Assembly (NCBI GenBank): GCA_965215185.1
Contig: OZ244034.1
Location: 2,176,001 to 2,240,000 of the forward strand
Source of the DNA: Acidimicrobiia bacterium
Lineage (GTDB): Bacteria; Actinomycetota; Acidimicrobiia; Spongiisociales; ZC4RG35
Direction of reading: 5' to 3'
Length of the DNA: 64,000 bases
In this document: in pieces, positions 1 to 64,000 of the stretch
Position numbering within the stretch: the first letter of the stretch is position 1
Layout: each line of letters starts with the position of its first letter
The notes under the pieces: generated by a model
Told to the model about the DNA's origin: nothing
Databases searched by the model: none
What the model saw: the letters and a program-made list of their open reading frames with translations, nothing else
Program-made: the position numbers and the translations under genes

Positions 1-595
1 AACACCGACGAGCAGGTAAGACTGTCCGCTTCGCAGCCGACTGTCGGAATCGTTGCGCCTCGTGACAAGAACCCCCAGATCGTGATGTGGGACCCCGCCG
101 TCTACTCCTTTGACAGCTTTGCTGACATCGGAGCGTCGGGAGCCACGCTTCTCTACTTTGAGGGCGCCACCTACATCGACTATCTGTTGGGCAAGGGCTG
201 GGTATCCCAGGACCAGATCGACTCCTCCTATGACGGGTCCCCGGCGAGGTTCATCGCCGAGGGGAACCTGGTTCAGCAGGGATTCGCATCGAGCCTTTCC
301 GCCGAGGCCACCCACTTCTCCACCCGCAGGTGGAAAGATCGTAATCCGGGCCACCGACGCCGGTTACCACTCAAAAAGGTAGCTTCCTGCGGATGACGCT
401 CAGTTGGAACTCGGGTTGATCGGCAACGGACCCAACGACACCATCGGCGACTTCGACATGGATCGAACCAACGAGGTGATCGCGCTTCTCGACGAGATCT
501 ACGGCCCGCAAGGACTGCAGACCTACGACCCGAACGTGACCGCCACCGACATCGCCACCAACGAATTCATCGACCCCAGCATCGGACTGCCGTAA
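1..595 (+). pseudogene. ABC transporter substrate-binding protein, 3' part (runs off window start), disrupted at about 300-395
   Basis: Frame 1 is open from base 1 (NTDEQV...PQIVMWDPAVY...SYDGSPARF...QQGFAS). The C-terminus (LELGLIGNGPNDTIGDFD...TNEFIDPSIGLP) is in a different frame at 404-595. The stretch between them is a degenerate copy of 688-770. Confidence 0.6.
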
Positions 596-620
596 CCGGG
601 GAAGAAGAAACACTGACAGC

Positions 621-655
621 AGAAGGGGCCCCAACTTGGGGCCCCTTCTCTCTTT
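621..655. terminator. Intrinsic, probably bidirectional, terminator between convergent genes
   Basis: Perfect inverted repeat AGAAGGGGCCCCA-act-TGGGGCCCCTTCT followed by CTCTTT. Confidence 0.8.
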
Positions 656-670
656 AATATGTGGCTTCTG

Positions 671-1447
671 TTAGCTCCTAGCGTCGCGCCAGGCCACCCA
701 CTTCTCCAGGGTGGAAAGATCGTAATCCGGGCCACCGACGGTTACCACCAAAAAGGTAGCTCCTGCGGACACATAATCTTCTCCCACCGATGCCGGTTCG
801 CCTTCAACCGAACATGATCGTTCTACCTCGGCCGGATCACGCCCCTCCACTTCACACCAGCGGTCGATCACCGCGCTCTTGTGGGCGACGGTTTCCGGAG
901 TTCCGAACCCGTGCCAGATATCGCCGTGGCGGGCCACCAGCCTGAGGGTCTTTTTTTCTCCCATACCTCCAATGAGGATGGGGATCTTTCGCAGCGGAGG
1001 TGGGTTGAGCTTTTTCCAACGAGCTTCGATCCGCGGCAAAGCAGAAGCCAGATCGTCGAGGCGGCCCACCGCGGTTCCGAACTCGTACCCGTAGGAGTCA
1101 TAGTCGAAGCGAAACCATCCCGACCCGATGCCGAGAATGACTCGACCTCCCGATATGTGATCGACGGTGCGAGCCATATCTGCCAGCAGGTCCGGGTTCC
1201 GATAGGAGTTGCAGGTGACCAGGGCGCCAATCTCCACCCGGCTGGTGGATTCCGCCCAAGCTCCCAACATGGTCCAGCATTCGAAATGCTTGCCTCTTGC
1301 ATCCCCATAAAGCGGATAGAAATGATCCCAGTTGAAAACCACATCTGCCCCGATCTCTTCGGCTCTTTGGGCTGTGGAGCGGATAACAGAGTACTCAGCA
1401 TGCTGGGGTTGTAGTTGCAACCCGATTCTGATCGGATAGTTGTTCAT
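671..1447 (-). CDS. LLM-class F420-dependent oxidoreductase
   Basis: Motifs FNWDHFYPL, HFECWTML, IGALVTCNSYRNPDLLADMARTVDHISGGR and ILIGG.GEKKTL. Confidence 0.9.
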   Translation of the reverse strand: MNNYPIRIGLQLQPQHAEYSVIRSTAQRAEEIGADVVFNWDHFYPLYGDARGKHFECWTMLGAWAESTSRVEIGALVTCNSYRNPDLLADMARTVDHISGGRVILGIGSGWFRFDYDSYGYEFGTAVGRLDDLASALPRIEARWKKLNPPPLRKIPILIGGMGEKKTLRLVARHGDIWHGFGTPETVAHKSAVIDRWCEVEGRDPAEVERSCSVEGEPASVGEDYVSAGATFLVVTVGGPDYDLSTLEKWVAWRDARS

Positions 1448-1489
1448 CTTCTCCTCTTGGTTTCTGATAACCCGAACCTTAACCGGCCT

Positions 1490-2626
1490 CTAACCCAGAT
1501 TAGCCGCAGTGTCATGGGCAAGCATATCCACCACCTGCTTAAGGGCCTCCTCCTGGGTAGCTCCGCTGTGAAGGGCGCGGCGAAAAACCCACAACTGATG
1601 CTCTGCCGAGGTGCCGTCCATCACTATCCGGCGGACATGCTGCAGCTCCTTGACACACCCCAACCGCTCCGCTTCCGGCATCAGAACGGCTATCAACTCC
1701 TCTACCAACTCGGAAAAGGGAACCAGGCTGCGTCGCCCCAAGTCCATCAGCGACCCCGTGGAGCCGTACCGCTGCGCCAACCACACGTTCTCCTCCAATA
1801 GGAATGGCAGGTAGGAACGCCACTTTTGGTTCTTGGTCCTCAACCGATAGAGCATCCTCAGCAGGCAGACATACACGGTGGCCACCGCTATCGCATCATC
1901 GATCTTGGTGCAGATGTCGGTGACCCGCATCTCCAAGGTTGGGTAGTTGCTGCTAGGTCTGATATCCCACCAGACCTCACTCGGGCTTTGGATCACTCCT
2001 GCGGCGATCAGGACGTCAATGTGACGTTGATATTCGCTCCAACTATCGAACAATTCCGGGTGGCGAGTGCGCGGCATCCCATGTCTCACATACAGGCGAT
2101 AACACTTCAGTCCGGTGTCTTTCCCTCCCCAAAAGGGGGAGGAGGTGCTCAAGGCCAACAGGTGGGCCAGAAAGTAGGAGACCTGTCCCATCAGATCGAT
2201 GCGCAGGTCCCGATCCTCTATCCCCACATGGACATGCATGCCGCAGATCACCATCCGACGGGCGAGGGACCGCACCCTTGCTTCCAGCATCAAATAGCGT
2301 TCCCCTACCGACACTTTCTGGTCCCACCACTGGGCGAAAGGATGGGTGGAGGCGGCGATCACTTCCATCCCGTATTCCCGAGCCACCCCTATCACCGTTC
2401 TCCGCAGAAAGCGAAGATCATCTCCCAGGGCAGTGATGGAAGAGTAGGGCCTGGTGCTCACCTCGATCTGGGAACGCAACAACTCATGGGTAACCCGCTC
2501 TCCCAGCAGTTCCTGGCATCTATCGAACATCGCCAGGTCGGGATCGGAGACGAGGTCTCTCGTCTCGGGGTCGACCAACATGTACTCCTCTTCGATCCCC
2601 ACCGTAAACGAGGGCCTATCCATCAT
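1490..2626 (-). CDS. Carboxylate-amine ligase (YbdK / glutamate-cysteine ligase family 2), copy 1
   Basis: Motifs FTVGIEEEY, ELLRSQIE, ASTHPF, GMHVHVG, SSPFW, WWDIRP and TLEMRVTD. Start set at MMDRPSF by comparison with the adjacent paralog. Confidence 0.9.
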   Translation of the reverse strand: MMDRPSFTVGIEEEYMLVDPETRDLVSDPDLAMFDRCQELLGERVTHELLRSQIEVSTRPYSSITALGDDLRFLRRTVIGVAREYGMEVIAASTHPFAQWWDQKVSVGERYLMLEARVRSLARRMVICGMHVHVGIEDRDLRIDLMGQVSYFLAHLLALSTSSPFWGGKDTGLKCYRLYVRHGMPRTRHPELFDSWSEYQRHIDVLIAAGVIQSPSEVWWDIRPSSNYPTLEMRVTDICTKIDDAIAVATVYVCLLRMLYRLRTKNQKWRSYLPFLLEENVWLAQRYGSTGSLMDLGRRSLVPFSELVEELIAVLMPEAERLGCVKELQHVRRIVMDGTSAEHQLWVFRRALHSGATQEEALKQVVDMLAHDTAANLG

Positions 2627-2739
2627 GCCGCTCCTTCCCATTGATCCGTACTGTGGAGAAGGATATTCCCCTTCCTCCTCCTCGACTCGCGCCGGAGGCA
2701 TTCAGTTTTGCCCATCAGGGGAGCCCGAGTTGAAGCCCG

Positions 2740-3879
2740 CTACGCCAAATTGGCGGCGGTGTTGGCGGCAAGTGTGTCCACCACCTTCACCAGGGCTTCC
2801 TGCTCGGTGGCGCCACTGTTGAGCGCCCGGCGGAATGCCCACAATTGCCGCTCGGCGGAGGTGCCGTCCTTCACTATCTGCCGCACATGCTGCAACTCGC
2901 TTACGCACCCTATCTCCTCGGCTTCGGGCAGCACCAAGGCGATCATCTCCTCCGCCAACTCGGAGAATGGCACCAGGCGTCTAAGCCCGAAGTCCAGCAG
3001 GGACCCAGTCGACCCATACCTCTGAGCCCGCCAGACGTTCTCATCGAGCAGGAAAGTGGCGTAGGACCGCCAACGCTGGTTGTCGGCCCTCAGACGGAAC
3101 AGCATGCTGAGCAGACATACATAGACCGCTGCTATTGCCAAGGCGTCCTCAATTTTGGTACACACATCGGTGACGCGCATCTCCAAAGTGGGATACCTGG
3201 CGCTGGGACGCACATCCCACCACACTTTGGTGGCGTCCTCGATGATCCCCGCTCCCACTAGTACATCGACGTGCCTCTGATAGGCGCTCCAACTTTCGAA
3301 AGCCTCGGGAAGGCCGGTGCGGGGGAAACTTCGGAACACGTTGACCCGATAGCTCTTCAGCCCGGTGTCGTTTCCTCCCCAAAATGGCGAGGAGGTGCTC
3401 AGTGCCAGTAGGTGGGCTAGAAAGTAGGTGATCTGTCCCATCAGATCGATGCGCAGTTCGGGGTCTTCGATGCCCACATGGACATGCATCCCCCCGGTCA
3501 CCATCCGACGGGCTACGGCCTGCATGTCTCCGGCCAGCATCAGGTACCGCTCGTCCGGCACCACCTGCTGTGTCCACCACTGCGCGAAAGGGTGAGTGGA
3601 AGAGGCGATCACCGCCATCCCGTATTCCCCGGCGGTGTCAACCACCGTCTTGCGCAGATATCGAAGGTTCTCACCCAAATCCTGCAGAGAGGCGAAGGGA
3701 TTGGTGCTCACCTCAATCTGGGAGCGCAACAACTCATGGGTAACCCGCTCTCCCAGCAGTTCCTTGCACCTGCCGAACATCGCCGGGTCAGGATCGGAGA
3801 TGAGATCTCTTGTCTGGGGATCGACCAACATGTATTCTTCTTCGATTCCCAGGGTAAAAGAAGGTCTTTGTAGAGTCAT
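2740..3879 (-). CDS. Carboxylate-amine ligase (YbdK family), copy 2
   Basis: Same motif set, including FPRTGLP. Collinear with copy 1 along its whole length. Confidence 0.92.
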   Translation of the reverse strand: MTLQRPSFTLGIEEEYMLVDPQTRDLISDPDPAMFGRCKELLGERVTHELLRSQIEVSTNPFASLQDLGENLRYLRKTVVDTAGEYGMAVIASSTHPFAQWWTQQVVPDERYLMLAGDMQAVARRMVTGGMHVHVGIEDPELRIDLMGQITYFLAHLLALSTSSPFWGGNDTGLKSYRVNVFRSFPRTGLPEAFESWSAYQRHVDVLVGAGIIEDATKVWWDVRPSARYPTLEMRVTDVCTKIEDALAIAAVYVCLLSMLFRLRADNQRWRSYATFLLDENVWRAQRYGSTGSLLDFGLRRLVPFSELAEEMIALVLPEAEEIGCVSELQHVRQIVKDGTSAERQLWAFRRALNSGATEQEALVKVVDTLAANTAANLA

Positions 3880-3943
3880 ACTGCCTTCCTATATCAACAC
3901 TGATATTGAGGATATCCGTTCGTTTCAATCCTGAATACAAACG

Positions 3944-4939
3944 ATGCGTTTTCCGAGTGCAACATTAGACGAATCGCAGCAACTTCACGTCAGGTTTAGA
4001 ATCTCCGGCGTGATTCCCCATCTCGACCGTCCTGCCCTGGCCAGGCTGGCCCCCTATGGCCGACTGGCCGAACACCTTTACCAGAGCCACCTCAAACCCA
4101 AGGCTCATATCAGGAGGGTTGTGTATTCACCACCGGGGGACGAGCAGGTCTTCATGGGTCTTCCCGCTTGGCAACCGGGAGATTCATTGGGGGTGAAGTT
4201 GGCAACCGTGTTCCCCGAGAACCCGAGCGCCCGGGGGATTCCCTCTGTGCAGGCGGTGTACGTGCTGTTCGACGGCACCACCGGTACCCCTCTGGCGATC
4301 ATGGACGGCACCGAACTTACCTACCGGAAGACCTCGGCCGACTCGGCGCTTGGCTCCCGTCTTTTGTCGAGACCCGATAGCCACACTCTTTTGATGGTGG
4401 GCGCCGGCGGACTGGCTCCCCATTTGATTGCCGCCCACCGGGAGGTCCGGCCTTCCCTTGAACGGGTGCTGATCTGGAACCGCACTCGATCAAAGGCTGC
4501 AGAAATAGCCGCTGCGCTGGGTGCGGAGGTTGTCGATGACCTGAATGAAGCAATCTCTGTGGCTGACATCATCTCCACCGCAACCATGGCGCCCGAACCG
4601 CTTATCTCGGGAGAACTACTCAGCCCGGGTACCCATCTTGATCTGGTGGGCGCCTTTCTCCCTCATATGCGGGAGGTGGACGATGAGGTGATCCGACGGG
4701 CGACCATCTTCGTTGATTCCAGGGACGCGGCGGTCCACGAGTGCGGCGATCTGGTCATCCCGCTCGAATCCGGTCTCATTACCGAAGACGACATCCAGGC
4801 CGACCTATTCCAACTGTGTCGGGGAGATCACCCCGGCCGCCAGCATCCAAACCAGATCACCCTCTTCGAGAACGGCGGTGGTGGTCATCTCGACCTAATG
4901 ACCGCCACCTTCATCCGACAGCAGAGCAACGACTTCTAG
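3944..4939 (+). CDS. Ornithine cyclodeaminase / mu-crystallin family protein (start may be GTG at 4010)
   Basis: Motifs GVKLATVFPEN, LFDGTTG.PLAIMDGTELT..KT, GAG.LA, WNRT, GTHLDLVG and ITLFENGG. Confidence 0.88.
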   Translation: MRFPSATLDESQQLHVRFRISGVIPHLDRPALARLAPYGRLAEHLYQSHLKPKAHIRRVVYSPPGDEQVFMGLPAWQPGDSLGVKLATVFPENPSARGIPSVQAVYVLFDGTTGTPLAIMDGTELTYRKTSADSALGSRLLSRPDSHTLLMVGAGGLAPHLIAAHREVRPSLERVLIWNRTRSKAAEIAAALGAEVVDDLNEAISVADIISTATMAPEPLISGELLSPGTHLDLVGAFLPHMREVDDEVIRRATIFVDSRDAAVHECGDLVIPLESGLITEDDIQADLFQLCRGDHPGRQHPNQITLFENGGGGHLDLMTATFIRQQSNDF

Positions 4940-5040
4940 AGACCACCCTCACGACAACACCCACTAACTCGCGAAACTGGTGGTTGAATTTGGGCTTTCG
5001 GGCCCTCCCCCACCACCACCGCCATCAGTTTGAGAATCGC

Positions 5041-5082
5041 AAAGCCGGCACCGCCCTAGTAGGGGTGGTGGTTTGGCTTTTT
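5041..5082 (+). terminator. Probable intrinsic terminator
   Basis: Imperfect hairpin AAAGCCGGCACCGCCCTA/AGGGGTGGTGGTTTGGCTTT ending in a T tract, between convergent genes. Confidence 0.45.
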
Positions 5083-5227
5083 GAACCTCAAGGCTAAACG
5101 GTCCGTGGAGCTCCTGGTCGGGACCGCAGGTTGTTTGTGTAGCTTCGGTCAGTATGACTCAGCACTGGGTGATGGGTCAACTCCTGATCGGCGGGGATTT
5201 TTCGCGGTATTCGGAGTTTCTTCACCG

Positions 5228-6393
5228 TCAGGATACCTTCGTGCCTCTCCGATAGAAAGAGCCCGTGCCGTGGGAGTGGGTTTCACGACGACGACCATCG
5301 ACGACGAGGGGTGGTCGCAGCGAAAACCTCCCATCGGGGGTTTGGTGGATCTGCCACCTGGCATCATGAACCTGATGGTGGCAACGACTGCATAACAGAC
5401 ACAGATTCTCGATGTCGGTTCGTCCCCCGGCCGACCAGTGGACGATGTGATGGGCTTGACACCAATCAGCAGGCGCCCCACACCCTATGCACCCCTGACC
5501 CCGTACTATCAGCGCCGCCCGCTGGCTGGCGGTGGCGAGCCTCCTGGTCCGCCCCATACGCAATGGCTGGCTCGGGGTCTTAGAAGATGGCTGGCAATAC
5601 CTCGACGTCACAGGCCAGCTTATGCAATTCCCCCACCGGGAGAGGCGGTCCGCCGCTGAGAAGGGGACTTCCGATCCTTTTTGCCACCATGTCGTACTCG
5701 GCGATCAACAGCAGGGTGATACCCTGCAGCCCTCCTTCACCGCCCTGGCGAGTGAGCAGAACCTCGAGGGCATCAGCCATTCGCTGTTCGCTGCTACGCC
5801 GAGCCCGTGGGTCTTCCCTTCGCCACATTTTGGAGGTCTGACGCGACAACGCCGCTCTCACCCGCGCTCCGACAACCGGATCGAAACGACCGTGAATCAC
5901 AGTCATCCCGTCGTTGAGATCTTCTGTTACCTTCAGATAGCGATTCTTCCTTTGCCGCTTCAGCAGCGACACACCCTCATCCCGAGATCTGTCCTGTTCG
6001 TGCTGCCGCACGCTGTTAGCGAACTGCTCCACCGGTTGGTGGGTAGCCAATTCCAGCAACTTGTGCTCGTCGATCTTTCCCCTGCTTGAGGCCTTGGCGA
6101 TGATCCCGGAATGGTCGTAAGTTATCTGGCCCCCATTCAAGGCCTCCCAAGTGTCTTGCAGCTTCAACAATTCCACCGCGGTCTCAGTCTCCACACGAGA
6201 GCGACGACGAGGTAGGCGGGCCACTCGCCGCAACGCTGACGACGCCTCCTCCGCACCCTCACCACGGTGCAACTCCGCCACTATCACCGCCCTGCGCGCC
6301 GCTATCCGCCGCCTCAGCCAAGCTGGTGGAACCCAAAGCTTCTTCCAACTCGGCCAGCGTTGCCTCCCGAACAAGAGCAGAAGACACTGACAC
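5228..6393 (-). pseudogene. DUF222 / HNH endonuclease (13E12-like), two frameshifts (about 6310 and 5582)
   Basis: DUF222-like core (HGRFDP, QRMADAL, LACD) continues in another frame with GRTRRLAT..QR.AL, CIGC, CQAHH..HWSAGG.TDIENL.LLC..CHH.VH. Confidence 0.8.
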
Positions 6394-6546
6394 ATCGACC
6401 CCGTAGGAACACCGGGTTGGCCATAGCTTGTGAGCCCATACCCACAATGTGCAACATGGGTGCGACAAACACCGGGCAAGATCACTAAGTTGGCACATTT
6501 CGGCCCTCCACCCGCCGCCGTCTCTGCTTCGAGTCCCTAACCGATC

Positions 6547-7194
6547 TCAGCTTTCAAACCTCGACGACCCGCCCCCACCCAGGACGTGCTCCCGGGCTCG
6601 AAGGCGAGATTTCTCTGCTACCTCCCGCACCCAACAACCCTCCAGATGATCGTTGACCAGTCCCATGGCCTGCATGAAGGCATAGCAGGTGGTGGGACCC
6701 ACGAACGTCCAACCCCTGCGTCGCAGATCCTTGGCCAAGGCGGCCGATGCCTCGGTGATGGCGGGAGGCGCCGCTCGCAGAGGCGCTGATCCAAACTCCC
6801 CCCATCCCCAGAAATAGGAGGCCAGCGACCCGTGGAAGGCCGCCATCTCCAGAGCGCGGCCCGCGTTGTTGATCACCGAGCGGATCTTCCCGCGATGGCG
6901 GATGATCCCGGCGTTCTGCGCCAAGCGTTCCACATCACGATCTGCGAACTCCATCACTAGATCCGGATCAAAACCCAGGAATGCCTCCCGAAAATTGTCC
7001 CGCTTTCGGAGCACGGTCAGCCAGGAAAGGCCCGCCTGGAACCCCTCCAAACAGATCTTCTCAAACAACCGATGATCGCAGGTGCTCCCAAAGCCCCATT
7101 CTCGGTCGTGATAGCGACGGTACTCGGAAGGGTCGGCACCCCACCAACAACGCACCGCCCCATCCGGGCCCTGAACCAACAAGCCAGGATCCAT
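6547..7194 (-). CDS. tag: DNA-3-methyladenine glycosylase I
   Basis: Motifs RC.W, YHDREWG, LFEKICLEGFQAGLSW, GIIRHRGKI and FVGPTT.YAFMQA.GLVNDH..C. Confidence 0.93.
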   Translation of the reverse strand: MDPGLLVQGPDGAVRCWWGADPSEYRRYHDREWGFGSTCDHRLFEKICLEGFQAGLSWLTVLRKRDNFREAFLGFDPDLVMEFADRDVERLAQNAGIIRHRGKIRSVINNAGRALEMAAFHGSLASYFWGWGEFGSAPLRAAPPAITEASAALAKDLRRRGWTFVGPTTCYAFMQAMGLVNDHLEGCWVREVAEKSRLRAREHVLGGGGSSRFES

Positions 7195-7234
7195 CTTGAA
7201 ATTATCGCAACCGAGTCGACAGGGACTTGCGCCT

Positions 7235-8965
7235 CTAGGCGTTCACCGTCACATCTATGGTGTGATAGCCGGTAGCGCCATCGGGAGCGGGAGGTTGGCG
7301 GAGGTCGGTCTGGGTGACCCCCTCCCCGTCGGTGGCCCGCACTCGCAGTTTGTACCGACCCGGCAGGGGATCCCAATCCAGCTTCCACTGCCGCCAAGAG
7401 TTGTCGGAGATCTCCGCGGACAACTCCGCCTCGGTCCACGGCCCGTTGCCGATCTTCACCTCCACTCGATCCACTCCCCGATGGGGCGCCCAGGCCACCC
7501 CGGCAATAGCGCGGGGACCGGCGGCGATCTGCCCATCACGAGGCGTGTCGATCCGAGATTGAGTTTTGACCGGCGCTTCCTTGGCCCAGCCTCTGGGCAC
7601 CCAGTAGGCATCGAACCCGTCCCAGGTGGTCAACTCCAGTTCCGATAGCCACTTGGTGGCCGACACATAGCCGTACAGTCCCGCCACCACCAACCTAACC
7701 GGAAACCCGTGCTCAATGGGAAGGGGCTCATCGTTCATGCCCACCGCCACCAAAGCGTCCCGCCCGTCAAAGGGGATGGTGGAGGGGAAACCGACAGTGA
7801 AGCCGTCCACCGAGCGCCCCACGATCTGCTGGGCCTCGGGTAGAACTCCAGCTTCGTCCAGGATCAGACTGAGCGGCACTCCCAGCCACTTGGCATGACC
7901 GACCAGCGAGCCTCCCACCGAGTTGGAGACGCAGGACAGGGTTACATAACGCTCCACCAGAGGTCGGGTCAACAACTCATCAAAAGTTATCTCGTAGGGG
8001 TTCTCCACCAGACCCGTGATCCGCAGGGTCCACTCCTCCAGGTTGACCTGCGGCGGCGTGAGAGCGGTGTCGATCAGATAGAAGTCTTCGTTGGGAGTGA
8101 TGATGGGACTGATTCCCGGCACGTCAAGTGAGTGTCCGGCAGGAAGCGGCCCTGCTCCTTCCACGGCCGCCTCAGTGGTGGTTGTGGTCGCCTCGGTGGT
8201 GGTTACCTGAGCGTCGGCCGCCGTGGTCCCCGCGCCCGTGGTGCTGGGCGCAGCCGTGGTGGGCGCAATGGTGGTGACGGTGGTCTCGGTGGCCTGGGGA
8301 AGCACCACGGTGTCGCGGCCCGCCAAGGCCTGTTTGGTGCGTTCCAGCATGAAGCGACCGCCGGCGGCCATTGCCACTCCCAACCCCAACGCTGCCCCCG
8401 CCCCCACCAGGAACTTCCGGCGGGACACGTCCGGCGCCGCTGCGGTCTGCTCAGTCTCATCAACAGCAGGCGCCTCCTCACCGACCCCTCCTTCGGCCAT
8501 CGGGGCATCATCGCTTTCGGGGACCTCCCCCCCAGCGTATCGGTACAGGATTCTGAGAACGGCCAGCGCCACTGCAGCCGCTACGCCGGCGCTGATGATG
8601 GCAATCAACCAGCCCACATCCGGCTCGCGGCTCAACGAAAAGGCGCCGAGCAGGCCGAACAGGCCGAATACCCAGATGGCCGCGGCCCAGCGACGGGCCG
8701 CCAAGATCCCGACCAGTACCCCCAACACCACGGTCACCACCACCATTCCGATGATCAGTGCCAACTTGTCGTAAACGCCGAACACCGCAATAGCGAAGTC
8801 CTTGACGGGCGGGGGAACATAATCAATGGCCAGACCCCCGACCGCCTCAGTCAGGGAAACGGAGACCGGAGAGACTCCGGCTATCAGCTCACCAGCCGCC
8901 AGAGCCAGCGCTGCCGCCAACGCTCCGGCGATCCCATAGCGAGCACGAGATGAAGAAACACGCAT
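7235..8965 (-). CDS. Membrane-anchored molybdopterin-dependent oxidoreductase (sulfite oxidase family)
   Basis: N-terminal TM helices, internal twin-arginine SRRKFL, Thr-rich linker, then TPNEDFY.ID, TLSCVSN, HGFPVRLVVAGLYGYVSATKW and WRQW. Confidence 0.9.
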   Translation of the reverse strand: MRVSSSRARYGIAGALAAALALAAGELIAGVSPVSVSLTEAVGGLAIDYVPPPVKDFAIAVFGVYDKLALIIGMVVVTVVLGVLVGILAARRWAAAIWVFGLFGLLGAFSLSREPDVGWLIAIISAGVAAAVALAVLRILYRYAGGEVPESDDAPMAEGGVGEEAPAVDETEQTAAAPDVSRRKFLVGAGAALGLGVAMAAGGRFMLERTKQALAGRDTVVLPQATETTVTTIAPTTAAPSTTGAGTTAADAQVTTTEATTTTTEAAVEGAGPLPAGHSLDVPGISPIITPNEDFYLIDTALTPPQVNLEEWTLRITGLVENPYEITFDELLTRPLVERYVTLSCVSNSVGGSLVGHAKWLGVPLSLILDEAGVLPEAQQIVGRSVDGFTVGFPSTIPFDGRDALVAVGMNDEPLPIEHGFPVRLVVAGLYGYVSATKWLSELELTTWDGFDAYWVPRGWAKEAPVKTQSRIDTPRDGQIAAGPRAIAGVAWAPHRGVDRVEVKIGNGPWTEAELSAEISDNSWRQWKLDWDPLPGRYKLRVRATDGEGVTQTDLRQPPAPDGATGYHTIDVTVNA

Positions 8966-9047
8966 GATTTCTCAGAATAACCGGTTTGTGAAATAACACT
9001 TGCGGGAAATGCCGAAACGCCTCCAACCCGAGGGCGTCCCCGTCGTC

Positions 9048-9902
9048 TCAACCGGCGGGAGCTTCTCCCGGACGGGAGCCTGCGACTACCAGTGGGTCGG
9101 TTCTGCGGGACCAGTCACTCCAAGACCCCTCATAGAGCAGCCCCGAGAACCCGGCGAGACGCATCGCCAACAGGTTGTGACAAGCCGTAACCCCGCTTCC
9201 ACAATATGTGACTGCACAGTTTTCCGACTCCGACTCGTCCATACCCAGCTCTTCAAAGCGCCGCCGCAAGGCGTCCGAGGGCAGGAATCGCCCTTCGGGT
9301 GTCAGGTTCTTTCCAAAGAAGGCGCTTACAGCGGTGGGAATGTGGCCGGCTTGGGGGTCGGTCGTCTCGTTTTCACCCCGGTAGCGGTCCTCGGAGCGGG
9401 CATCCAGAATCAAGCTTGTGCCCAGCATGGATAGCACATGGTCACCGTCCACCACTCCCCTCCATCCGCCCCTCGCCTGAAATACGACCGGTAAGACCGC
9501 AGGGACCTCCGAAGTGACCGGCAGACCAGCCTCCTCCCAGGCTGGGTAACCGCCATCCAGCACAAACGCCGACTCATGCCCCAGCGCATCCAGCATCCAC
9601 CACAGGCGGGAGGCGATAGCATCCCCCAAAGAATCGTAGGCCACCACTGTGTGATCGTTTCCGATGCCCATTCCACCCAGAGTGCGGGCGAAGACATTCA
9701 CGGGTGGTAAAGGATGGCGGCCTGGTCCTTCCGTTGCGCTCAGATCAGTGTCCAAATCAACAAAACGCGCCCCGGGCAGATGAGCCCGGGCATACTCCGC
9801 CGCGCCCTGACGAGGATCGGCCAGATACCACCGTACATCACAAATGACAGTCCGGGGGTCCGAGATCCTCCCAGCCAGTTCCTCCACGCTCATCAAGGCC
9901 AT
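9048..9902 (-). CDS. sseA: Two-domain rhodanese / 3-mercaptopyruvate sulfurtransferase
   Basis: Motifs HLPGA.F.D, GRHPLP, LDGG, GHIP.A, YCGSGVTAC and LYEGSWSDW. Confidence 0.9.
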   Translation of the reverse strand: MALMSVEELAGRISDPRTVICDVRWYLADPRQGAAEYARAHLPGARFVDLDTDLSATEGPGRHPLPPVNVFARTLGGMGIGNDHTVVAYDSLGDAIASRLWWMLDALGHESAFVLDGGYPAWEEAGLPVTSEVPAVLPVVFQARGGWRGVVDGDHVLSMLGTSLILDARSEDRYRGENETTDPQAGHIPTAVSAFFGKNLTPEGRFLPSDALRRRFEELGMDESESENCAVTYCGSGVTACHNLLAMRLAGFSGLLYEGSWSDWSRRTDPLVVAGSRPGEAPAG

Positions 9903-9920
9903 CGGTGAAGCCTCCCCTGC

Positions 9921-10388
9921 TCAGCCAGTCTCCGGCGCATGGTCGGTTGGGGGATGTTCGTCGTCACAGTCACGTTGATCGGCGGGCATCGGCTCTGGCT
10001 CGGTCGGGGATTGATCTTCGGACTCTTCTACTTCCCGCAACCGGCCTCGCAAATGGGCCGCCCAACCCGAAAGCACATCAGCGATCACCGAGATAAATGT
10101 CCGGGTGGTCTTTTGGACTTGCTGTTTGACTTCTGGATCTTTGAGGGTGTTCCCGGCGCCCGCCACCATGTGGGATAAGGCTCCTCCCAGGGTGCGAAGG
10201 GCCTCGGCCACCTCTTCCCCGGAAGGTCCCTCCGAGGCTCCCCTCCGATAGCTGGAGCGGAAACTGCTACGGAGAGGATCGAACACCCCGCCGGTCTCTT
10301 TCCAACTCGACCCGTTCTCCTCATCGATCCCATGATCGTCGAGTGGGACGCGGCGCTCTTCGCCTTGACCATTGGCGGGATCGCCCAT
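9921..10388 (-). CDS. Hypothetical protein (start uncertain)
   Basis: ORF fills the gap between sseA and the divergent exonuclease. Helical, acidic composition. Confidence 0.55.
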   Translation of the reverse strand: MGDPANGQGEERRVPLDDHGIDEENGSSWKETGGVFDPLRSSFRSSYRRGASEGPSGEEVAEALRTLGGALSHMVAGAGNTLKDPEVKQQVQKTTRTFISVIADVLSGWAAHLRGRLREVEESEDQSPTEPEPMPADQRDCDDEHPPTDHAPETG

Positions 10389-10400
10389 ACCATCGGTGGG

Positions 10401-11279
10401 ATGTTCGTGCATCTGCTAGATGGTACATATGAGTTGTTTCGCGCCTACTTCGGGTTTCCTCCCCGGACCTCGCCGGACGGCCGGGAGGTAGGAGCGGTCT
10501 ACGGGCTTTTGATCACGACCCTTTCACTGCTGCGAGATCCCCAGCTGACCCACATCGCCGCGGCCACCGACACCATTATCGAGAGTTTCCGAAACGACCT
10601 GTATGACGGCTACAAGACCGGGGTAGGGGTTCCCGAGGATCTTATGTCCCAGTTTGATTTGGCGGAGCGGGCCTTCGAGACGCTGGGGGTGAGGGTGTGG
10701 AGGATGGTCGCATTCGAAGCCGACGACGCCATGGCCAGCGGCGCCCATCGCTTCTCCTCCCAGGTGGAGCGGGTGATCCTGGTGAGCCCCGACAAGGATA
10801 TGACCCAATGCGTGTCGGGAAGGAGGGTGGTCACCTTTGATCGCCGCAAGAACCAGATGCTGGACGCGGCGGGAGTGGTGGCCAAATTCGGAGTGTCGCC
10901 GGCTTCGATTCCAGACTATCTGGCTCTGGTGGGAGACGCCGCTGACGGTATCCCCGGCATCCCTGCTTGGGGCGCCAAATCCTCGGCGGCCCTGCTTGGA
11001 CATTACCGGCACCTGGAGAACATCCCGCCCGACCACGCTGATTGGCAGGTGCAGGTGCGGGGCTCAGCCCGCCTGGCCAAGAACCTCAGAGAACACCAAG
11101 AGGAGGCTCTGTTGTTCCGAGAGTTGACCACCCTCCGGCGGGATGCTCCCATCTCCGGCACCTTGGACGAGATCGCCTGGCGTGGGGTCAACCGCGCCGC
11201 GTATCAGCGACTCTGCACGGAGTTGGGGTTTCGCAATCCCCCCGCCGTGCATCGGTGGGCCGAGGAAACCCCGGCCTGA
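10401..11279 (+). CDS. Stand-alone 5'-3' exonuclease / flap endonuclease
   Basis: Motifs HLLDGTYELFRAY, FRN.LY.GYK, FEADD, SPDKD and DYLALVGD.ADGIPGIP.WG.K. Confidence 0.92.
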   Translation: MFVHLLDGTYELFRAYFGFPPRTSPDGREVGAVYGLLITTLSLLRDPQLTHIAAATDTIIESFRNDLYDGYKTGVGVPEDLMSQFDLAERAFETLGVRVWRMVAFEADDAMASGAHRFSSQVERVILVSPDKDMTQCVSGRRVVTFDRRKNQMLDAAGVVAKFGVSPASIPDYLALVGDAADGIPGIPAWGAKSSAALLGHYRHLENIPPDHADWQVQVRGSARLAKNLREHQEEALLFRELTTLRRDAPISGTLDEIAWRGVNRAAYQRLCTELGFRNPPAVHRWAEETPA

Positions 11280-12089
11280 TCAGTCTCCGGTGAAACGGGG
11301 AGGCCGCCGCTCCATGAATGCCGACATCGCCTCGGTGAGGTCGGCAGACTCCAAAAAAGCGGTGTTCCAAAGCGCCACATAGTCCAAGGCTTCGCTCAGG
11401 GACCTGCCCTGCTCGGCAGCGAGCACCGCTTTGGCTCCCTGCACCGCCAGCGGGGAATTGGAAGCGATCTGGTTGGCCCACTCCCGGGCGCCGGCCAAAA
11501 GAGACTCTTGATCGGGATACACCTGGTTGACCAGTCCCATGTGTTCGGCGCGGGCCGCGTCGATGTCCTTGCCGGTATAGACCAATTCCGCCACATGACC
11601 TGCCGAGACCACTTTGGGCAGCCGCTCCAGGGTTCCCATGTCAGCCACCATCGCCATGCGGGTCTCTCTCACTGAGAACACTGCGTCGGAAGCGGCCAGC
11701 CGGATGTCGCAAGCCGTGATCAGGTCCATGCCTGCTCCTATGCACCATCCGTGTACGGCTGCGATCAGCGGAACGGGGGAAGACGCCAACGAGGAGAAAG
11801 TCTTCTGCAGGTCTTTCAGGCGGGAGAACAGAGCCCGTTTGATTGCTGCCGGGGAACCTTCTCCGGGCGCCAGTCCTCCTAGCATGTTCAGATCGATCCC
11901 CACCGTGAAGGCCCGACCGCGGCCGGCCACCACCATCACCCGCACCCCGGAACGGCCGCCCAGTTCCTCCACTGCCCGAGGCAGATCCTCCCACAGGTCG
12001 GGGGAAAAGGCGTTCATCTTTTCGGGGCGATTCAGCCACAGCCAGCCGATGTGGCCGTCGGTTTCGACTTGGATGTGTTGGAAGCTCAC
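11280..12089 (-). CDS. Enoyl-CoA hydratase / isomerase family protein
   Basis: Motifs LNRPEKMNA, FT.GIDL, AAVHGWCIGAGMDLITACDIR and F.E.RPPRF.G. Start set at GTG 12089 because the longer ORF overlaps the divergent gene. Confidence 0.9.
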   Translation of the reverse strand: MSFQHIQVETDGHIGWLWLNRPEKMNAFSPDLWEDLPRAVEELGGRSGVRVMVVAGRGRAFTVGIDLNMLGGLAPGEGSPAAIKRALFSRLKDLQKTFSSLASSPVPLIAAVHGWCIGAGMDLITACDIRLAASDAVFSVRETRMAMVADMGTLERLPKVVSAGHVAELVYTGKDIDAARAEHMGLVNQVYPDQESLLAGAREWANQIASNSPLAVQGAKAVLAAEQGRSLSEALDYVALWNTAFLESADLTEAMSAFMERRPPRFTGD

Positions 12090-12136
12090 ACCCACAGAGG
12101 ATATAGCCTGCAAAGGAGGTAGCCTTCCAAGCGTCG

Positions 12137-13735
12137 ATGCCAGTTCTGCCCACCAATATCGACCGGTCCTCTCTGGATTACCAAGCCAACCGGGAAACGA
12201 TGCTCGCCACACTTTCGGAGTTCGAGCAACTCATGGCGAAGGCGCGGGAAGGGGGCGGCCCCAAATATGTCGAGCGTCATCTGGCCCGGGGCAAGCTCTT
12301 GGCTCGTCAACGCATCGAACTGCTGTTGGATCGCGACTCGCCGTTCTTGGAACTGTCCACTCTGGCCTGCTGGGGAACCGACAAGAAACTGGGCGCCAAT
12401 CTGGTCACCGGGATAGGGGTGGTGGAAGGAGTGGAGTGTGTGATCTCCGCCAACGATCCCACCAGTCAGGCGGGATCGATGCACCGGATCGGGACCGTGA
12501 AAGGCATGCGCGCCCAGGAAATCGCCCGAGTCAACCGGTTACCGCTGATCAGTCTGGTGGAGTCGGGCGGCGCGGTACTTCCCGAACAGGCACAAGTGTT
12601 CGTCAGGGCCGGGGCGACTTTCCGCAATCTCACCCAACTCTCTCAACTGGGTATCCCCACCATTGCTCTGGTGTTCGGGAACTCCACCGCGGGTGGGGCC
12701 TATCTGCCGGGCATGGCCGACTACGCGGTGATGGTCAAAGAACGCGCCAAGGTGTTTCTGGGCGGTCCTCCCCTAGTGAAGATGGCCACCGGGGAGGAAT
12801 CGACCGACGAGGAGCTGGGCGGGGCGGAGATGCACTCCCGCGTATCGGGGCTGTCCGACTACTTTGCGGTGGACGAACTCGACGCCCTGCGGATCGGACG
12901 AGAGATCGTAACCCATCTCAACTGGCGTAAACAGGGTTACGGACCGACCCGGTTCGCCACCGAGCCCGAACATGACCCCGAGGATCTCCTGGGACTCATC
13001 TCCCAGGATCTACGGATTCCCTTCGACATGCGGGAGGTGCTGGGGAGGGTGCTGGATGGCTCCGTCTTTGACGAATACAAAGCGTTGTACGGTCCGTCGC
13101 TGGTGACCGGATGGGGCTCGGTGCATGGATTCGCGGTGGGGGTGGTGGCCAATCAGCAGGGGGTGATCTTCTCAGAAGAAGCTCACAAGGCCACCGAGTT
13201 CATCATGCTGTGCAACCGATACGACGTTCCGATCATCTTCATTCACAACACCACTGGCTACATGGTTGGCAAGGACTACGAGCAGCGGGGGATCATCAAA
13301 GACGGGGCCAAGATGATCAATGCGGTGGCCAACTCCACCGTCCCTCACATCTCCCTTCTGGCGGGAGTCTCCTATGGGGCCGGTAATTACGGAATGTCGG
13401 GTCGGGCGTATGACCCTCGTTTCATGTTCGGCTGGCCCAATCACAAGATCGCGGTGATGGGACCCAAGCAGTTGGCCGGGGTGATGTCCATCATCCGCCG
13501 GGCCGCCGCCGAGAACCGCGGGGAACCCTACGACGACGATCTCGACGCCGCCATCAGGGCCAAGATCGAGAACCAGATCTCGGCCGAGGAACTGGCCTAT
13601 TTCGCCACTTCCCGCATCTGGGACGACGGGTTGGTCGACCCCCGGGACACCCGTACCGTGCTGGGCATCGCCCTGTCGGCAGTCCATTCCGGTCCCGTGA
13701 AGGGAACAAGTTCCTTCGGCGTGTTCCGGATGTGA
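12137..13735 (+). CDS. Acyl-CoA carboxylase carboxyltransferase (beta) subunit, methylcrotonyl/geranyl-CoA type
   Basis: Motifs RGKLLAR.RI.LLLD, LVESGGA, TAGGAY.P, EELGGA.MH, SYGAGNYGM.GRAY.P, WDDG and FGVFRM. Confidence 0.93.
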   Translation: MPVLPTNIDRSSLDYQANRETMLATLSEFEQLMAKAREGGGPKYVERHLARGKLLARQRIELLLDRDSPFLELSTLACWGTDKKLGANLVTGIGVVEGVECVISANDPTSQAGSMHRIGTVKGMRAQEIARVNRLPLISLVESGGAVLPEQAQVFVRAGATFRNLTQLSQLGIPTIALVFGNSTAGGAYLPGMADYAVMVKERAKVFLGGPPLVKMATGEESTDEELGGAEMHSRVSGLSDYFAVDELDALRIGREIVTHLNWRKQGYGPTRFATEPEHDPEDLLGLISQDLRIPFDMREVLGRVLDGSVFDEYKALYGPSLVTGWGSVHGFAVGVVANQQGVIFSEEAHKATEFIMLCNRYDVPIIFIHNTTGYMVGKDYEQRGIIKDGAKMINAVANSTVPHISLLAGVSYGAGNYGMSGRAYDPRFMFGWPNHKIAVMGPKQLAGVMSIIRRAAAENRGEPYDDDLDAAIRAKIENQISAEELAYFATSRIWDDGLVDPRDTRTVLGIALSAVHSGPVKGTSSFGVFRM

Positions 13736-13852
13736 TGCCCGAACGCCTTTTCTTTAAAAGGGGGTCCTGCTCCGGGGGTTTCGGTGAACTCCCAAGGGCA
13801 CTGGCCATCTCTTTGTCACAGTCACATCACATAGTGTGCTGATCGACAAGCA

Positions 13853-13942
13853 CCGTCCTCGGGCAGGGTTCCACCCCAGGACGGGTTCCAAACAAGACGG
13901 CTCAACCTGTCCGGCATGGTTCCACCGGACCCGAACCGTCTT
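13853..13942 (+). promoter_or_regulatory. Twin stem-loops with near-identical 10-nt loops upstream of the ABC operon
   Basis: CCGTCCTcGGG-[CAGGGTTCCA]-CCCcAGGACGG and AAGACGG...GTCCGG-[CATGGTTCCA]-CCGGAC...CCGTCTT. Confidence 0.4.
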
Positions 13943-13974
13943 CTCAATGCCGGTAACGGCTTCTCCGACACGGG

Positions 13975-16326
13975 GTGGCAACGGTGGGCGAGAGCTTGCC
14001 CGCACCTCGTTCCAACCGGCATGGCGGCGGTGGGGGTGGGCCCGGCAGGGCTGATTTGCGGATGATTGGGCGAGACTCGAATCTCCGCCTTCGTAGGTCT
14101 AAGGCCGTTAACATATTTTCCGAGGTTAAGGTCTTTCCACTGTCTACTCCGCAGAACCGCCCCCGTAAGCGCCAGTTCGGCAACCTTGCTGGGGCGGCCG
14201 TCGTGTTACTTTTTCTTGCCGGTTGCGGAGCAACTGGCGACAGGAGCACCCCTACCTCTGATGTTTCCCCTACAGCCGGCCCCGAAGGAGGGTTCGCAGG
14301 TACGGTGCGTATCGGCGCCGCCTTGAGCGAAACGGGCATATTTGCAGTGGAGGGCCGCGACTCCCGGCAGGGGTACGACACCTGGGTGAAGTGGGTGAAC
14401 GAGGAATACGGTGGCATCGAAATCGACGGACAACGGTACGCGGCGGAAATCATCTACTACGACGACGAGTCAGACGCCGACACGGCGGCGAACCTGGTGC
14501 AGAAACTCATCGACGACGACCGTGTCGACTTTCTGCTCGGTCCCTACTCGAGCGGCCTGACCACGGGCGCCAGCGCCATCGCCGAGGCAAACAATGTAAT
14601 CATGGTGGAGGGAAACGGCACGTCGGATACCATGTTCGAGCGCGGTTTCCGGAACTTGTTCCTGGTGGCCACCATCGCCAGCGACTACACGAAGTCGGGA
14701 GTCGAGTTGCTGGCCGATCAAGGGGCGCGCAGCGCGGTCATCGCCTACGAGGACACCTCGTTTCCCACCTCCGTGGCCAACGGGGCAATCCGGCACCTCG
14801 AAGACAACGATATAGAGGTGCTGGCAGTAGAGACCTATCCCAAGGACATCCAGGACGTCTCTGCCATCATGACCAAATTTCGGGACTTGGACCCGGATAT
14901 CTTCGTGGGCGGAGGCCACTACAACGATGCGGTCCTGTTCGTGAACTCGGCCAAAGAACTTGGATTCGCCCCCAGAGGGATGCTGATCACCGTGGGCCCG
15001 TCCAATCCCAAGCTGGTTGAGGAGTTGGGTGAAGATGTGAACGGGGTGCTGGGGCCCACCCAGTGGGAGCCCGTCATGGCCTACGAAGGTCCCTACTTCG
15101 GAACTGCCTCCGACTACTCCGCATATTACGAGAGCCTGTGGGGCGAGCCACCTGTTTACCAGGCTGCCAGCGCCACCGCCTCGGCTCTGGCTTTGCAACT
15201 GGCTATCGAGGCCGCCGGCGCCACCGATACGGATGCGGTGCGAGAAGCTTTGCATTCCCTGCAGGCCGACACTTTTTATGGTCCCATTTCCTTTGATGAC
15301 CGGGGCGTCAATACCGCCAAGCCGATGGGCACAGTCCAGGTACAGGACGGCCAGATCCGGGTGGTGGCCCCCGCTGCCGCGGCAGTGGCCGAATTTTCAC
15401 TCCCGGCTGCGGAAACGCTCAGCCGTGGCACGGGTTCCCAACTGGCACAGGCCTTGATCAACGGTATCGCTCTGGGCGGCATGTACACGATCCTGGTAAT
15501 GGGCTTCTCGATTATCTGGGGTGTAATGGGCGTGATCAACTTCGCCCACGGCGAGTTCGTGATGATCGGCGCTTATCTGGCCTGGCTGGCCAACGAGCTG
15601 TGGGGGGTGGATCCCTTTGCATCAGCACCTTTGGTTTTCTTGGTGATGCTGGCCCTGGGCTACGCCACTCAACGTCTGGTTGTGAACCCGGTGACCGACC
15701 GCTCACACCTGGTATCGCTTCTGGTGATGTTCGGTGTTGCGATCATATTGCAAAACGTCATGAAGCTCATCTTCTCGGCCGATTTCCGCCGCACCGACAC
15801 CGCTCTTGGAGGCGCCTGGGAACTTACCGACGGGGTCACCGTGCCCGTCACCCGGTTCTGGATACTGATCGTGGCCCTGGCTGTGGCTGGCGCCTTAACT
15901 ATGTTCCTGATGCACACCCGCCTCGGCAAGAGCATCCGGGCCGCTGCCCAGAATCGCGAGGCGGCCCGCATCCTCGGCATCGACGTCTCCAGGGTTTACG
16001 CATTGACCTTTGCCATGTGCATCGGTATCACCGGCTTGGCCGGCGCCCTGGTCAGCCCGGTGCTGGCGATCCAGCCATTCCAAGGCCCGCCGCTCACCCT
16101 CAAGGCCTTTGCTATCACCGCCATGGCAGGCCTCGGGTCGGTGAGGGGAGCCTTAGGCGGGGCGATGGCGCTGGGAATCGTAGAGGCGGGGTTGGCCATT
16201 TACATTCCCCGCATCGGAACCAATCTGGCGGTGGTGGCCTCGTTCGTGTTTCTGGTAGTGGCGCTCGTATTGCGTCCCCAGGGCATCTTCAAAGGCCTGC
16301 GACCTGTGGACGCCACGGCATCATGA
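13975..16326 (+). CDS. Fused branched-chain amino acid-type ABC substrate-binding lipoprotein and LivH-like permease (true start probably downstream of 13975)
   Basis: Lipobox LFLAGC and a LivK-type domain (YYDDESD, LLGPYSSG, TFYGPISFD) continue in frame into LivH motifs (GVINFAHGEF.M.GAY, TRLGK.IRA.AQN, RPQGIF). Confidence 0.88.
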   Translation: MATVGESLPAPRSNRHGGGGGGPGRADLRMIGRDSNLRLRRSKAVNIFSEVKVFPLSTPQNRPRKRQFGNLAGAAVVLLFLAGCGATGDRSTPTSDVSPTAGPEGGFAGTVRIGAALSETGIFAVEGRDSRQGYDTWVKWVNEEYGGIEIDGQRYAAEIIYYDDESDADTAANLVQKLIDDDRVDFLLGPYSSGLTTGASAIAEANNVIMVEGNGTSDTMFERGFRNLFLVATIASDYTKSGVELLADQGARSAVIAYEDTSFPTSVANGAIRHLEDNDIEVLAVETYPKDIQDVSAIMTKFRDLDPDIFVGGGHYNDAVLFVNSAKELGFAPRGMLITVGPSNPKLVEELGEDVNGVLGPTQWEPVMAYEGPYFGTASDYSAYYESLWGEPPVYQAASATASALALQLAIEAAGATDTDAVREALHSLQADTFYGPISFDDRGVNTAKPMGTVQVQDGQIRVVAPAAAAVAEFSLPAAETLSRGTGSQLAQALINGIALGGMYTILVMGFSIIWGVMGVINFAHGEFVMIGAYLAWLANELWGVDPFASAPLVFLVMLALGYATQRLVVNPVTDRSHLVSLLVMFGVAIILQNVMKLIFSADFRRTDTALGGAWELTDGVTVPVTRFWILIVALAVAGALTMFLMHTRLGKSIRAAAQNREAARILGIDVSRVYALTFAMCIGITGLAGALVSPVLAIQPFQGPPLTLKAFAITAMAGLGSVRGALGGAMALGIVEAGLAIYIPRIGTNLAVVASFVFLVVALVLRPQGIFKGLRPVDATAS

Positions 16327-16359
16327 CTCGGGACAGCCACTTGGCATTGAGAGGTCCTC

Positions 16360-17415
16360 ATGGGTAGGGGCTCTGCCAACGATCTGCTGCGCGGGACGGT
16401 CGCGAAGCGCCGTCGTTTATCTCAGACAGGATGGACCGTCTCTTTGGTGGTGCTGGTCTTCCTAACGGTGTTGCCGCTTGTTCCCTCTGTCACCAACTCC
16501 ACCCTCTTCACCCTTACTCTGATGCTCACCAGCGTGGGGGTGGCGGTGAATTGGAATCTCACCGGGGGGTTCACCGGCTACGTGGACTTCGGCCACGCCG
16601 TGTGGTTCGGCATAGGCGCCTATACGACGGCCATTTTGTTGTCGCTTCAGAGCAACGGCCCGCAAATCGGCTGGTCACCCATCCCCGCCATCGGGTTGGG
16701 TGCGTTGGTGGCCGGCCTATTGGCGGCGGCTATCGGAAGAGTCACCATGAGACTAAAAGGGCCCTACTTCTCGATCGCCATGCTGGGAACATTTGTCGCT
16801 ATGCGAGAGATCGTGAGGGTTTCGGGGGGAATCACCGGCGGAGGCGTGGGGCTCACCTTGCCTCCCTACCTCAACCGGCCGCTGTTCTACTACATACAGT
16901 TGGCCTTGGTGGCCATGCTGGTGGCTCTCACCTGGTGGTTGCGCAGGACCCGTTTTGGCTCGGCGCTGGTGGCAATCCGAGAGGACGAGATCGGCGCCGA
17001 AATGCGGGGCATCGACACTACCCGATTCAAGGTCACCGTGTTCAGCTTCGCGGGACTCTCCACCGGGCTCTTCGGTGGACTTTGGGCCTATCAGAACACT
17101 TTCGTCGACCCCGACATCGCCTTCGTGGAGGTACGCACTATCGATGCGGTGATGGGCACCATGCTCGGGGGACTCGGCACTGTCGCCGGACCGGTGGTGG
17201 GAGCAGCACTGCTGTACTGGCTGCGCGAGGTCTTGTGGGCGAACCTCCTGGACTACCACTTGATTGCCCAGGGAGCGCTTTTGATCGTGATCGTCCTGTT
17301 CCTACCTCGGGGCCTGGTGGGACTCTTTGACCACCGGGGGACATCGGTCACCGCCCTGTGGGGACGCTGGGTGGGACGCAAGGCCGCCCCCGAGGAGCAG
17401 GGGGACGAGCCGTGA
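16360..17415 (+). CDS. livM: Branched-chain amino acid ABC permease (LivM-like)
   Basis: Motifs WNL.GG.TGY.DFGH, LKGPYFSIA, AIREDE, LGGLGT..GP and LFLPRGL.G. Confidence 0.9.
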   Translation: MGRGSANDLLRGTVAKRRRLSQTGWTVSLVVLVFLTVLPLVPSVTNSTLFTLTLMLTSVGVAVNWNLTGGFTGYVDFGHAVWFGIGAYTTAILLSLQSNGPQIGWSPIPAIGLGALVAGLLAAAIGRVTMRLKGPYFSIAMLGTFVAMREIVRVSGGITGGGVGLTLPPYLNRPLFYYIQLALVAMLVALTWWLRRTRFGSALVAIREDEIGAEMRGIDTTRFKVTVFSFAGLSTGLFGGLWAYQNTFVDPDIAFVEVRTIDAVMGTMLGGLGTVAGPVVGAALLYWLREVLWANLLDYHLIAQGALLIVIVLFLPRGLVGLFDHRGTSVTALWGRWVGRKAAPEEQGDEP

Positions 17416-18170
17416 CCGCACTGTTGGAGGCACGAGGAGTTGTCAAGCGTTTCGGCGGGCTCACCGCCGTCGACCAGGTGGACATCCGCGTGGGCGAAGG
17501 TGAGATGGTGGGTCTCATCGGACCCAACGGGAGCGGCAAGACTACTCTGTTCGACTGTCTGAGCAGAGTGTCGGCTATAGACGAGGGCTCGATCAGCTTC
17601 AATGGAGTTGACATCACCCGCCACCGCCCGCATCAAGTGGCCCGCTTGGGAATGTCCCGTACCTTTCAATTAATCCGCGTCTACCCGGAACTCACTGTCT
17701 GCGAGAACATGGAATTGAGCATCCAGTGGAGACGACTTGGTATGCGGAAACTGTTCACCAGGACCGACCCCGACACTCACCGCAAGGTGGATTCATTACT
17801 GGAATTCCTGCTGCTGGCCCGGTTGCGACAGGAGCGGGCCGGCACCCTTTCCGGGGGCCAGCGGCGTCTCCTGGAGATCGGCATGGCATTAATGTGCGAC
17901 CCGAAGCTGGTCCTGCTGGATGAGGCCACCTCCGGAGTGAACCCGAGCCTTGTGGCCGATATCGCCGATCGTCTCCGGGAAGTGAACCGAACCGCCGGCG
18001 TGGCCTTCCTGCTGGTCGAGCACAACGTGCAGTTTGTAGCCGACCTCTGTCAAAGGGTGGTGGTGCTAAACCAAGGCGCCAAGCTGGCCGAGGGGACGCC
18101 CAGCCAGATTGTGGAAAACCCTTCTGTTATCGAAGCCTATTTCGGTGCAGAAGGCGAGGAGCCCAAGTAA
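17412..18170 (+). CDS. livG: ABC ATP-binding protein (LivG-like)
   Basis: Motifs KRFGGL.AV, GPNGSGKTT, LSGGQ and LLDE. GTGA overlap with the livM stop. Confidence 0.9.
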   Translation: MTALLEARGVVKRFGGLTAVDQVDIRVGEGEMVGLIGPNGSGKTTLFDCLSRVSAIDEGSISFNGVDITRHRPHQVARLGMSRTFQLIRVYPELTVCENMELSIQWRRLGMRKLFTRTDPDTHRKVDSLLEFLLLARLRQERAGTLSGGQRRLLEIGMALMCDPKLVLLDEATSGVNPSLVADIADRLREVNRTAGVAFLLVEHNVQFVADLCQRVVVLNQGAKLAEGTPSQIVENPSVIEAYFGAEGEEPK

Positions 18171-18202
18171 CCATCGAAGGACCGCTGCTCAAACTGCGCG
18201 AC

Positions 18203-18901
18203 GTGTGCGCCGGGTATTACCCCGGCCATGACGTTATCTGCGATGTCAACCTGGAAGTGGCCCAAGGTGAGATCGTCTGCGTTATCGGACCCAATGGAGC
18301 AGGAAAGTCCACAGTGTTCAAAGCGATCTACGGCCTGGCCGCAGTGACTTCCGGGCAGGTGCTGTGTGACGGGCAGGACATCACCCGCGTCGCCCCCGAG
18401 GACATGTTGCGCACCGCCGGGATCGCCATGGTGCCACAGCTGCGCAGTGTCTTCTCGCAGATGACCGTGCACGAGAACCTGGAGCTTGGCATGTACGTAG
18501 AGCCCGACAAGGCGCGGATACGCGAGCGGATCGAGTACGTCTACAGCCTGTTCCCCCGGCTCGCCGAACGGGCCGGACAGGCCGCCGGCACCATGTCGGG
18601 AGGAGAGCAGCGTATGCTCGAGATCGGACGGTCGCTGATGCACGAGCCGCGTCTGGTGCTGATGGACGAACCCTCGGCGGGGTTGGCGCCGATTATCACC
18701 CGACAGGTAATGGAGTCGATTCGCCGCTTCAACCGGGAAATCGGGCTCACGGTGCTGATGATCGAGCAGAACGCCCGCCAGGGCCTGGAAGCCAGCCACC
18801 GCGGATATGTGCTCGAGTCGGGACGGAACTCCTATCAGGGCCCCTCCCAAGATCTACTGGCCGACCCCCACGTGCGACGGGCGTTCTTGGGAATGCGGTG
18901 A
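18203..18901 (+). CDS. livF: ABC ATP-binding protein (LivF-like); homology extends upstream to about 18167
   Basis: Motifs GPNGAGKST, LFPRL.ER, MSGGEQRML, DEPS.GLAP and EQNA. Confidence 0.9.
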   Translation: MCAGYYPGHDVICDVNLEVAQGEIVCVIGPNGAGKSTVFKAIYGLAAVTSGQVLCDGQDITRVAPEDMLRTAGIAMVPQLRSVFSQMTVHENLELGMYVEPDKARIRERIEYVYSLFPRLAERAGQAAGTMSGGEQRMLEIGRSLMHEPRLVLMDEPSAGLAPIITRQVMESIRRFNREIGLTVLMIEQNARQGLEASHRGYVLESGRNSYQGPSQDLLADPHVRRAFLGMR

Positions 18902-19508
18902 AGGTTGCCTGTCAGCCCATCCGGGCAACGCCTCCCAACCCCAACGGACATCAAGCGGAAAGAATGGGCTCGGGTTCGGTGGGCTATGACCACAGTGCCA
19001 CAGAGCATTGACACGCTACGCAGATGCAAAGAGCAACTTTGACCAACCGCATCATTAAGGGATTCTTGTGCAGAGTTATCGTCCTCGCCCTGGCGCTTGC
19101 AACGCTTACTCTCGGAGGTTTACGCCTAACCCGTCCGGTAACAGAACCGTTTGTCAAGGTCCTGTTAGGCCTGAAACGATTATTTTATGATCTGTGACCA
19201 TCTAATGAAACGGGAGGCAACTCCAACTCTCCCAATAAGCCCTGAGCGGCTTGTTATCCGAGGCCGCGGCGTCTGCCTATCGGGGCGAGATCACATCGGG
19301 GAGTGACGGCAAAAGCCTAGTGGACCACCCGCCCGCGCTGCGCGCTAAACCAACACTCTCCCGACATCTCACCCCGCATGCCCCAAGCGCCTGTGTATAG
19401 CAATAGAGTGTAGTTTCCGAAACCCCCAGCGGTAGCGGCAACCGGTCGCTCCCACTTGGAAACTCGGGATGCGCTTTTGCAGCCGGAGTACTCCCAAGTG
19501 TTTAGCAA

Positions 19509-20579
19509 CTACGTGGACACCTTTCCCCATAGTCGAGGAAGGAGGAGGCTGGCTTGGGCCCTATGCGGGGGCCATACCACACAACGACGGCCGTTCTGCC
19601 ACTGGACGGTCACCACTTCGTGGCCCACCTGCAAACCGGTGACGGGATCGAGGCGGAACGCGCCGTAAAAAGTGCGGGTGTCGAGCCGCCGAGCTTGGGC
19701 CATCAAGGTCCCATCGTCCAGAGCATCGGTCATTCGGACACACTCCGACCAGATCAGAGCCGCGGCCAGAGCCTGGGCGGCGGGATAGGGAGGAGCAACC
19801 CCGACCTGGCGACGGTAAGCGCCAACAAACCAATCCGCTTCAGGGCCGGCCGCGGGTTTACGAACGCTGGCGGGCGTCCACTGGGCGGGACCAATCAGAC
19901 CTTCTCGTCGGTCTCCGAGGGCTTCCAATACCTCATCCACCCCAGCCGCAACCGATAGAACCGCTCTCCACCTACCGCGATCCAAGGTCCGCAGTATCGC
20001 CAACTCGTCTTGGAACGATCCCACCATCGCCAGCACTTCGCCACCCGGAAGCCCCGACAGCGAAGCCTCGGCTTGCCCCGGCTGGAACAGCGCATCAGCG
20101 CACGAAATGCCTAGCTGCATAGCAGCGGACATCGCTCCCCGCGCCACCTCTCCCGAAAAGCCTTTCCCAGTGTGAAGCACGACCATCGAACGAATTTGAG
20201 GATCGGACGACCGGATGGCTGTCAGGCCACCCTCCAAGTAGGAAGACGCCGGCGCCAAGACATTCACCACGTTTGAGAATCTGGGCCGAGCCAGCCGGGC
20301 GGTAGCCCCTCCTCCGTTCCACATCAATCGGGAGGTCGCCCGGGCAACCGCCAACGCCGGCCCTCTTCCGTAGGGTCCGAACAGCACATCGAACCCTGCG
20401 GATTCGGCGGTTCTTACCGCAGCGGCAGGATCGGGGTGGGAATCGTGAACCGTGAGATCAACGGATCCCGATTCGGCGACTTGCTCGGCCCATAACCTTA
20501 AGGCCTCTCCCGCCGCCCGGCCATACAAACCCAAAGGGCCGGTAAGAGGAGTTAGCATCGCTGCCCGGATTGCCTTCAT
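19509..20579 (-). CDS. LivK-type substrate-binding-fold protein with no evident signal peptide
   Basis: Motifs PLTGPLG..G, LFGPY, GPAQW, TFYGAF.LD..TG.Q.GH and QWQ.G...VVWP. Confidence 0.8.
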   Translation of the reverse strand: MKAIRAAMLTPLTGPLGLYGRAAGEALRLWAEQVAESGSVDLTVHDSHPDPAAAVRTAESAGFDVLFGPYGRGPALAVARATSRLMWNGGGATARLARPRFSNVVNVLAPASSYLEGGLTAIRSSDPQIRSMVVLHTGKGFSGEVARGAMSAAMQLGISCADALFQPGQAEASLSGLPGGEVLAMVGSFQDELAILRTLDRGRWRAVLSVAAGVDEVLEALGDRREGLIGPAQWTPASVRKPAAGPEADWFVGAYRRQVGVAPPYPAAQALAAALIWSECVRMTDALDDGTLMAQARRLDTRTFYGAFRLDPVTGLQVGHEVVTVQWQNGRRCVVWPPHRAQASLLLPRLWGKVST

Positions 20580-20678
20580 TTATCCTGCGCCCTCGTCGTC
20601 TGTCGTTTTGAAATCAATAACTGCTGAAGATATTCTCCCGAGATCAAATATATCTATGAACTGGATTGAAGTCTGACC

Positions 20679-21332
20679 ATGCGGGGCGACAACACTCAGG
20701 CACACATCGAGAGGTTCCTGAACAATCATCCCGACGGACATCTCTATGTAGCCGTCGGATATGCCAGCATCTGGGGATTGGCCTGGTTGCAGGAGCACAC
20801 AACGGGACGGCCTGTGACCCTGATCATTGGTGACACCGAGCCACACCATTTCGAAAAGGGAACTGACCCCGATCGACGAAAGGCTATTGCCTTCCTCAGG
20901 CGTCGAGATATTCGGGTTCTCAATTGGTATCGCAGCGCCAGAAGCGCACAGGGAAAGTCGATGCTTCACGCCAAAGCCTGGGTGGTTGCAGACCGTAAAG
21001 CTGGAGCCGCGACGGCCGCGTTGGTCGGCTCAGCCAACCTGACAAGGGTGGGACTGCAGGACAACTGGGAGGTGATGGCAGTCGCCGCCGTGAACGAAGT
21101 AACCCGGATCTGGTCACAACTGGATGGCCTTCTGCGAGGCCAAACAGTCAGCAAGAAACCCTGGGACACTTCGCAAAGGCTCATAGACGCTATCAAAGCT
21201 GGCGAGGAACCTCAACCACGGCCCAAGACAGAACCAAAGCCCAAAAAGAAGGGTGGCTGTCTCCCTCTGGCAGCCTCAATTGGTGCGTCGTTTGCCCTCA
21301 TCATCGCAGTGACCTTATTGCTGTTCCTCTAA
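20679..21332 (+). CDS. Phospholipase D-superfamily (HKD-like) nuclease-domain protein with C-terminal membrane anchor
   Basis: AVGY, LHAKAWV...ALVGSANLT..G...N.E motif, a Pro/Lys linker, then GGC and a hydrophobic helix at the C-terminus. Confidence 0.75.
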   Translation: MRGDNTQAHIERFLNNHPDGHLYVAVGYASIWGLAWLQEHTTGRPVTLIIGDTEPHHFEKGTDPDRRKAIAFLRRRDIRVLNWYRSARSAQGKSMLHAKAWVVADRKAGAATAALVGSANLTRVGLQDNWEVMAVAAVNEVTRIWSQLDGLLRGQTVSKKPWDTSQRLIDAIKAGEEPQPRPKTEPKPKKKGGCLPLAASIGASFALIIAVTLLLFL

Positions 21333-21354
21333 CCACCTGCAATCCAGGCAGACT

Positions 21355-22593
21355 TCAGCCACCCACTACTCTCACCGGCATTCGCTTGATTCCGTGAATG
21401 AAATTGGATTGAAGTCGCTCAGCCGGTCCGATCAGACGAAGATCGGACATGCGCGGTAGCAGCTCCTCTATGGCCACTTTCACCTGTAATCGTCCCAGAG
21501 CCGCCCCCAGGCAAAAGTGGGGTCCACCCTTCCCGAAACTGACCTGGGGATTGGGGCGGCGTTCTATGTCGAACCGGTAGGGATCCTCAAACACTTCCTC
21601 GTCAAAGTTGGCGGAGATATACCAGATAGTGACCTTGTCGCCTTGCCGAATGATCTGACCGCCTAGTTCCACCTCTCGGGTGGCGGTGCGGCGGAAGTGG
21701 TAGATGGGCGTCGCCCACCTGATGATCTCCTCCACAGCCCGGTCCATCAAGCCGGGGCGTCCCTCCTGTAGGTCCTCCATCTGGTCGGGACGATCCATCA
21801 GCGCCAGCACCCCCTGGCTGATGGAATGCCGGGAGGCTTCCTGGCCGGCGATCATCAACACCGCGAAGAAGTTGTTGAACTCGGCTTCCGTGAGAGGTTC
21901 TCCTCCCGGCTCAGCCTGAAGCACCCGACTGATCATGTCGTCGCCCGGCCGGGCACGGCGCTCGGCAGCCAATTTGGCGGCATATTGAAAGGCTTCCAGA
22001 CCCGCCGGGCTGCCAAAGGGGGCAAACCGACAATTCGGATCGGAACGATCCTCCCAGTACTCCGGATCGGAATCGCCCACCAGCATCCGGTCGGTCCACT
22101 CGATCAAACGGTCCGACATGTGTCGGGGAATGCCCATGTGCTCGCACAGCCACAGCACCGGGATCTGTTTGGAAATCGCCCCCACCAGATCGAACTCGCC
22201 GCGGGTAAGCACCTCGGCCAGCACCTCGGCGGTCATCAACCGGAAGGCGGTCTCGTAGGCGGACACCACCCTGGGGGTGAACCCGCGCGACAGCAATCGG
22301 CGAATACGGCTATGTGCCGGAGGATCGAGATCCATCATGGAACGCCGAGCCGCCAACTCCTCAGGGGTCATCTCCTCCAGAGTCGATCCCTGCGCCGAGG
22401 AGAAGGTCCGCCAGTCACTGCTGACCAAGGACAAATCTCGGTATCGCACTACCGCCCAGAAGCCAGCTCTCCCGTCCTCCTCGTCATGCCAGGAAACCGG
22501 AGCGTGGCGCCTCAGATACCGAAAGACTTCATGGGGAACCTTACGGGCATACAACGTGGGATCCTGGATATCAACATCTACCCGCATTCGCAT
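21355..22593 (-). CDS. Cytochrome P450 (CYP125/124/142-like)
   Basis: Motifs DPPAH..R, AGQE, EEIIRW.TP, SAN.DE.VF.DP and SFGKGGPHFCLGA. Confidence 0.95.
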   Translation of the reverse strand: MRMRVDVDIQDPTLYARKVPHEVFRYLRRHAPVSWHDEEDGRAGFWAVVRYRDLSLVSSDWRTFSSAQGSTLEEMTPEELAARRSMMDLDPPAHSRIRRLLSRGFTPRVVSAYETAFRLMTAEVLAEVLTRGEFDLVGAISKQIPVLWLCEHMGIPRHMSDRLIEWTDRMLVGDSDPEYWEDRSDPNCRFAPFGSPAGLEAFQYAAKLAAERRARPGDDMISRVLQAEPGGEPLTEAEFNNFFAVLMIAGQEASRHSISQGVLALMDRPDQMEDLQEGRPGLMDRAVEEIIRWATPIYHFRRTATREVELGGQIIRQGDKVTIWYISANFDEEVFEDPYRFDIERRPNPQVSFGKGGPHFCLGAALGRLQVKVAIEELLPRMSDLRLIGPAERLQSNFIHGIKRMPVRVVGG

Positions 22594-22685
22594 CCGCCAC
22601 CCGTGAGGTCATTCCAGGCGCTTCCGCCTATCTGTCGAAGTGTAGGATTTGAATTTGGGATCGACCCTCGATACGGGAGCCAACC

Positions 22686-23498
22686 ATCACCTCACCTTCT
22701 GGATTCCTCTTCCCCCAAAGCCCCACCGGCAGGGCTTCTCTTCTCCCCTACCCGCCCTGGCACTATTCAGGTGAAATGTTGACCATCGAGTACCGAACTG
22801 ATCCCGAAAGAGTCCGCGAGATCCTGTCCCCTCCCCTGGAACCCGCCCGCGAGGATCCCGGAGCGGTTGCCATGATTTGGGCGGAATGGCAATCATGTTC
22901 GGATTCGGGCGAAGAGTTGCTGGACCCGATTCGCTCCCAGTACAGGGAGTGTTTTCTGGTGGTAAGGTGCCGGTATGGAAACCACACATGGTCCCGGTGC
23001 GTCTACATCTGGGTCGACACGGATTATTCGATGATGCGAGGCCACCACCAGGGGTATCCCAAACGGCTGGGAGAGATCCACATGACCCGCCCGGTAGTGG
23101 TGGGACGGGCCGGCCCCCGGCTGGAGAAGGGCGGGGATTTCGGCGCAACTCTGTCGTCAAACGGACGTCGTCTGGCCGAAGCCCGGCTTACCCTCACCAA
23201 ACCTTGCGATCATGGGGGCTTCGTCAACGCCCTGCCGATGTTGCATTCCCGGCGCTTTCCCACCATCGAATCGGACGGAACCGCATCCATGGATGAACTG
23301 GTCGAGACGCGGGGTTACGACGTGGAGATCGCCGACGGATGGGAGGGAGAAGCCCACCTATCGCTGTTCCCTTCGCCTGCCGAGGAGCATCACCGCCTGG
23401 CACCCAGGGAGATTATCGGCTCTTACTGGAGACGGGTGGGCATGTCTTGGAATGCAGGGACCACCCTCCACCGGTCCCCGGCTCCACTCCTCGGATAA
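22686..23498 (+). CDS. Acetoacetate decarboxylase family protein (apparent ATC start; first ATG at 22776)
   Basis: Family-like N-terminus P.SPTGRASLLP.PPWHYSG is in frame upstream of the first ATG. Motifs QYRE, IWVD and RG..QGYPK.LG. Confidence 0.82.
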   Translation: MTSPSGFLFPQSPTGRASLLPYPPWHYSGEMLTIEYRTDPERVREILSPPLEPAREDPGAVAMIWAEWQSCSDSGEELLDPIRSQYRECFLVVRCRYGNHTWSRCVYIWVDTDYSMMRGHHQGYPKRLGEIHMTRPVVVGRAGPRLEKGGDFGATLSSNGRRLAEARLTLTKPCDHGGFVNALPMLHSRRFPTIESDGTASMDELVETRGYDVEIADGWEGEAHLSLFPSPAEEHHRLAPREIIGSYWRRVGMSWNAGTTLHRSPAPLLG

Positions 23499-23502
23499 GG
23501 GG

Positions 23503-24015
23503 ATGGTCGACATTACCCAAAACCGCCTCGTTATCCGAGAACTCACTTCCCGGGATAGAGCGCGGGCGGTGGAGGTGATCAACATCGCCGCCCGGTGGTA
23601 CCAGGAGTTCCTTCCACAGGAAGAACTTCACGATCCGGAGATGGACGAGACGCAGTGGACGGCAGAAGGCCAGCGAATGACCTGGTGGGGGGCGTTGATC
23701 GACGACGCTCTTATCGGGGTGATGGGAAGCGAACCGATGGGAGAAGTGGCCTTGCTCCGTCATGCCTACATCCTCCCACACTGTCAAAGACAAGGAGTGG
23801 CTTCGGCATTGCGCCGGCACATCGAGACGCACCTTGCGGGCCTAAAGAGGATCATCGTGGGAACCTACGCCGCCAACTACAAGGCGCGGGGCAATCTGAA
23901 AAAGGGCGGCTATCGTCTTTCGGCCGATTCTCAAGCTGTACTGCGCACCTACTACGACATTCCTGAGGACCGGCTTTTGACCTCGGTCACCTACGAAAAG
24001 ACACTGAACGACTAA
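23503..24015 (+). CDS. GNAT family N-acetyltransferase
   Basis: Motif LIGVMG.E...LLRHAYILP..QRQGVASAL. Confidence 0.85.
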   Translation: MVDITQNRLVIRELTSRDRARAVEVINIAARWYQEFLPQEELHDPEMDETQWTAEGQRMTWWGALIDDALIGVMGSEPMGEVALLRHAYILPHCQRQGVASALRRHIETHLAGLKRIIVGTYAANYKARGNLKKGGYRLSADSQAVLRTYYDIPEDRLLTSVTYEKTLND

Positions 24016-24225
24016 ACCCGGCCCGGCTGGTACTGGTGCAAAGCAGATGTGATCCATCCTCGCCTCACCTGTGCCATTGGCCGAAACCCCCTCTGGGCCA
24101 CAGTTTTCGTTCCCGACGGCACTCCACCCCCGAGTACCAATCACCCACCGCCTGGGAAGGGATGACCTCCACTGGTCGCTAAACCCTCGGACTGAACCCG
24201 CCCACCACAAGCGGGTCATTCCAGA

Positions 24226-24520
24226 TCAGAAACCGGTGACTGTCAATTCGATACCGAACTGGTTCATCAACGACACGATGTACTGATACACCGATGGGAT
24301 ACAAGCGGTGACCGAAATGTCGAAGGGAATCGAGCTACCGTCATCCTGCGGCATGTCCATGGTGACCGCATTTCCGCCAATGCGACCGCTGGGCCTCGAA
24401 CAGCCGGAAGTCAAACTGGTCCGGGTGGTGATGCAGCCTCCATGCGGCGCCAAGCCCTGAAATCCCTCCGCCAACAATGGCTATGCGCCGCACTGCTGTC
24501 CCGCTCCCTCCGGTTGCCAT
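24226..24520 (-). pseudogene. N-terminal remnant of an FAD-dependent (amine oxidase-like) oxidoreductase, frameshifted and truncated
   Basis: AAGGAG RBS and ATG 24520 give RIAIVGGGISGLGAAWRL...LFEA, then a frameshift to RIGGNAVT... and an early stop. Confidence 0.75.
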
Positions 24521-24565
24521 GAATCTCCTTCCTACAAATGTCGTTATATAGCCGCCGGGAAAGAG

Positions 24566-25564
24566 TCAAACGGGAAGACGGTCCACCAAGTGGCAAGAAA
24601 CCAGACGGCCGCCGCCCTTGTCTTCCAAGGGTGGGTGAGGGGTCGTCCGGCAGATGTTGGCCGCTTGTGGACAGCGGTCGACAAAACGGCACTCGGGCGC
24701 CGGATTTACAGCTTTGCCGATGCCTCCCTTGATGCGAACCTCCGGTGGAGGACGCGCCGGGTCGGGAACCGGCACCGCCGATAACAGCGCCTGCGTATAG
24801 GGGTGCAGCGGGTTGGCCAGCAATTGCTCGGTCTCCCCTATCTCCACCACCTTCCCCAGATACATGACCGCGATGCGGTCGCACATGTACCGGGCCACCG
24901 CCAAGTCATGGGTGATATAGAGATATGAGACGCCAAACTCCCTCGCCAAGCGGGACATCAACTCCATGATCGAAATGCGGATGCTGACATCCAGCATGGA
25001 AGTCGGTTCGTCTGCCACCACCAGGCGGGGCTGCAGGATGAGAGCGCGGGCAATAGCGACTCGCTGGCGTTGCCCACCCGACAGTTCGTGGGGATAGCGG
25101 AACATGAATGACTCCGGCGGGGCCAGTCCTACCTTGCCCAGCATCTCTCTTATCTGCTCTTCCCGGGTGCTCAGATCGCCGATCCCGTGAATCAGAAGCG
25201 GCTCGGCAATCGTCTCGAAGACGGTCCGCCTCGGGTTGATGGATTCGTAGGGATCTTGGAAGATCATCTGGACCTGACGGCGAAACTTGGCCCGCTGATC
25301 AGCATTGAGATCGACGAGATCCATCTGCGTCCCATCGTCCTGGGTCAGTGAGATCTTCCCCTGGTCGGGCGTTTCCAATCGGACCAGCATCCGGCCGGTA
25401 GTAGTCTTTCCGCACCCCGATTCCCCGACCAGCCCGAGACTCTCCCCTGCCCCGATCTCGAAATTGAGATCGTCCACCGCGTGCACGAATCCGGTGTTGC
25501 GACGGAAGAGCCCGGGCGATACCGGAAACAACTTACGAAGCCCTTTGACCTTTACCAGGCTCAT
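24566..25564 (-). CDS. oppF: Oligopeptide ABC ATP-binding protein (OppF/AppF-like)
   Basis: Motifs GESGCGKTT, FQDPY, YPHELSGGQRQR, HPYT.ALL and C-terminal Cys motif. Confidence 0.92.
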   Translation of the reverse strand: MSLVKVKGLRKLFPVSPGLFRRNTGFVHAVDDLNFEIGAGESLGLVGESGCGKTTTGRMLVRLETPDQGKISLTQDDGTQMDLVDLNADQRAKFRRQVQMIFQDPYESINPRRTVFETIAEPLLIHGIGDLSTREEQIREMLGKVGLAPPESFMFRYPHELSGGQRQRVAIARALILQPRLVVADEPTSMLDVSIRISIMELMSRLAREFGVSYLYITHDLAVARYMCDRIAVMYLGKVVEIGETEQLLANPLHPYTQALLSAVPVPDPARPPPEVRIKGGIGKAVNPAPECRFVDRCPQAANICRTTPHPPLEDKGGGRLVSCHLVDRLPV

Positions 25565-26595
25565 CGGAGTTGCTCTCCCATCTCGGGGACCTGCTCGGAA
25601 TTCCAACACGCCGCCCACTGGGAAGGTCCGATCGGCATCATGGGAGGCTCCTCTTGGCGACATTGTTCCGTCGCCCACGGACAGCGGGGGTGGAATCGGC
25701 AACCCGACGGGGGCGCCAACAGGTTGGGCGGCGTCCCTTCCAAGGAGACCGGTCGGCGGCGGGGACCGGTCACTGACGGAATGGAGGACAGCAGCAGATA
25801 CGAATATGGATGGCGGGGCCGGTGGAACACTTCCTCGGTCGAACCCAACTCGACTAACTTCCCGGCATACATCACTCCGATGGTGTCGGTCACTTGGGCA
25901 ATGACGGCCATATCGTGACTGATGTAGAGGATCGAGAGTCCCAGATCCTCCTGGATCCCTTTCAACTCCTCAAGGATCTGGGCTTGCACTATCACATCCA
26001 AGGCGGTGGTGGGCTCATCGGCGATGATCAATTTGGGTTCGCAGGACAGCGCCATGGCGATCACCGCCCGCTGGCGCATTCCCCCCGACAGCTCGTGGGG
26101 ATAGCGGTTCTGCACCGCCGGATCTAGCCCCACCATTCTGAACAGCCGATCAACCCTCTGATTTCTCTCAGAGGATCTCAATGGGGGATTGAAGTGCTGA
26201 TCCATCGCCTCCCGAATCTGCTTTCCCACCCGATACACAGGATTCCAAGCGTTCATCGCCCCTTGGAACACCATCGAGATCTCGGCCCACCGGTACCCTC
26301 GCATCTGCTCGTCAGAAAGCTCCAACAGATCCACTCCTTCCCAACGAACCGACCCCGCTTGGTACCGGGCGTTCTCGGGCGCAAGACGCAGAAGGGAGAG
26401 AGCCACGGAAGTCTTCCCGCATCCCGACTCCCCCACCAGCCCCATCGCCTCCCCCCGGCCCAGTGAGAAGCTGACATTCTCCACCGCCGAGACCTCCCCC
26501 GCCTCGGTGTCGTAACGCATCACCAGACCGTCGACCTCGAGCAATGGAGCGCGACCGGCGGATACCTCCAGGGGAAGCTTTTGGGGAGCAGTCAT
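25561..26595 (-). CDS. oppD: Oligopeptide ABC ATP-binding protein (OppD/AppD-like)
   Basis: Motifs GESGCGKTS, LSGGMRQR, DEPTTALDV and GCRFHPRC. Confidence 0.92.
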   Translation of the reverse strand: MTAPQKLPLEVSAGRAPLLEVDGLVMRYDTEAGEVSAVENVSFSLGRGEAMGLVGESGCGKTSVALSLLRLAPENARYQAGSVRWEGVDLLELSDEQMRGYRWAEISMVFQGAMNAWNPVYRVGKQIREAMDQHFNPPLRSSERNQRVDRLFRMVGLDPAVQNRYPHELSGGMRQRAVIAMALSCEPKLIIADEPTTALDVIVQAQILEELKGIQEDLGLSILYISHDMAVIAQVTDTIGVMYAGKLVELGSTEEVFHRPRHPYSYLLLSSIPSVTGPRRRPVSLEGTPPNLLAPPSGCRFHPRCPWATEQCRQEEPPMMPIGPSQWAACWNSEQVPEMGEQLR

Positions 26596-27713
26596 CGTCT
26601 ACGCAACCTCGGGTTGACAATCTCGTCCATCCCCCTTCCCACCAGGAAGAAGGCCATGGACAGAAATGTGACTGCCAGGCCCGGCGGGATGGTCAGCCAC
26701 CAATAATTGGTCACCTGCAGCAGGTAACCCTGGGTCCTGGCCAGATTCATCATCAGGCCCCAGGAAGTGTCGGTGTTGAGGATTCCCAGAAAAGACAGAA
26801 CTGCTTCGGATTGGATGGCGCCGGTAACGGTGAACATCATGTAGAGAACGCTGAGCGGCATCACATTGGGAATCAGGTGATAGAAGATGATGTGACGGGC
26901 AGACCCTCCCGCCACCCGGGCGGCGTCGATAAACGGTTTGACCTTCACCGCCAGCGCCTGGGATTTGAGGACGATGGCCGTGCCGCCAAAACCCGAAAGT
27001 ACCCCGATCACCACCGCCAGGTGCCATAGTTGGAAGGTGAAAAGCCCTCCGATCACGATCAGCAGAGCCACGCCGGGAATCATTATCAGAAGATCGGCGA
27101 ACCGCATCAAAGCAGCGTCCACTATCCCTCCAAAATACGCCGCCATCGACCCGATCGTGGTCCCAATCACCACCGTCACCACCGCCGCCAGAATTCCCAG
27201 GAAAAAGGATGCGCGGGCCCCGTGCATCAACTGGGACATGATGTCGCGGCCCAGCGGATCGGTTCCCAGCCAGTGCCGACCGTCGGGAGGCGCAGGCTGC
27301 AGTGGGAGATCGAAAGTGTCGCCTACTTGAAGGGTGTCGGGGATCCGTCCGTCCAGCAACGCCGCCCGGGGGTCGATCTCGGTGGTGGGATCGGTTAGGC
27401 GCTCCACCATAATCATGGTGCGGGTGGGCGGATCGAGTTCCAAGCCGGTGACCGGGTGATAAATTGCCGGGTTCCAGAACCCGGTGGCAAAGAACACTGT
27501 GGGCATAACCGCCATAATCGCCCAGAAGGCGATGATCACCAATCCCAACACACCGACCTTGTTACGGCGGAAGATCTTCCAGTTGTCCCGGAAGGATCGC
27601 CGCATGAGAGCCAAACGGATCTTCCACCAAGAGTCCACCTCCCCACCAATAATCTCCGAGATAAGCGGATCCTCGAGGGGAGCTTCCTCGGGAGCAATCA
27701 TCATCTCATCCAT
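26592..27713 (-). CDS. oppC: Peptide ABC permease (OppC-like)
   Basis: Motifs HWLGTD.LGRD, FIDAARVAG, HLIPN, E..LSFLG, SWG.M and NPRLR. Confidence 0.92.
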   Translation of the reverse strand: MDEMMIAPEEAPLEDPLISEIIGGEVDSWWKIRLALMRRSFRDNWKIFRRNKVGVLGLVIIAFWAIMAVMPTVFFATGFWNPAIYHPVTGLELDPPTRTMIMVERLTDPTTEIDPRAALLDGRIPDTLQVGDTFDLPLQPAPPDGRHWLGTDPLGRDIMSQLMHGARASFFLGILAAVVTVVIGTTIGSMAAYFGGIVDAALMRFADLLIMIPGVALLIVIGGLFTFQLWHLAVVIGVLSGFGGTAIVLKSQALAVKVKPFIDAARVAGGSARHIIFYHLIPNVMPLSVLYMMFTVTGAIQSEAVLSFLGILNTDTSWGLMMNLARTQGYLLQVTNYWWLTIPPGLAVTFLSMAFFLVGRGMDEIVNPRLRRR

Positions 27714-28884
27714 GCTCGGTCACCCGGATGCGAGGATCGAGCGCCCCATAGAGCACATCCACCACGAAGTGCCCGATCAACGCCATTATGCCGATGAAGG
27801 AAAACGCCCCAACCGCTAGGGGAATGTCCTCACTCAACACCGAGGAGATCAAGATCTCACCCATGCCCGGCCAGGAGAACACCGCTTCGGTGATGACTCC
27901 ACCATCGATTACCGTGGCCACCGCCAAGACCAGGGAGGTGGTCACCGGCAGTAGAGCGGTCCGCGCCGCGTGGCGATCACGGATCACTCCCTCTGATAAG
28001 CCCTTGGCACGGGCAGTAAGGATGTAGTCCTCCCGCATAGTCTCCAGCATGGAACTGCGGGTCAAAAGCATCACTCCTGCAAAATTCAACAGGGCCAGGG
28101 TTGCCACCGGCAAGATCATGTGAAACCCGATATCCCCGGCATAGACTCGCATGTCCTGGCCCGACTGGGTCCCGAACCAGTAGAAGAAGAATCCGGCCAC
28201 CGCCAAGGCGATGCCCCCCCACCGCAGGGTCCGTTCCAACCGCCGACTATTGGTCCGATGCGCGGCGAAACTCGCCGCGAACATCGCAAGGGAAAAGATC
28301 AGAGTCACCCAGAAGAGGCGCATGAACACCTGATTGGCCGCGAACGGAGCATCCCGCCACTGCTCGGGATTAAGAAACTTGGAGATGGGCAGCAGATCCA
28401 ACTGGACACTGAAGAACCAGATCAGCATCAGGGCGAAAAACGGTAGGAAGGTTGTGTAGAGTCCCACCCCGGACACCGTGATCAACATCTCCCCTCGATT
28501 CCCCCGACGCCAGGCCAAATATTTGCCGGCCACAAACCCGGCCCAGTAGTAGGTAACCAGAGCGGTCAGAAACAGGACCAGGGTGCGAGGCAAACGCTCT
28601 GCGATGATCTCGGTAACCGGCCGCGGGTATTGATTGAAGGAAACCCCTAGATCCCCCTGGAAGAAGTTGACCATATAGTCCCGAAATTGGATCAGCACCG
28701 GCTTGTCCAGACCGAGTCGCTCCAGCGCCACTGCCCTGGCCTCGGGCGGGATGTTGGGGTTTCCTGCATATTTCAGCGCGACCGAATCGCCAGGAAGGAT
28801 GTAGAGCAGGAACCATGTCACCGTCAGGAAGACCAGAAACAGAAATATCATCTGGACCAGCCGTCGTATCAGATATCGGACCAC
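27706..28884 (-). CDS. oppB: Peptide ABC permease (OppB-like)
   Basis: Motifs GLDKP, GDLG.S, DYILTARAKGL, E.VFSWPGMG and LDPRIR. Confidence 0.92.
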   Translation of the reverse strand: MVRYLIRRLVQMIFLFLVFLTVTWFLLYILPGDSVALKYAGNPNIPPEARAVALERLGLDKPVLIQFRDYMVNFFQGDLGVSFNQYPRPVTEIIAERLPRTLVLFLTALVTYYWAGFVAGKYLAWRRGNRGEMLITVSGVGLYTTFLPFFALMLIWFFSVQLDLLPISKFLNPEQWRDAPFAANQVFMRLFWVTLIFSLAMFAASFAAHRTNSRRLERTLRWGGIALAVAGFFFYWFGTQSGQDMRVYAGDIGFHMILPVATLALLNFAGVMLLTRSSMLETMREDYILTARAKGLSEGVIRDRHAARTALLPVTTSLVLAVATVIDGGVITEAVFSWPGMGEILISSVLSEDIPLAVGAFSFIGIMALIGHFVVDVLYGALDPRIRVTEHG

Positions 28885-28922
28885 GTGTCTGCCCTTCTAA
28901 CTACCTGCATGTCTCCTTACAG

Positions 28923-28966
28923 GACCCGTGGGGAGCCGTCACTTATGACGACAGCTCCCCAGGGTC
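28923..28966 (-). promoter_or_regulatory. Intra-operon stem-loop after oppA (mRNA-stabilising or partial terminator)
   Basis: GACCCgTGGGGAGC-CGTCA-ctta-TGACG-aca-GCTCCCCAGGGTC. Confidence 0.6.
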
Positions 28967-28980
28967 ACATTGTGGTGGGA

Positions 28981-31035
28981 TCAGCCGATCGTGACCACTC
29001 CCGTCAACGCACCAAAGTTTTGCAAACCGTCGAGAATTGTGGTGTACGGGAAGGTGAGTTGATTCGAGTATGCCTCGATGAGGGGCGTGGTGAACAGCGT
29101 CACGTAAGGCAGATCCTCAGCGATCAAGGCGTCAGCCTGATGTATCAGATCACGCGCCTCTGCCAGCGTCTTGGCCCTGTCGAACTGATCGGCCAGTTCG
29201 TCGAAGGCGGGATTGGAATACCCGGGGGTATTGAACCCGCCTAACGCCGAGTCGGCGGAGGACCGGAAGAAGTCGAACACGTGGTCCGGGAACGGAGTGA
29301 GTCCCCACCCCAGGATGTACATGTCGAACCCGAGTGGGTCAGCCGGAGGGAACACCTTGTCCACGATCACCGAGAACCCGGTGGGTTCAGCAGAGAGCGG
29401 GATGCCCATATCGGTGGCCCACTCCTCGATGAACAGCGAGTAGGTGGCCCGCATCGGATCGTAACCGGGTCCTGGAGCGAGCAGGGTGAGCGGATCTATG
29501 CTCTCCCCGCCGGGGCCGCGCAAGCCTTCTCCCTTGGGGATCACGTCACGGTTGCCCTCGTCCCAGGCCGGCTCCACATCCCAGGTCCAGCCCGCATCCT
29601 TCAGGATCTGCACCGCTGACGCCACTCTTTCCTGAGTGCTCTGCTCGGCACAGGGGGCCGTCAGGTTGGGGTTGTACCAGTAGGCGTTGCCCGGCGGCAC
29701 CAGCGAGTTGATCGAGATGGCCGTGCCACCCAGCACCGTGTTGGCCATGAAGTCCTTGTCGATCAGGCAGGCCAGCGCTTGCCGGAAGGCGGTCTCGCTC
29801 ATCGGGAACTTACGGGTGTTGTAGGCCAGATAGCGGAAACCATTCTGCTCGTTGACCGCCACTTCGAGATTGGGCGCCGCCAAGATCTCGTTGCGCAGAC
29901 CGGATTGCAAACCGAGCGGGTTCAACAAGAAGTCGACTTCGCCCTCGGTCAGCGCCAGCACCGCGGCGTTCTGGTCCGTGTAGATGGAATAGATAGTCTC
30001 GGAGACGAACGGGCCTTCGGTGTAGTCAGCCACAACATCGCCGCCGGGCTCACCACCCCAGTTCTCGGTGACGCCGTCACTGGTGTACTCCACCGCTCCG
30101 GAACTGTAGACCGTGTACTGGCTGCCAGCGTCCCAGTAATCCCCTAAAGCCACATTGCGCCAAAAAGCACCTGGTTCCCATTCAGTGGAGTTGAAACCGG
30201 ATGCGTTGGGAGCGCCCAGCCCGGAGGCGGCGTAGAGAGTCTCGGGATCGTCGGACGAATCAACGATCGGTCCCCAGAAGGCCTGCTGGAAGATGGAAGC
30301 CAGACCCACTGACAGCGGCCAGATGGCCAGCCCCGGCTCGAAGTTGAAGCTAATCTTGACGGTCTGGTCGTCAAGTGCCTCCACGGAAGAGACACCCTGG
30401 GAGGACTCATCGTCCTCGGTGGCGGGATCGTCGTCACGTGCCAAAGGCCAGATGCTGGGGAAGTTGCCGCCCAGACCGTTGTACTTGGCGATGGTATTGA
30501 ACGTAAACACCGCGTCGTGGGCCGTGATTGGCGAGCCGTCCGACCACGTGACGCCCGAACGCAGGTTCACCGTGACCGAGTAACCGTCTCCGTCAGCTTC
30601 GACCTGAGGGGGACTGGCGTCAGCCGCTAGCGCCGGGACCACTGTGTAGGTCGGGCCCTGATAGGTGTAAAGCGAAATCTGGCCGGGAATCACGTAGGAG
30701 TTCCAGATATCGGCTTCGGTGTCAAGCGCCGCCCAGGGATTGTCGGTAGTGGGAGCGGAAAAGATACCGAGCCGGTAGGTGGCGCCCATCGGCATCTCCT
30801 CGTCCATGGCAGGCTCTTCCTCCTCGTCCATGGCAGGCTCTTCCTCCTCATCCATGGCAGGCTCTTCCTCCTCGTCCATGGCGTCCGGAGCCGCCGTCGT
30901 TTCAGGGGCGCCTGCCGAGGTGGTTTCCGGCGCGGGGGCGGCAGTGGTGGGCTGAGGAGCCTCCTCATCGTCCCCGCACGCCGCCACCACCAAAGCCAAC
31001 ACCGCGAACAAACATAGCAATCGTCGCATTCTCAT
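28981..31035 (-). CDS. oppA: Peptide ABC substrate-binding lipoprotein (family 5, OppA-like)
   Basis: AAAGGAG RBS, lipobox LVVAACG, LR.GV.WSDG.PITA.D..FT, FRQAL..IDK and N..GYSNP.FD. Confidence 0.92.
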   Translation of the reverse strand: MRMRRLLCLFAVLALVVAACGDDEEAPQPTTAAPAPETTSAGAPETTAAPDAMDEEEEPAMDEEEEPAMDEEEEPAMDEEMPMGATYRLGIFSAPTTDNPWAALDTEADIWNSYVIPGQISLYTYQGPTYTVVPALAADASPPQVEADGDGYSVTVNLRSGVTWSDGSPITAHDAVFTFNTIAKYNGLGGNFPSIWPLARDDDPATEDDESSQGVSSVEALDDQTVKISFNFEPGLAIWPLSVGLASIFQQAFWGPIVDSSDDPETLYAASGLGAPNASGFNSTEWEPGAFWRNVALGDYWDAGSQYTVYSSGAVEYTSDGVTENWGGEPGGDVVADYTEGPFVSETIYSIYTDQNAAVLALTEGEVDFLLNPLGLQSGLRNEILAAPNLEVAVNEQNGFRYLAYNTRKFPMSETAFRQALACLIDKDFMANTVLGGTAISINSLVPPGNAYWYNPNLTAPCAEQSTQERVASAVQILKDAGWTWDVEPAWDEGNRDVIPKGEGLRGPGGESIDPLTLLAPGPGYDPMRATYSLFIEEWATDMGIPLSAEPTGFSVIVDKVFPPADPLGFDMYILGWGLTPFPDHVFDFFRSSADSALGGFNTPGYSNPAFDELADQFDRAKTLAEARDLIHQADALIAEDLPYVTLFTTPLIEAYSNQLTFPYTTILDGLQNFGALTGVVTIG
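30797..30882 (-). repeat. 24-bp in-frame tandem repeat, about 3.5 copies, encoding AMDEEEEP
   Basis: AGGCTCTTCCTCCTC(G/A)TCCATGGC at 30811, 30835 and 30859, plus a partial copy. Confidence 0.9.
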
Positions 31036-31788
31036 CGCCGTCTCCTTTCTAGTCTCTGTAAATCTTTTGCCTATGGCAAAGATACCCTGCTGTAGGGACA
31101 AATAGAGTTTGAAACGCCCTTCGTTTGATAGGGAGAATTTCGCAACCGGTAAGGCTGGGTAAGCCGATCCACTCCGGACCGCCAGCCGACCCGTCCCGCA
31201 GTGACACCTGACCTTCCCCCTAAGGTCAATAAGTTCGTCAAAACACCCACTCGAACAGGTTTGACTTCTACCCTCTCCTTCGCTTCATACTGGGATTGCA
31301 GGACAAGAACCTGCGGCCTTGTTCCGAGCTCCCCAGCCCGCAGAATCCTGAAGTCAAACCGGCGAAGCCACATTGAGCCGCAACCGTGTTTCGCGACTCC
31401 ACACCTGGACTGTTGGTGGTGGGGGTGGGTTCCCAAGGGGTGGGTTCCCAAGCGGTGGAGAAACCCGGCACTTCCCGGGAGTTGGTTATGTCTTTTTTTC
31501 TAGCAAAGACACGTGAACTAAGAATTAGTAAACACTGGATGAGAGACTGGATATTTCAACCTGCCTAAGGAGATCCCAGCCCTCAGGGGTACGTTCTACG
31601 CATCAGATGCCTTTACCTTCCCCGTTGTGACACCGCCTCGCCAGTGGTGGCGCATTGGGCTGTTCAGCCATCCCCCCTTTGGGTGCGACCCGGCTGAAGC
31701 GATGGGCATCGCTCTCAACAAAAAAAAGCACATCCGAAGCTGTTAAGGTCATGATCGAGATGGCCGATACCAACAGGAGGAGCATCTG

Positions 31789-32784
31789 ATGGCCCGTATG
31801 TATTTCGAGGAGGATTCCGACCTAACGTATCTGGCTGGTCAGACCATCTGCATCGTAGGGTATGGCAACCAGGGTCGGTCTCAGGCACTCAACATGCGGG
31901 ACAGCGGACTTGGTGTCATTGTGGGGAGCCGTCGGGATGCGTCATACCAGACGGCGCTACAGGATGGCTTAGCGGTGTTTCCGGTTGACGAAGCGGTAGC
32001 GCGTTCCGATGTCATCTTCCTTCTCGTCCCCGACGAGGTGATGCCCCAAGTCTTCGAGCAGGATATCGCCCCGAACCTGGATTCGGGCAACATGTTGGTT
32101 TTCGCCAGCGGCTACAACATCACTTTCGGCCTTATCAAGGCCCCCTCCGACGTAGACGTGGTTTTGATCGCCCCTCGAATGATCGGCGCAGGAGTCAGGG
32201 ACACCTTTTTGAGCGGTGAGGGCTTCCCTAGTCTCATTGCCGTTCACCACTCCGCCACCGAGACGGCATTCGAGCGGATGCTGGCACTTTGCGAAGGGAT
32301 CGGATCCACAAAGATGGGGGTGATCGAATCCAGTTTCCTCGAGGAGACGACAGTAGATCTATTCGCGGAGCAGGTGGGTTTTCTCTACGCGGTGCGCCGT
32401 TACTGCGAAGTGCTGGTGGAGGCCGGGTGCAGTCCCGAGGCGGTCATGCTGGAATTCTATGCCTCGGGGGAGGGCATCGAGACCGCCAAGGCATATCGTG
32501 ACATCGGGCTTTGGGACCAGATTACGCTACATTCCCGTACCAGCCAGTACGGGCAGGAAGTGACCAGCATGCTCTCTCCCGAGGAGGAGGAAACCGAGCG
32601 GGCCAGGCTGAGAGGGATCATCTCCCATATCCAAGACGGTTCTTTCGCCCGGGAGTGGACAGGGGAACAGCAGGCTGGATTCCCGGAGTTCAACCGGGCG
32701 AGGGCACTGAACATGGCCCATGAAATGCGAGCCTCGGAAAGAAAACTTTACAAGGTGCTGGGACGGATACCGGACAACGACTAA
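31789..32784 (+). CDS. ilvC: Ketol-acid reductoisomerase-like protein (divergent IlvC homolog)
   Basis: AGGAGG RBS; motifs GYGNQG.SQALN.RDSG, L.PDE, APRM.G..VR, EET..DLF.EQ, S.T.QYG and IQDGSFAREW. Confidence 0.8.
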   Translation: MARMYFEEDSDLTYLAGQTICIVGYGNQGRSQALNMRDSGLGVIVGSRRDASYQTALQDGLAVFPVDEAVARSDVIFLLVPDEVMPQVFEQDIAPNLDSGNMLVFASGYNITFGLIKAPSDVDVVLIAPRMIGAGVRDTFLSGEGFPSLIAVHHSATETAFERMLALCEGIGSTKMGVIESSFLEETTVDLFAEQVGFLYAVRRYCEVLVEAGCSPEAVMLEFYASGEGIETAKAYRDIGLWDQITLHSRTSQYGQEVTSMLSPEEEETERARLRGIISHIQDGSFAREWTGEQQAGFPEFNRARALNMAHEMRASERKLYKVLGRIPDND

Positions 32785-33662
32785 GACAACCCTGTCCAAC
32801 CTCCGGAGGGGCGGTCGAACCAGACGTGCACCTGCCCGGTGCCTGTCGCGTTCTCGTAGTCGGAGAATTGCCGACCCGGCGCCGAGCACTTCTCTCCACC
32901 GACCGACGCCACCATAGCAAGGTAATGGCCGAACCCGGCCTCCGGCTCATGGGGCAGATAATCGGGCATGGCCCTGATGATCCTGGCATGGTCTCCCGAC
33001 GCCATCCACTCCAGTCGCACCTCGTCGGCGGCTCGGGCCTGCGGAGTAAAAATGTGAATCGGATCGGAAGCCTCGTGCTCGACCAATTGGCGCAACGGCC
33101 AGAAATGATGGGTCATACCCCCCGAAGCCAGCACCACCACCCGGCGGTCCACTGAAGCCACCGCTTCACCAACAGCTTCTCCCAGCTGCAGGAAGTCGTC
33201 GGTTTCTCCGGTTTGGACCATGCTCACCGACATCACCCGTTCACTGCGGCACAGGTAGTGGACCAGGTTGATGGTCCCGTAGTGGACCGGCAGGTACGGA
33301 TCGCAGATGGGAGTTCCCTGCACCCCCCGGCCGGTAATCGCCTGGGCTGCCGCTTCGGCCAATTCCGGGTCCCCGCGGTAGTCGTAGGGAAGCTGGGAGA
33401 TGCCGCGGGGAAGTTCCTCGGAGGTGTATTTGCCGCTGCGACGCTCGTGCGAGGAAAATACGTGTTCCACCGTGGTGTGCCAATGGGTGTCGAAGATCAC
33501 GATCGTGTCCGCAGCAAGGACATCCAGCACCTCGGTGCGCAGCCTTCTCAGCCCGGGCACCAGACTGATTTCCTTGCCCTCATTCAACTGGTAACGCACC
33601 TCGCGGGAAAGCATCACCGTCGGCGAGTGGGATATCAATCCCACTCCAACGATCTCACCCAT
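32781..33662 (-). CDS. LigB-fold extradiol ring-cleavage dioxygenase (HpaD-like)
   Basis: Motifs SH.PT, FDTHW, YTSEELP, HYGT.N, ASGGM.H.FWP, YEN..GTGQ and WFD.P. Confidence 0.85.
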   Translation of the reverse strand: MGEIVGVGLISHSPTVMLSREVRYQLNEGKEISLVPGLRRLRTEVLDVLAADTIVIFDTHWHTTVEHVFSSHERRSGKYTSEELPRGISQLPYDYRGDPELAEAAAQAITGRGVQGTPICDPYLPVHYGTINLVHYLCRSERVMSVSMVQTGETDDFLQLGEAVGEAVASVDRRVVVLASGGMTHHFWPLRQLVEHEASDPIHIFTPQARAADEVRLEWMASGDHARIIRAMPDYLPHEPEAGFGHYLAMVASVGGEKCSAPGRQFSDYENATGTGQVHVWFDRPSGGWTGLS

Positions 33663-35130
33663 GGTCCTTCTCCTCTCTCCAGCCTCGGGGACCGAGAACC
33701 GTGTTATTCAGATCACTGTAGAAGTCAAAACTCCAGGCGCCCCCCTCTCGGCCGATCCCCGAATGGCGGCTTCCGCCGAAGGGGGCTCGAAGGTCTCGCA
33801 CATAGAAGCAATTGATCCAGGTCGTCCCGGAAACGATCTGTGCCGCAAGCCGCTCGGCCCGGCCGGGATCACCGGTGACCACTGCCGCCGCCAAACCGAA
33901 CCGGGTGGAATTGGCCATCTCCACTACCTGCGAATCCGTGCGGAACGCCTGCAGGGTGAGCACCGGACCGAACACCTCCTCGGTGAGGATCTCCGAGCCG
34001 GGGGTGGCGTCCACAAATAGTGTGGGCCGATAGTACAGGCCACCCAGATCCCGGTTCGGGCCTCCTCCCAGCACCGCCCGCGCCCCGTTCCCGGTCGCTC
34101 GACGGACATAGCCATCCACCCGCTCCAGGTGCGGCCGGGAAATGAGCGGACCCAAATCGGTGTCGCCCAAACGGGGATCGCCCTGCACCAAAGCACCCGC
34201 TTTCTCCAAAAACCCTTCCAGGAAATCGTCGAGGATCCGCTCTTGAACGAGAAGCCGAGTGGCCGCCAGGCAGACCTGTCCGGCGTTGTCGTACTGTTCC
34301 ACCGCCATGCAGATCGCCATGTCCAGATCAGCATCTTCCAATATCACCAGTGGGGATTTTCCTCCCAACTCCAAGCTGAACGGCACCAGGTTGGCGCCCG
34401 CCACCCCGCCGATCAGCCGAGCGGTCTCCACCGAACCGGTGAAACTGATCCTGGCCACCTCCGGGTTGGAAACCAATGCCGCGCCGGCTTCCTCCCCATA
34501 CCCTTGCACGACGTTGAACACCCCCGCTGGAAGACCGGCCTCCTCGGTTATCTCGGCCAGAAGCGAGGCGGTGAGCGGTGACCATTCGGCCGGTTTGAGC
34601 ACCACGGTATTACCGGCCGCCAAGGCCGGCGCCGTCTTCCAGGTGGCCAGCATCAGCGGAGCGTTCCAGGGTGTGATCAACACCGTCACTCCCGAAGGTT
34701 GATGGGACACCCGGTTGCGGTGACCGCGGGTGTCGAACTCAGGATGGCCCAATTCCAAGAGGTTATCGGCAAAGAACCGGAAATTGTGCGCCGACCGGGG
34801 CATCAGGCCCGCCAAGTTGGACCGAAGCAACGATCCATTGTCTACCGTCTCCACCGCCGCAAGTTCCTCTGTCCGCCTGTCGATCCCCTCAGCAATCCGA
34901 TACAGAATCTCCGCCCGCTCCCGCCGGGAGGTGCGGCCCCACACAGAGAATGCCTCGGTGGCGGCTGACACCGCGGCCGAGGCTTCGGCTTCTCCACCCC
35001 GGGCGGGGGAAGCCATGTGGGACTCGTCGATGGGGGAAAGGTCGGGAAAGGTGTGGGCGGAGGGAACTCTTCTGCCTCCTATCCAATGGTCGAGGGCCAC
35101 CTCCACCCCCGCCACCATGGCGGTTCTCAT
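33655..35130 (-). CDS. Aldehyde dehydrogenase, hydroxymuconic semialdehyde (HpaE-like) type
   Basis: Motifs ITPWNAP, KPAEWSP, FTGS, ELGGKSP, GQVCLA, EEVFGPV and VRDLRAPFGG...SGIGREG. Confidence 0.9.
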   Translation of the reverse strand: MRTAMVAGVEVALDHWIGGRRVPSAHTFPDLSPIDESHMASPARGGEAEASAAVSAATEAFSVWGRTSRRERAEILYRIAEGIDRRTEELAAVETVDNGSLLRSNLAGLMPRSAHNFRFFADNLLELGHPEFDTRGHRNRVSHQPSGVTVLITPWNAPLMLATWKTAPALAAGNTVVLKPAEWSPLTASLLAEITEEAGLPAGVFNVVQGYGEEAGAALVSNPEVARISFTGSVETARLIGGVAGANLVPFSLELGGKSPLVILEDADLDMAICMAVEQYDNAGQVCLAATRLLVQERILDDFLEGFLEKAGALVQGDPRLGDTDLGPLISRPHLERVDGYVRRATGNGARAVLGGGPNRDLGGLYYRPTLFVDATPGSEILTEEVFGPVLTLQAFRTDSQVVEMANSTRFGLAAAVVTGDPGRAERLAAQIVSGTTWINCFYVRDLRAPFGGSRHSGIGREGGAWSFDFYSDLNNTVLGPRGWREEKDHG

Positions 35131-35146
35131 CTACACCCCGTAGCCC

Positions 35147-36337
35147 TCAAAACGAGATAGCCCTTGCCGCCTCCAGAGAGGAGCGGACTTCCTCTCCCGC
35201 GGTTTCCAAGGCGCGCTGTTCTTCCTCGGAGAGAGTCATCTCCACTACCTCGATCAATCCGCCCTTGCCCAACAAAGCGGGGACGCCCAGCACCATCCCC
35301 TCCATTCCATATTCGCCCTCCAATAACACCGAGACCGGTATCGCCCCGGCTCTTTGGCCTCGCAGACCGTCCAGCACTTCGCAGATCGCATGCCCAGGCG
35401 CGAGATACGCCGATCCAGTCCGGCGGAGCGAAACCACCGCCCCTCCACCGCCCACCGTGCCCTCCACGCACCGTTGGATCTGTTCGGTAGAGAGGACCCT
35501 TTGCACCGGACGTCCTTTGATGGTGGCCCTCGATAGCACCGGCACCATCTGGGGACCGTGGCGTCCCAGACAGAAGGCTTGAACATCTTTGGGGGAAACC
35601 CCCGCTTCGCGAGCCAGCAGATAACGGAATCGACTGGAGTCGAGCGTCCCGGCCATCCCCAGCACCTGCCGGCGTGGGAATCCCGAAGCAGAAAGCGCCT
35701 CATAGGTCATCTCATCCAGCGGATTGGTCACCACCACAATCACTGCGTCGGGAGCATGAGCCGCCACCTCCTCGGCCACCGAGCGAACCACCCTCCCGTT
35801 GATGGATATCAACCCCGCCCGGTCCATCCCCGGGGACCGTGGACGCCCGGCGGTGATCACCACCACCTCGGCGCCGGTAAGCAATCCTGATTCCGAACCG
35901 CCCGTCACCCTCACCGAAGAGCCGGTGATCCCCGAGGTGTGCTCCACATCGAGCGCCACCGAGGCGGCCAGCCCGGCTACCACATCCATCAAAGTGATCT
36001 CGGAGGCCATGTCGGAAGCGGCAGCCAGATGTGCCACCGTGGTGCCCACGTTTCCAGCTCCCACCACCGCCAGGCGGGCCAAACGCCGGGGTCGCCCTAC
36101 CGGGGGATCAGGCGCCATCCAGCGGGGGGAGCTTCTGTAGAGCACGCGCCGGATGGCAGTGGCCGGATCGGCGGCCCGCGGCTCGGGGACTGGTAGAGGG
36201 CCCTCCACCAGTTCTAGGCCGAGCGTCCCGATCGTTTCCCGGGCCTGGGGGGTGATGATGTCCCCGGGGAGAAAAACGATTTGGCGGCGTCCCTTCTTTG
36301 CTTCCTCCCGAACCTGGTACTCGCCGATTACTGTCAT
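35147..36337 (-). CDS. mdh: LDH-like malate dehydrogenase with an N-terminal extension of about 85 aa
   Basis: Motifs VGAGNVG, TAG.PRSPGMDR, VTNPLD, GMAGTLDSSRF and GSAY.AP. Start set at ATG 36337, 8 nt after the BMC-T stop. Confidence 0.88.
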   Translation of the reverse strand: MTVIGEYQVREEAKKGRRQIVFLPGDIITPQARETIGTLGLELVEGPLPVPEPRAADPATAIRRVLYRSSPRWMAPDPPVGRPRRLARLAVVGAGNVGTTVAHLAAASDMASEITLMDVVAGLAASVALDVEHTSGITGSSVRVTGGSESGLLTGAEVVVITAGRPRSPGMDRAGLISINGRVVRSVAEEVAAHAPDAVIVVVTNPLDEMTYEALSASGFPRRQVLGMAGTLDSSRFRYLLAREAGVSPKDVQAFCLGRHGPQMVPVLSRATIKGRPVQRVLSTEQIQRCVEGTVGGGGAVVSLRRTGSAYLAPGHAICEVLDGLRGQRAGAIPVSVLLEGEYGMEGMVLGVPALLGKGGLIEVVEMTLSEEEQRALETAGEEVRSSLEAARAISF

Positions 36338-36345
36338 AATCCCGG

Positions 36346-36969
36346 CTAGCGACCCTCTACCGCCTCCACCGCCTCCACCGCCGCATCCAAGGCGGTGACC
36401 ACGTTCTCTTCGGATCCACTGATGAACAGCCGCCCGTATCGCCCAACAGCTCTTACCTGCACCATGCTGATCAGCGCCGCCTTTTCCGCAGTGTTGGCGC
36501 CGATGGCAATATAGGCCGCCGGAGCGCACTCCAAGATGCCCAACGTCTCCCCTGGCACGACCATGCTGCCCCGCCGCCACTTGTTGAGCAACTGTGCCTG
36601 ATATGGTTCCACCGAGTTAATACGCTGGACGCTCTCGATTTGGGGCTTTATACGGTCATAGAGCGACATCCCCAAGTAACCGAGAATGCTCTCCCGGGCG
36701 ACGGTGATCTCCGACGGAACTCGGGAGCGGAGAATAAAAAACCCGAACTCTCGCTCTACGATCTGGCTGGTGGCTTCCACCGAGGAAGCTTTGAGGGCCA
36801 CGTCCACCAATCGGAACACCTCGTTACCCGGCGCCATTTCCCCCACCAGCACCGAATCGCCAGCCAGAGGAATCGATCCCTGCACGGTGGCCCCGTTGTA
36901 GGCCGCGAATTTGGGCTGTAGCCCGTCCAACTGGAAAAATGCCCGGATGGTCAGGGAGTTGTTGTTCAT
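36346..36969 (-). CDS. BMC shell tandem-domain protein (BMC-T, CsoS1D/CcmP-like double-stacking type)
   Basis: Motifs LD.LQP.FAAY, E.APG, D.ALKA, VEREFG, YQAQL.N..RRGSM..PG, LE..PAAY, AN.AEKAA and G..GRLF.SG. ATGA overlap with the upstream gene. Confidence 0.9.
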   Translation of the reverse strand: MNNNSLTIRAFFQLDGLQPKFAAYNGATVQGSIPLAGDSVLVGEMAPGNEVFRLVDVALKASSVEATSQIVEREFGFFILRSRVPSEITVARESILGYLGMSLYDRIKPQIESVQRINSVEPYQAQLLNKWRRGSMVVPGETLGILECAPAAYIAIGANTAEKAALISMVQVRAVGRYGRLFISGSEENVVTALDAAVEAVEAVEGR

Positions 36970-38351
36970 CCGGACCTGCCGAACTCGTCCCACAGGCCTC
37001 GCCAGGGACGGTTCTGATAGGCAATCCGCTTTATGTTGATCAGGTGCAGGGCAGTTATGTTGTCCGAGGATATCGAACCCGACCAGGTGCCGGTGCCCAG
37101 CATGAAACTCGGCTCCAGATCCACCGAGTACCCCATACCTCCGTACAGACAAGGGGTGTTGACCAGGATGCGACCGGCGGGCAGCCTCCCGAATTCCGCC
37201 ACATCATCGGCATCATGGGAGTGAATCGCCAGCGTGTGCCCTATCCCCCCGAAGTTGAGGACCTCTTCGCACCTGCGGTAGCCGGCCGCCCGATCGGCCA
37301 CCACATAGAAGGCCAGCACCGGATTCAGTTTCTCGTGGGAGAGCGGATGTTCGCGACCCACCGCATCCAGTTCCGCCAGCAAGACTCGGGTGCGGGGCGG
37401 TGTGTCGAACCCGGCCAGTTGAGCCAGGCGAGCCGCCGACTGTCCCACCGTGGAAGGGATGATGCTCCCCCGCTGCCCAAAGATCACCCGTCCCAAACGG
37501 GCTGTCTCTTGGGGGGTGCAGAAATATCCGCCCGCCAGCCGCATTTCGTTGCGCAGGGCGGGCGCTATTTGCCGATGGGCGACTATGGCCTGCTCGGCGA
37601 CACAGGCGGTGCCATAGTCGAAGGACTTGGAGTTGATAATCTGCTCGGCCACTTCGTCCAATTCGTTGACCATAGAGGGACCCACGTACACGGGCACATT
37701 ACCAGGCCCCACCGCCAGAGTGGGCTTTCCTGATGAGTAGGCGGCTCTCACCATGGCGGTCCCACCCGTTGCCATCACCACCGATGTCCGCCGGTGACGC
37801 ATCAACTCTCCGCTCCCCTCCAAAGTCACCTCGGTGAGACAACTGATCAAACCCTTGGGCGCCCCGGCCGCCTCGGCCGCCTCGGCCATGATGCGGGCCG
37901 TCTCCGCACAACACCGCACCGCGCGGGGATGGGGGGCGCACACGATGGCGTTCCCGGCTTTGACCGCCGACAGCACTTTGAAGATCACAGTGGAAGTGGG
38001 GTTGGTGACCGGAATCAGGGCGGCCACCACCCCCATCGGTTCGCCCACTGCCATCACCTTGGTGGCCTGGTCATGCCACAGCACCCCCACACAGCGGACA
38101 TTGCGCAGCCATTCCCACACCCCAAGGGCGTTGAAGAGATTCTTGTACAGTTTGTCCTCGGCGTTGCCGTACTCGGTCTCGACGGCGGCCATCTCTCCCA
38201 ATCGGCCGCATTCGGGCTCGATGGCCACCACCATCGCCTCCACGATCCGGTCGATGGTCTCCTGTGATGTGCCCCGGAATTTGTCAAAGGCCGCCCGGGC
38301 GGCGGTCACCGTCTGGCGAGCCTGGGCGATGCTGCGAAGATCTGCATCCAT
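36966..38351 (-). CDS. CoA-acylating aldehyde dehydrogenase (EutE/PduP/AdhE-N class)
   Basis: Motifs D.DL.SI..AR, P.GVVA.LIP.TNPTST, PHPRA, ATGG..MV.AAYSSGKP...VGPGN, SK.FD.GT.C..EQ, EKL.P, GHT..IH and G.GTW.G. Confidence 0.92.
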   Translation of the reverse strand: MDADLRSIAQARQTVTAARAAFDKFRGTSQETIDRIVEAMVVAIEPECGRLGEMAAVETEYGNAEDKLYKNLFNALGVWEWLRNVRCVGVLWHDQATKVMAVGEPMGVVAALIPVTNPTSTVIFKVLSAVKAGNAIVCAPHPRAVRCCAETARIMAEAAEAAGAPKGLISCLTEVTLEGSGELMRHRRTSVVMATGGTAMVRAAYSSGKPTLAVGPGNVPVYVGPSMVNELDEVAEQIINSKSFDYGTACVAEQAIVAHRQIAPALRNEMRLAGGYFCTPQETARLGRVIFGQRGSIIPSTVGQSAARLAQLAGFDTPPRTRVLLAELDAVGREHPLSHEKLNPVLAFYVVADRAAGYRRCEEVLNFGGIGHTLAIHSHDADDVAEFGRLPAGRILVNTPCLYGGMGYSVDLEPSFMLGTGTWSGSISSDNITALHLINIKRIAYQNRPWRGLWDEFGRSG

Positions 38352-38353
38352 GT

Positions 38354-39484
38354 CTATTCCGCTCTTCCCACCGCTCGGCGCACCGCGTCGAGATCGGCGT
38401 TGGCCCACCCCAAAGCCTCCAAGCGACGACCTTCCGCCCACAGGTCGCGCCCACACATGGCCGACACCACAGTCACCACTGAAGAGGTAACCGGCACGGG
38501 AACAGAAGCCATGGCCGCGGCTGAGCAGAGTGCCACCAGCGATCCCGCCGTCCCGTCCAATACCAGACCACTGAGCGTCTCCTTATCGGAGCCCGGTCTT
38601 GTATCACCAACCGGGGCAAGCGGGGTGCGCACCCCCCAGCGGGCGGCCACCGCCGCTCTTTCTTCCCCAAGCGCCCCCAGGAGGGATTCCATTTGCGGGG
38701 AAGGAACCGCCGGGTGGGGAAGGGGAGTGGCGCCGGGCAGTAGCTCTCTGGGTGTTTGGCGGGCGATAGGTCCGTCCAGTATCCCCGCGGGGACCACCGA
38801 CCAGGAACTCTCCGTAAGACTGGTGTGCAGCACGGTCGGCAAGAGTTTCATGGCCGGGAAGTAAGCGGCCAAAGACTCCCTCACGCCTTGGCCCCGGTCA
38901 GCCGGGTAGGCGGCCAAGGCTGCTTCCGAAGTGGATTCTGCCCATTGCAACCGCCCGGTTCCCACGGCCGCCACCGAAAACGGGCAGGCTTGCAACTCGA
39001 TCAGGGTTATCCCTTCAGATGCCCCGCCCGCCCTGAGCCACCAAGCCATCTCTAGAGCGCCGAAGGTTCGACCGGGTGAGATCGCCACCATCTGTCCCTC
39101 GTCCAGCAGTCCCGCCAACCGCATTCCCACCGCCCGCTGGTCGGTGAGCGACCCCACCACCACCACTAGATCCGCGCCAGCCACGGCTTGGTCGATCCAG
39201 GGAACGGGGCGGATGGCGTGTTCGGCATCGGGGTCCACCCGGTAGTTTCCCACCGGACCCCCGCCGCGTACCGAAATACCAGAGGTGGCCACCCGGGCGG
39301 CTTCCTCCCCTCTGGCCACCCACCAGCGAACCTGGGCGCCCCCGGCTAAGAATCCGGCCGCAAAAGCCCACGCCTGAAGACCTGATCCCAACACCGTCAC
39401 CTGGCCCCAGTGAGGGGCGGGAACCCGATGTTCGGAAGTAGATTCGCTCAGGGCGGCGACGACTGCCTCGAAGTCAGACAACAC
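38354..39484 (-). CDS. NAD/NADP octopine/nopaline (opine) dehydrogenase-like protein, divergent
   Basis: Rossmann-like VTVLGSG, then AVAGADLVVV, L..GQ...I.PG.TFGA, ER.AVA..WG, VPVP.T.SVV...S and D....GR.LE.LG. Confidence 0.7.
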   Translation of the reverse strand: MLSDFEAVVAALSESTSEHRVPAPHWGQVTVLGSGLQAWAFAAGFLAGGAQVRWWVARGEEAARVATSGISVRGGGPVGNYRVDPDAEHAIRPVPWIDQAVAGADLVVVVGSLTDQRAVGMRLAGLLDEGQMVAISPGRTFGALEMAWWLRAGGASEGITLIELQACPFSVAAVGTGRLQWAESTSEAALAAYPADRGQGVRESLAAYFPAMKLLPTVLHTSLTESSWSVVPAGILDGPIARQTPRELLPGATPLPHPAVPSPQMESLLGALGEERAAVAARWGVRTPLAPVGDTRPGSDKETLSGLVLDGTAGSLVALCSAAAMASVPVPVTSSVVTVVSAMCGRDLWAEGRRLEALGWANADLDAVRRAVGRAE

Positions 39485-39501
39485 TCAATTCCGATTGCAG
39501 T

Positions 39502-39786
39502 CTAGGACCTTCCGCCGAGTTGTGGGAGCATTTCGACCCCCGCATCGGGGCGGGCGATCACATGCACTGCGACTACTTCGCCAACCTTGTTGGCGGCGAC
39601 GGCTCCAGCATCGGTGGCGGCCTTGACCGCCCCTACTTCTCCTCGAACGAAGACCGTCACCAAGCCTCCTCCGATCTTTTCCAGTGCCACCAAATCGACA
39701 TTGGCCGATTTCAACATGGCGTCTGCGGCTTCCACCGAGGCAACCATGCCCCGGGTCTCGATCATGCCTAAAGCTATTTTGTCCAA
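39502..39786 (-). CDS. BMC hexameric shell protein (BMC-H, EutM/PduA/CcmK-like)
   Basis: Motif ALGMIETRG...[12 protein letters not shown]...[21 protein letters not shown]...HVIARP. AAGGAG RBS. Confidence 0.97.
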
Positions 39787-39850
39787 GGTCTCTCTCCTTA
39801 GTGTTTGGCTATTGGCGGGACCCTTTCGGGTCCCGGTTTCGGTCTTTCAT

Positions 39851-40111
39851 TTACTTGGGAATCTGCACTTCGTCAACAATCATCACCGCCGCCGCGTCAG
39901 TGGGAAGACCCCGAAGCGACACAGCCTGACGGGCCGCTGAGCCCTCCGCGACCAAAACCAACTCCCCGACCCCGGCCCCCACCGCGTCGGCCACCACAGT
40001 GTCTTTTCCGCCCTCCTCGTCAATCGGCGCCACCAGCAGCAGGGTCACTCCCTGTAGCCCGGGATCTTTGATGGTCCCGGTCACCTTCCCTCTGACCCTG
40101 CACAGGCGCAT
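39851..40111 (-). CDS. BMC pentameric vertex protein (BMC-P, EutN/CcmL)
   Basis: Motif M.L.RV.G.V..T.K...L.G..LLLV...VAD.VGAG.GE.VLV..GSAAR...PTDA....IVD. Confidence 0.97.
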   Translation of the reverse strand: MRLCRVRGKVTGTIKDPGLQGVTLLLVAPIDEEGGKDTVVADAVGAGVGELVLVAEGSAARQAVSLRGLPTDAAAVMIVDEVQIPK

Positions 40112-40114
40112 GGC

Positions 40115-41428
40115 TCAGAATGCTTCCAGATAACGGTCCCGCTCCAACTGCGTAACCGTGTCGCGCCACCCATCCGGATCCGACTCCACCATGAAGTTGT
40201 GCTCACGCTCGGCCTGCTGGGCAAGGGTGAGGCGCAGCTCCTCGGAAAGAACCTCGGCAATCAACTCGGATTTGGAGAACAACTCCAAAGCGGTAGGAAT
40301 GTCGGTGGGAAGAGCCTGGTGACGAGAGGCGGCATAACCGTCGCTCACCTCTTTATCGGTGGGCTGGGCGCCGGTGGCCATGCCCTTCAAACCCGACGCC
40401 AACTGCACGGCGGTCAAAAGGTAAGGGTTGGCGTCCGAGGAACCGTCCCGCTGCTCGATGCGCACCGCCGAGTCGCTGCCCCCCTCAATCACCCTCAATC
40501 CCACCGTGCGGTTGTCCCCGCCCCAGGCGTTGCTGGTTGGACAGAAGGTGTACCCCTGACGACGTTTCATGGAGTTAGGGGTGGGGGCGGAAATCAACGC
40601 CGTCTCCGCCATGTGCTGCTGCAGCCCTCCCAGATAGGAACGTCCCAGCGCCGAGAGACGGCCCCCGTCGGCAAAGACGTTCTTTCCGTCTTTCCACAAT
40701 GACTGGTGGAGATGGAAACTGTTGCCGGACTCCCCGAAGAAGGGCTTCGCCATGAATGAGGCCAGCATTCCGTGGTTATAGGCGATCTCTTTGACCGAGT
40801 TTCGGAACAACATGGCGTTGTCGGCCGAGGTGAGGGCTTCCCCGTAGCGGAGGTTTATCTCGATCTGCCCGGGGGCGTATTCGGGATTGGACATCTCCAC
40901 TTGGATACCCATTTCGCTGCAGAGATTGCGGATCGGCCCCACCACATGCTCGAACATCGCTCCCCGCGCCAACCCGTATACAGAGATTCCCGAGTCCACC
41001 AGCTGCTTGGTCTCCAGATCAAGCAGGTAGAACTCGAACTCCACTCCGGTCTTTACCTCGTAACCCTGGTCCGCGGCCTTGGTGACCTGCTCCACCAACA
41101 CATTGCGGGGATCGCAGCATACTGGGCTGCCGTCTATCTCCTCCGCACGTCCCAACACCAGCACCACCCCCTCCTCCCAGGGAACCGGCCTCATGGTTTC
41201 CAGCATCGGAATGATGTGGACATCGGCGTAGCCGTTCGCAAAATTCGCATAGGGGGTATCCCAGATGTCGTTAGTCACGTCCATCTGAAAAATGGCGTTG
41301 CACATTCCAACGCCATGCTTGAATTCTTCCCAAACCCCAGCCTGAACCCGCTTGCCCCGGGCGATGGCGTTCAAGTCCCCTAGTGCCAAAACTACCGTGT
41401 GAGTGCCTTCCGGCAACGACTGCGCCAC
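40115..41428 (-). CDS. Glutamine synthetase-family gamma-glutamyl-amine ligase (PuuA/GlnA-like)
   Basis: Motifs D.N...RGK, DPRNVL, E.EFYL, EYAPGQ.EIN, FMAKP, H.HQSLW, NS.KR, WG.DNRT..LR, RIE.R and ANPYL. Confidence 0.9.
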   Translation of the reverse strand: MAQSLPEGTHTVVLALGDLNAIARGKRVQAGVWEEFKHGVGMCNAIFQMDVTNDIWDTPYANFANGYADVHIIPMLETMRPVPWEEGVVLVLGRAEEIDGSPVCCDPRNVLVEQVTKAADQGYEVKTGVEFEFYLLDLETKQLVDSGISVYGLARGAMFEHVVGPIRNLCSEMGIQVEMSNPEYAPGQIEINLRYGEALTSADNAMLFRNSVKEIAYNHGMLASFMAKPFFGESGNSFHLHQSLWKDGKNVFADGGRLSALGRSYLGGLQQHMAETALISAPTPNSMKRRQGYTFCPTSNAWGGDNRTVGLRVIEGGSDSAVRIEQRDGSSDANPYLLTAVQLASGLKGMATGAQPTDKEVSDGYAASRHQALPTDIPTALELFSKSELIAEVLSEELRLTLAQQAEREHNFMVESDPDGWRDTVTQLERDRYLEAF

Positions 41429-41527
41429 GGGATTCTCCTCTCTGTACCGTACTCTGATTCTTGTGGTCGGCTTAGCTGCTTTGCCCTTACTCCTAGCAGA
41501 AGCGGCGGTATAACATCATAGTGGAAG

Positions 41528-42700
41528 ATGTCCCGATCCCGGGTTGGAGGAACAACTTTGAGTAGAGCCAGGGAGGCAGTGGTGGTAGGCGCGGGGATCG
41601 CCGGTGCCATGACCGCCCTGCATCTGCGCCGCGCCGGGCTTTCGGTGCGTCTGGTCGACGCGTGGGATCCCGGCCATGCCCGAGCCGCTTCCGCCGGGAC
41701 CCATCGGCTGATTCGCTCCACCCATGGAACCGATGAGTTGTACACCCTGTGGAGTCGGGAAGCCCGCTTGCGTTGGATGGAGCTGTCTCAACACGTCGGC
41801 CGGCGTTTCTACTACGAATCGGGAGTGGTGATCCTGGCCGCGGAGGGGCACTCGAAATGGGAGGACGCCACCCAGGTCACCCTATCGAAACTGGGGATAC
41901 CCTTTTTCGTCGTTCCCCCCCGAGAGCTTCCCACCCGGCTGCCGGTGGTCAACCCACGGGGGATAGCCTATGGGTTGTGGGAGCCCGAGGCAGGCTTCAT
42001 CCTCTCCAGAGACGCCCTGGTAGCGACGGTGCAGTTGTTTTGCGCCGAGGGCGGGGAGTTGGTCCGAGGCAGGGCGCAGACCAATGAGAACGAATGGCCG
42101 ACCCTCAATGGAAAGCCCATCCGGGCCGACCTGGTGGTTATGGCATGTGGGGCTTGGATGGGCAGCCTTTTCCCCCGCACCCTGGGCAGGATCCTGTCGA
42201 TCGTCCGCCAGGATGTAATCCTCGTCTCCCCACCGGTTGGTGACACCCGCTACGACTGGGAGAACATGCCGGGCTGGATAGATCACGGCTATCCCGCCTA
42301 TGGCGTGCCTGCCGTGAATGGCCACGGCTTCAAGGCGGCTTTTGCCTGGCATCACGGCATGATGGACATCGACCGCTCCGATCGAGTCACCGATCCCTCC
42401 ACCGTGGCGCGCTGTCGTCGCTATCTGGCCACTCGCTTTCCGGAGTTAGCGGATTCGGTGATAACCGACCAGAAGGTATGCCAGATAGTCAACACCCCCG
42501 ACCGCCACTTCATCATCGACCGCCATCCCGACCATGAGAATCTGGTGCTGGTCACGGGAGGATCGGGACATCTCTACAAGCACGGGCCGGTGTTGGGAGA
42601 ATTCGTAGCGGACTTTTCCTTGGGTCGGCATGGAACCAACCAGCGTTTTCGCCTAGACCGCCCTCGCACCGCTTCATCAGCCATTGACGATCCCCAGTAA
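41528..42700 (+). CDS. FAD-dependent oxidoreductase, monomeric sarcosine oxidase / SolA family
   Basis: Motifs VVGAGIAG, S.G.HRLIR, GAW, C...NTPDRHFIID.HP and GGSGH.YK.GPV.GE. Confidence 0.88.
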   Translation: MSRSRVGGTTLSRAREAVVVGAGIAGAMTALHLRRAGLSVRLVDAWDPGHARAASAGTHRLIRSTHGTDELYTLWSREARLRWMELSQHVGRRFYYESGVVILAAEGHSKWEDATQVTLSKLGIPFFVVPPRELPTRLPVVNPRGIAYGLWEPEAGFILSRDALVATVQLFCAEGGELVRGRAQTNENEWPTLNGKPIRADLVVMACGAWMGSLFPRTLGRILSIVRQDVILVSPPVGDTRYDWENMPGWIDHGYPAYGVPAVNGHGFKAAFAWHHGMMDIDRSDRVTDPSTVARCRRYLATRFPELADSVITDQKVCQIVNTPDRHFIIDRHPDHENLVLVTGGSGHLYKHGPVLGEFVADFSLGRHGTNQRFRLDRPRTASSAIDDPQ

Positions 42701-42903
42701 CGCCGCCGGCCTTGGAAAGTGTGTTGACCGGCCAGTGTCACAGCCTGGGTTTAGAGTTGGATTTGTGAAAAAAATTCCTCATATCAACAAAAAACCTCCT
42801 AAACCGTGAAAAAGCGGAAAGCACCTGCTAGATGGGGAATCGCACCTTTAGAACGCGAAAACCTCGACTAGATCGCTAAAAACCACTCTTTACCTTTTCG
42901 TAA

Positions 42904-42943
42904 TAGACCAGTCCTCCCACCAGTAGACCAGTCCTCCCACCAG
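42904..42943 (+). repeat. Perfect 20-bp tandem direct repeat in the dnaB leader
   Basis: TAGACCAGTCCTCCCACCAG twice. Confidence 0.85.
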
Positions 42944-42969
42944 TCCCCCGCTACCAGAAGGCCTCCGGC

Positions 42970-44409
42970 ATGGCGTATGACCGATTTCAGGACGGCGAAT
43001 TCCTAGATCAGGCTCCCCCTGAGCAGGAACGCGTACGGGTGGGGAGGGTGCCTCCTCACTCCCGGGAAGCCGAGCAGTCGGTGTTGGGCGCCATTCTGCT
43101 GAGCAGAACCGCCACCAACGAGGTGATGGAACGATTGGAAGCCGACGACTTCTACGAGCCAATCCACGGGTTGGTGTTCGAAGCTGCCCGTCGGCTTTAC
43201 GATGAGAGTCGGGCCATCGACGTCCTCACCCTCGCCGAGGAACTACGCCGTACCAACTCCCTGGAGAAGATCGGAGGGCATGAGCGACTGGCGGATCTGA
43301 GCCAAAGGGTCCCCAACATCACCCACGTCGACCGGTATGCCGCAATAGTGGCGGAGCACGCCCAACGCAGGCGCCTGATAGAGGTCAGTCATCGGGTAAC
43401 GGATCTGGCCATGAATCTCGATCAGAACACTGATGCTGTGATCGATCAGGCCGAGCGGATGATGCTGGAAGTGAACGACGAGTCGGCGGATGACGGACTC
43501 CAACCGGTCAGCAGTCTTTTGAGAAGCGTCTTCGAAACCATCGAGCGGCAAGGAGACCAATTCCCCGGCCTCCCCACCGGGCTAACCGATCTCGACGAGA
43601 TGCTGATGGGCCTCAAGCCGGGAACATTTATGGTGGTGGCGGGACGGCCTTCGATGGGCAAGTCGGCCCTTGCTCAAACCCTGGCTTCCAACACCGCTCA
43701 AGACGGCGGGGTGGTCGCTCTGTTTTCTCTGGAAATGTCCAAGGAGGAGGTGCTCACTCGCCTGCTGTCCATGGTGGGGGAAGTCAACTCCAGCCGTATC
43801 CGTTCAGGAGTGGCCAACAACCAACAACTTTGGGACAGACTGTTGGACGCGGGTGGCAAGATTCACGAATGGAAGCTGTACGTGGACGACTCCCCGGAGC
43901 CGACCATAACTGAGATCCGGGCGAAATGCCGCAGGTTGCGCCATGAGGAGGGCCTCGACCTGGTAATACTGGACTACCTGCAGTTGATGCCCTCTTCAAG
44001 CGGCCCCTCTTCACGCAACTCCGATAACCGGCAACAAGAAATCGCTGATGTTTCGCGCTCTTTGAAAGGTCTGGCCAGGGAATTGGAGGTTCCGGTGATC
44101 GGCGTATCTCAGCTCAATCGGGCGGTTGAGCTTCGCAGGGACAAGAAACCCATGCTTTCGGACCTCCGTGAATCCGGAGCCATCGAACAGGACGCCGACA
44201 TCGTGCTGTTGCTCTACCGGGCGGATTACTACGAAAACACGGACAAGAAAGAGGCAGAGAACCCCGCCACCAAGAACCTGGCCGAGATCCACATAGCCAA
44301 GAACCGCTCCGGGCCGACCGGAACAGTGCGAACCACCTTCGCCAAAGAATTCACCCTCTTCCGCAATTACACAGGGGCCCCCGCACCCAACCGAGACGCG
44401 ACGTACTGA
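42970..44409 (+). CDS. dnaB: Replicative DNA helicase
   Basis: Motifs PPHS.EAEQSVLG, AGRPSMGKS, FSLEM, DYLQL, SQLNR, SDLRESGAIEQDAD and AKNRSGPTG. Confidence 0.97.
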   Translation: MAYDRFQDGEFLDQAPPEQERVRVGRVPPHSREAEQSVLGAILLSRTATNEVMERLEADDFYEPIHGLVFEAARRLYDESRAIDVLTLAEELRRTNSLEKIGGHERLADLSQRVPNITHVDRYAAIVAEHAQRRRLIEVSHRVTDLAMNLDQNTDAVIDQAERMMLEVNDESADDGLQPVSSLLRSVFETIERQGDQFPGLPTGLTDLDEMLMGLKPGTFMVVAGRPSMGKSALAQTLASNTAQDGGVVALFSLEMSKEEVLTRLLSMVGEVNSSRIRSGVANNQQLWDRLLDAGGKIHEWKLYVDDSPEPTITEIRAKCRRLRHEEGLDLVILDYLQLMPSSSGPSSRNSDNRQQEIADVSRSLKGLARELEVPVIGVSQLNRAVELRRDKKPMLSDLRESGAIEQDADIVLLLYRADYYENTDKKEAENPATKNLAEIHIAKNRSGPTGTVRTTFAKEFTLFRNYTGAPAPNRDATY

Positions 44410-44524
44410 CCCATCCGGTGGGCGCTGCTTCCACCGTGCCCACTTGGTCAGAGCCAAGAACGGCTCCCTGTATTTCGGGACCTCCTCGGTAGAAGCCGCA
44501 GGCAAATACCAGCCCGGCTCGGTT

Positions 44525-46801
44525 TCAACCCGCCGTGGTCGGGGTCGTCTCCTCGGGAGTCTCGGGAGTGGTGTCCTCCGTGGTATCGGTCTCAGGCGCC
44601 TCGGTGGTCGGGGTAGCGTCCCCGGTTCCTGTCTCAGGCGCCTCGGTAGTGGGGGTAGTGTCCTCCGGACCCTGGGACACCACTACCACCACTTCACTAC
44701 CGGCATCCACCCCCTCACCCGGACCGGGTTCGGTCCTGATCACCCCACCCGCCGGCACCGTCTCAGACGCCTCGGTGGTCTCCACCCACCCCAGTCCGGC
44801 ATCCCCCAGAACCACAAACGCCTCACTGCTGGTCAAACCAACCACATCCGGAACAACCACCGCTCCCAATCCTTCGGAGATGACAACAACAATTTCACTA
44901 CCGGCATCCACCCTCCCACCCCTTCCAGGTTCGGTCCTGATCACCCCACCGGTCAGGACCGTGTCGGACACCTCGGTGGTCTCCACCCACCTCAAGCCGG
45001 ACTGAGCCAGGATGACCAGTGCTTCGCTGCTGGGCAAACCCACAACATCCGGAACAACCACCGCTCCCGAATCCACCTCTGTCTGCGACCCTCCCGAAAT
45101 CACTACCACCACCCGGTCGGTGGGCGCGATGCCTCCCCCAGCGCCCGGTTCGGTCCTCATCACCTGACCCACCACCACGGTGTCAGACTCTTCGATGGTT
45201 TCCACCCATCTCAGACCGGACTGCGCCAAGATCGAGAGGGCTTCGCTGCTGGGTAGACCCACAACATCCGGAATCACCTGCAGCCCGGGACCGGTGGCCA
45301 CCACCAAGTCGATCCGGGTTCCGGTCGGCAGGAGCGGCCCCGGCAAAGGGTCCTGATCGACGACGGTTCCCACCTGTCGGCCACTGTCCTCTACAAACTC
45401 AACACTGCCCACCAAAAAACCCTGGGCCAGTATGAGATTCTCGGCGGTGCCTTGCGTCTGCCCAATTACCAGAGGAATATCGAACTTCTCCAAACCGCTG
45501 GAGACCACCACTTCCACCTCGGTACGAGTTTCCACCCGTTCCCCGGCAGGCGGATTGATGGCGATTACTCTCCCTTCGGGCATCTCCTGGCTGCTTTGAC
45601 GGACTACCCGCACAATGAGCTCCGACTCCTGGATGGAGGCGAAGGCATCGGTCTCCCACCTTCCCACCACATCGGGGATGGCTACCACCACTGCTCCGGG
45701 CTGTGGGGTAGGCGCTTGCAGCAAATTCCATACCACCCAACTCAATCCGGCCAAGGCCGCCAAGAGCACCAACACTCCCATTACAAAAGGCAAGGGGACC
45801 GAGCGATGCTCCGCCATATGCGGGTAGTAGCGTTGGGGAAGGATCCGTCCTCCCGGGGAAGCTCCTCTGGAAACCCGAGATGGCGGAACCGGATGCCTCA
45901 CCACCACTTGGCTTTGTGCGGAGGCCGGAGCCGGCGGGGATGGTTGATCCGTAATGGCGCGGGGCACCATCTCTCCCCTCAGCCATGCCTCCAAATCCTG
46001 GAGGAAGGGTTCGGTGTCCTGATAGCGGCCATCGGGATCTTTGACCAGCGCCCGCAACACGATGGCGTCCAATTCGGGGGGCACATCGGGGTTTCGGGAA
46101 GAAGGGGGTGGGACTGCGGTGGAGACATGCTGATAGGCCACCGCCATAGCGGTCTCTCCCTGGAAAGGGGGTCGGCCTACCAGCATCTCGTACAACACCA
46201 CCCCCAGGGAATAGATGTCAGATCGCAGGTCAGCCGACCGGCCCTGCGCTTGCTCGGGGCTGAAATAAGTGGCGGTTCCGATGACCGAACCGGTCTGGGT
46301 AAGTTCTGTGGAGTGATTCCAGGCTCGGGCGATACCGAAGTCGGCCACCTTAACCGATCCATCGGGAGTGAGCATGATGTTTCCCGGTTTCACATCCCTA
46401 TGGATCACTCCCAAGCGGTGGGCGATGGCCAGAGCCAAGACCACTTGGCGGACTATCTCCACCGCCCGCCGGGGGGGCAAAGACCTTCCCTCACCGGTTA
46501 TGTCGCGCAGGCAATCGCCTTCCACCAACTCCATAACCATGAAGTAGGCTCCCTCGGCCTCTCCCCAGTCATAAATACCCACGATGTTGGGATGGTTGAG
46601 ATTGGCGGCAGATTGCGCCTCACGGCGAAACCGTCTCACAAATGACTCGTCGTCGCTGTGCGATCTGGGAAGAAGCTTCACGGCCACCCTTCTCCCCAAG
46701 GCAAGATCGACCGCCAGATACACATCAGACATACCCCCTCTAGCCAAATGGCTTACCAATCGGTAACGATCGGCCAGGGTGTAAGGGAGTTCCATCTCCA
46801 T
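44525..46801 (-). CDS. pknB: PASTA-domain Ser/Thr protein kinase
   Basis: Motifs GGM..VY, RFRREAQSAA.LNHPNIV, HRDVKP.N, DFGIA and SPEQA. One TM helix, five PASTA repeats and a Thr/Pro/Glu tail. Confidence 0.95.
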   Translation of the reverse strand: MEMELPYTLADRYRLVSHLARGGMSDVYLAVDLALGRRVAVKLLPRSHSDDESFVRRFRREAQSAANLNHPNIVGIYDWGEAEGAYFMVMELVEGDCLRDITGEGRSLPPRRAVEIVRQVVLALAIAHRLGVIHRDVKPGNIMLTPDGSVKVADFGIARAWNHSTELTQTGSVIGTATYFSPEQAQGRSADLRSDIYSLGVVLYEMLVGRPPFQGETAMAVAYQHVSTAVPPPSSRNPDVPPELDAIVLRALVKDPDGRYQDTEPFLQDLEAWLRGEMVPRAITDQPSPPAPASAQSQVVVRHPVPPSRVSRGASPGGRILPQRYYPHMAEHRSVPLPFVMGVLVLLAALAGLSWVVWNLLQAPTPQPGAVVVAIPDVVGRWETDAFASIQESELIVRVVRQSSQEMPEGRVIAINPPAGERVETRTEVEVVVSSGLEKFDIPLVIGQTQGTAENLILAQGFLVGSVEFVEDSGRQVGTVVDQDPLPGPLLPTGTRIDLVVATGPGLQVIPDVVGLPSSEALSILAQSGLRWVETIEESDTVVVGQVMRTEPGAGGGIAPTDRVVVVISGGSQTEVDSGAVVVPDVVGLPSSEALVILAQSGLRWVETTEVSDTVLTGGVIRTEPGRGGRVDAGSEIVVVISEGLGAVVVPDVVGLTSSEAFVVLGDAGLGWVETTEASETVPAGGVIRTEPGPGEGVDAGSEVVVVVSQGPEDTTPTTEAPETGTGDATPTTEAPETDTTEDTTPETPEETTPTTAG

Positions 46802-46859
46802 GAACGATGATAGAAAACCCATGGGTGCTAGTTGCCGCTCTTCAGAGCCAGCCTTTCGA

Positions 46860-48230
46860 CTAACCCCTCTGCAACCAGTAGGAAAACAGCTCCGAAGCCA
46901 CCGCAGCCGCGGCCGTTCCTCCGGTGACAGACTCCCCGAAATCCCCTCCGGGTTCAATCATCACCGCCAATGTGATCGCGGGACTCTCCACCGGCGCGAA
47001 CCCGACGAACCAGGCATGATTTCGTCCCTGCGCATCCCGTCCGGTGCCAGTCTTGCCAGCTATCCGGTGTCCGGCCACCGCGGCCTCCCGACCAGTGCCC
47101 TCGGTCACCACCCGCTCCATCATCCGGGCCAGCTCCGTAGCCGCCTGCGCAGATATCACCCCCACTCCTGAAGGTGTTTCTGTGTGCTCTATTAAATCAC
47201 CATCGGCGTTCATCCAACTATCGGTCAGATAGGGCGCAAAGTATTGTCCGCCATTGGCCACCACCGCCGCCACCGCCGCCATGTGCAGAGGAGAAGACGA
47301 CGCCAATCCGCCCGTTCCGGCAGACGCCACCAAACCGGGATCCGACGATCGGTCGGCGCCGAAACTCGGGGTAGCTGCGTAGAGAGGAAACTCCATCTCC
47401 GTGCCGAATCCGAAGGCTATGGCATAGTTCTCCAGGATCTCAGCACCCATCTGGAAGGCCAACTCGGCGAAGGCCAGGTTGCAGGACAGTACGAAAGAGG
47501 TGAGCAAGCTGACCTGTGCCGAATCTGCACAGGGGGCATTTGCGGGATTGACGATCGTCGTCGAAGCATCGGGAATCTGCCATACGGCGCGGTCTTCGAA
47601 CAGACTCTGAATATCGGCGGTGTCCGTCTCCACCGCCGCCGCGGCGGTAACGATCTTGAACGCCGACCCCAGCGGATATGTCACTGCGGCGGCCCTTTCC
47701 GTAACCGGAGATGCGCGTGAGGAAACCAACGCCAGCACTTCCCCCGTGTCAGGACGGACCGCAGCCACTGCGCCCCGACGGCCGCTCAGGATCTCGTAGG
47801 CTCTCTGCTGCAAATCAGGATCCAGGGTTACGGTGAGTCTCCGAGGGCGAAGATCTTCACCGAAGAAAGCCGCCATCAGGTCGGAGACACTGAGATCCCG
47901 CCGGGAACGCAGCTCGTCGACAAAGGCATTCTCCAAGCCGCCTGAGGACGTCTCGGTACCCACCACCGATGCGAAGGCTTCTCCTGCCGGGTATTTTCTG
48001 ACATAGGAACGGGGGATGTCGGGATCCTGCTCGGAAAAGGCCAAGACAGTGCCCGAAACGGTGGTGATCAACCCTCGTTCCTTACCGGCCTGAAAAAGGG
48101 CGATCCGGCGGTTATCGGGATGAGCCCGGTAGCGGTCGGCAACCACCCCTTGGTGCCAGGTGGCGCCCACTACCAAAACAGCCATTCCCACCAGCAACAG
48201 CAAGGCAACCCTGCGGATGGGACCGTTCAC
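46860..48230 (-). CDS. pbpA: Class B penicillin-binding protein
   Basis: SxxK (GSAFK), SxN (SCN) and KTG motifs, HAWF..FAP. Conserved position between rodA and pknB. Confidence 0.9.
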   Translation of the reverse strand: MNGPIRRVALLLLVGMAVLVVGATWHQGVVADRYRAHPDNRRIALFQAGKERGLITTVSGTVLAFSEQDPDIPRSYVRKYPAGEAFASVVGTETSSGGLENAFVDELRSRRDLSVSDLMAAFFGEDLRPRRLTVTLDPDLQQRAYEILSGRRGAVAAVRPDTGEVLALVSSRASPVTERAAAVTYPLGSAFKIVTAAAAVETDTADIQSLFEDRAVWQIPDASTTIVNPANAPCADSAQVSLLTSFVLSCNLAFAELAFQMGAEILENYAIAFGFGTEMEFPLYAATPSFGADRSSDPGLVASAGTGGLASSSPLHMAAVAAVVANGGQYFAPYLTDSWMNADGDLIEHTETPSGVGVISAQAATELARMMERVVTEGTGREAAVAGHRIAGKTGTGRDAQGRNHAWFVGFAPVESPAITLAVMIEPGGDFGESVTGGTAAAAVASELFSYWLQRG

Positions 48231-49525
48231 AACAGACCCTTCTCTTGATGGCTGATTATCAGCAGTAACCCCATAGCCACCCAACCCGCCAGCAGTGGAA
48301 AACCACCATAGGCCAAGAACGGCAGACCCATTCGGGTGGGCGGTAGCAGACGTTCCAATCCACCGGCCCCGGCCAGAAACATCAGCCCCAGGGCAGCAGA
48401 CAGTGCGGCGGAGGTCACCTTGCAGAAAAGATCGCGGGAACCCAGCGCCACTCCCATCCCCGTCGCCACCACCAGCGCGTGGAGCGATATCATCGCCACC
48501 GTTCCCGCCAGACCCAGTTCTTCACCCAAGGCAGCCAAGATCCAATCGCTGGTGGCATGGGGCACAAACCCAGGGTCGCCCATTCCCAATCCTGATCCCG
48601 ACAAATTACCGGTGCCCAGCGCCAGAAGACTCTCTCTCAGCCCGGCACCACTCTCACCCGCGGTGAACGGATCCAACCAAACCTCGACCGTCTCCCGCAC
48701 CCGGGGAGAGGCCAGCCCCAACACCGCCCCGCCCACCCCCAGGGCCAATCCCGCCCAGACCACGTGCGATTCCCCAGTCGTCACATAGACAACAATCGCC
48801 GACAGGACGAAGACAACCAGCCAAGCCGTGATATCACCAGTGGCCCAGAGCAACGGAAGGGTAACCACCCACACGGCGGCCATGATCACCATGTGTCGCC
48901 AAGAGACCCACCAAGACTCCGCTCGTATATCCCACCAGTCGATGGTTCGGAAAGCAACCGTTGAGGACAGTGCCCATCGGGAAAGGATCCCCGCCAAACC
49001 TACGGCAAAGAGCACCAGTCCCAACCCGAAGGGCTGGATTAGAAACCTGACCTCCCCCTGGCCCACCCCCAACCACAGACCTGTCCCCCGGTCAGGCAGA
49101 CCCTGCAGCAGGCGAGGCAGAAAAGGCAGGACGATCAGACACAGCCCACTGATGGCCAGCGTGTATCCAATGGACATCAGCCTTCCTACTCCCCAGCGAA
49201 ACGCCACCAGCACACCCATGGCGATCACCATCCCCGCCACAACCCACCACAGGTGGAAAGAAGCCTGACCGGAGTCGATGCGATAGATTTCCACCAGGCC
49301 CAAGGCCACCAACAAGGCGGCTGGCGGAAGCAGGAAAGGTGAAGCGCCGGTAGCCCAACGGCGCATGACCGCCCACATACCAGCCAGACAGGACCCAAAT
49401 ACCACCAGGAAAAACAACGGCGTCCAACTGAATTGTCCGGTCTTGCCGAAGTCGACCAACGCCGCGCCCAAGCCGGCAGCCGCCGCCGAACCGGCCAACA
49501 AGGCCGCCTCGGTAATCCGCTTCAT
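48227..49525 (-). CDS. rodA: SEDS family protein RodA/FtsW (divergent)
   Basis: Multi-TM protein with IQP, WLDP, G.G.G.G, EELG..G, P.T...LPF.AYGG. Confidence 0.88.
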   Translation of the reverse strand: MKRITEAALLAGSAAAAGLGAALVDFGKTGQFSWTPLFFLVVFGSCLAGMWAVMRRWATGASPFLLPPAALLVALGLVEIYRIDSGQASFHLWWVVAGMVIAMGVLVAFRWGVGRLMSIGYTLAISGLCLIVLPFLPRLLQGLPDRGTGLWLGVGQGEVRFLIQPFGLGLVLFAVGLAGILSRWALSSTVAFRTIDWWDIRAESWWVSWRHMVIMAAVWVVTLPLLWATGDITAWLVVFVLSAIVVYVTTGESHVVWAGLALGVGGAVLGLASPRVRETVEVWLDPFTAGESGAGLRESLLALGTGNLSGSGLGMGDPGFVPHATSDWILAALGEELGLAGTVAMISLHALVVATGMGVALGSRDLFCKVTSAALSAALGLMFLAGAGGLERLLPPTRMGLPFLAYGGFPLLAGWVAMGLLLIISHQEKGLL

Positions 49526-50223
49526 GAGGAGATATCAGCGACTACTGCTGTGATGTTGTCCGAAGCCCCCCTACCCAGCGCAGTCTCCACCAGGCTCCAG
49601 ACACATTCTTCGGCGTCCCCCCTCTTCAGAATCCTCCTCATGTCCTGATCCGAGAGCATCCTGTAAAGACCGTCGGAACACACCAGCCATCGGTCCCCTT
49701 CGCCAAGGGGGACTTCTGCTTCCTCCACCTTCAACGACCCATCAAACCCGAGCACCCTCACCAAGCTCCCCGCCTTGGGCATGCTGTACGCCATCTGCGG
49801 TTCCACCCCCTGCCGGATCCTCTGCCAGGCCACCGTGTGGTCGTTGGTCAGCACCGTGACACGGTTTCGCCGGTACAAATAGGCCCTGGTGTCCCCCACA
49901 TGGGCCACCCGGGCCATCCCACCCTCGAATTCCACCAAAGTGAGCGTGGTGTAAGTACCTTCCCAACGAGGTTCCCTACTCACCAGGTCCAAAATGGCCT
50001 GATTGGCGGCTCTTACCCGATCAGCAGGCGACCCCGTGGCATTCTGAGCAGTGTCCACCGCCAAATCCGCGGACACGTGCCCAAACTTTTCTCCTCCCAA
50101 CCCGTCAGCCACCATGATCACCACCGGCCCCACAGCACTGCCCGCGCCGGTGGGATACATGCGGTCCTGGTTGATTTCGGGGCCGAACCCCAAGTGGGTG
50201 GCGGCGGCCCAGGTGCAGATCAT
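49522..50223 (-). CDS. pstP: PP2C-family protein phosphatase
   Basis: Motifs NQD, VADGLGG, AHVGD.RAY, T.DHT, CSDGL and DNIT. Confidence 0.92.
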   Translation of the reverse strand: MICTWAAATHLGFGPEINQDRMYPTGAGSAVGPVVIMVADGLGGEKFGHVSADLAVDTAQNATGSPADRVRAANQAILDLVSREPRWEGTYTTLTLVEFEGGMARVAHVGDTRAYLYRRNRVTVLTNDHTVAWQRIRQGVEPQMAYSMPKAGSLVRVLGFDGSLKVEEAEVPLGEGDRWLVCSDGLYRMLSDQDMRRILKRGDAEECVWSLVETALGRGASDNITAVVADISS

Positions 50224-50633
50224 CGAACCTCCAAGACTGTTCGTCCCACCTGCAAAGCGTCTCCCCGGGCCAACTCGACCGGGTGGCGCATCTTGCGTCC
50301 GTTTAGATACGTGCCATTGGCGCTCCCCAAGTCACTGGCGGACAGCTTTCCCCTTCGGCGGCTGATACGAAGATGAAACTCCGATGCGTATGGGTCGTCT
50401 ATGGGTACGTCAGCATCGGGGCTCTTCCCCAGCACCACGGAGTCGGCCACCGTGAAATGGATGCCGGCCTGGGACTCCGAGCGGACGAACACCAGCCTTG
50501 ATCCCCGCCGAGAAACACCGGCGGGCAAACGAAGTCCCAGATAAACAGCGAGGGCCCGAGCTACATACCACACGAACAGGTAGATGAGCGCCAAAAAGAT
50601 AAACCGAAGAGCGGTGAGCACAAAATTTGTCAC
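50220..50633 (-). CDS. fhaB: FHA domain protein with N-terminal TM helix (FhaB/FipA-like)
   Basis: Motifs D.YAS..H and DLGS.NGTYLNG. Confidence 0.9.
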   Translation of the reverse strand: MTNFVLTALRFIFLALIYLFVWYVARALAVYLGLRLPAGVSRRGSRLVFVRSESQAGIHFTVADSVVLGKSPDADVPIDDPYASEFHLRISRRRGKLSASDLGSANGTYLNGRKMRHPVELARGDALQVGRTVLEVR

Positions 50634-50769
50634 CGATGGCGTCTCCCTGACAGGTCACCACGACGCATGCAGTTTAGTGTATGTCCCTCAGGCCGCCCAG
50701 TGTCCACACTATTGCCGTCTGTCTTTCCTTTTCCCGTCGAACATCGGAGTAGAATGAAAAGTCCCCCGG

Positions 50770-50858
50770 GGGCGAGTGGCGAAATTGGCAGACGCGCAGG
50801 ATTCAGGATCCTGTGGGCTTTAACACCCGTGGGGGTTCAAGTCCCCCCTCGCCCACCA
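50770..50858 (+). tRNA. tRNA-Leu(CAG)
   Basis: Acceptor GGGCGAG/CTCGCCC, anticodon arm CAGGA-TTCAGGA-TCCTG, long variable arm, GGTTCAAGTCC, encoded CCA. Confidence 0.97.
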
Positions 50859-51326
50859 TGGCCTGTTAGTGACTTAGGGCCCTGTGTGTTAGCGATTTAG
50901 CGGCGGCCGCGCCGATTTGCCCCGATTTTCCCTGTTTTTGGGGGTTTATGACCGTTTCGAAGGGCGTTTAGGCTGGTCGGGGGCCGTGTTGTGGTTGCCC
51001 AGTGTCAGAGTTTGGTTTTTCGGGCGCGGTGAAACCGACAGTAGGGGTTTACTGTCGGCGCAGGTGAGCGGGCGTGCTGTTTAGGGTGGCGCCCGGGGTG
51101 AATCGTTTGACGTGGAGTGTGGTTCGCTCGGAGGCGTGTCCGATGGTTCGGTCTCGAGAATGGGTTTGGGGCGTTGCGGTTGGGTTCTGCGGAAGCGGCT
51201 GGCTTCTGCGAGGTTGTGCGCTATGACTTTGGCGAGGGCACCTAGGGCGAAGGCCACCCGGTTGAAGACGCGGCACCACTCGACTGCGAAGTTGCCTTTC
51301 TTGCCGAGCATCGAGTTCTTGTTCTC
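50859..51326 (+). repeat. 468-bp direct repeat with 52348-52815 (element end plus transposase 3' end)
   Basis: Collinear and highly similar. Both copies encode ...MLGKKGNFAVEWCRVFN...NDSPRAPP on the minus strand. Confidence 0.92.
51081..51326 (-). pseudogene. Transposase C-terminal remnant; a further degenerate 3' copy lies at about 51331-51417
   Basis: Near-identical to the C-terminus of the 52570-53919 ORF. Confidence 0.85.
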
Positions 51327-51441
51327 CCCAAGGGCGCCTCGGCCGGAGTGGAGGGTGCCTCGCTGGGAGGTGTGTCCGATGGTTCCGTCTCCGGGAATGG
51401 GGTTAGGGCGTCGCGGGCACCTTGGTCAGGGAGGTAAAGAC

Positions 51442-51738
51442 TCAGACATAGTCAGCGTGAAACACCAAGCACTCGTAGTCAGTCACATTGTTTTCATCAG
51501 CACGCAACACTATTCTCACTCGAACCCCCTCGTGAGTCGTCCCTATGCCGAAGGTGCTCCGGCTCCCAAAGAAATCGTCGTTTCTTTCGTGCTTATTGCC
51601 ATATCCGACCCTATCCAGACGGTGTTTGGGAATCCGCAGAACTTCTAAAATGTCCTCTCGAAGCACGCCCCAATCGTACGCCGAGGGCCTGATATTGATT
51701 TCTTGTTTCGATAGACGGTTCGGCCAATAGAGTGGCAC
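51442..51738 (-). CDS. Small hypothetical protein, possible RelE/BrnT-like toxin
   Basis: 98 aa. Pattern SA...GV.REDI.EVL..P, G.T..G..V.IV and terminal VFHA recall small RNase toxins. Starts directly after the upstream stop. Confidence 0.5.
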   Translation of the reverse strand: MPLYWPNRLSKQEINIRPSAYDWGVLREDILEVLRIPKHRLDRVGYGNKHERNDDFFGSRSTFGIGTTHEGVRVRIVLRADENNVTDYECLVFHADYV

Positions 51739-52080
51739 TCAGGCAACGCCAGCCTGAGCAGTCGGATCCAAGAGGGGAACGGCGCCATTTATAGGACCCT
51801 TGTAGTACTGGAGCAGGTGCTCCGCTATCCGCCTATGGGTCTCGGTGAGTTCGCCCCTCGCGCTCTCGGGGTATCCGCACTGGGTGATGATGTCGTCAAT
51901 AGCGACCGTGAGTAGATCGAACTCAACCACCCTATCTTCATACTGATGCGGAACCGAGTAGGTGGTGTCATAGGGACCCAGGGGTCCCTCTCGGCTTATC
52001 AGGGCGGCTTCAGCATCCAAACTGCGCAAAGCTTCGTCCCTCAGCCTGCTGCGCTCGGTTAGGTTGCTCTGATCTCTCAT
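51739..52080 (-). CDS. Small hypothetical protein, possible antitoxin partner
   Basis: 113-aa acidic ORF abutting the next ORF with no gap. Confidence 0.5.
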   Translation of the reverse strand: MRDQSNLTERSRLRDEALRSLDAEAALISREGPLGPYDTTYSVPHQYEDRVVEFDLLTVAIDDIITQCGYPESARGELTETHRRIAEHLLQYYKGPINGAVPLLDPTAQAGVA

Positions 52081-52280
52081 CTACCTACGGGATCCATATA
52101 TGCCCTTGCAGTATAAGGACGATTCGGCGTTGCCGAGGTGACAGTTGAGCAGGTTGCCGCGGAATGCGCGAGGCTTTTCGGACGATCTCGGCCTAAAGGT
52201 TGATGGCAAACGACTCGGCCCCCTACCCATGAACCCGCACCTCTGGTGGACTCTCAAGAATGTGGAGCACCACCCCTTTG

Positions 52281-52344
52281 AAATGTGGAGCCCCTTTAGA
52301 ACGCCTTACTGAGGTGCAGGTCAGAGGTGGTGCCTAACACCCCA
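52281..52344 (+). repeat. 64-bp element-end motif, also at 54961-55024 and 58269-58332
   Basis: AAATGTGGAGCCC...GCAGGTCA...TGGT..CTAA....CCA with the same 64-bp length in all three copies. Confidence 0.9.
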
Positions 52345-52569
52345 CCATGGGCTGTTAGTGACTTAGTGCCTTCCGCGTTAGGGACTTAGCGGCGGCCGCG
52401 CCGTTTTTCCCCGTTTTTCCCTGTTTTTGGGGGTTTATGACCGTTTCGGAGGGCATTGAGGCTGGTCGGGAGCCGTGTTGTGGTTGCCCGGTGTCAGAGC
52501 TTGGTTTTTCGGGCGCGGTAAAACCGACAGTAGGGGTTTACTGTCGGCGCAGGTGAGCGGGTGTGCTGT

Positions 52570-53919
52570 TTAGGGTGGCGCCCGGGGTGAATCGTTCGAC
52601 GTGGAGTGTGGTTCGCTCGGGGGCGTGTCCGTCGGTTCGGTTTCGGGAATGGGTTTGGGGCGTTGCTTTTGGGTTTTACTGAAGCGGCTAGCTTCTGCGA
52701 GGTTGTGCGCTATGACTTTGGCGAGGGCACCTAGGGCGAAGGCCATTTGGTTGAAGACGCGGCACCACTCGACTGCGAAGTTGCCTTTCTTGCCGAGCAT
52801 CGAGTTCTTGTTCTCGCTGTTGTTGCGGCGGCCCTTGTAGCTCGCGTTCCACGCGGGGGTGCCCGCGGGGATGCGTTGGTAGCTGTCGAGTTTTTCGACT
52901 GGGACGGTTACTAGACCTTCACAGCAGTATTCGTCGTCGATGGCGAGGTACGGAACCGGGTTCTTGCTGGGGATTAGGTTGGTGTTGCGGGTCTTGGCGG
53001 AGGTTTTGACTCGTCCTGCACATTGGGGGCAGATGAGTTGCACAGCGCCGTCCTTGAGGTACCGGTGGACTGTCCACCGCCAGGGAGACCGGTCGACGCA
53101 CCACTCTTCGAATGCCTCGCCGGTAAGGTCCGGCGACGGCACCAGGAGTTCCTCGGGTAGCCATGTTGAGAAGAACGACCCCAGATGGCGCATGAGTTGC
53201 TGTCTGTCGTTCCTTCCGACGTTTACAGGGACAGGCCTTTCGATTTCGCCGGGGTTGTAGTCCATAACCACGTCCATGCCCTGCTTGTGGAGTTCTCGAC
53301 AGAAGGTCTTTCGTTTGTTGGTGTAGGCGCGGTCGGCGATTACCTCCTTGATCCCAGGAGCGATGTCCAATGCCCTGTCAACGAGATCCAGTCCAACAAG
53401 TCCGGGATTGGTGGCCCCTGGGACCACGGCCATGGCGAGGATGAACCTGGGTGGTGCCTTTTGGAAGGCGAGCTTACGGGGGTCGCCTGCCCACTTCGCA
53501 CTAGGAACCGCTGTAAGGAGATTCAGGTCGTATCCGAGCACAATGCGGGCTTTTTCTCTGTTTGTGGCGGTCTTGTATGTGAGACGGGCATAAGGATCAT
53601 GGCTACGGATCATCCTCTTGTCGGGACCGAAAGTGCCGATCTCATAGGTGAAGGGACCAGTCACGGTCGGGAGTTCCGGTTCGGCAAGATCGGCCTTGTC
53701 GCGTGCTGCACGCTCGTGCTCGGCCAGAGCGTCCTTTTCCTTCACAAAGATCTTGGACACCCCCCAAGATTCGAGGACCTTGGCATCTATAGAACAGGCG
53801 GTGATCATTCTCCGGAATCTCCTGGGAACGGTTGCCTTCACAAAGGTGTGGCAGATCCAGTCCAGATCGAAGATGGCTTCTATCTCTTCGGCCGGCGGCC
53901 CTTGTAGCTTTTTCTCCAC
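52570..53919 (-). pseudogene. DDE transposase (IS4/IS5/IS1182-like clan), N-terminally truncated
   Basis: Putative D (CSIDA), D (VIADRAY) and Y..RR..SE..NS (YREK-like) motifs, CPQC insertion, HNL near the end. The 5' end is replaced by a copy (53893-53984) of its own internal segment 52826-52917. Confidence 0.75.
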
Positions 53920-53988
53920 GCGGGCGTGCCCGCGGGGATGCGTTGCCAGCTGTCGAGTTTGTCGACCGGGACGGTTACCAGGCCGCGG

Positions 53989-54527
53989 TCAGTAGACGAC
54001 CATAGGCGGCCATCCCTTGACGACCTTTTCAAAAGCGAAACGGCCCACTAGGCGTTTTGGGAACACAACCAGAGTCCTGTCTCTTTCCTCGAAGTTCTCG
54101 ATGTCTTGAGCAGCGGACCGCGAAAGAATTGCTTCAAATCCATCACCGTATACCTCTTCTCCCAATCTTTGGCACCGTCTCTTGTCGCTTACTATCAAGT
54201 CCTGTCTGGATATGCCCAGACTCTCGGATGTTTTGAGGGAGGTCAGATCTAACACGCGGGATAGAAGAACCTGGCCTTCGTGAACATCCAAGGCAGGGAT
54301 GGGGATAGCGATGCCCTGGCTTCTGGCTTCGCGTCTCGCATTGTCTAGGTATCTGTGGTGCTCAGCGTATACACAGGCCAGAGAAGAGCAGAGGTATACA
54401 GCGTAGGTGCCAGGAAAGTTGAACCTCCCCCGTGCTCCCAAGCACCCGTACCGTCGTGGGGATCATATTCAACGCTACAAAACCGCCACACCGCACCTTC
54501 ATAAGGCACGGCACGTTCCAACCCCAA
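53989..54527 (-). pseudogene. RES-domain toxin with a single frameshift in a C5 run (54427-54431)
   Basis: AAGGAG plus TTG start, then VWR...DGTGAWEHG / GRFNFPGTYAVYL...AE...VLDLT...CQ.LG...GFEAI..RSA. One extra G restores GGRFN. Confidence 0.82.
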
Positions 54528-54535
54528 GTAACTCC

Positions 54536-54829
54536 TTAGGCCAAGGGGGGATTGCCGCTCAGGAGAAGATAGCTCCTGGCCGCCTCATAGTCACGGTTCT
54601 TGAGATGCGCTATCAGTGGAACGCCGTCTGATGAAGGAGGAGCCCCCTGCCAAGGGACATGTCGCTCGTGGGGGTGGTACATTCTGATAACCGTATTGAG
54701 AACCGACCTGAGTTCCTCAAAGTCGACTAGCGACATCTTGGGTGGGCGAGTCACACCACTGGGACCCTTTTCAAGCATATCGGACACTAAGCGATCAACG
54801 TCCACCTGTGCCTCTCTCGCTAGCGTCAT
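54536..54829 (-). CDS. Putative antitoxin (MbcA/ParS-like C-terminus) upstream of the RES gene
   Basis: 97 aa directly upstream of the RES gene; C-terminal W..P...DG.P....L....YE. Confidence 0.6.
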   Translation of the reverse strand: MTLAREAQVDVDRLVSDMLEKGPSGVTRPPKMSLVDFEELRSVLNTVIRMYHPHERHVPWQGAPPSSDGVPLIAHLKNRDYEAARSYLLLSGNPPLA

Positions 54830-55161
54830 GGCCTTGACGATAGCCCACCCGCCATGAATGACGGTAGGGAAAATGCGTTCAGCCTTGGCCCCTTTCCACC
54901 TTGAGGATCGCTCAAGCCAGGGGCGAGGTACCCCTAAGCCCTGCCTGGCGGAGCGTTCTCAAATGTGGAGCCCCCCGTGAACCTTGCGCTAAAGCGCAGG
55001 TCACGGATGGTCGCTAATGTACCACGACGAATACTCCATACGCGCGTTCCTGAGCACGCCTGAGAGAAAGCGCTTTCGAAACCATAAGGGGCTGGAAGGC
55101 ACGAGTTCAAAGCACTAGAACTAAGGGATAACGACTTGAACCGAAAGATTATGATATCTCG

Positions 55162-57745
55162 ATGAACGGGACTGAGATTGGTGGACGAACCTTGGAGCGT
55201 GAAACCTCGAATCTCGATGCACTTCGAAGCTCGCTGGAACTTCCTTGTGGTGCCCTCCTAAAAAATCGACTCGCCAAGTCCGCGATGTCGGATTCGCTTG
55301 GAAACGGTGAAGGTGATCCCACCGAGGCTCAGATTCGACTATACGAAAGATGGGCGGAAGGCGGAGCAGCAGTTTCGATCATTGGTGAAGTTCAAGGTGA
55401 TCCTCGCTATCCGGAGAAACCTGGAAATCTGGGCCCTTCGCGAATTCGTGGGATTGTGGTCTGGCTGGTTGGTGGTGGGGTTCATGTTAGGAGGAGTCCT
55501 CGGGCGGCGTAGTTTTGGGGGTTTGTGAAGCCGTGGGCGGTTCTGCGGAGGGTTTGGATTAGGTTGTTGGTGCCTTCGAGGGGTCCGTTGGAACGGCGGC
55601 TGTGGTGCCAGTTGAGGATTTCGTCTGACCAGTTGAGGATGGTGTCCACGGTGTTGTGGTACTCGGGAATCTGGCCGGTTTCGTAGAGGTCGGCGAAGCG
55701 TTGGAGAGCGTCGAGGGCGCCTTGGAGGTCGTCGGCCTGATAGAGGCTGTAGAGCTCTTGTAGAGCGTCCCAGGCGACCCGAAGACGCGGATGGGCGGCG
55801 AATAGCCGGTCGAGGCGTTTCCGGTCCGAGGCGGTAAGGTGGTCGTGTCTTTTCAGGAGAGCGAACCGGGCGCGGAACAGGTCCGGTTCGAAGGCGGGTT
55901 TCACACCGGGCGGTTGGCGGCGTTGCAGTTCTCTGCGTACCAGGGTCAGTCCTTGGGCGAACCATCGGACGGCGTGGAAGCGGTCCAGGACGTGACGGGC
56001 TCCGGGAAGATAGCGATGGACGGCTGCGCGAACCGTCGGTGACCACAGTCTTCACGTTCGACACCATCGGGGTCCTTGCTCAATGAAAAACCTGCTCAGA
56101 GCAGCTTTGGACCGTCCTTCGATCATGTCCAACATCTCTCCGGTGTCACCGCTTGGGGATCACGGTCACATACCGATGCCGTTTGCGGATCGATGTCTCA
56201 TCAATCAACAACACCCGACAGGACTGTTTGCGACGATGATCTCCGACCAGCCCGGACCAGTCACAGAGCAGTCCCATGACCAGATGCCACCCCACCCCAT
56301 GATGTCGGGACACCGCACTGATCGGCATCACCTGAGCGTCCCGGACCAGCCGCCGGGCCAGCCGCCGGGTAATACTGCCTTCGAACTGGGGATGGTTTTC
56401 CATGTGCCGTTTCCCACAAGCACCGCACACGAACCGCCGCTGGGTCCATAACAACACCGTCGAGCGGCCGCCGTGCTCCAGATCGCGGATCTCCCGCCGG
56501 CGACGGTCATGCACCTGCTGGCAAGAAAGCCCACAAAACGGACACGATGACAACTTCCTGACAGAAACCACCCCCACCACCAACTCTGCGGGGGTGTCCA
56601 CCACCACACCGGTCACACGAACACCACGCAGGTGCAACCGCACCCTCATAACATCGAAACTCATTGAGGCCTCCTGGATAGGCAATGCTTACACCACCAA
56701 TTCCAGCGAGGCCTCAACCCCTATCCAACGACCCCCTCCCTACCCGAATCCCAACATATCGCGAAGCCTCGAAATCCGAAATCTGGTGTTCGGACCGCAT
56801 ACCGATCACCAGGCTATAGAGTCATTGGTCAGCCGTGCCGTGATTGAGGACGCTCATCTATGGCCGCAACTCGGTCACGCCGGTGCTCTTTCGCACCTGC
56901 CGATTAGTCAGCCGAAGGGGCCCTCTGCGCTGAATATCGAAGGTCTTCAATGTGTAGGTATGTCAGTTGAAGACATCCAGAAACTACCTGACATGTATGC
57001 AAGAACCGCAGCATACGCACAGAACATAGGATTTAGCGGCGTTCAAGTTCACGCTGGACACGGATTCCTGCTCAGTCAATTTCTATCTCCATTGTTCAAC
57101 CGCCGGGACGATAGCTACGGTGGTTCGATCGAAGCACGATGCCGGATAGTGCTCAAAGTGATCGATGAAGTACGGCGCGCCGTTGGTCCGTTGTTTCCCG
57201 TCGGGATCAAGATCAACTCGACGGACAAACTGGAAGGTGGATTGACAGAGGATGATGCTTTGGAGGTGGTTCGCCTTCTCGACCAAACCTCGGTCGATCT
57301 AATTGACATTAGTGGCGGGACCTATTTCCCCGGGGCGAAGGCAAGCTCCGACGGGTCATCGGATGGCGAACCATACTTTCTCAAATTTGCCCGACGCGCG
57401 AAAGGGGTAACCGATGTGCCGCTAATGCTGACAGGAGGCTTTAAAAGGCGTGAGCAGGCGGTGGATGCAGTGGTTAGTGGTGCTGTCGACATGGTGAGTT
57501 TAGCGCGTGCAATGGTTCTGAAGCCGCGGCTAGCAGAGGTCTGGTTGACCGAGGAAGGTGGCGATCCTGAGTTTCCGACATTCGACTCCCCACCTTGGGG
57601 TGGGGTAACGGCCTGGTATACGATGCGAATAACGGCACTGGCAAAGGATAGGGAGAAAACATTCACGCTGGACCCTCAGTCCGCCTTGCGTATTTATGAA
57701 GAACGTGATGCGCAACGTTGCATTAAGTGGCGAGAGAAGTTTTAG
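55162..57745 (+). pseudogene. NADH:flavin oxidoreductase (Old Yellow Enzyme family) split by an ISL3 insertion
   Basis: 5' part LKNRLAKSAMSD...PEKPGNL. 3' part NLVFG...QL.HAG, GFSGVQVHAGHGFLLSQFLSP..N.R.D.YGGS.E.R, ISGGTY and LTGGF. Confidence 0.9.
55432..56777 (-). mobile_element. ISL3-family insertion sequence with frameshifted transposase (55482-56685)
   Basis: 8-bp duplication GAAATCTG at 55424-55431 and 56778-56785. Imperfect TIRs share CTTCGCGA...TGGGATT. Motifs CPFCG, RRF.C..C, IDE, DRFH and SNGPLEGTNN.I..LRR.AHGF.N..NY. Confidence 0.9.
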
Positions 57746-57832
57746 CGTCTACCAGAATCGGTCTGAAGATCATAACTCGGAGGGCAGATAGGCTCTATGT
57801 AAGCCCGCTGTCAAATATGGGCTTCACCCCTT

Positions 57833-57991
57833 CTGAAGGCCCGACTCGTGGGCGACACCATCGTGGCTGTGGGATCAAGTGAGGTGGTGTTCAGCGACTA
57901 CGGAGTGACCACCCCGACATCGGCCAGTGTCGTCTCGGTTGAGGACCCCGGCACCATGGAGTTTCTGCTCTACTTCACCCGCAGACCATAA
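57833..57991 (+). pseudogene. C-terminal remnant of a YceI-like protein
   Basis: Translates LKARLVGDTIVAVGSSEVVFSDYGVTTPTSASVVSVEDPGTMEFLLYFTRRP*; the N-terminal part is absent. Confidence 0.55.
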
Positions 57992-58449
57992 GCCGTTGAC
58001 ACCGCCAGAAGTTCTCATGGATACGATCTACGCCTTAGCGATAGGCGAACGGGAAGTTCTGTTGATGGGAAACATCACCCGCATTGGAGTGAAGACGTTC
58101 TGCGGTCACTATATCGACGCTCTAGAACCCTTTCCGCCACACCTTCCGCCCTACAGCGGGCGGGGATCCGGTGGTCGATCCGCCTAGCAGCTCCATAAGC
58201 AGAGCCAAAGTCGGTGTCATAGGCCGTGGAGCCGATAGGGGTGCGCTATTGGTCTGCCAATGGCGCTCAAATGTGGAGCCCTCCCAGAACACCCTGCTAA
58301 GGCGCAGGTCAGAGGTGGTGGCTAACACCCCACCAACCCAAACCACAGTGCAGATACCTTACAGAAGGCCCTGCGGTCGGCGCGAGGCTGGTAGTCAATG
58401 TGGTTGTCCATAACGCTAGTTTGACTATCTCGCCTTCAAAGGACAGGAG

Positions 58450-58770
58450 ATGATGATGGAGACAAGGAATTTCGGCAAGCACACCACGTGCGGCTCCGTT
58501 GCATTTAACGGCTGGAACGCAATCGGTGTGGCCGCGGCAGGCGGTGTGAACGCTTTCGGCTTGGCCGCCTTGAGTTTTCTGAACGCAATGGGACTCGTCT
58601 CAGTAGGTGTCGTCAATTCGATCGGTCTGGTGGCGGTAGGCGGCGTCAACGCCATCGGTCTGGTTGCGATAGGGGGTTTCAACTCCGTGGGCATTGTTGC
58701 AATAGGGGAAAACGCCACCGGTGTGATCGCCATGGGCGGGAACACCACCGGTCTTCTAACCGCTCCGTAA
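58450..58770 (+). CDS. Small Gly-rich hydrophobic repeat protein
   Basis: AGGAG RBS; about eight imperfect 10-11 aa repeats of the form NAIGLVAIGG. Confidence 0.7.
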   Translation: MMMETRNFGKHTTCGSVAFNGWNAIGVAAAGGVNAFGLAALSFLNAMGLVSVGVVNSIGLVAVGGVNAIGLVAIGGFNSVGIVAIGENATGVIAMGGNTTGLLTAP

Positions 58771-58925
58771 CCGATAAGCCAAAGTCGCCCCAACCACTGC
58801 GGCTGGCTACCCACGAGGAGTAGCTGGGATTCAAACCCCAGGTGAATAACGGGATTTCGGAGCGCCGGACAGCCCCGTCTTGCCGTGCCCCGTGTACGAG
58901 AACCGAGAGTTCTGTTTGGGGGCTT

Positions 58926-59609
58926 TTAGAAGGGCAGGCCCACCCCGGTGGTCAGAAACCTCACATAAGGCACTGCCTGCTGGCAGAGATCAGTGAAGTC
59001 CTCCAAGAAACCCGGAGAGACCGCGTCGTCCTCGTCCAAATCGACCCATGCGATGTGGTCCTTGCGTTTGAGGTCTTCGACATAGGGGTGGTCCGCATCA
59101 AAACCCTTGGGTGGGCGTTTCAGCGAGTCCCCACCGATCGAGAACCCACCCAAAAGGACGGGGTCCTTTGCGGCCTTCTCCCATGCGCCGGGGTCCGAAA
59201 CAATAGCGTTGCGGATCTTGGTCAAAGCCGGCGTGTCAGGCCACCAGATTCCCACCCCCGCCCCCACCTCTCCAGGCGCCAGATGAAGGTAGAAGCCCGG
59301 AGCATGAGCCGTTTTGCCGGCCTCATGGCGAAAATGTGCGGCGGCCTGAGTCTTGTAAGGACTCTTGTCCTTTGAAAAACGGACATCCCGATAGATGCGA
59401 AACATCGAACCGCCATTAGCACGCGCATCGGCAACGAAGTGTGAGCTGATGGAAGAGAGCAACGGTCGGAAGTCCTCAATAAAGCCAAGCAACGGCTCCT
59501 TGACGTCCCGCTCATATCGATCTTTGTTGGCTTGAAACCATTCTCGGCTGTTGTTCGCCCGCAACTCGAGCAGAAACTCGAAAATTCGCGGAGTGAAATG
59601 CGCCCGCAT
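58926..59609 (-). CDS. DUF2461 / TIGR02453 family protein
   Basis: Motifs FL.EL..NN.REWF..NK..YE, FRIYRDVRFSKDKSPYKT, PGFYLH and LKRPPKGF...HP. Confidence 0.92.
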   Translation of the reverse strand: MRAHFTPRIFEFLLELRANNSREWFQANKDRYERDVKEPLLGFIEDFRPLLSSISSHFVADARANGGSMFRIYRDVRFSKDKSPYKTQAAAHFRHEAGKTAHAPGFYLHLAPGEVGAGVGIWWPDTPALTKIRNAIVSDPGAWEKAAKDPVLLGGFSIGGDSLKRPPKGFDADHPYVEDLKRKDHIAWVDLDEDDAVSPGFLEDFTDLCQQAVPYVRFLTTGVGLPF

Positions 59610-59788
59610 TGTCGCCGCTCCTTGGTGATCAGATTTTGATGAACTGTCACACTTTAACACCTCGACGGGAGAGCAACAGCGCTGCCCCACTGCATGCTCT
59701 GGCCTCTTGTGCCTCTTTTCTCAAACGAGCGAGACATCAACCGCAAGTGCGGTGGACCCACAACCCCCATAACCTAGAAAGCGAGAGA

Positions 59789-60775
59789 ATGACGTCATAT
59801 CGCTCCCAACCAAGACCATCCCGCCTCAAATGGTGGCTATTGGCGATTGCCGCTGTCTTGAGCCTGGGTTGGGCATTCAACTCGCTGATCAATACCTCGC
59901 GGGCCGAAACCACACTTGCGGACCAACTGCACAGTCACACCATCACCTTGGATCGGGCCGCTCGATCCTTCGTTAGGCTGATCGAGCAGATCGACACTCC
60001 GGACCGATCCGAATTGGCATCGATCATCACTCAATCCAGAGATTCGGTTGGCGCGGTGACCGCCGCCCTGAGCGAACCCGCCGAACCGGATAGCAGCCTG
60101 GTTGTCCTGCTTCAGACTGCCCTTGACCTGTGGGACGAGGGCCTGGAGAGTTTTGAGGACGCTTTCCTGTCAGCTGTGGACGATCCCTTCAACTACGTGG
60201 TGGAGGAGCAACTCATCGCCGCGTTGGTCAGTATCCGCAGCGGCGATCGACTCTATCGGGTCTTCTTGGACAAGACAGCCACCGATCCCCGCATCCAGTC
60301 TTTCTCGGACTTCCGAACAGTTGTTTTCCTACCGCCCGAATATCCGGTGGTGGACACCGCCCAGTTCCTGACCACCTACGCCCGCTTGTCCCGTCCTTCA
60401 CTGGAGTTCAACACCGATTTAGCCATAGAACAGATCACCTCCTTCCCCGAGTGGATCTCCGACTTGGAAGGCCGCCCGGTAATCACCACCACCGACAACT
60501 TCGACCTGCTGGTGGTGGTGGCCAACCGGGGCAATGTGGAAATAACCACCGAAACCTCTTTGGAGTTGAGCATGTGGCCCCCGGGAGAGGCGATTCAAAC
60601 CCGGGTCTTGGCGATGCCGCCTCTGGCACCGGGAGACAAAACCACGCTCACCTTTTACGAATTGGCGGTGACCCCCGGCACGTCCTACCAGGTGGAGGCG
60701 CGCCTCAGTTACGTCGAAGGAGATCAAAACCCCGATAACAACAACTACGGCTTTACCTTGCAGGTCAGCGAGTGA
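59789..60775 (+). CDS. Membrane-anchored hypothetical protein with a C-terminal Ig-like (CARDB-like) domain
   Basis: N-terminal TM helix; V.N.GN, L.PG...T..F and D.NPDNN. Confidence 0.7.
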   Translation: MTSYRSQPRPSRLKWWLLAIAAVLSLGWAFNSLINTSRAETTLADQLHSHTITLDRAARSFVRLIEQIDTPDRSELASIITQSRDSVGAVTAALSEPAEPDSSLVVLLQTALDLWDEGLESFEDAFLSAVDDPFNYVVEEQLIAALVSIRSGDRLYRVFLDKTATDPRIQSFSDFRTVVFLPPEYPVVDTAQFLTTYARLSRPSLEFNTDLAIEQITSFPEWISDLEGRPVITTTDNFDLLVVVANRGNVEITTETSLELSMWPPGEAIQTRVLAMPPLAPGDKTTLTFYELAVTPGTSYQVEARLSYVEGDQNPDNNNYGFTLQVSE

Positions 60776-60825
60776 AATGTAAGCCAGATAGCTGATTCTG
60801 GTTTCTCGGTAGCATCTCCTTTGCA

Positions 60826-62085
60826 ATGCTCGATGTCGCCCTGCTCCGGTCCTCTCCAGAGGTGATTCGCCAATCCATGGCCCGCCGAGGCTTGGACTTT
60901 TCCCTGCAAGATCTGTTTGATGCAGAAGCCCGGATACGGGGACTGCGTCATGAAGCCGACCAATGTCGAGCCTCCCAACGCTCACTGGGAAGGCAGATAG
61001 CGGAGTTGACGGGCGATGAGAAACGGCAGGCCATCCAACGGGCCGCTTTTCTGTCCGGCCGCATAAAGGAGATGAACTCCCAAGCCGGGACCCTCTCGGA
61101 CCGGTTCCTTCAGGAGTGGCACACCCTTCCCAATCTGGTCGATCCCACCGCGGGCGAGGGCCTCACCGAAGGGGACTCGCAGGAAGTGAAGCGGGTCGGT
61201 GAAATCCCAACTTTTGGTTTTGAACCCGCCGATCACGAAGCCCTGGGCGAGAGCCTGGATGTTATCGACACCAAGCGAGCCGCCAAGATGGCGGGATCCC
61301 GGTTCGGATACCTGAAGGGCAAGGGGGCGTTGCTGGAGTTCGGGCTGATCAAGTGGTCGATGGACCACCTAGTCGAAGCCGGCCTGGTTCCCATGGTCAC
61401 CCCGGTGCTTGTCCGGGAGATGGCGCTGTTCGGCACCGGGTTCTTTCCCGGAGATCGCCAACAGGTCTACGAAATCCCCGCCGACGAGTTATTCCTCGCC
61501 GCCACATCGGAGATCAGCCTGGCTGCCTATCACGCCGACGAGATACTATGTCCGGACGAGCTTCCCATCCGCTACGCCGGCTTCTCCACTTGTTTCCGTC
61601 GGGAAGCCGGAACACACGGCAAGGACACCGGAGGCATTTTCAGGGTGCACCAGTTTGACAAGGTGGAGATGTTCTCCTTCACCCGACCGGAGGAATCCGC
61701 CGATGAGCATGAGCGGATCTTGGGCCTGGAAGAAAAGCTGGTCAGGGAATTGGAGATTCCCTATCGGGTGGTCAATGTCGCCGCCGGCGACTTGGGCTCC
61801 TCCGCTGCCAAAAAGTACGACATCGAAGCCTGGTTCCCCTCCTGGAACGCCTACCGGGAGATAACTTCCTGCTCAAACACCACCGACTACCAGGCCAGAC
61901 GACTCAAGATCCGCATGAAAGCACCCGAAGGCAACCGATTGGTCCACACCCTGAACGGAACGGCGGTGGCAGTGGGAAGGGTGATCATCGCCCTGTTGGA
62001 GAACCATCAGCAGAGCGACGGATCGGTGGTGATGCCCAAAGCGCTCCGGCCCTATCTGGGCTTTGATCGAATCGACCCGCCGTAG
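60826..62085 (+). CDS. serS: Serine--tRNA ligase
   Basis: Motifs MLD, TSE, CFRREAG..G.DT.GIFRVHQF.KVE, KKYDIEAW.P, EITSCSN and HTLNGT. Confidence 0.97.
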   Translation: MLDVALLRSSPEVIRQSMARRGLDFSLQDLFDAEARIRGLRHEADQCRASQRSLGRQIAELTGDEKRQAIQRAAFLSGRIKEMNSQAGTLSDRFLQEWHTLPNLVDPTAGEGLTEGDSQEVKRVGEIPTFGFEPADHEALGESLDVIDTKRAAKMAGSRFGYLKGKGALLEFGLIKWSMDHLVEAGLVPMVTPVLVREMALFGTGFFPGDRQQVYEIPADELFLAATSEISLAAYHADEILCPDELPIRYAGFSTCFRREAGTHGKDTGGIFRVHQFDKVEMFSFTRPEESADEHERILGLEEKLVRELEIPYRVVNVAAGDLGSSAAKKYDIEAWFPSWNAYREITSCSNTTDYQARRLKIRMKAPEGNRLVHTLNGTAVAVGRVIIALLENHQQSDGSVVMPKALRPYLGFDRIDPP

Positions 62086-62099
62086 AGGACAATCCTGGC

Positions 62100-62738
62100 G
62101 TGGCAGCATCTTCTCCCGACCACATTTTCTCGCGCATCTCCGGAAGGTACGACCGACTCAACCGGATCCTATCCCTGGGTCAGGACCGGACTTGGAGAAA
62201 ACGGGGTATCGCCCATCTTCCCGATGGCCTCATACTGGATCTGGGAGCAGGGACCGGCGCGGCCATGCCGCTGTTCGGCGAAGCTCAACAGGTGATGGCG
62301 CTTGATCCGGTTTGGCCGATGCTGGCCATCAACCCCGCACCGCTGCGGGTAGTGGGAAAAGGCGAGCACCTCCCTTTTGCAGACAATACCTTTGACGGAA
62401 TATGGTCTGCCTTTGTGTTCCGCAATCTCCGGTCGGTGGAGAAAACCCTGGCCGAGACCGCCCGGGTGCTTCGCCCGGGAGGCGTGATGGTGGTGGTGGA
62501 CGCGGGACGGCCCGTTGGCCGCTTGGCGACCGCGTTGCACCGGGTGGGAACCGCCATAGTAACCCCGCTGGTGGGCATCCTGGCCGGCGCGGTCCGCGAA
62601 TACTGGTATCTGCATCGCTCTTTGGACAAGTTGCCTCCTCCTGAAGAGCTGTTTCAAGACCGGGCGCTCGGTATCGAGAAGCTGTTGAGAATGGGAACCT
62701 GGGGATTCGTCTATGGAGTGGTGCTCACCAAGCCATAG
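62100..62738 (+). CDS. UbiE/MenG-like class I SAM methyltransferase
   Basis: Motifs F..I...YD.LN.ILSLG.D..WR, LDLGAGTG, LPF.D.TFD, RN and RVLRPGG. Confidence 0.85.
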   Translation: MAASSPDHIFSRISGRYDRLNRILSLGQDRTWRKRGIAHLPDGLILDLGAGTGAAMPLFGEAQQVMALDPVWPMLAINPAPLRVVGKGEHLPFADNTFDGIWSAFVFRNLRSVEKTLAETARVLRPGGVMVVVDAGRPVGRLATALHRVGTAIVTPLVGILAGAVREYWYLHRSLDKLPPPEELFQDRALGIEKLLRMGTWGFVYGVVLTKP

Positions 62739-62775
62739 CCGTGCGGCGGAAAAATCCGCCGTCGTCCCGCTTAAA

Positions 62776-63044
62776 GCGTGCACCCCGCCTTCGAACTCGA
62801 CACACCGGTCGGTAGACAAACCGCCTGCTCAGACTAGGCACCCCCGTGGCACCAGGACAACCCGCTTAGGGCTGCTTCCTTCCGGATCTGACCCGGTTCA
62901 CGACCACCCCGACTCACGGGACCCAGCCGTCATCACCGCGCATTTTGCCTCCTACCGGAGCTCGGTCGTCCTCAGGCGGGGAGTTCGGCCCCGCATGTAG
63001 AGGATTTCAGGTTCAGGGAACCCCTAACGCCCCGCTTAGCACGC
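62776..63044 (-). ncRNA. ffs: Signal recognition particle RNA, large (Alu-domain) type
   Basis: Minus strand starts GCGTGCTAAGCGGGGCGTTAGGGGTTCCCTGAACCTGAAATCC, like the Bacillus scRNA 5' end. Contains helix 8 GTCAGATCCGGAAGGAAGCAGC and ends GGGTGCACGC, pairing with the 5' end. Lies downstream of tadA. Confidence 0.9.
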
Positions 63045-63070
63045 ATCCCGACCTTAGCAAACCCGAAAGG

Positions 63071-63553
63071 CTATCTCAACCCGTTATCGCCGCCCCTTTT
63101 GCTGCTGAAAAACGCCCTGAGCAACTCGGCGCTCTGGCCAGCGCCCACCCCCGCAATTATCTCACACTGATGATTGAGACGCCGATCGCCGGGAATGTTG
63201 TAGAGACTCAACACCGCGCCGGCTTTGGGATCGGCGGCACCGTAGACGATCCGCTCAATCCGACCGGAAACCGCCGCTCCCGCACACATCGAACAAGGCT
63301 CCAGGGTCACATACAGGGTGTGGCGCAGCAAACGCCACGATCCCAGCCGGCGGGCGGCTTCGGCCAACACCAGAACCTCGGCATGAGCGGTGGGATCCCC
63401 CCGCTCCTCCCGACGGTTGTGGTCGGCAGCCACCACCCGTCCGGCGGAGTCGACAACGACCGCCCCCACCGGCACATCGCCATGCGCCGACGCATGGGCC
63501 GCCTCGCGAAGGGCCAGTTCCATGAATCGATGGTGGTCTGCAGCGTCGAGCAT
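63071..63553 (-). CDS. tadA: tRNA adenosine(34) deaminase
   Basis: Motifs FM..AL.EA, VPVGAVVV, DPTAHAE, LYVTLEPC.MCAGA, DPKAGA and LNH. Confidence 0.93.
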   Translation of the reverse strand: MLDAADHHRFMELALREAAHASAHGDVPVGAVVVDSAGRVVAADHNRREERGDPTAHAEVLVLAEAARRLGSWRLLRHTLYVTLEPCSMCAGAAVSGRIERIVYGAADPKAGAVLSLYNIPGDRRLNHQCEIIAGVGAGQSAELLRAFFSSKRGGDNGLR

Positions 63554-63636
63554 GTTCCTTGTGTTTCTCCGTTGAGCGGTTTGCTAAAGTCTGAGCGAAC
63601 CAGCGTTTCTTAACTTATCCAATTATTGTGGATATT

Positions 63637-63725
63637 GGAGGGATCGCATAGTCTGGTCTAGTGCGCGGCACTGGAAATGCCGTTGGGGGTTACCCCCCTC
63701 GTGGGTTCAAATCCCACTCCCTCCG
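63637..63725 (+). tRNA. tRNA-Ser(GGA), CCA not encoded
   Basis: Acceptor GGAGGGA/TCCCTCC, anticodon arm CGGCA-CTGGAAA-TGCCG, long variable arm, GGTTCAAATCC. Confidence 0.95.
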
Positions 63726-63767
63726 CCCGCGTCGGGAGACGTTTTCGTCGCCCAGCGCAACCCAAAA

Positions 63768-63860
<93 letters not shown>

Positions 63861-63870
63861 AGGACATAGC

Positions 63871-63933
63871 GACACCGCTTTCGACGCGGCGGCCTGCATC
63901 GGTTGCGGCGCCTGCGTGGCGGTCTGCCCCAAC
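63871..63933 (+). pseudogene. Short orphan fragment resembling an SdhB/FrdB Fe-S motif
   Basis: Translates DTAFDAAACIGCGACVAVCPN; no in-frame start between it and the tRNA. Confidence 0.6.
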
Positions 63934-64000
63934 GACGGAGAGCGAGAAGCAGCCTATCCACAACGGCCCAATTCTCTACACGCCGCTGGAAACAGCCGGG

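Follow-up and report, generated by a model that had tools for sequence, protein, structure and literature searches.

A bacterial microcompartment locus of Acidimicrobiia that joins a GS-like ligase to an EutE-like aldehyde dehydrogenase: a candidate metabolosome for amine breakdown

Among bacterial microcompartments (BMC), that of Rhodococcus and Mycobacterium (RMM) serves the catabolism of amino alcohols. The ARO type, which occurs in Micromonosporales and Pseudonocardiales, carries two PF02900 subunits and two BMC-H proteins, and neither a BMC-T nor a CoA-acylating aldehyde dehydrogenase (AldDH) belongs to it according to its published descriptions (PMC10470539; PMC8217296). Cassettes of the gmaS-mgsABC type are known from Actinobacteria, and a Gma-MgsABC cluster of Mycobacterium has been proposed to run the N-methylglutamate pathway (PMC5023230). 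We found no published description of an N-methylglutamate-type cassette joined to a shell, an acylating AldDH and a malate dehydrogenase (MDH). Here we describe a shell gene island within a stretch of 64,000 nucleotides from an Acidimicrobiia bacterium (the window), and compare it with related loci.

All ten genes of the initial annotation were recovered (Table 1). Nine of them are co-directional on the minus strand and tightly spaced, with gaps of 2-64 nt after revision of the starts and two overlaps (LigB/ALDH, 8 nt; BMC-T/AldDH, 4 nt), while the sarcosine-oxidase-like gene is divergent, with a 99-nt gap to the start of the GS-like gene. The start of the AldDH was set from orthologues without an upstream open frame; for the MDH, the 477-aa ORF form is over-extended, two orthologues having a stop three codons upstream of the adopted start. 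In three genus mates without BMC (G003, G011 and G012) the block from the oxidase to LigB is missing in one piece between ilvC (KARI) and dnaB, i.e. the absence of the island amounts to one indel of ~10 kb. A peptide/opine-type ABC transporter (24566-31101) adjoins the island and is also present in genus mates that lack it.

Table 1. Genes of the island and their positions in the window
Gene product	Position	Strand	Supporting match
DAO/monomeric sarcosine oxidase/N-methyltryptophan oxidase family FAD amine oxidase	41528-42700	+	PF01266 1.1e-43
GS-like ligase, operon gene 1	40115-41428	-	PF00120 5.8e-83
BMC-P pentamer (vertex) protein	39851-40111	-	PF03319 4.1e-25
BMC-H hexamer protein	39502-39786	-	PF00936 1.6e-27
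Opine-DH-like protein 'type B'	38354-39484	-	phmmer to PDB 1bg6 (CENDH) E=8.5e-17
CoA-acylating AldDH, EutE/type I kind, 461 aa	36966-38351	-	TIGR02518 500 bits
BMC-T, tandem-domain CcmP/CsoS1D-like	36346-36969	-	NF053796 (CcmP) 1e-58; PF00936 8.3e-07
LDH-like MDH, N-terminally extended	35147-36337	-	PF00056 + PF02866; NF004863 330 bits
Non-acylating NAD(P) ALDH, HpaE/hydroxymuconic-semialdehyde-DH-like	33655-35130	-	PF00171 1e-147
LigB-family extradiol dioxygenase	32781-33662	-	PF02900 2.8e-25

The core, which comprises the genes for the GS-like ligase, BMC-P, BMC-H, AldDH, BMC-T and MDH together with the opine-DH-like gene, was found in 19 genomes from three families of one order of Acidimicrobiia, two of which (G019 and G185) show it partially, on contigs of 3-4 kb; as far as sampled, the locus type is restricted to this order. 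The check for conserved synteny was positive: colinearity from GS to MDH holds in 8/8 loci of the same genus (BMC-P being unscored in L023, and L024 ending inside the GS gene) and is kept in other genera and families, and the arrangement is not a matter of chance. In every one of the 18 loci that extend far enough, the GS-like gene lies beside shell genes. Contigs from two metatranscriptome runs of one study, 98-99% identical to the island, cover pieces of the eight-gene stretch from the MDH to the oxidase (MDH, BMC-T, AldDH, opine-DH-like, BMC-H, BMC-P/GS, GS and oxidase), although contigs of RNA libraries do not by themselves prove transcription.

The locus is that of a real protein-shelled bacterial organelle, known here from its genes. 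The presence of all three shell components (H+P+T) together with an acylating AldDH was confirmed; this is the sole shell locus of the genome, which contains a single PF03319 match (BMC-P) and, by PF00936 search, one BMC-H and one BMC-T in total. The CcmP match of the BMC-T spans residues 68-268 of the long ORF and stays below the cut-off of the model. The BMC-H has the edge motif ARPD and the pore stretch GGGL, as against PRPH and GGGY in its EUT-type relatives. As annotated before, the signature enzymes of known metabolosomes are missing: EutB and PduL are absent from the genome, and domain searches revealed no B12 enzyme, glycyl radical enzyme, aldolase or aminotransferase among the ten island proteins.

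The AldDH falls below the TIGR02518 cut-off of 620 bits, and its nearest solved structures (PDB 5j78, E=4e-126; 3k9d, E=6e-115) are both acetylating acetaldehyde dehydrogenases. In the tree, 12 AldDHs from loci of the same type form one clade (support 98/97), which is sister (85/91) to EUT-type and Chloroflexia AldDHs; one of the sister loci was confirmed by Pfam as EUT (EutH-EutA-EutB...EutQ). The AldDH of G021 ends in a C-terminal amphipathic helix-plus-linker motif.

The GS-like protein scores 216 bits against TIGR03105 and 191 bits against the gamma-glutamylputrescine synthetase model, both below cut-off, and its nearest solved structure is 5dm3 (181 bits), followed at some distance by the GmaS entries 7cql and 9qur (~130 bits). 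We read it as a putative gamma-glutamyl-amine synthetase. In eight genomes of other genera a trio of GATase, GXGXG and FMN-domain genes stands near the core, arranged as in N-methylglutamate synthase clusters. It adjoins GS on the upstream side in six of them (G025, G036, G021, G255, G173 and G320); in G215 and G120 a distance of 1.4-4.2 kb separates it from the core. The loci of G025, G021, G255 and G215 also encode an APC permease and a 197-aa protein. In the window's genome the trio, the permease and the 197-aa gene are clustered elsewhere (C1:1758488-1763747, ~445 kb from the island), and an MgsC orthologue of at least 91% identity is present in 9/9 BMC-bearing genomes of the genus and in 1/8 of those without BMC. 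The order GATase-GXGXG-FMN-GS recurs on a Methylobacterium plasmid, followed there by the gene for an aldehyde-activating protein; MgsC is 52-58% identical to the 12 plasmid homologues among the matches listed (including Paracoccus, Methylobacterium and Aminobacter), and MgsA is 35% identical to its Methylobacterium counterpart.

The MDH scores above the NF004863 cut-off, and five aligned positions, which we take to be the LDH/MDH catalytic set, carry invariant Arg, Arg, Asp, Arg and His. Its N-terminal extension of 85 residues combines a small folded domain with a linker and an encapsulation-peptide-like helix; AlphaFold2 models residues 1-45 at pLDDT 85-94 and residues 49-81 as disordered, with a helix at 58-68. 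Just 19 protein clusters contain this extension, and it is conserved across the genus and in G025 and G036 (the G021 row is unaligned over it). Extended MDHs occur in 9/9 genus genomes with the AldDH and in 0/8 without it, and all 17 have a separate second MDH of 26-30% identity.

The opine-DH-like protein of the window (type B) has no Pfam match above threshold, misses a segment of ~15-25 residues that is present in 1bg6 and in its type-A relatives from other genera, and has Val and Gly aligned to His202 and Asp297 of 1bg6. The type-A protein, on the other hand, aligns with CENDH 1bg6 from end to end (E=4e-63), also matches PF02317 (7e-32) and keeps both residues. With the catalytic His and Asp lost, the type-B protein is unlikely to recycle NAD(H) in the window's genus and is, judging from its sequence, probably not a functioning opine dehydrogenase; of the NAD(H) recycling that had been ascribed to either MDH or opine DH, the MDH part is supported by the conserved extension with its encapsulation-peptide-like helix, and the opine DH part is not supported. 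The gene is nevertheless under purifying selection despite the loss of the catalytic pair (dN/dS 0.14, within the 0.05-0.14 of all island genes; these values are rough, with dS near saturation at ~0.9). An amphipathic helix-plus-linker is found at the N-terminus of all opine-DH-like proteins, and in the window's protein AlphaFold2 predicts, at low pLDDT, a helix at residues 2-13 followed by disorder to residue 27.

The divergent oxidase remains below the NF008425 cut-off (192 against 257 bits). In the alignment to PDB 1el5 (E=1.3e-31), Cys315, Arg52 and Lys348 of MSOX, which serve covalent FAD attachment and carboxylate binding, correspond to C318, R63 and K351; these are invariant in 10/10 orthologues. 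An orthologue is absent from 5/5 genus mates without BMC and is found, again divergent from GS, in G215 and G120, so that it occurs in the three genera whose opine-DH-like protein is devoid of His and Asp; it is absent from six type-A loci, all of which keep the pair. Gain of the oxidase and loss of the pair probably represent one evolutionary event rather than three. Since the oxidase has no encapsulation-peptide-like end, the aldehyde might arise outside the shell in the window's genus.

The island is best read as one half of a two-part amine-catabolic metabolosome. In the scheme that we infer from gene content, synteny, co-occurrence, residue changes and the AldDH clade, the APC permease would import a primary amine, the GS-like enzyme would join it to glutamate as a gamma-glutamyl amide, and the MgsABC-like trio would convert this amide to an N-substituted (N-alkyl) glutamate, all outside the shell. 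Within a minimal shell of one BMC-H, one BMC-T and one BMC-P, oxidative C-N cleavage would release glutamate and a small aldehyde, the EutE-like AldDH would turn the latter into acyl-CoA, and the peptide-tagged MDH, in place of the alcohol dehydrogenase of classical metabolosomes, would recycle NAD+ by reducing oxaloacetate to malate. In the ancestral form, represented by the type-A loci, cleavage would fall to the peptide-tagged opine-DH-like dehydrogenase; the window's lineage would have gained the sarcosine-oxidase-like flavoenzyme and kept the opine-DH-like protein after loss of its catalytic pair, perhaps as a non-catalytic cargo or adaptor, and LigB and the second ALDH would be later additions. 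We give this sequence of steps slightly better than an even chance. It suggests a so far undescribed breakdown of amines via glutamate-bound intermediates, with the toxic aldehyde held inside a shell, and the earlier proposal of an aldehyde released from an N-substituted amine or amino acid is strengthened by the trio in loci of other genera, by the permease in four of them and by the MSOX residues of the oxidase.

Several observations count against this amine scheme. The GS-like protein is below every NCBIfam cut-off and only 29% identical to the GmaS-type glnT of the Methylobacterium plasmid, and G011 has MgsC and no BMC. The AldDH of the window's genus shows no clear encapsulation peptide, and the absence of the phosphotransacylase PF06130 (PduL) from the genome leaves the recycling of CoA unaccounted for. 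Type-A proteins have Asn where 1bg6 has Arg292. Moreover, known opine dehydrogenases take the hydride from the carboxyl-bearing carbon, so that an N-alkylglutamate would yield 2-oxoglutarate and amine instead of an aldehyde. To our knowledge there is no precedent for an aldehyde-forming reaction within this family, the only one that we can name being the glutamate-forming saccharopine dehydrogenase, which belongs to another family.

As one alternative, the GS-like and MgsABC-like proteins could form a nitrogen module of GS/GOGAT style that mops up ammonia or is merely co-regulated, the signature enzyme being encoded elsewhere or among the unknown proteins of a 'metabolosome with incomplete core'. 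In the large subunit of glutamate synthase, each of the three domains has its homologue among the three Mgs-like proteins; the GS-like protein exceeds the cut-off of no specific amine-ligase model; and, according to PMC8217296, many AldDH loci are without an obvious signature enzyme, and a core gene may sit on a satellite locus. We nonetheless consider this unlikely. A further GS homologue and a full-length ORF resembling glutamate synthase are already encoded elsewhere in the genome; in eight other genomes the shell genes are accompanied by the Mgs genes, the permease and the GS-like gene, which within the genus co-occur with the island; and the flanks of three loci checked hold no other conserved enzyme gene. 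In addition, at the aligned position, as placed by the presumed motif, the GS-like sequence does not carry the Glu-flap glutamate of true GS. The second alternative is that opine-type N-(carboxyalkyl) amino acids are degraded, with the opine-DH-like protein (the oxidase in the window's genus) as signature enzyme that passes a keto acid or glyoxylate to AldDH and MDH. The CENDH-like features of the type-A protein fit this, as does an Arg kept by the MDH at the position that presumably gives MDHs their preference for dicarboxylic keto acids. Flavin-dependent relatives of sarcosine oxidase are reported to catabolise opines (PMC4575208), which would explain the replacement of the dehydrogenase by the oxidase. 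Opine breakdown appears quite unlikely all the same: it leaves the most constant neighbours, namely the GS-like ligase and the Mgs trio, without a role, a keto acid is the normal product of opine cleavage where an EutE-like AldDH would need an aldehyde, and the adjacent ABC transporter is shared with genus mates devoid of the island.

Finally, the initial annotation had included an aromatic part. An aromatic amine (tyramine, dopamine or aminophenol) would be gamma-glutamylated and oxidised to an arylacetaldehyde for the AldDH, with LigB and the HpaE-like ALDH cleaving the ring, as an ARO-like variant of the window's genus. Both genes are co-directional with the operon, 16 nt away, and disappear along with it. 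Among solved structures, a homoprotocatechuate dioxygenase and 2-aminophenol dioxygenase beta subunits come closest to LigB, which matches PDB 8iq8 at 82 bits and the ARO-type AmnB 7txy_B at 55 bits, and a 65% identical copy adjoins the oxidase in a second genus (G120). Yet both lie outside the conserved core, being absent from 6/6 type-A loci and from G215, and in L027 and L028 they stand 3-7 kb from the MDH gene; the second ALDH, absent from the loci of other genera, is ~3 kb from it in L028 and ~7 kb in L027. Their scores are far below cut-off (LigB against HpaD_Fe, 135 versus 316 bits; ALDH against HpaE, its best NCBIfam match, 496 versus 638 bits), further genes of the Hpa or Amn pathways are lacking in the island, the AldDH belongs to the acetaldehyde type, and the ARO features cited above do not apply. 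An aromatic function strikes us as highly improbable. LigB, the second ALDH and the oxidase are lineage-specific additions, the ALDH being a genus-level accessory and LigB one of the window's genus and G120. Taken together, the initial annotation held for the shell kit, the AldDH and the missing signature enzymes, its proposal of an amine-derived aldehyde gained support, and the aromatic part and recycling by opine DH were not supported.

Compared with known systems, the locus resembles RMM, as generally described, in being an actinobacterial amine-degrading metabolosome with an acylating AldDH, but the ten island proteins include no class-III aminotransferase/phospholyase or APH-type kinase. 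With the actinobacterial (EUT2-like) EUT type it shares the TIGR02518/EutE kind of AldDH in a sister clade, the kit of BMC-H (67-70% identical), CcmP-like BMC-T and BMC-P, and an amine catabolism that would end in acyl-CoA. It differs in that the genome is without EutB and PduL, in that EutA, EutC, EutQ, EutJ and the adenosyltransferase are absent among the ten island proteins, and in its GS-like ligase, Mgs trio, opine-DH-like protein, MDH and BMC-H pore and edge motifs. ARO is likewise actinobacterial, with a PF02900 dioxygenase and a non-acylating semialdehyde-type ALDH beside shell genes, whereas here we find one LigB, a BMC-T, one BMC-H and an EutE-like AldDH, with LigB and ALDH outside the conserved core. 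ARO, EUT and RMM were rejected as the identity of the locus on gene content, RMM by its description. The locus type may already be binned as MIC or MUF in the 2021 catalogue (PMC8217296). With the N-methylglutamate pathway (gmaS-mgsABC-mgdABCD), lastly, it has in common the order GATase-GXGXG-FMN-GS and the identity of MgsC and MgsA. It departs from it in that the GS-like protein is not a GmaS orthologue, GmaS structures ranking below others, in that no mgdABCD stands beside the cassette (in the SoxD search the control matched nothing anywhere), and in that the cassette is here combined with a shell, an acylating AldDH and an MDH.

Coordinates of the island genes (window positions) and of other features named in the text (contig or locus positions; G000 is the window's own genome)
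Feature	Position	Strand	Match or remark
LigB-family dioxygenase	32781-33662	minus	
HpaE-like ALDH, non-acylating	33655-35130	minus	
LDH-like MDH with 85-residue N-terminal extension	35147-36337	minus	
BMC-T, CcmP-like	36346-36969	minus	PF00936, 8.3e-07; CcmP model, 1e-58
CoA-acylating AldDH	36966-38351	minus	TIGR02518, 500 bits
Opine-DH-like protein, 376 aa	38354-39484	minus	phmmer to CENDH PDB 1bg6, E=8.5e-17; no Pfam match passing threshold
BMC-H	39502-39786	minus	PF00936, 1.6e-27
BMC-P	39851-40111	minus	PF03319 (pentamer), 4.1e-25
GS-like ligase	40115-41428	minus	first gene at operon 5' end
Sarcosine-oxidase-like flavoprotein	41528-42700	plus	divergent, 99 nt off
Shared 3' ends of ilvC and LigB	32781-32784		
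RNA-run contig, opine-DH-like gene into BMC-H	39004-39828		825 nt
RNA-run contig, BMC-P/GS junction	40027-40274		
Satellite: permease, 197-aa protein, Mgs trio	G000:C1:1758488-1763747		
Five genes downstream of the satellite	L063:8783-14718 (G000:C1:1763783-1769718)		all on the same strand
GCV_T-domain ORFs, 818-871 aa	G000:C1:2083388-2084203, 2087388-2088197, 315856-316686		outside the window
MgsC of G011	C10:2439265-2440659		
Type-A opine-DH-like genes	L011:12692-14002, L012:6289-7602, L014:10663-11985		
HpaE-like ALDH in two overlapping pieces	L024:5807-7287		

The island genes were called from an ORF listing and profile searches of the window, and three over-long starts were shortened: that of BMC-T by the extent of its CcmP match, and those of the malate dehydrogenase (MDH) and the acylating aldehyde dehydrogenase (AldDH) because a stop codon stands shortly before the proposed start in orthologues. 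With the revised starts the gaps measure 2-64 nt, in keeping with the close spacing and two overlaps described in the initial annotation. The island is flanked on one side by ilvC (KARI) and an Opp-type ABC transporter, and on the other by dnaB, a PASTA kinase, a PBP and FtsW/RodA. The convergent 3' ends of ilvC and LigB share 4 nt, so that the island abuts a housekeeping gene without any spacer. Since dnaB directly adjoins ilvC in three genus mates that lack a microcompartment (G003, G011 and G012), the stretch from the oxidase to LigB is a single presence/absence block of ~10 kb, and the boundaries initially proposed are those of this block.

Within the genus, an AldDH orthologue is present in 9 of 17 genomes, the window's own included (89-92% identity for the long ORF, 90-93% for the revised 461 aa). 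The N-extended MDH occurs in exactly the same nine, and a separate MDH of 26-30% identity in all 17. An orthologue of the oxidase was missing from all five microcompartment-free genus mates tested, which have only a paralogue of 30-34% identity. Measured against five loci of the genus, dN/dS is 0.05-0.14 for all ten island genes, values that are rough because dS is ~0.6-1.0. The HpaE-like ALDH of locus L024 matches as two overlapping pieces, and a frameshift is possible there; in two further loci the MDH gene and ALDH/LigB are set apart by ~7 kb (L027) and ~3 kb (L028) of intervening DNA.

The locus type was compared in 19 genomes, all of one order: the nine of this genus, four others of the same family (G019, G021, G120 and G215), five of a second family (G025, G036, G173, G255 and G320) and one of a third (G185). 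Tallies over 41 relatives include the unpublished G027 and G038, both locus-free, and no conclusion rests on either. A set of seven genes is constant across the 19 genomes, namely those for the GS-like ligase, BMC-P, BMC-H, AldDH, BMC-T, the extended MDH and the opine-DH-like protein, with the locus seen in part on contigs of 3-4 kb in G019 and G185, and with BMC-P unscored by the filter in L023 and L075. The synteny of GS, shell, opine-DH, AldDH and MDH genes for which the initial annotation had suggested searching recurs across three families of one order, in the third family as the partial locus of G185. Of the enzyme set first listed, it is this seven-gene core that proved conserved; LigB and the HpaE-like ALDH lie outside it and are limited to this genus, except for a 65% identical LigB beside the oxidase in G120.

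Directly upstream of the GS-like gene in G025, G036, G021, G255, G173 and G320 stands a trio resembling N-methylglutamate synthase (the Mgs trio), consisting of a class-II amidotransferase (MgsA), a GXGXG protein (MgsB; PF01493) and a protein with an FMN glutamate-synthase domain (MgsC; PF01645). The trio lies 1.4 kb from the core in G215 and 4.2 kb from it in G120, and an APC permease and a conserved 197-aa protein belong to the same loci in G025, G021, G255 and G215. The conserved core covers less than the island, yet it reaches beyond the window. Around L011, L012 and L014, the flanking DNA added no other conserved enzyme; a GntR/FCD regulator is found in L012 and L014. In the window's genome, the permease, the 197-aa protein and the trio form one satellite cluster ~445 kb from the island. 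An MgsC orthologue is present in all nine microcompartment-bearing genomes of the genus and in one of the eight microcompartment-free ones, G011, the lone exception to this co-occurrence, which is without the island and retains a 91% identical MgsC. No Pfam or NCBIfam family matches the 197-aa protein; Atlas proposes DUF3156 (score 0.96), which we treat as a lead only, and the literature naming this domain deals, judged by title and abstract, with unrelated topics. Downstream of the satellite follow genes for a SAM methyltransferase, a FAS1-dehydratase-like protein, an acetyl-CoA-synthetase-like AMP-binding protein, a Gfo/Idh/MocA oxidoreductase and an SDR.

A three-subunit synthase next to a GS-like ligase is shared with the N-methylglutamate pathway, by homology and gene order only. 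A Methylobacterium plasmid has the same order of amidotransferase, GXGXG protein, FMN protein and GS, the last being annotated there as type III (glnT) and followed by an aldehyde-activating protein. The FMN subunit is 52-58% identical to 12 listed plasmid homologues (including those of Paracoccus, Methylobacterium and Aminobacter), and the amidotransferase 35% identical to its Methylobacterium counterpart. In PMC5023230, methylamine oxidation by the N-methylglutamate pathway is proposed as the function of a Gma-MgsA-MgsB-MgsC cluster of Mycobacterium. The island's own GS-like protein shares 29% identity with the plasmid glnT and scores 216 bits against TIGR03105 (cut-off 470), and GmaS structures rank below several others among its PDB matches. 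Judged by sequence likeness, it is probably not a GmaS orthologue, and the amine therefore need not be methylamine. A homology search of the fetched loci with the window's oxidase as the only query found no N-methylglutamate dehydrogenase genes (mgdABCD), and opine-DH homologues on Aminobacter plasmids do not adjoin mgs genes. Elsewhere in the genome, three ORFs with a GCV_T domain look, by their size, like enzymes of the dimethylglycine/sarcosine-dehydrogenase type, which hints at the use of methylated amines by the organism.

The opine-DH-like protein occurs in two forms. Type A (G025, G036, G173, G255, G320 and G021; ~438 aa) gives a full-length match to 1bg6 (E=4e-63) and a match to PF02317, and keeps the residues aligned to His202 and Asp297 of 1bg6, the catalytic residues of this opine dehydrogenase (CENDH); Asn stands at the position of Arg292. 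Type A also carries a conserved Cys-rich C-terminal tail, GG-R/K-C-x-ESGVCR-x-FGFY, missing from 1bg6 and from type B. In type B (this genus, G215 and G120; 375-390 aa), the His is replaced by Val, Glu or Ser and the Asp by Gly or Ala, a segment of ~15-25 residues is missing, and the Pfam threshold is not reached. The window's own protein (PF02317, E=0.064) has Val and Gly at these two positions, and its proposed part as an opine dehydrogenase recycling NAD(H) is unlikely, given that it misses both the family domain threshold and His202/Asp297.

The three genera with type B are exactly those with the divergent oxidase. Residues C318, R63 and K351 of the latter align to Cys315, Arg52 and Lys348 of MSOX and are invariant in 10 of 10 orthologues, which bears out its designation as sarcosine oxidase-like, the overall likeness to MSOX being modest (113 bits). 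In MSOX, Cys315 is the site of covalent FAD, and Arg52 and Lys348 bind the carboxylate. The pattern fits a flavin oxidase having taken over, in the type-B lineage, a C-N cleaving step formerly linked to NAD, and the pairing of oxidase and type B probably reflects a single evolutionary event. The dN/dS of 0.14 of type B indicates a constrained protein and not a pseudogene, and a non-catalytic role is possible. Complex prediction for the oxidase and type B gave a median of 0.31, just short of the 0.32 mark, a value that speaks neither for binding nor against it.

Every opine-DH-like protein starts with a short amphipathic helix, after which comes a linker rich in Pro, Ser and Ala; in the window's protein, AlphaFold2 places a helix at residues 2-13 ahead of a disordered stretch, at low confidence. 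In the extension of MDH, AlphaFold2 places a small beta-alpha-beta-alpha-beta domain at residues 1-45 (pLDDT 85-94) and disorder at residues 49-81, with a conserved helix at 58-68 within this low-confidence part; overall, both models are low (pLDDT 63 and 58). The AldDH of G021 has a similar helix at its C-terminus, whereas that of this genus is without one. These helix-plus-linker motifs presumably resemble known encapsulation peptides, and the proteins that carry them are likely cargo candidates. The N-terminal module of MDH matched nothing in Pfam, even at E=10, and no sequence in the PDB; a word-limited search of a collection of 5.8 billion sequences returned it in 19 protein clusters, all MDH-like. 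An open frame of 940 aa in G021 had suggested an opine-DH/AldDH fusion; this was rejected because the two genes differ in reading frame and are separated by a stop.

Sequence near-identical to the island occurs in runs of 10 studies, and the locus therefore occurs across a variety of samples. In one study, two metatranscriptome runs contain contigs 98-99% identical to pieces of eight genes, one spanning the opine-DH-like gene into BMC-H and another crossing the BMC-P/GS junction. As DNA can occur in RNA libraries, these contigs are a weak hint of transcription.

The steps of the following mechanism are all proposals, from permease to MDH. The permease would take up an amine, which the GS-like ligase would gamma-glutamylate; the Mgs-like complex would then move the amine onto the alpha-nitrogen of glutamate, and oxidative cleavage would yield glutamate and a small aldehyde. 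Inside the shell, AldDH would turn the aldehyde into acyl-CoA, and an encapsulated MDH would regenerate NAD+ by converting oxaloacetate to malate. Taken to its full extent, the scheme describes a new class of organelle, a reading that we put forward tentatively and consider rather doubtful: an N-methylglutamate-like module would fix the amine on glutamate (as gamma-glutamyl amide, then as N-alkylglutamate), an NAD-dependent opine-DH-like enzyme would cleave it in the shell to glutamate and formaldehyde or acetaldehyde, an EutE-like AldDH would form acyl-CoA, and reductant would leave by a malate/oxaloacetate shuttle between encapsulated and cytosolic MDH, the dehydrogenase having become a conserved pseudoenzyme in the window's lineage after a flavin oxidase was recruited. 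The mechanism is weakened by the fact that known opine dehydrogenases oxidise the carboxyl-bearing carbon, so that an aldehyde would not result. The oxidase has no visible targeting peptide, which likewise counts against it, and a further weak point is that CoA recycling is unaccounted for in the scheme. If it were true, gamma-glutamylation with an N-methylglutamate-synthase-like complex would constitute a new metabolosome chemistry and a B12-independent route, and a testable role would fall to the GATase/GXGXG/FMN/GS cassettes that are found widely outside methylotrophs and are so far little understood. A minimal shell of three genes with dicarboxylate-based cofactor recycling could then also be of use in engineering.

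A genome-wide search of the single 3.12-Mb contig returned a single gene each for BMC-H, BMC-T and BMC-P, every one of them in the island, and the PF00936 and PF03319 matches of the three agree with the H+P+T shell kit recognised at the outset. In BMC-H of this type, the pore stretch is GGGL (GGGY or GGGF in EUT-type relatives) and the edge motif ARPD, ARPH, PRPS or PRPA, the PRPH of EUT-type relatives being kept by G021 alone; these differences may reflect a different permeability. That the AldDH is acylating, as initially annotated, is upheld by its TIGR02518 score, which does not reach the equivalog cut-off of 620, and by its nearest solved relatives, the acetylating acetaldehyde dehydrogenases 5j78 and 3k9d; its stretch GTACVAEQ holds a Cys and is, we presume, the catalytic-Cys motif of acylating AldDHs. 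An AldDH tree had also been suggested, and among 27 sequences the 12 from this locus type form one clade (support 98/97), sister (85/91) to AldDHs of Chloroflexia and other Actinomycetota classes. The one sister locus checked (G776) is a classical EUT locus by Pfam, with EutH, EutA, EutB, EutQ, an adenosyltransferase and an EutJ-like gene.

In a survey of 401 genomes sampled from the class and 401 from the phylum, AldDHs of at least 47% identity accompanied by the locus type were restricted to this order (13 genomes in the class sample). The phylum sample gave 15 other matches, counting the unpublished G585, whose locus was not fetched; the seven loci fetched, from other Actinomycetota classes (AldDH 44-49% identical), contained no GS-like, extended MDH, opine-DH-like or Mgs genes and are of other microcompartment types. 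The same four kinds of gene are missing from the loci of Chloroflexia, whose AldDH identity is 49-50% in three and 43% in L033, and from the Microthrix locus (L032) and those of G156, G351, G394 and G252 (L077-L080), with AldDHs of 38-40% identity; these, too, are other types. G252 and the Microthrix MAG combine AldDH with two BMC-T and one BMC-H. Since these loci from other orders of Acidimicrobiia are without GS-like, MDH and Mgs genes, they represent a second microcompartment type in the class.

Metabolosomes are classified by their aldehyde-making enzyme, and of the types that handle amines, EUT uses a B12 lyase and RMM a kinase and a phospholyase. Ethanolamine ammonia-lyase (EutBC) is the signature of EUT, and the reported lack of an EUT lyase extends to the whole genome, where PF06751 (EutB) is unmatched (control found in E. 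coli). PduL (PF06130), also reported missing, is not in the genome either (control found in E. coli and Thermotoga). Profile searches revealed no alcohol dehydrogenase in the island, which has the N-extended MDH instead. No RMM-type enzymes were found here by Pfam. ARO loci, according to PMC10470539 and PMC8217296, have two PF02900 subunits, one BMC-P and two BMC-H without BMC-T, and an AldDh that is not CoA-dependent. By contrast, the present locus combines a single LigB with one BMC-H, one BMC-T and an AldDH that is acylating. The type may already be in the MIC or MUF bin (function unknown) of the 2021 catalogue (PMC8217296), the main text of which, with locus diagrams placed in supplements, mentions neither glutamine synthetase nor malate dehydrogenase nor the corresponding Pfam numbers. 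In the literature we found no description of a microcompartment with GS, MDH, N-methylglutamate or opine DH enzymes, or of one in Acidimicrobiia. Set beside the known types, the locus is rated here as a metabolosome in which both the signature module and the cofactor-recycling enzyme are new.
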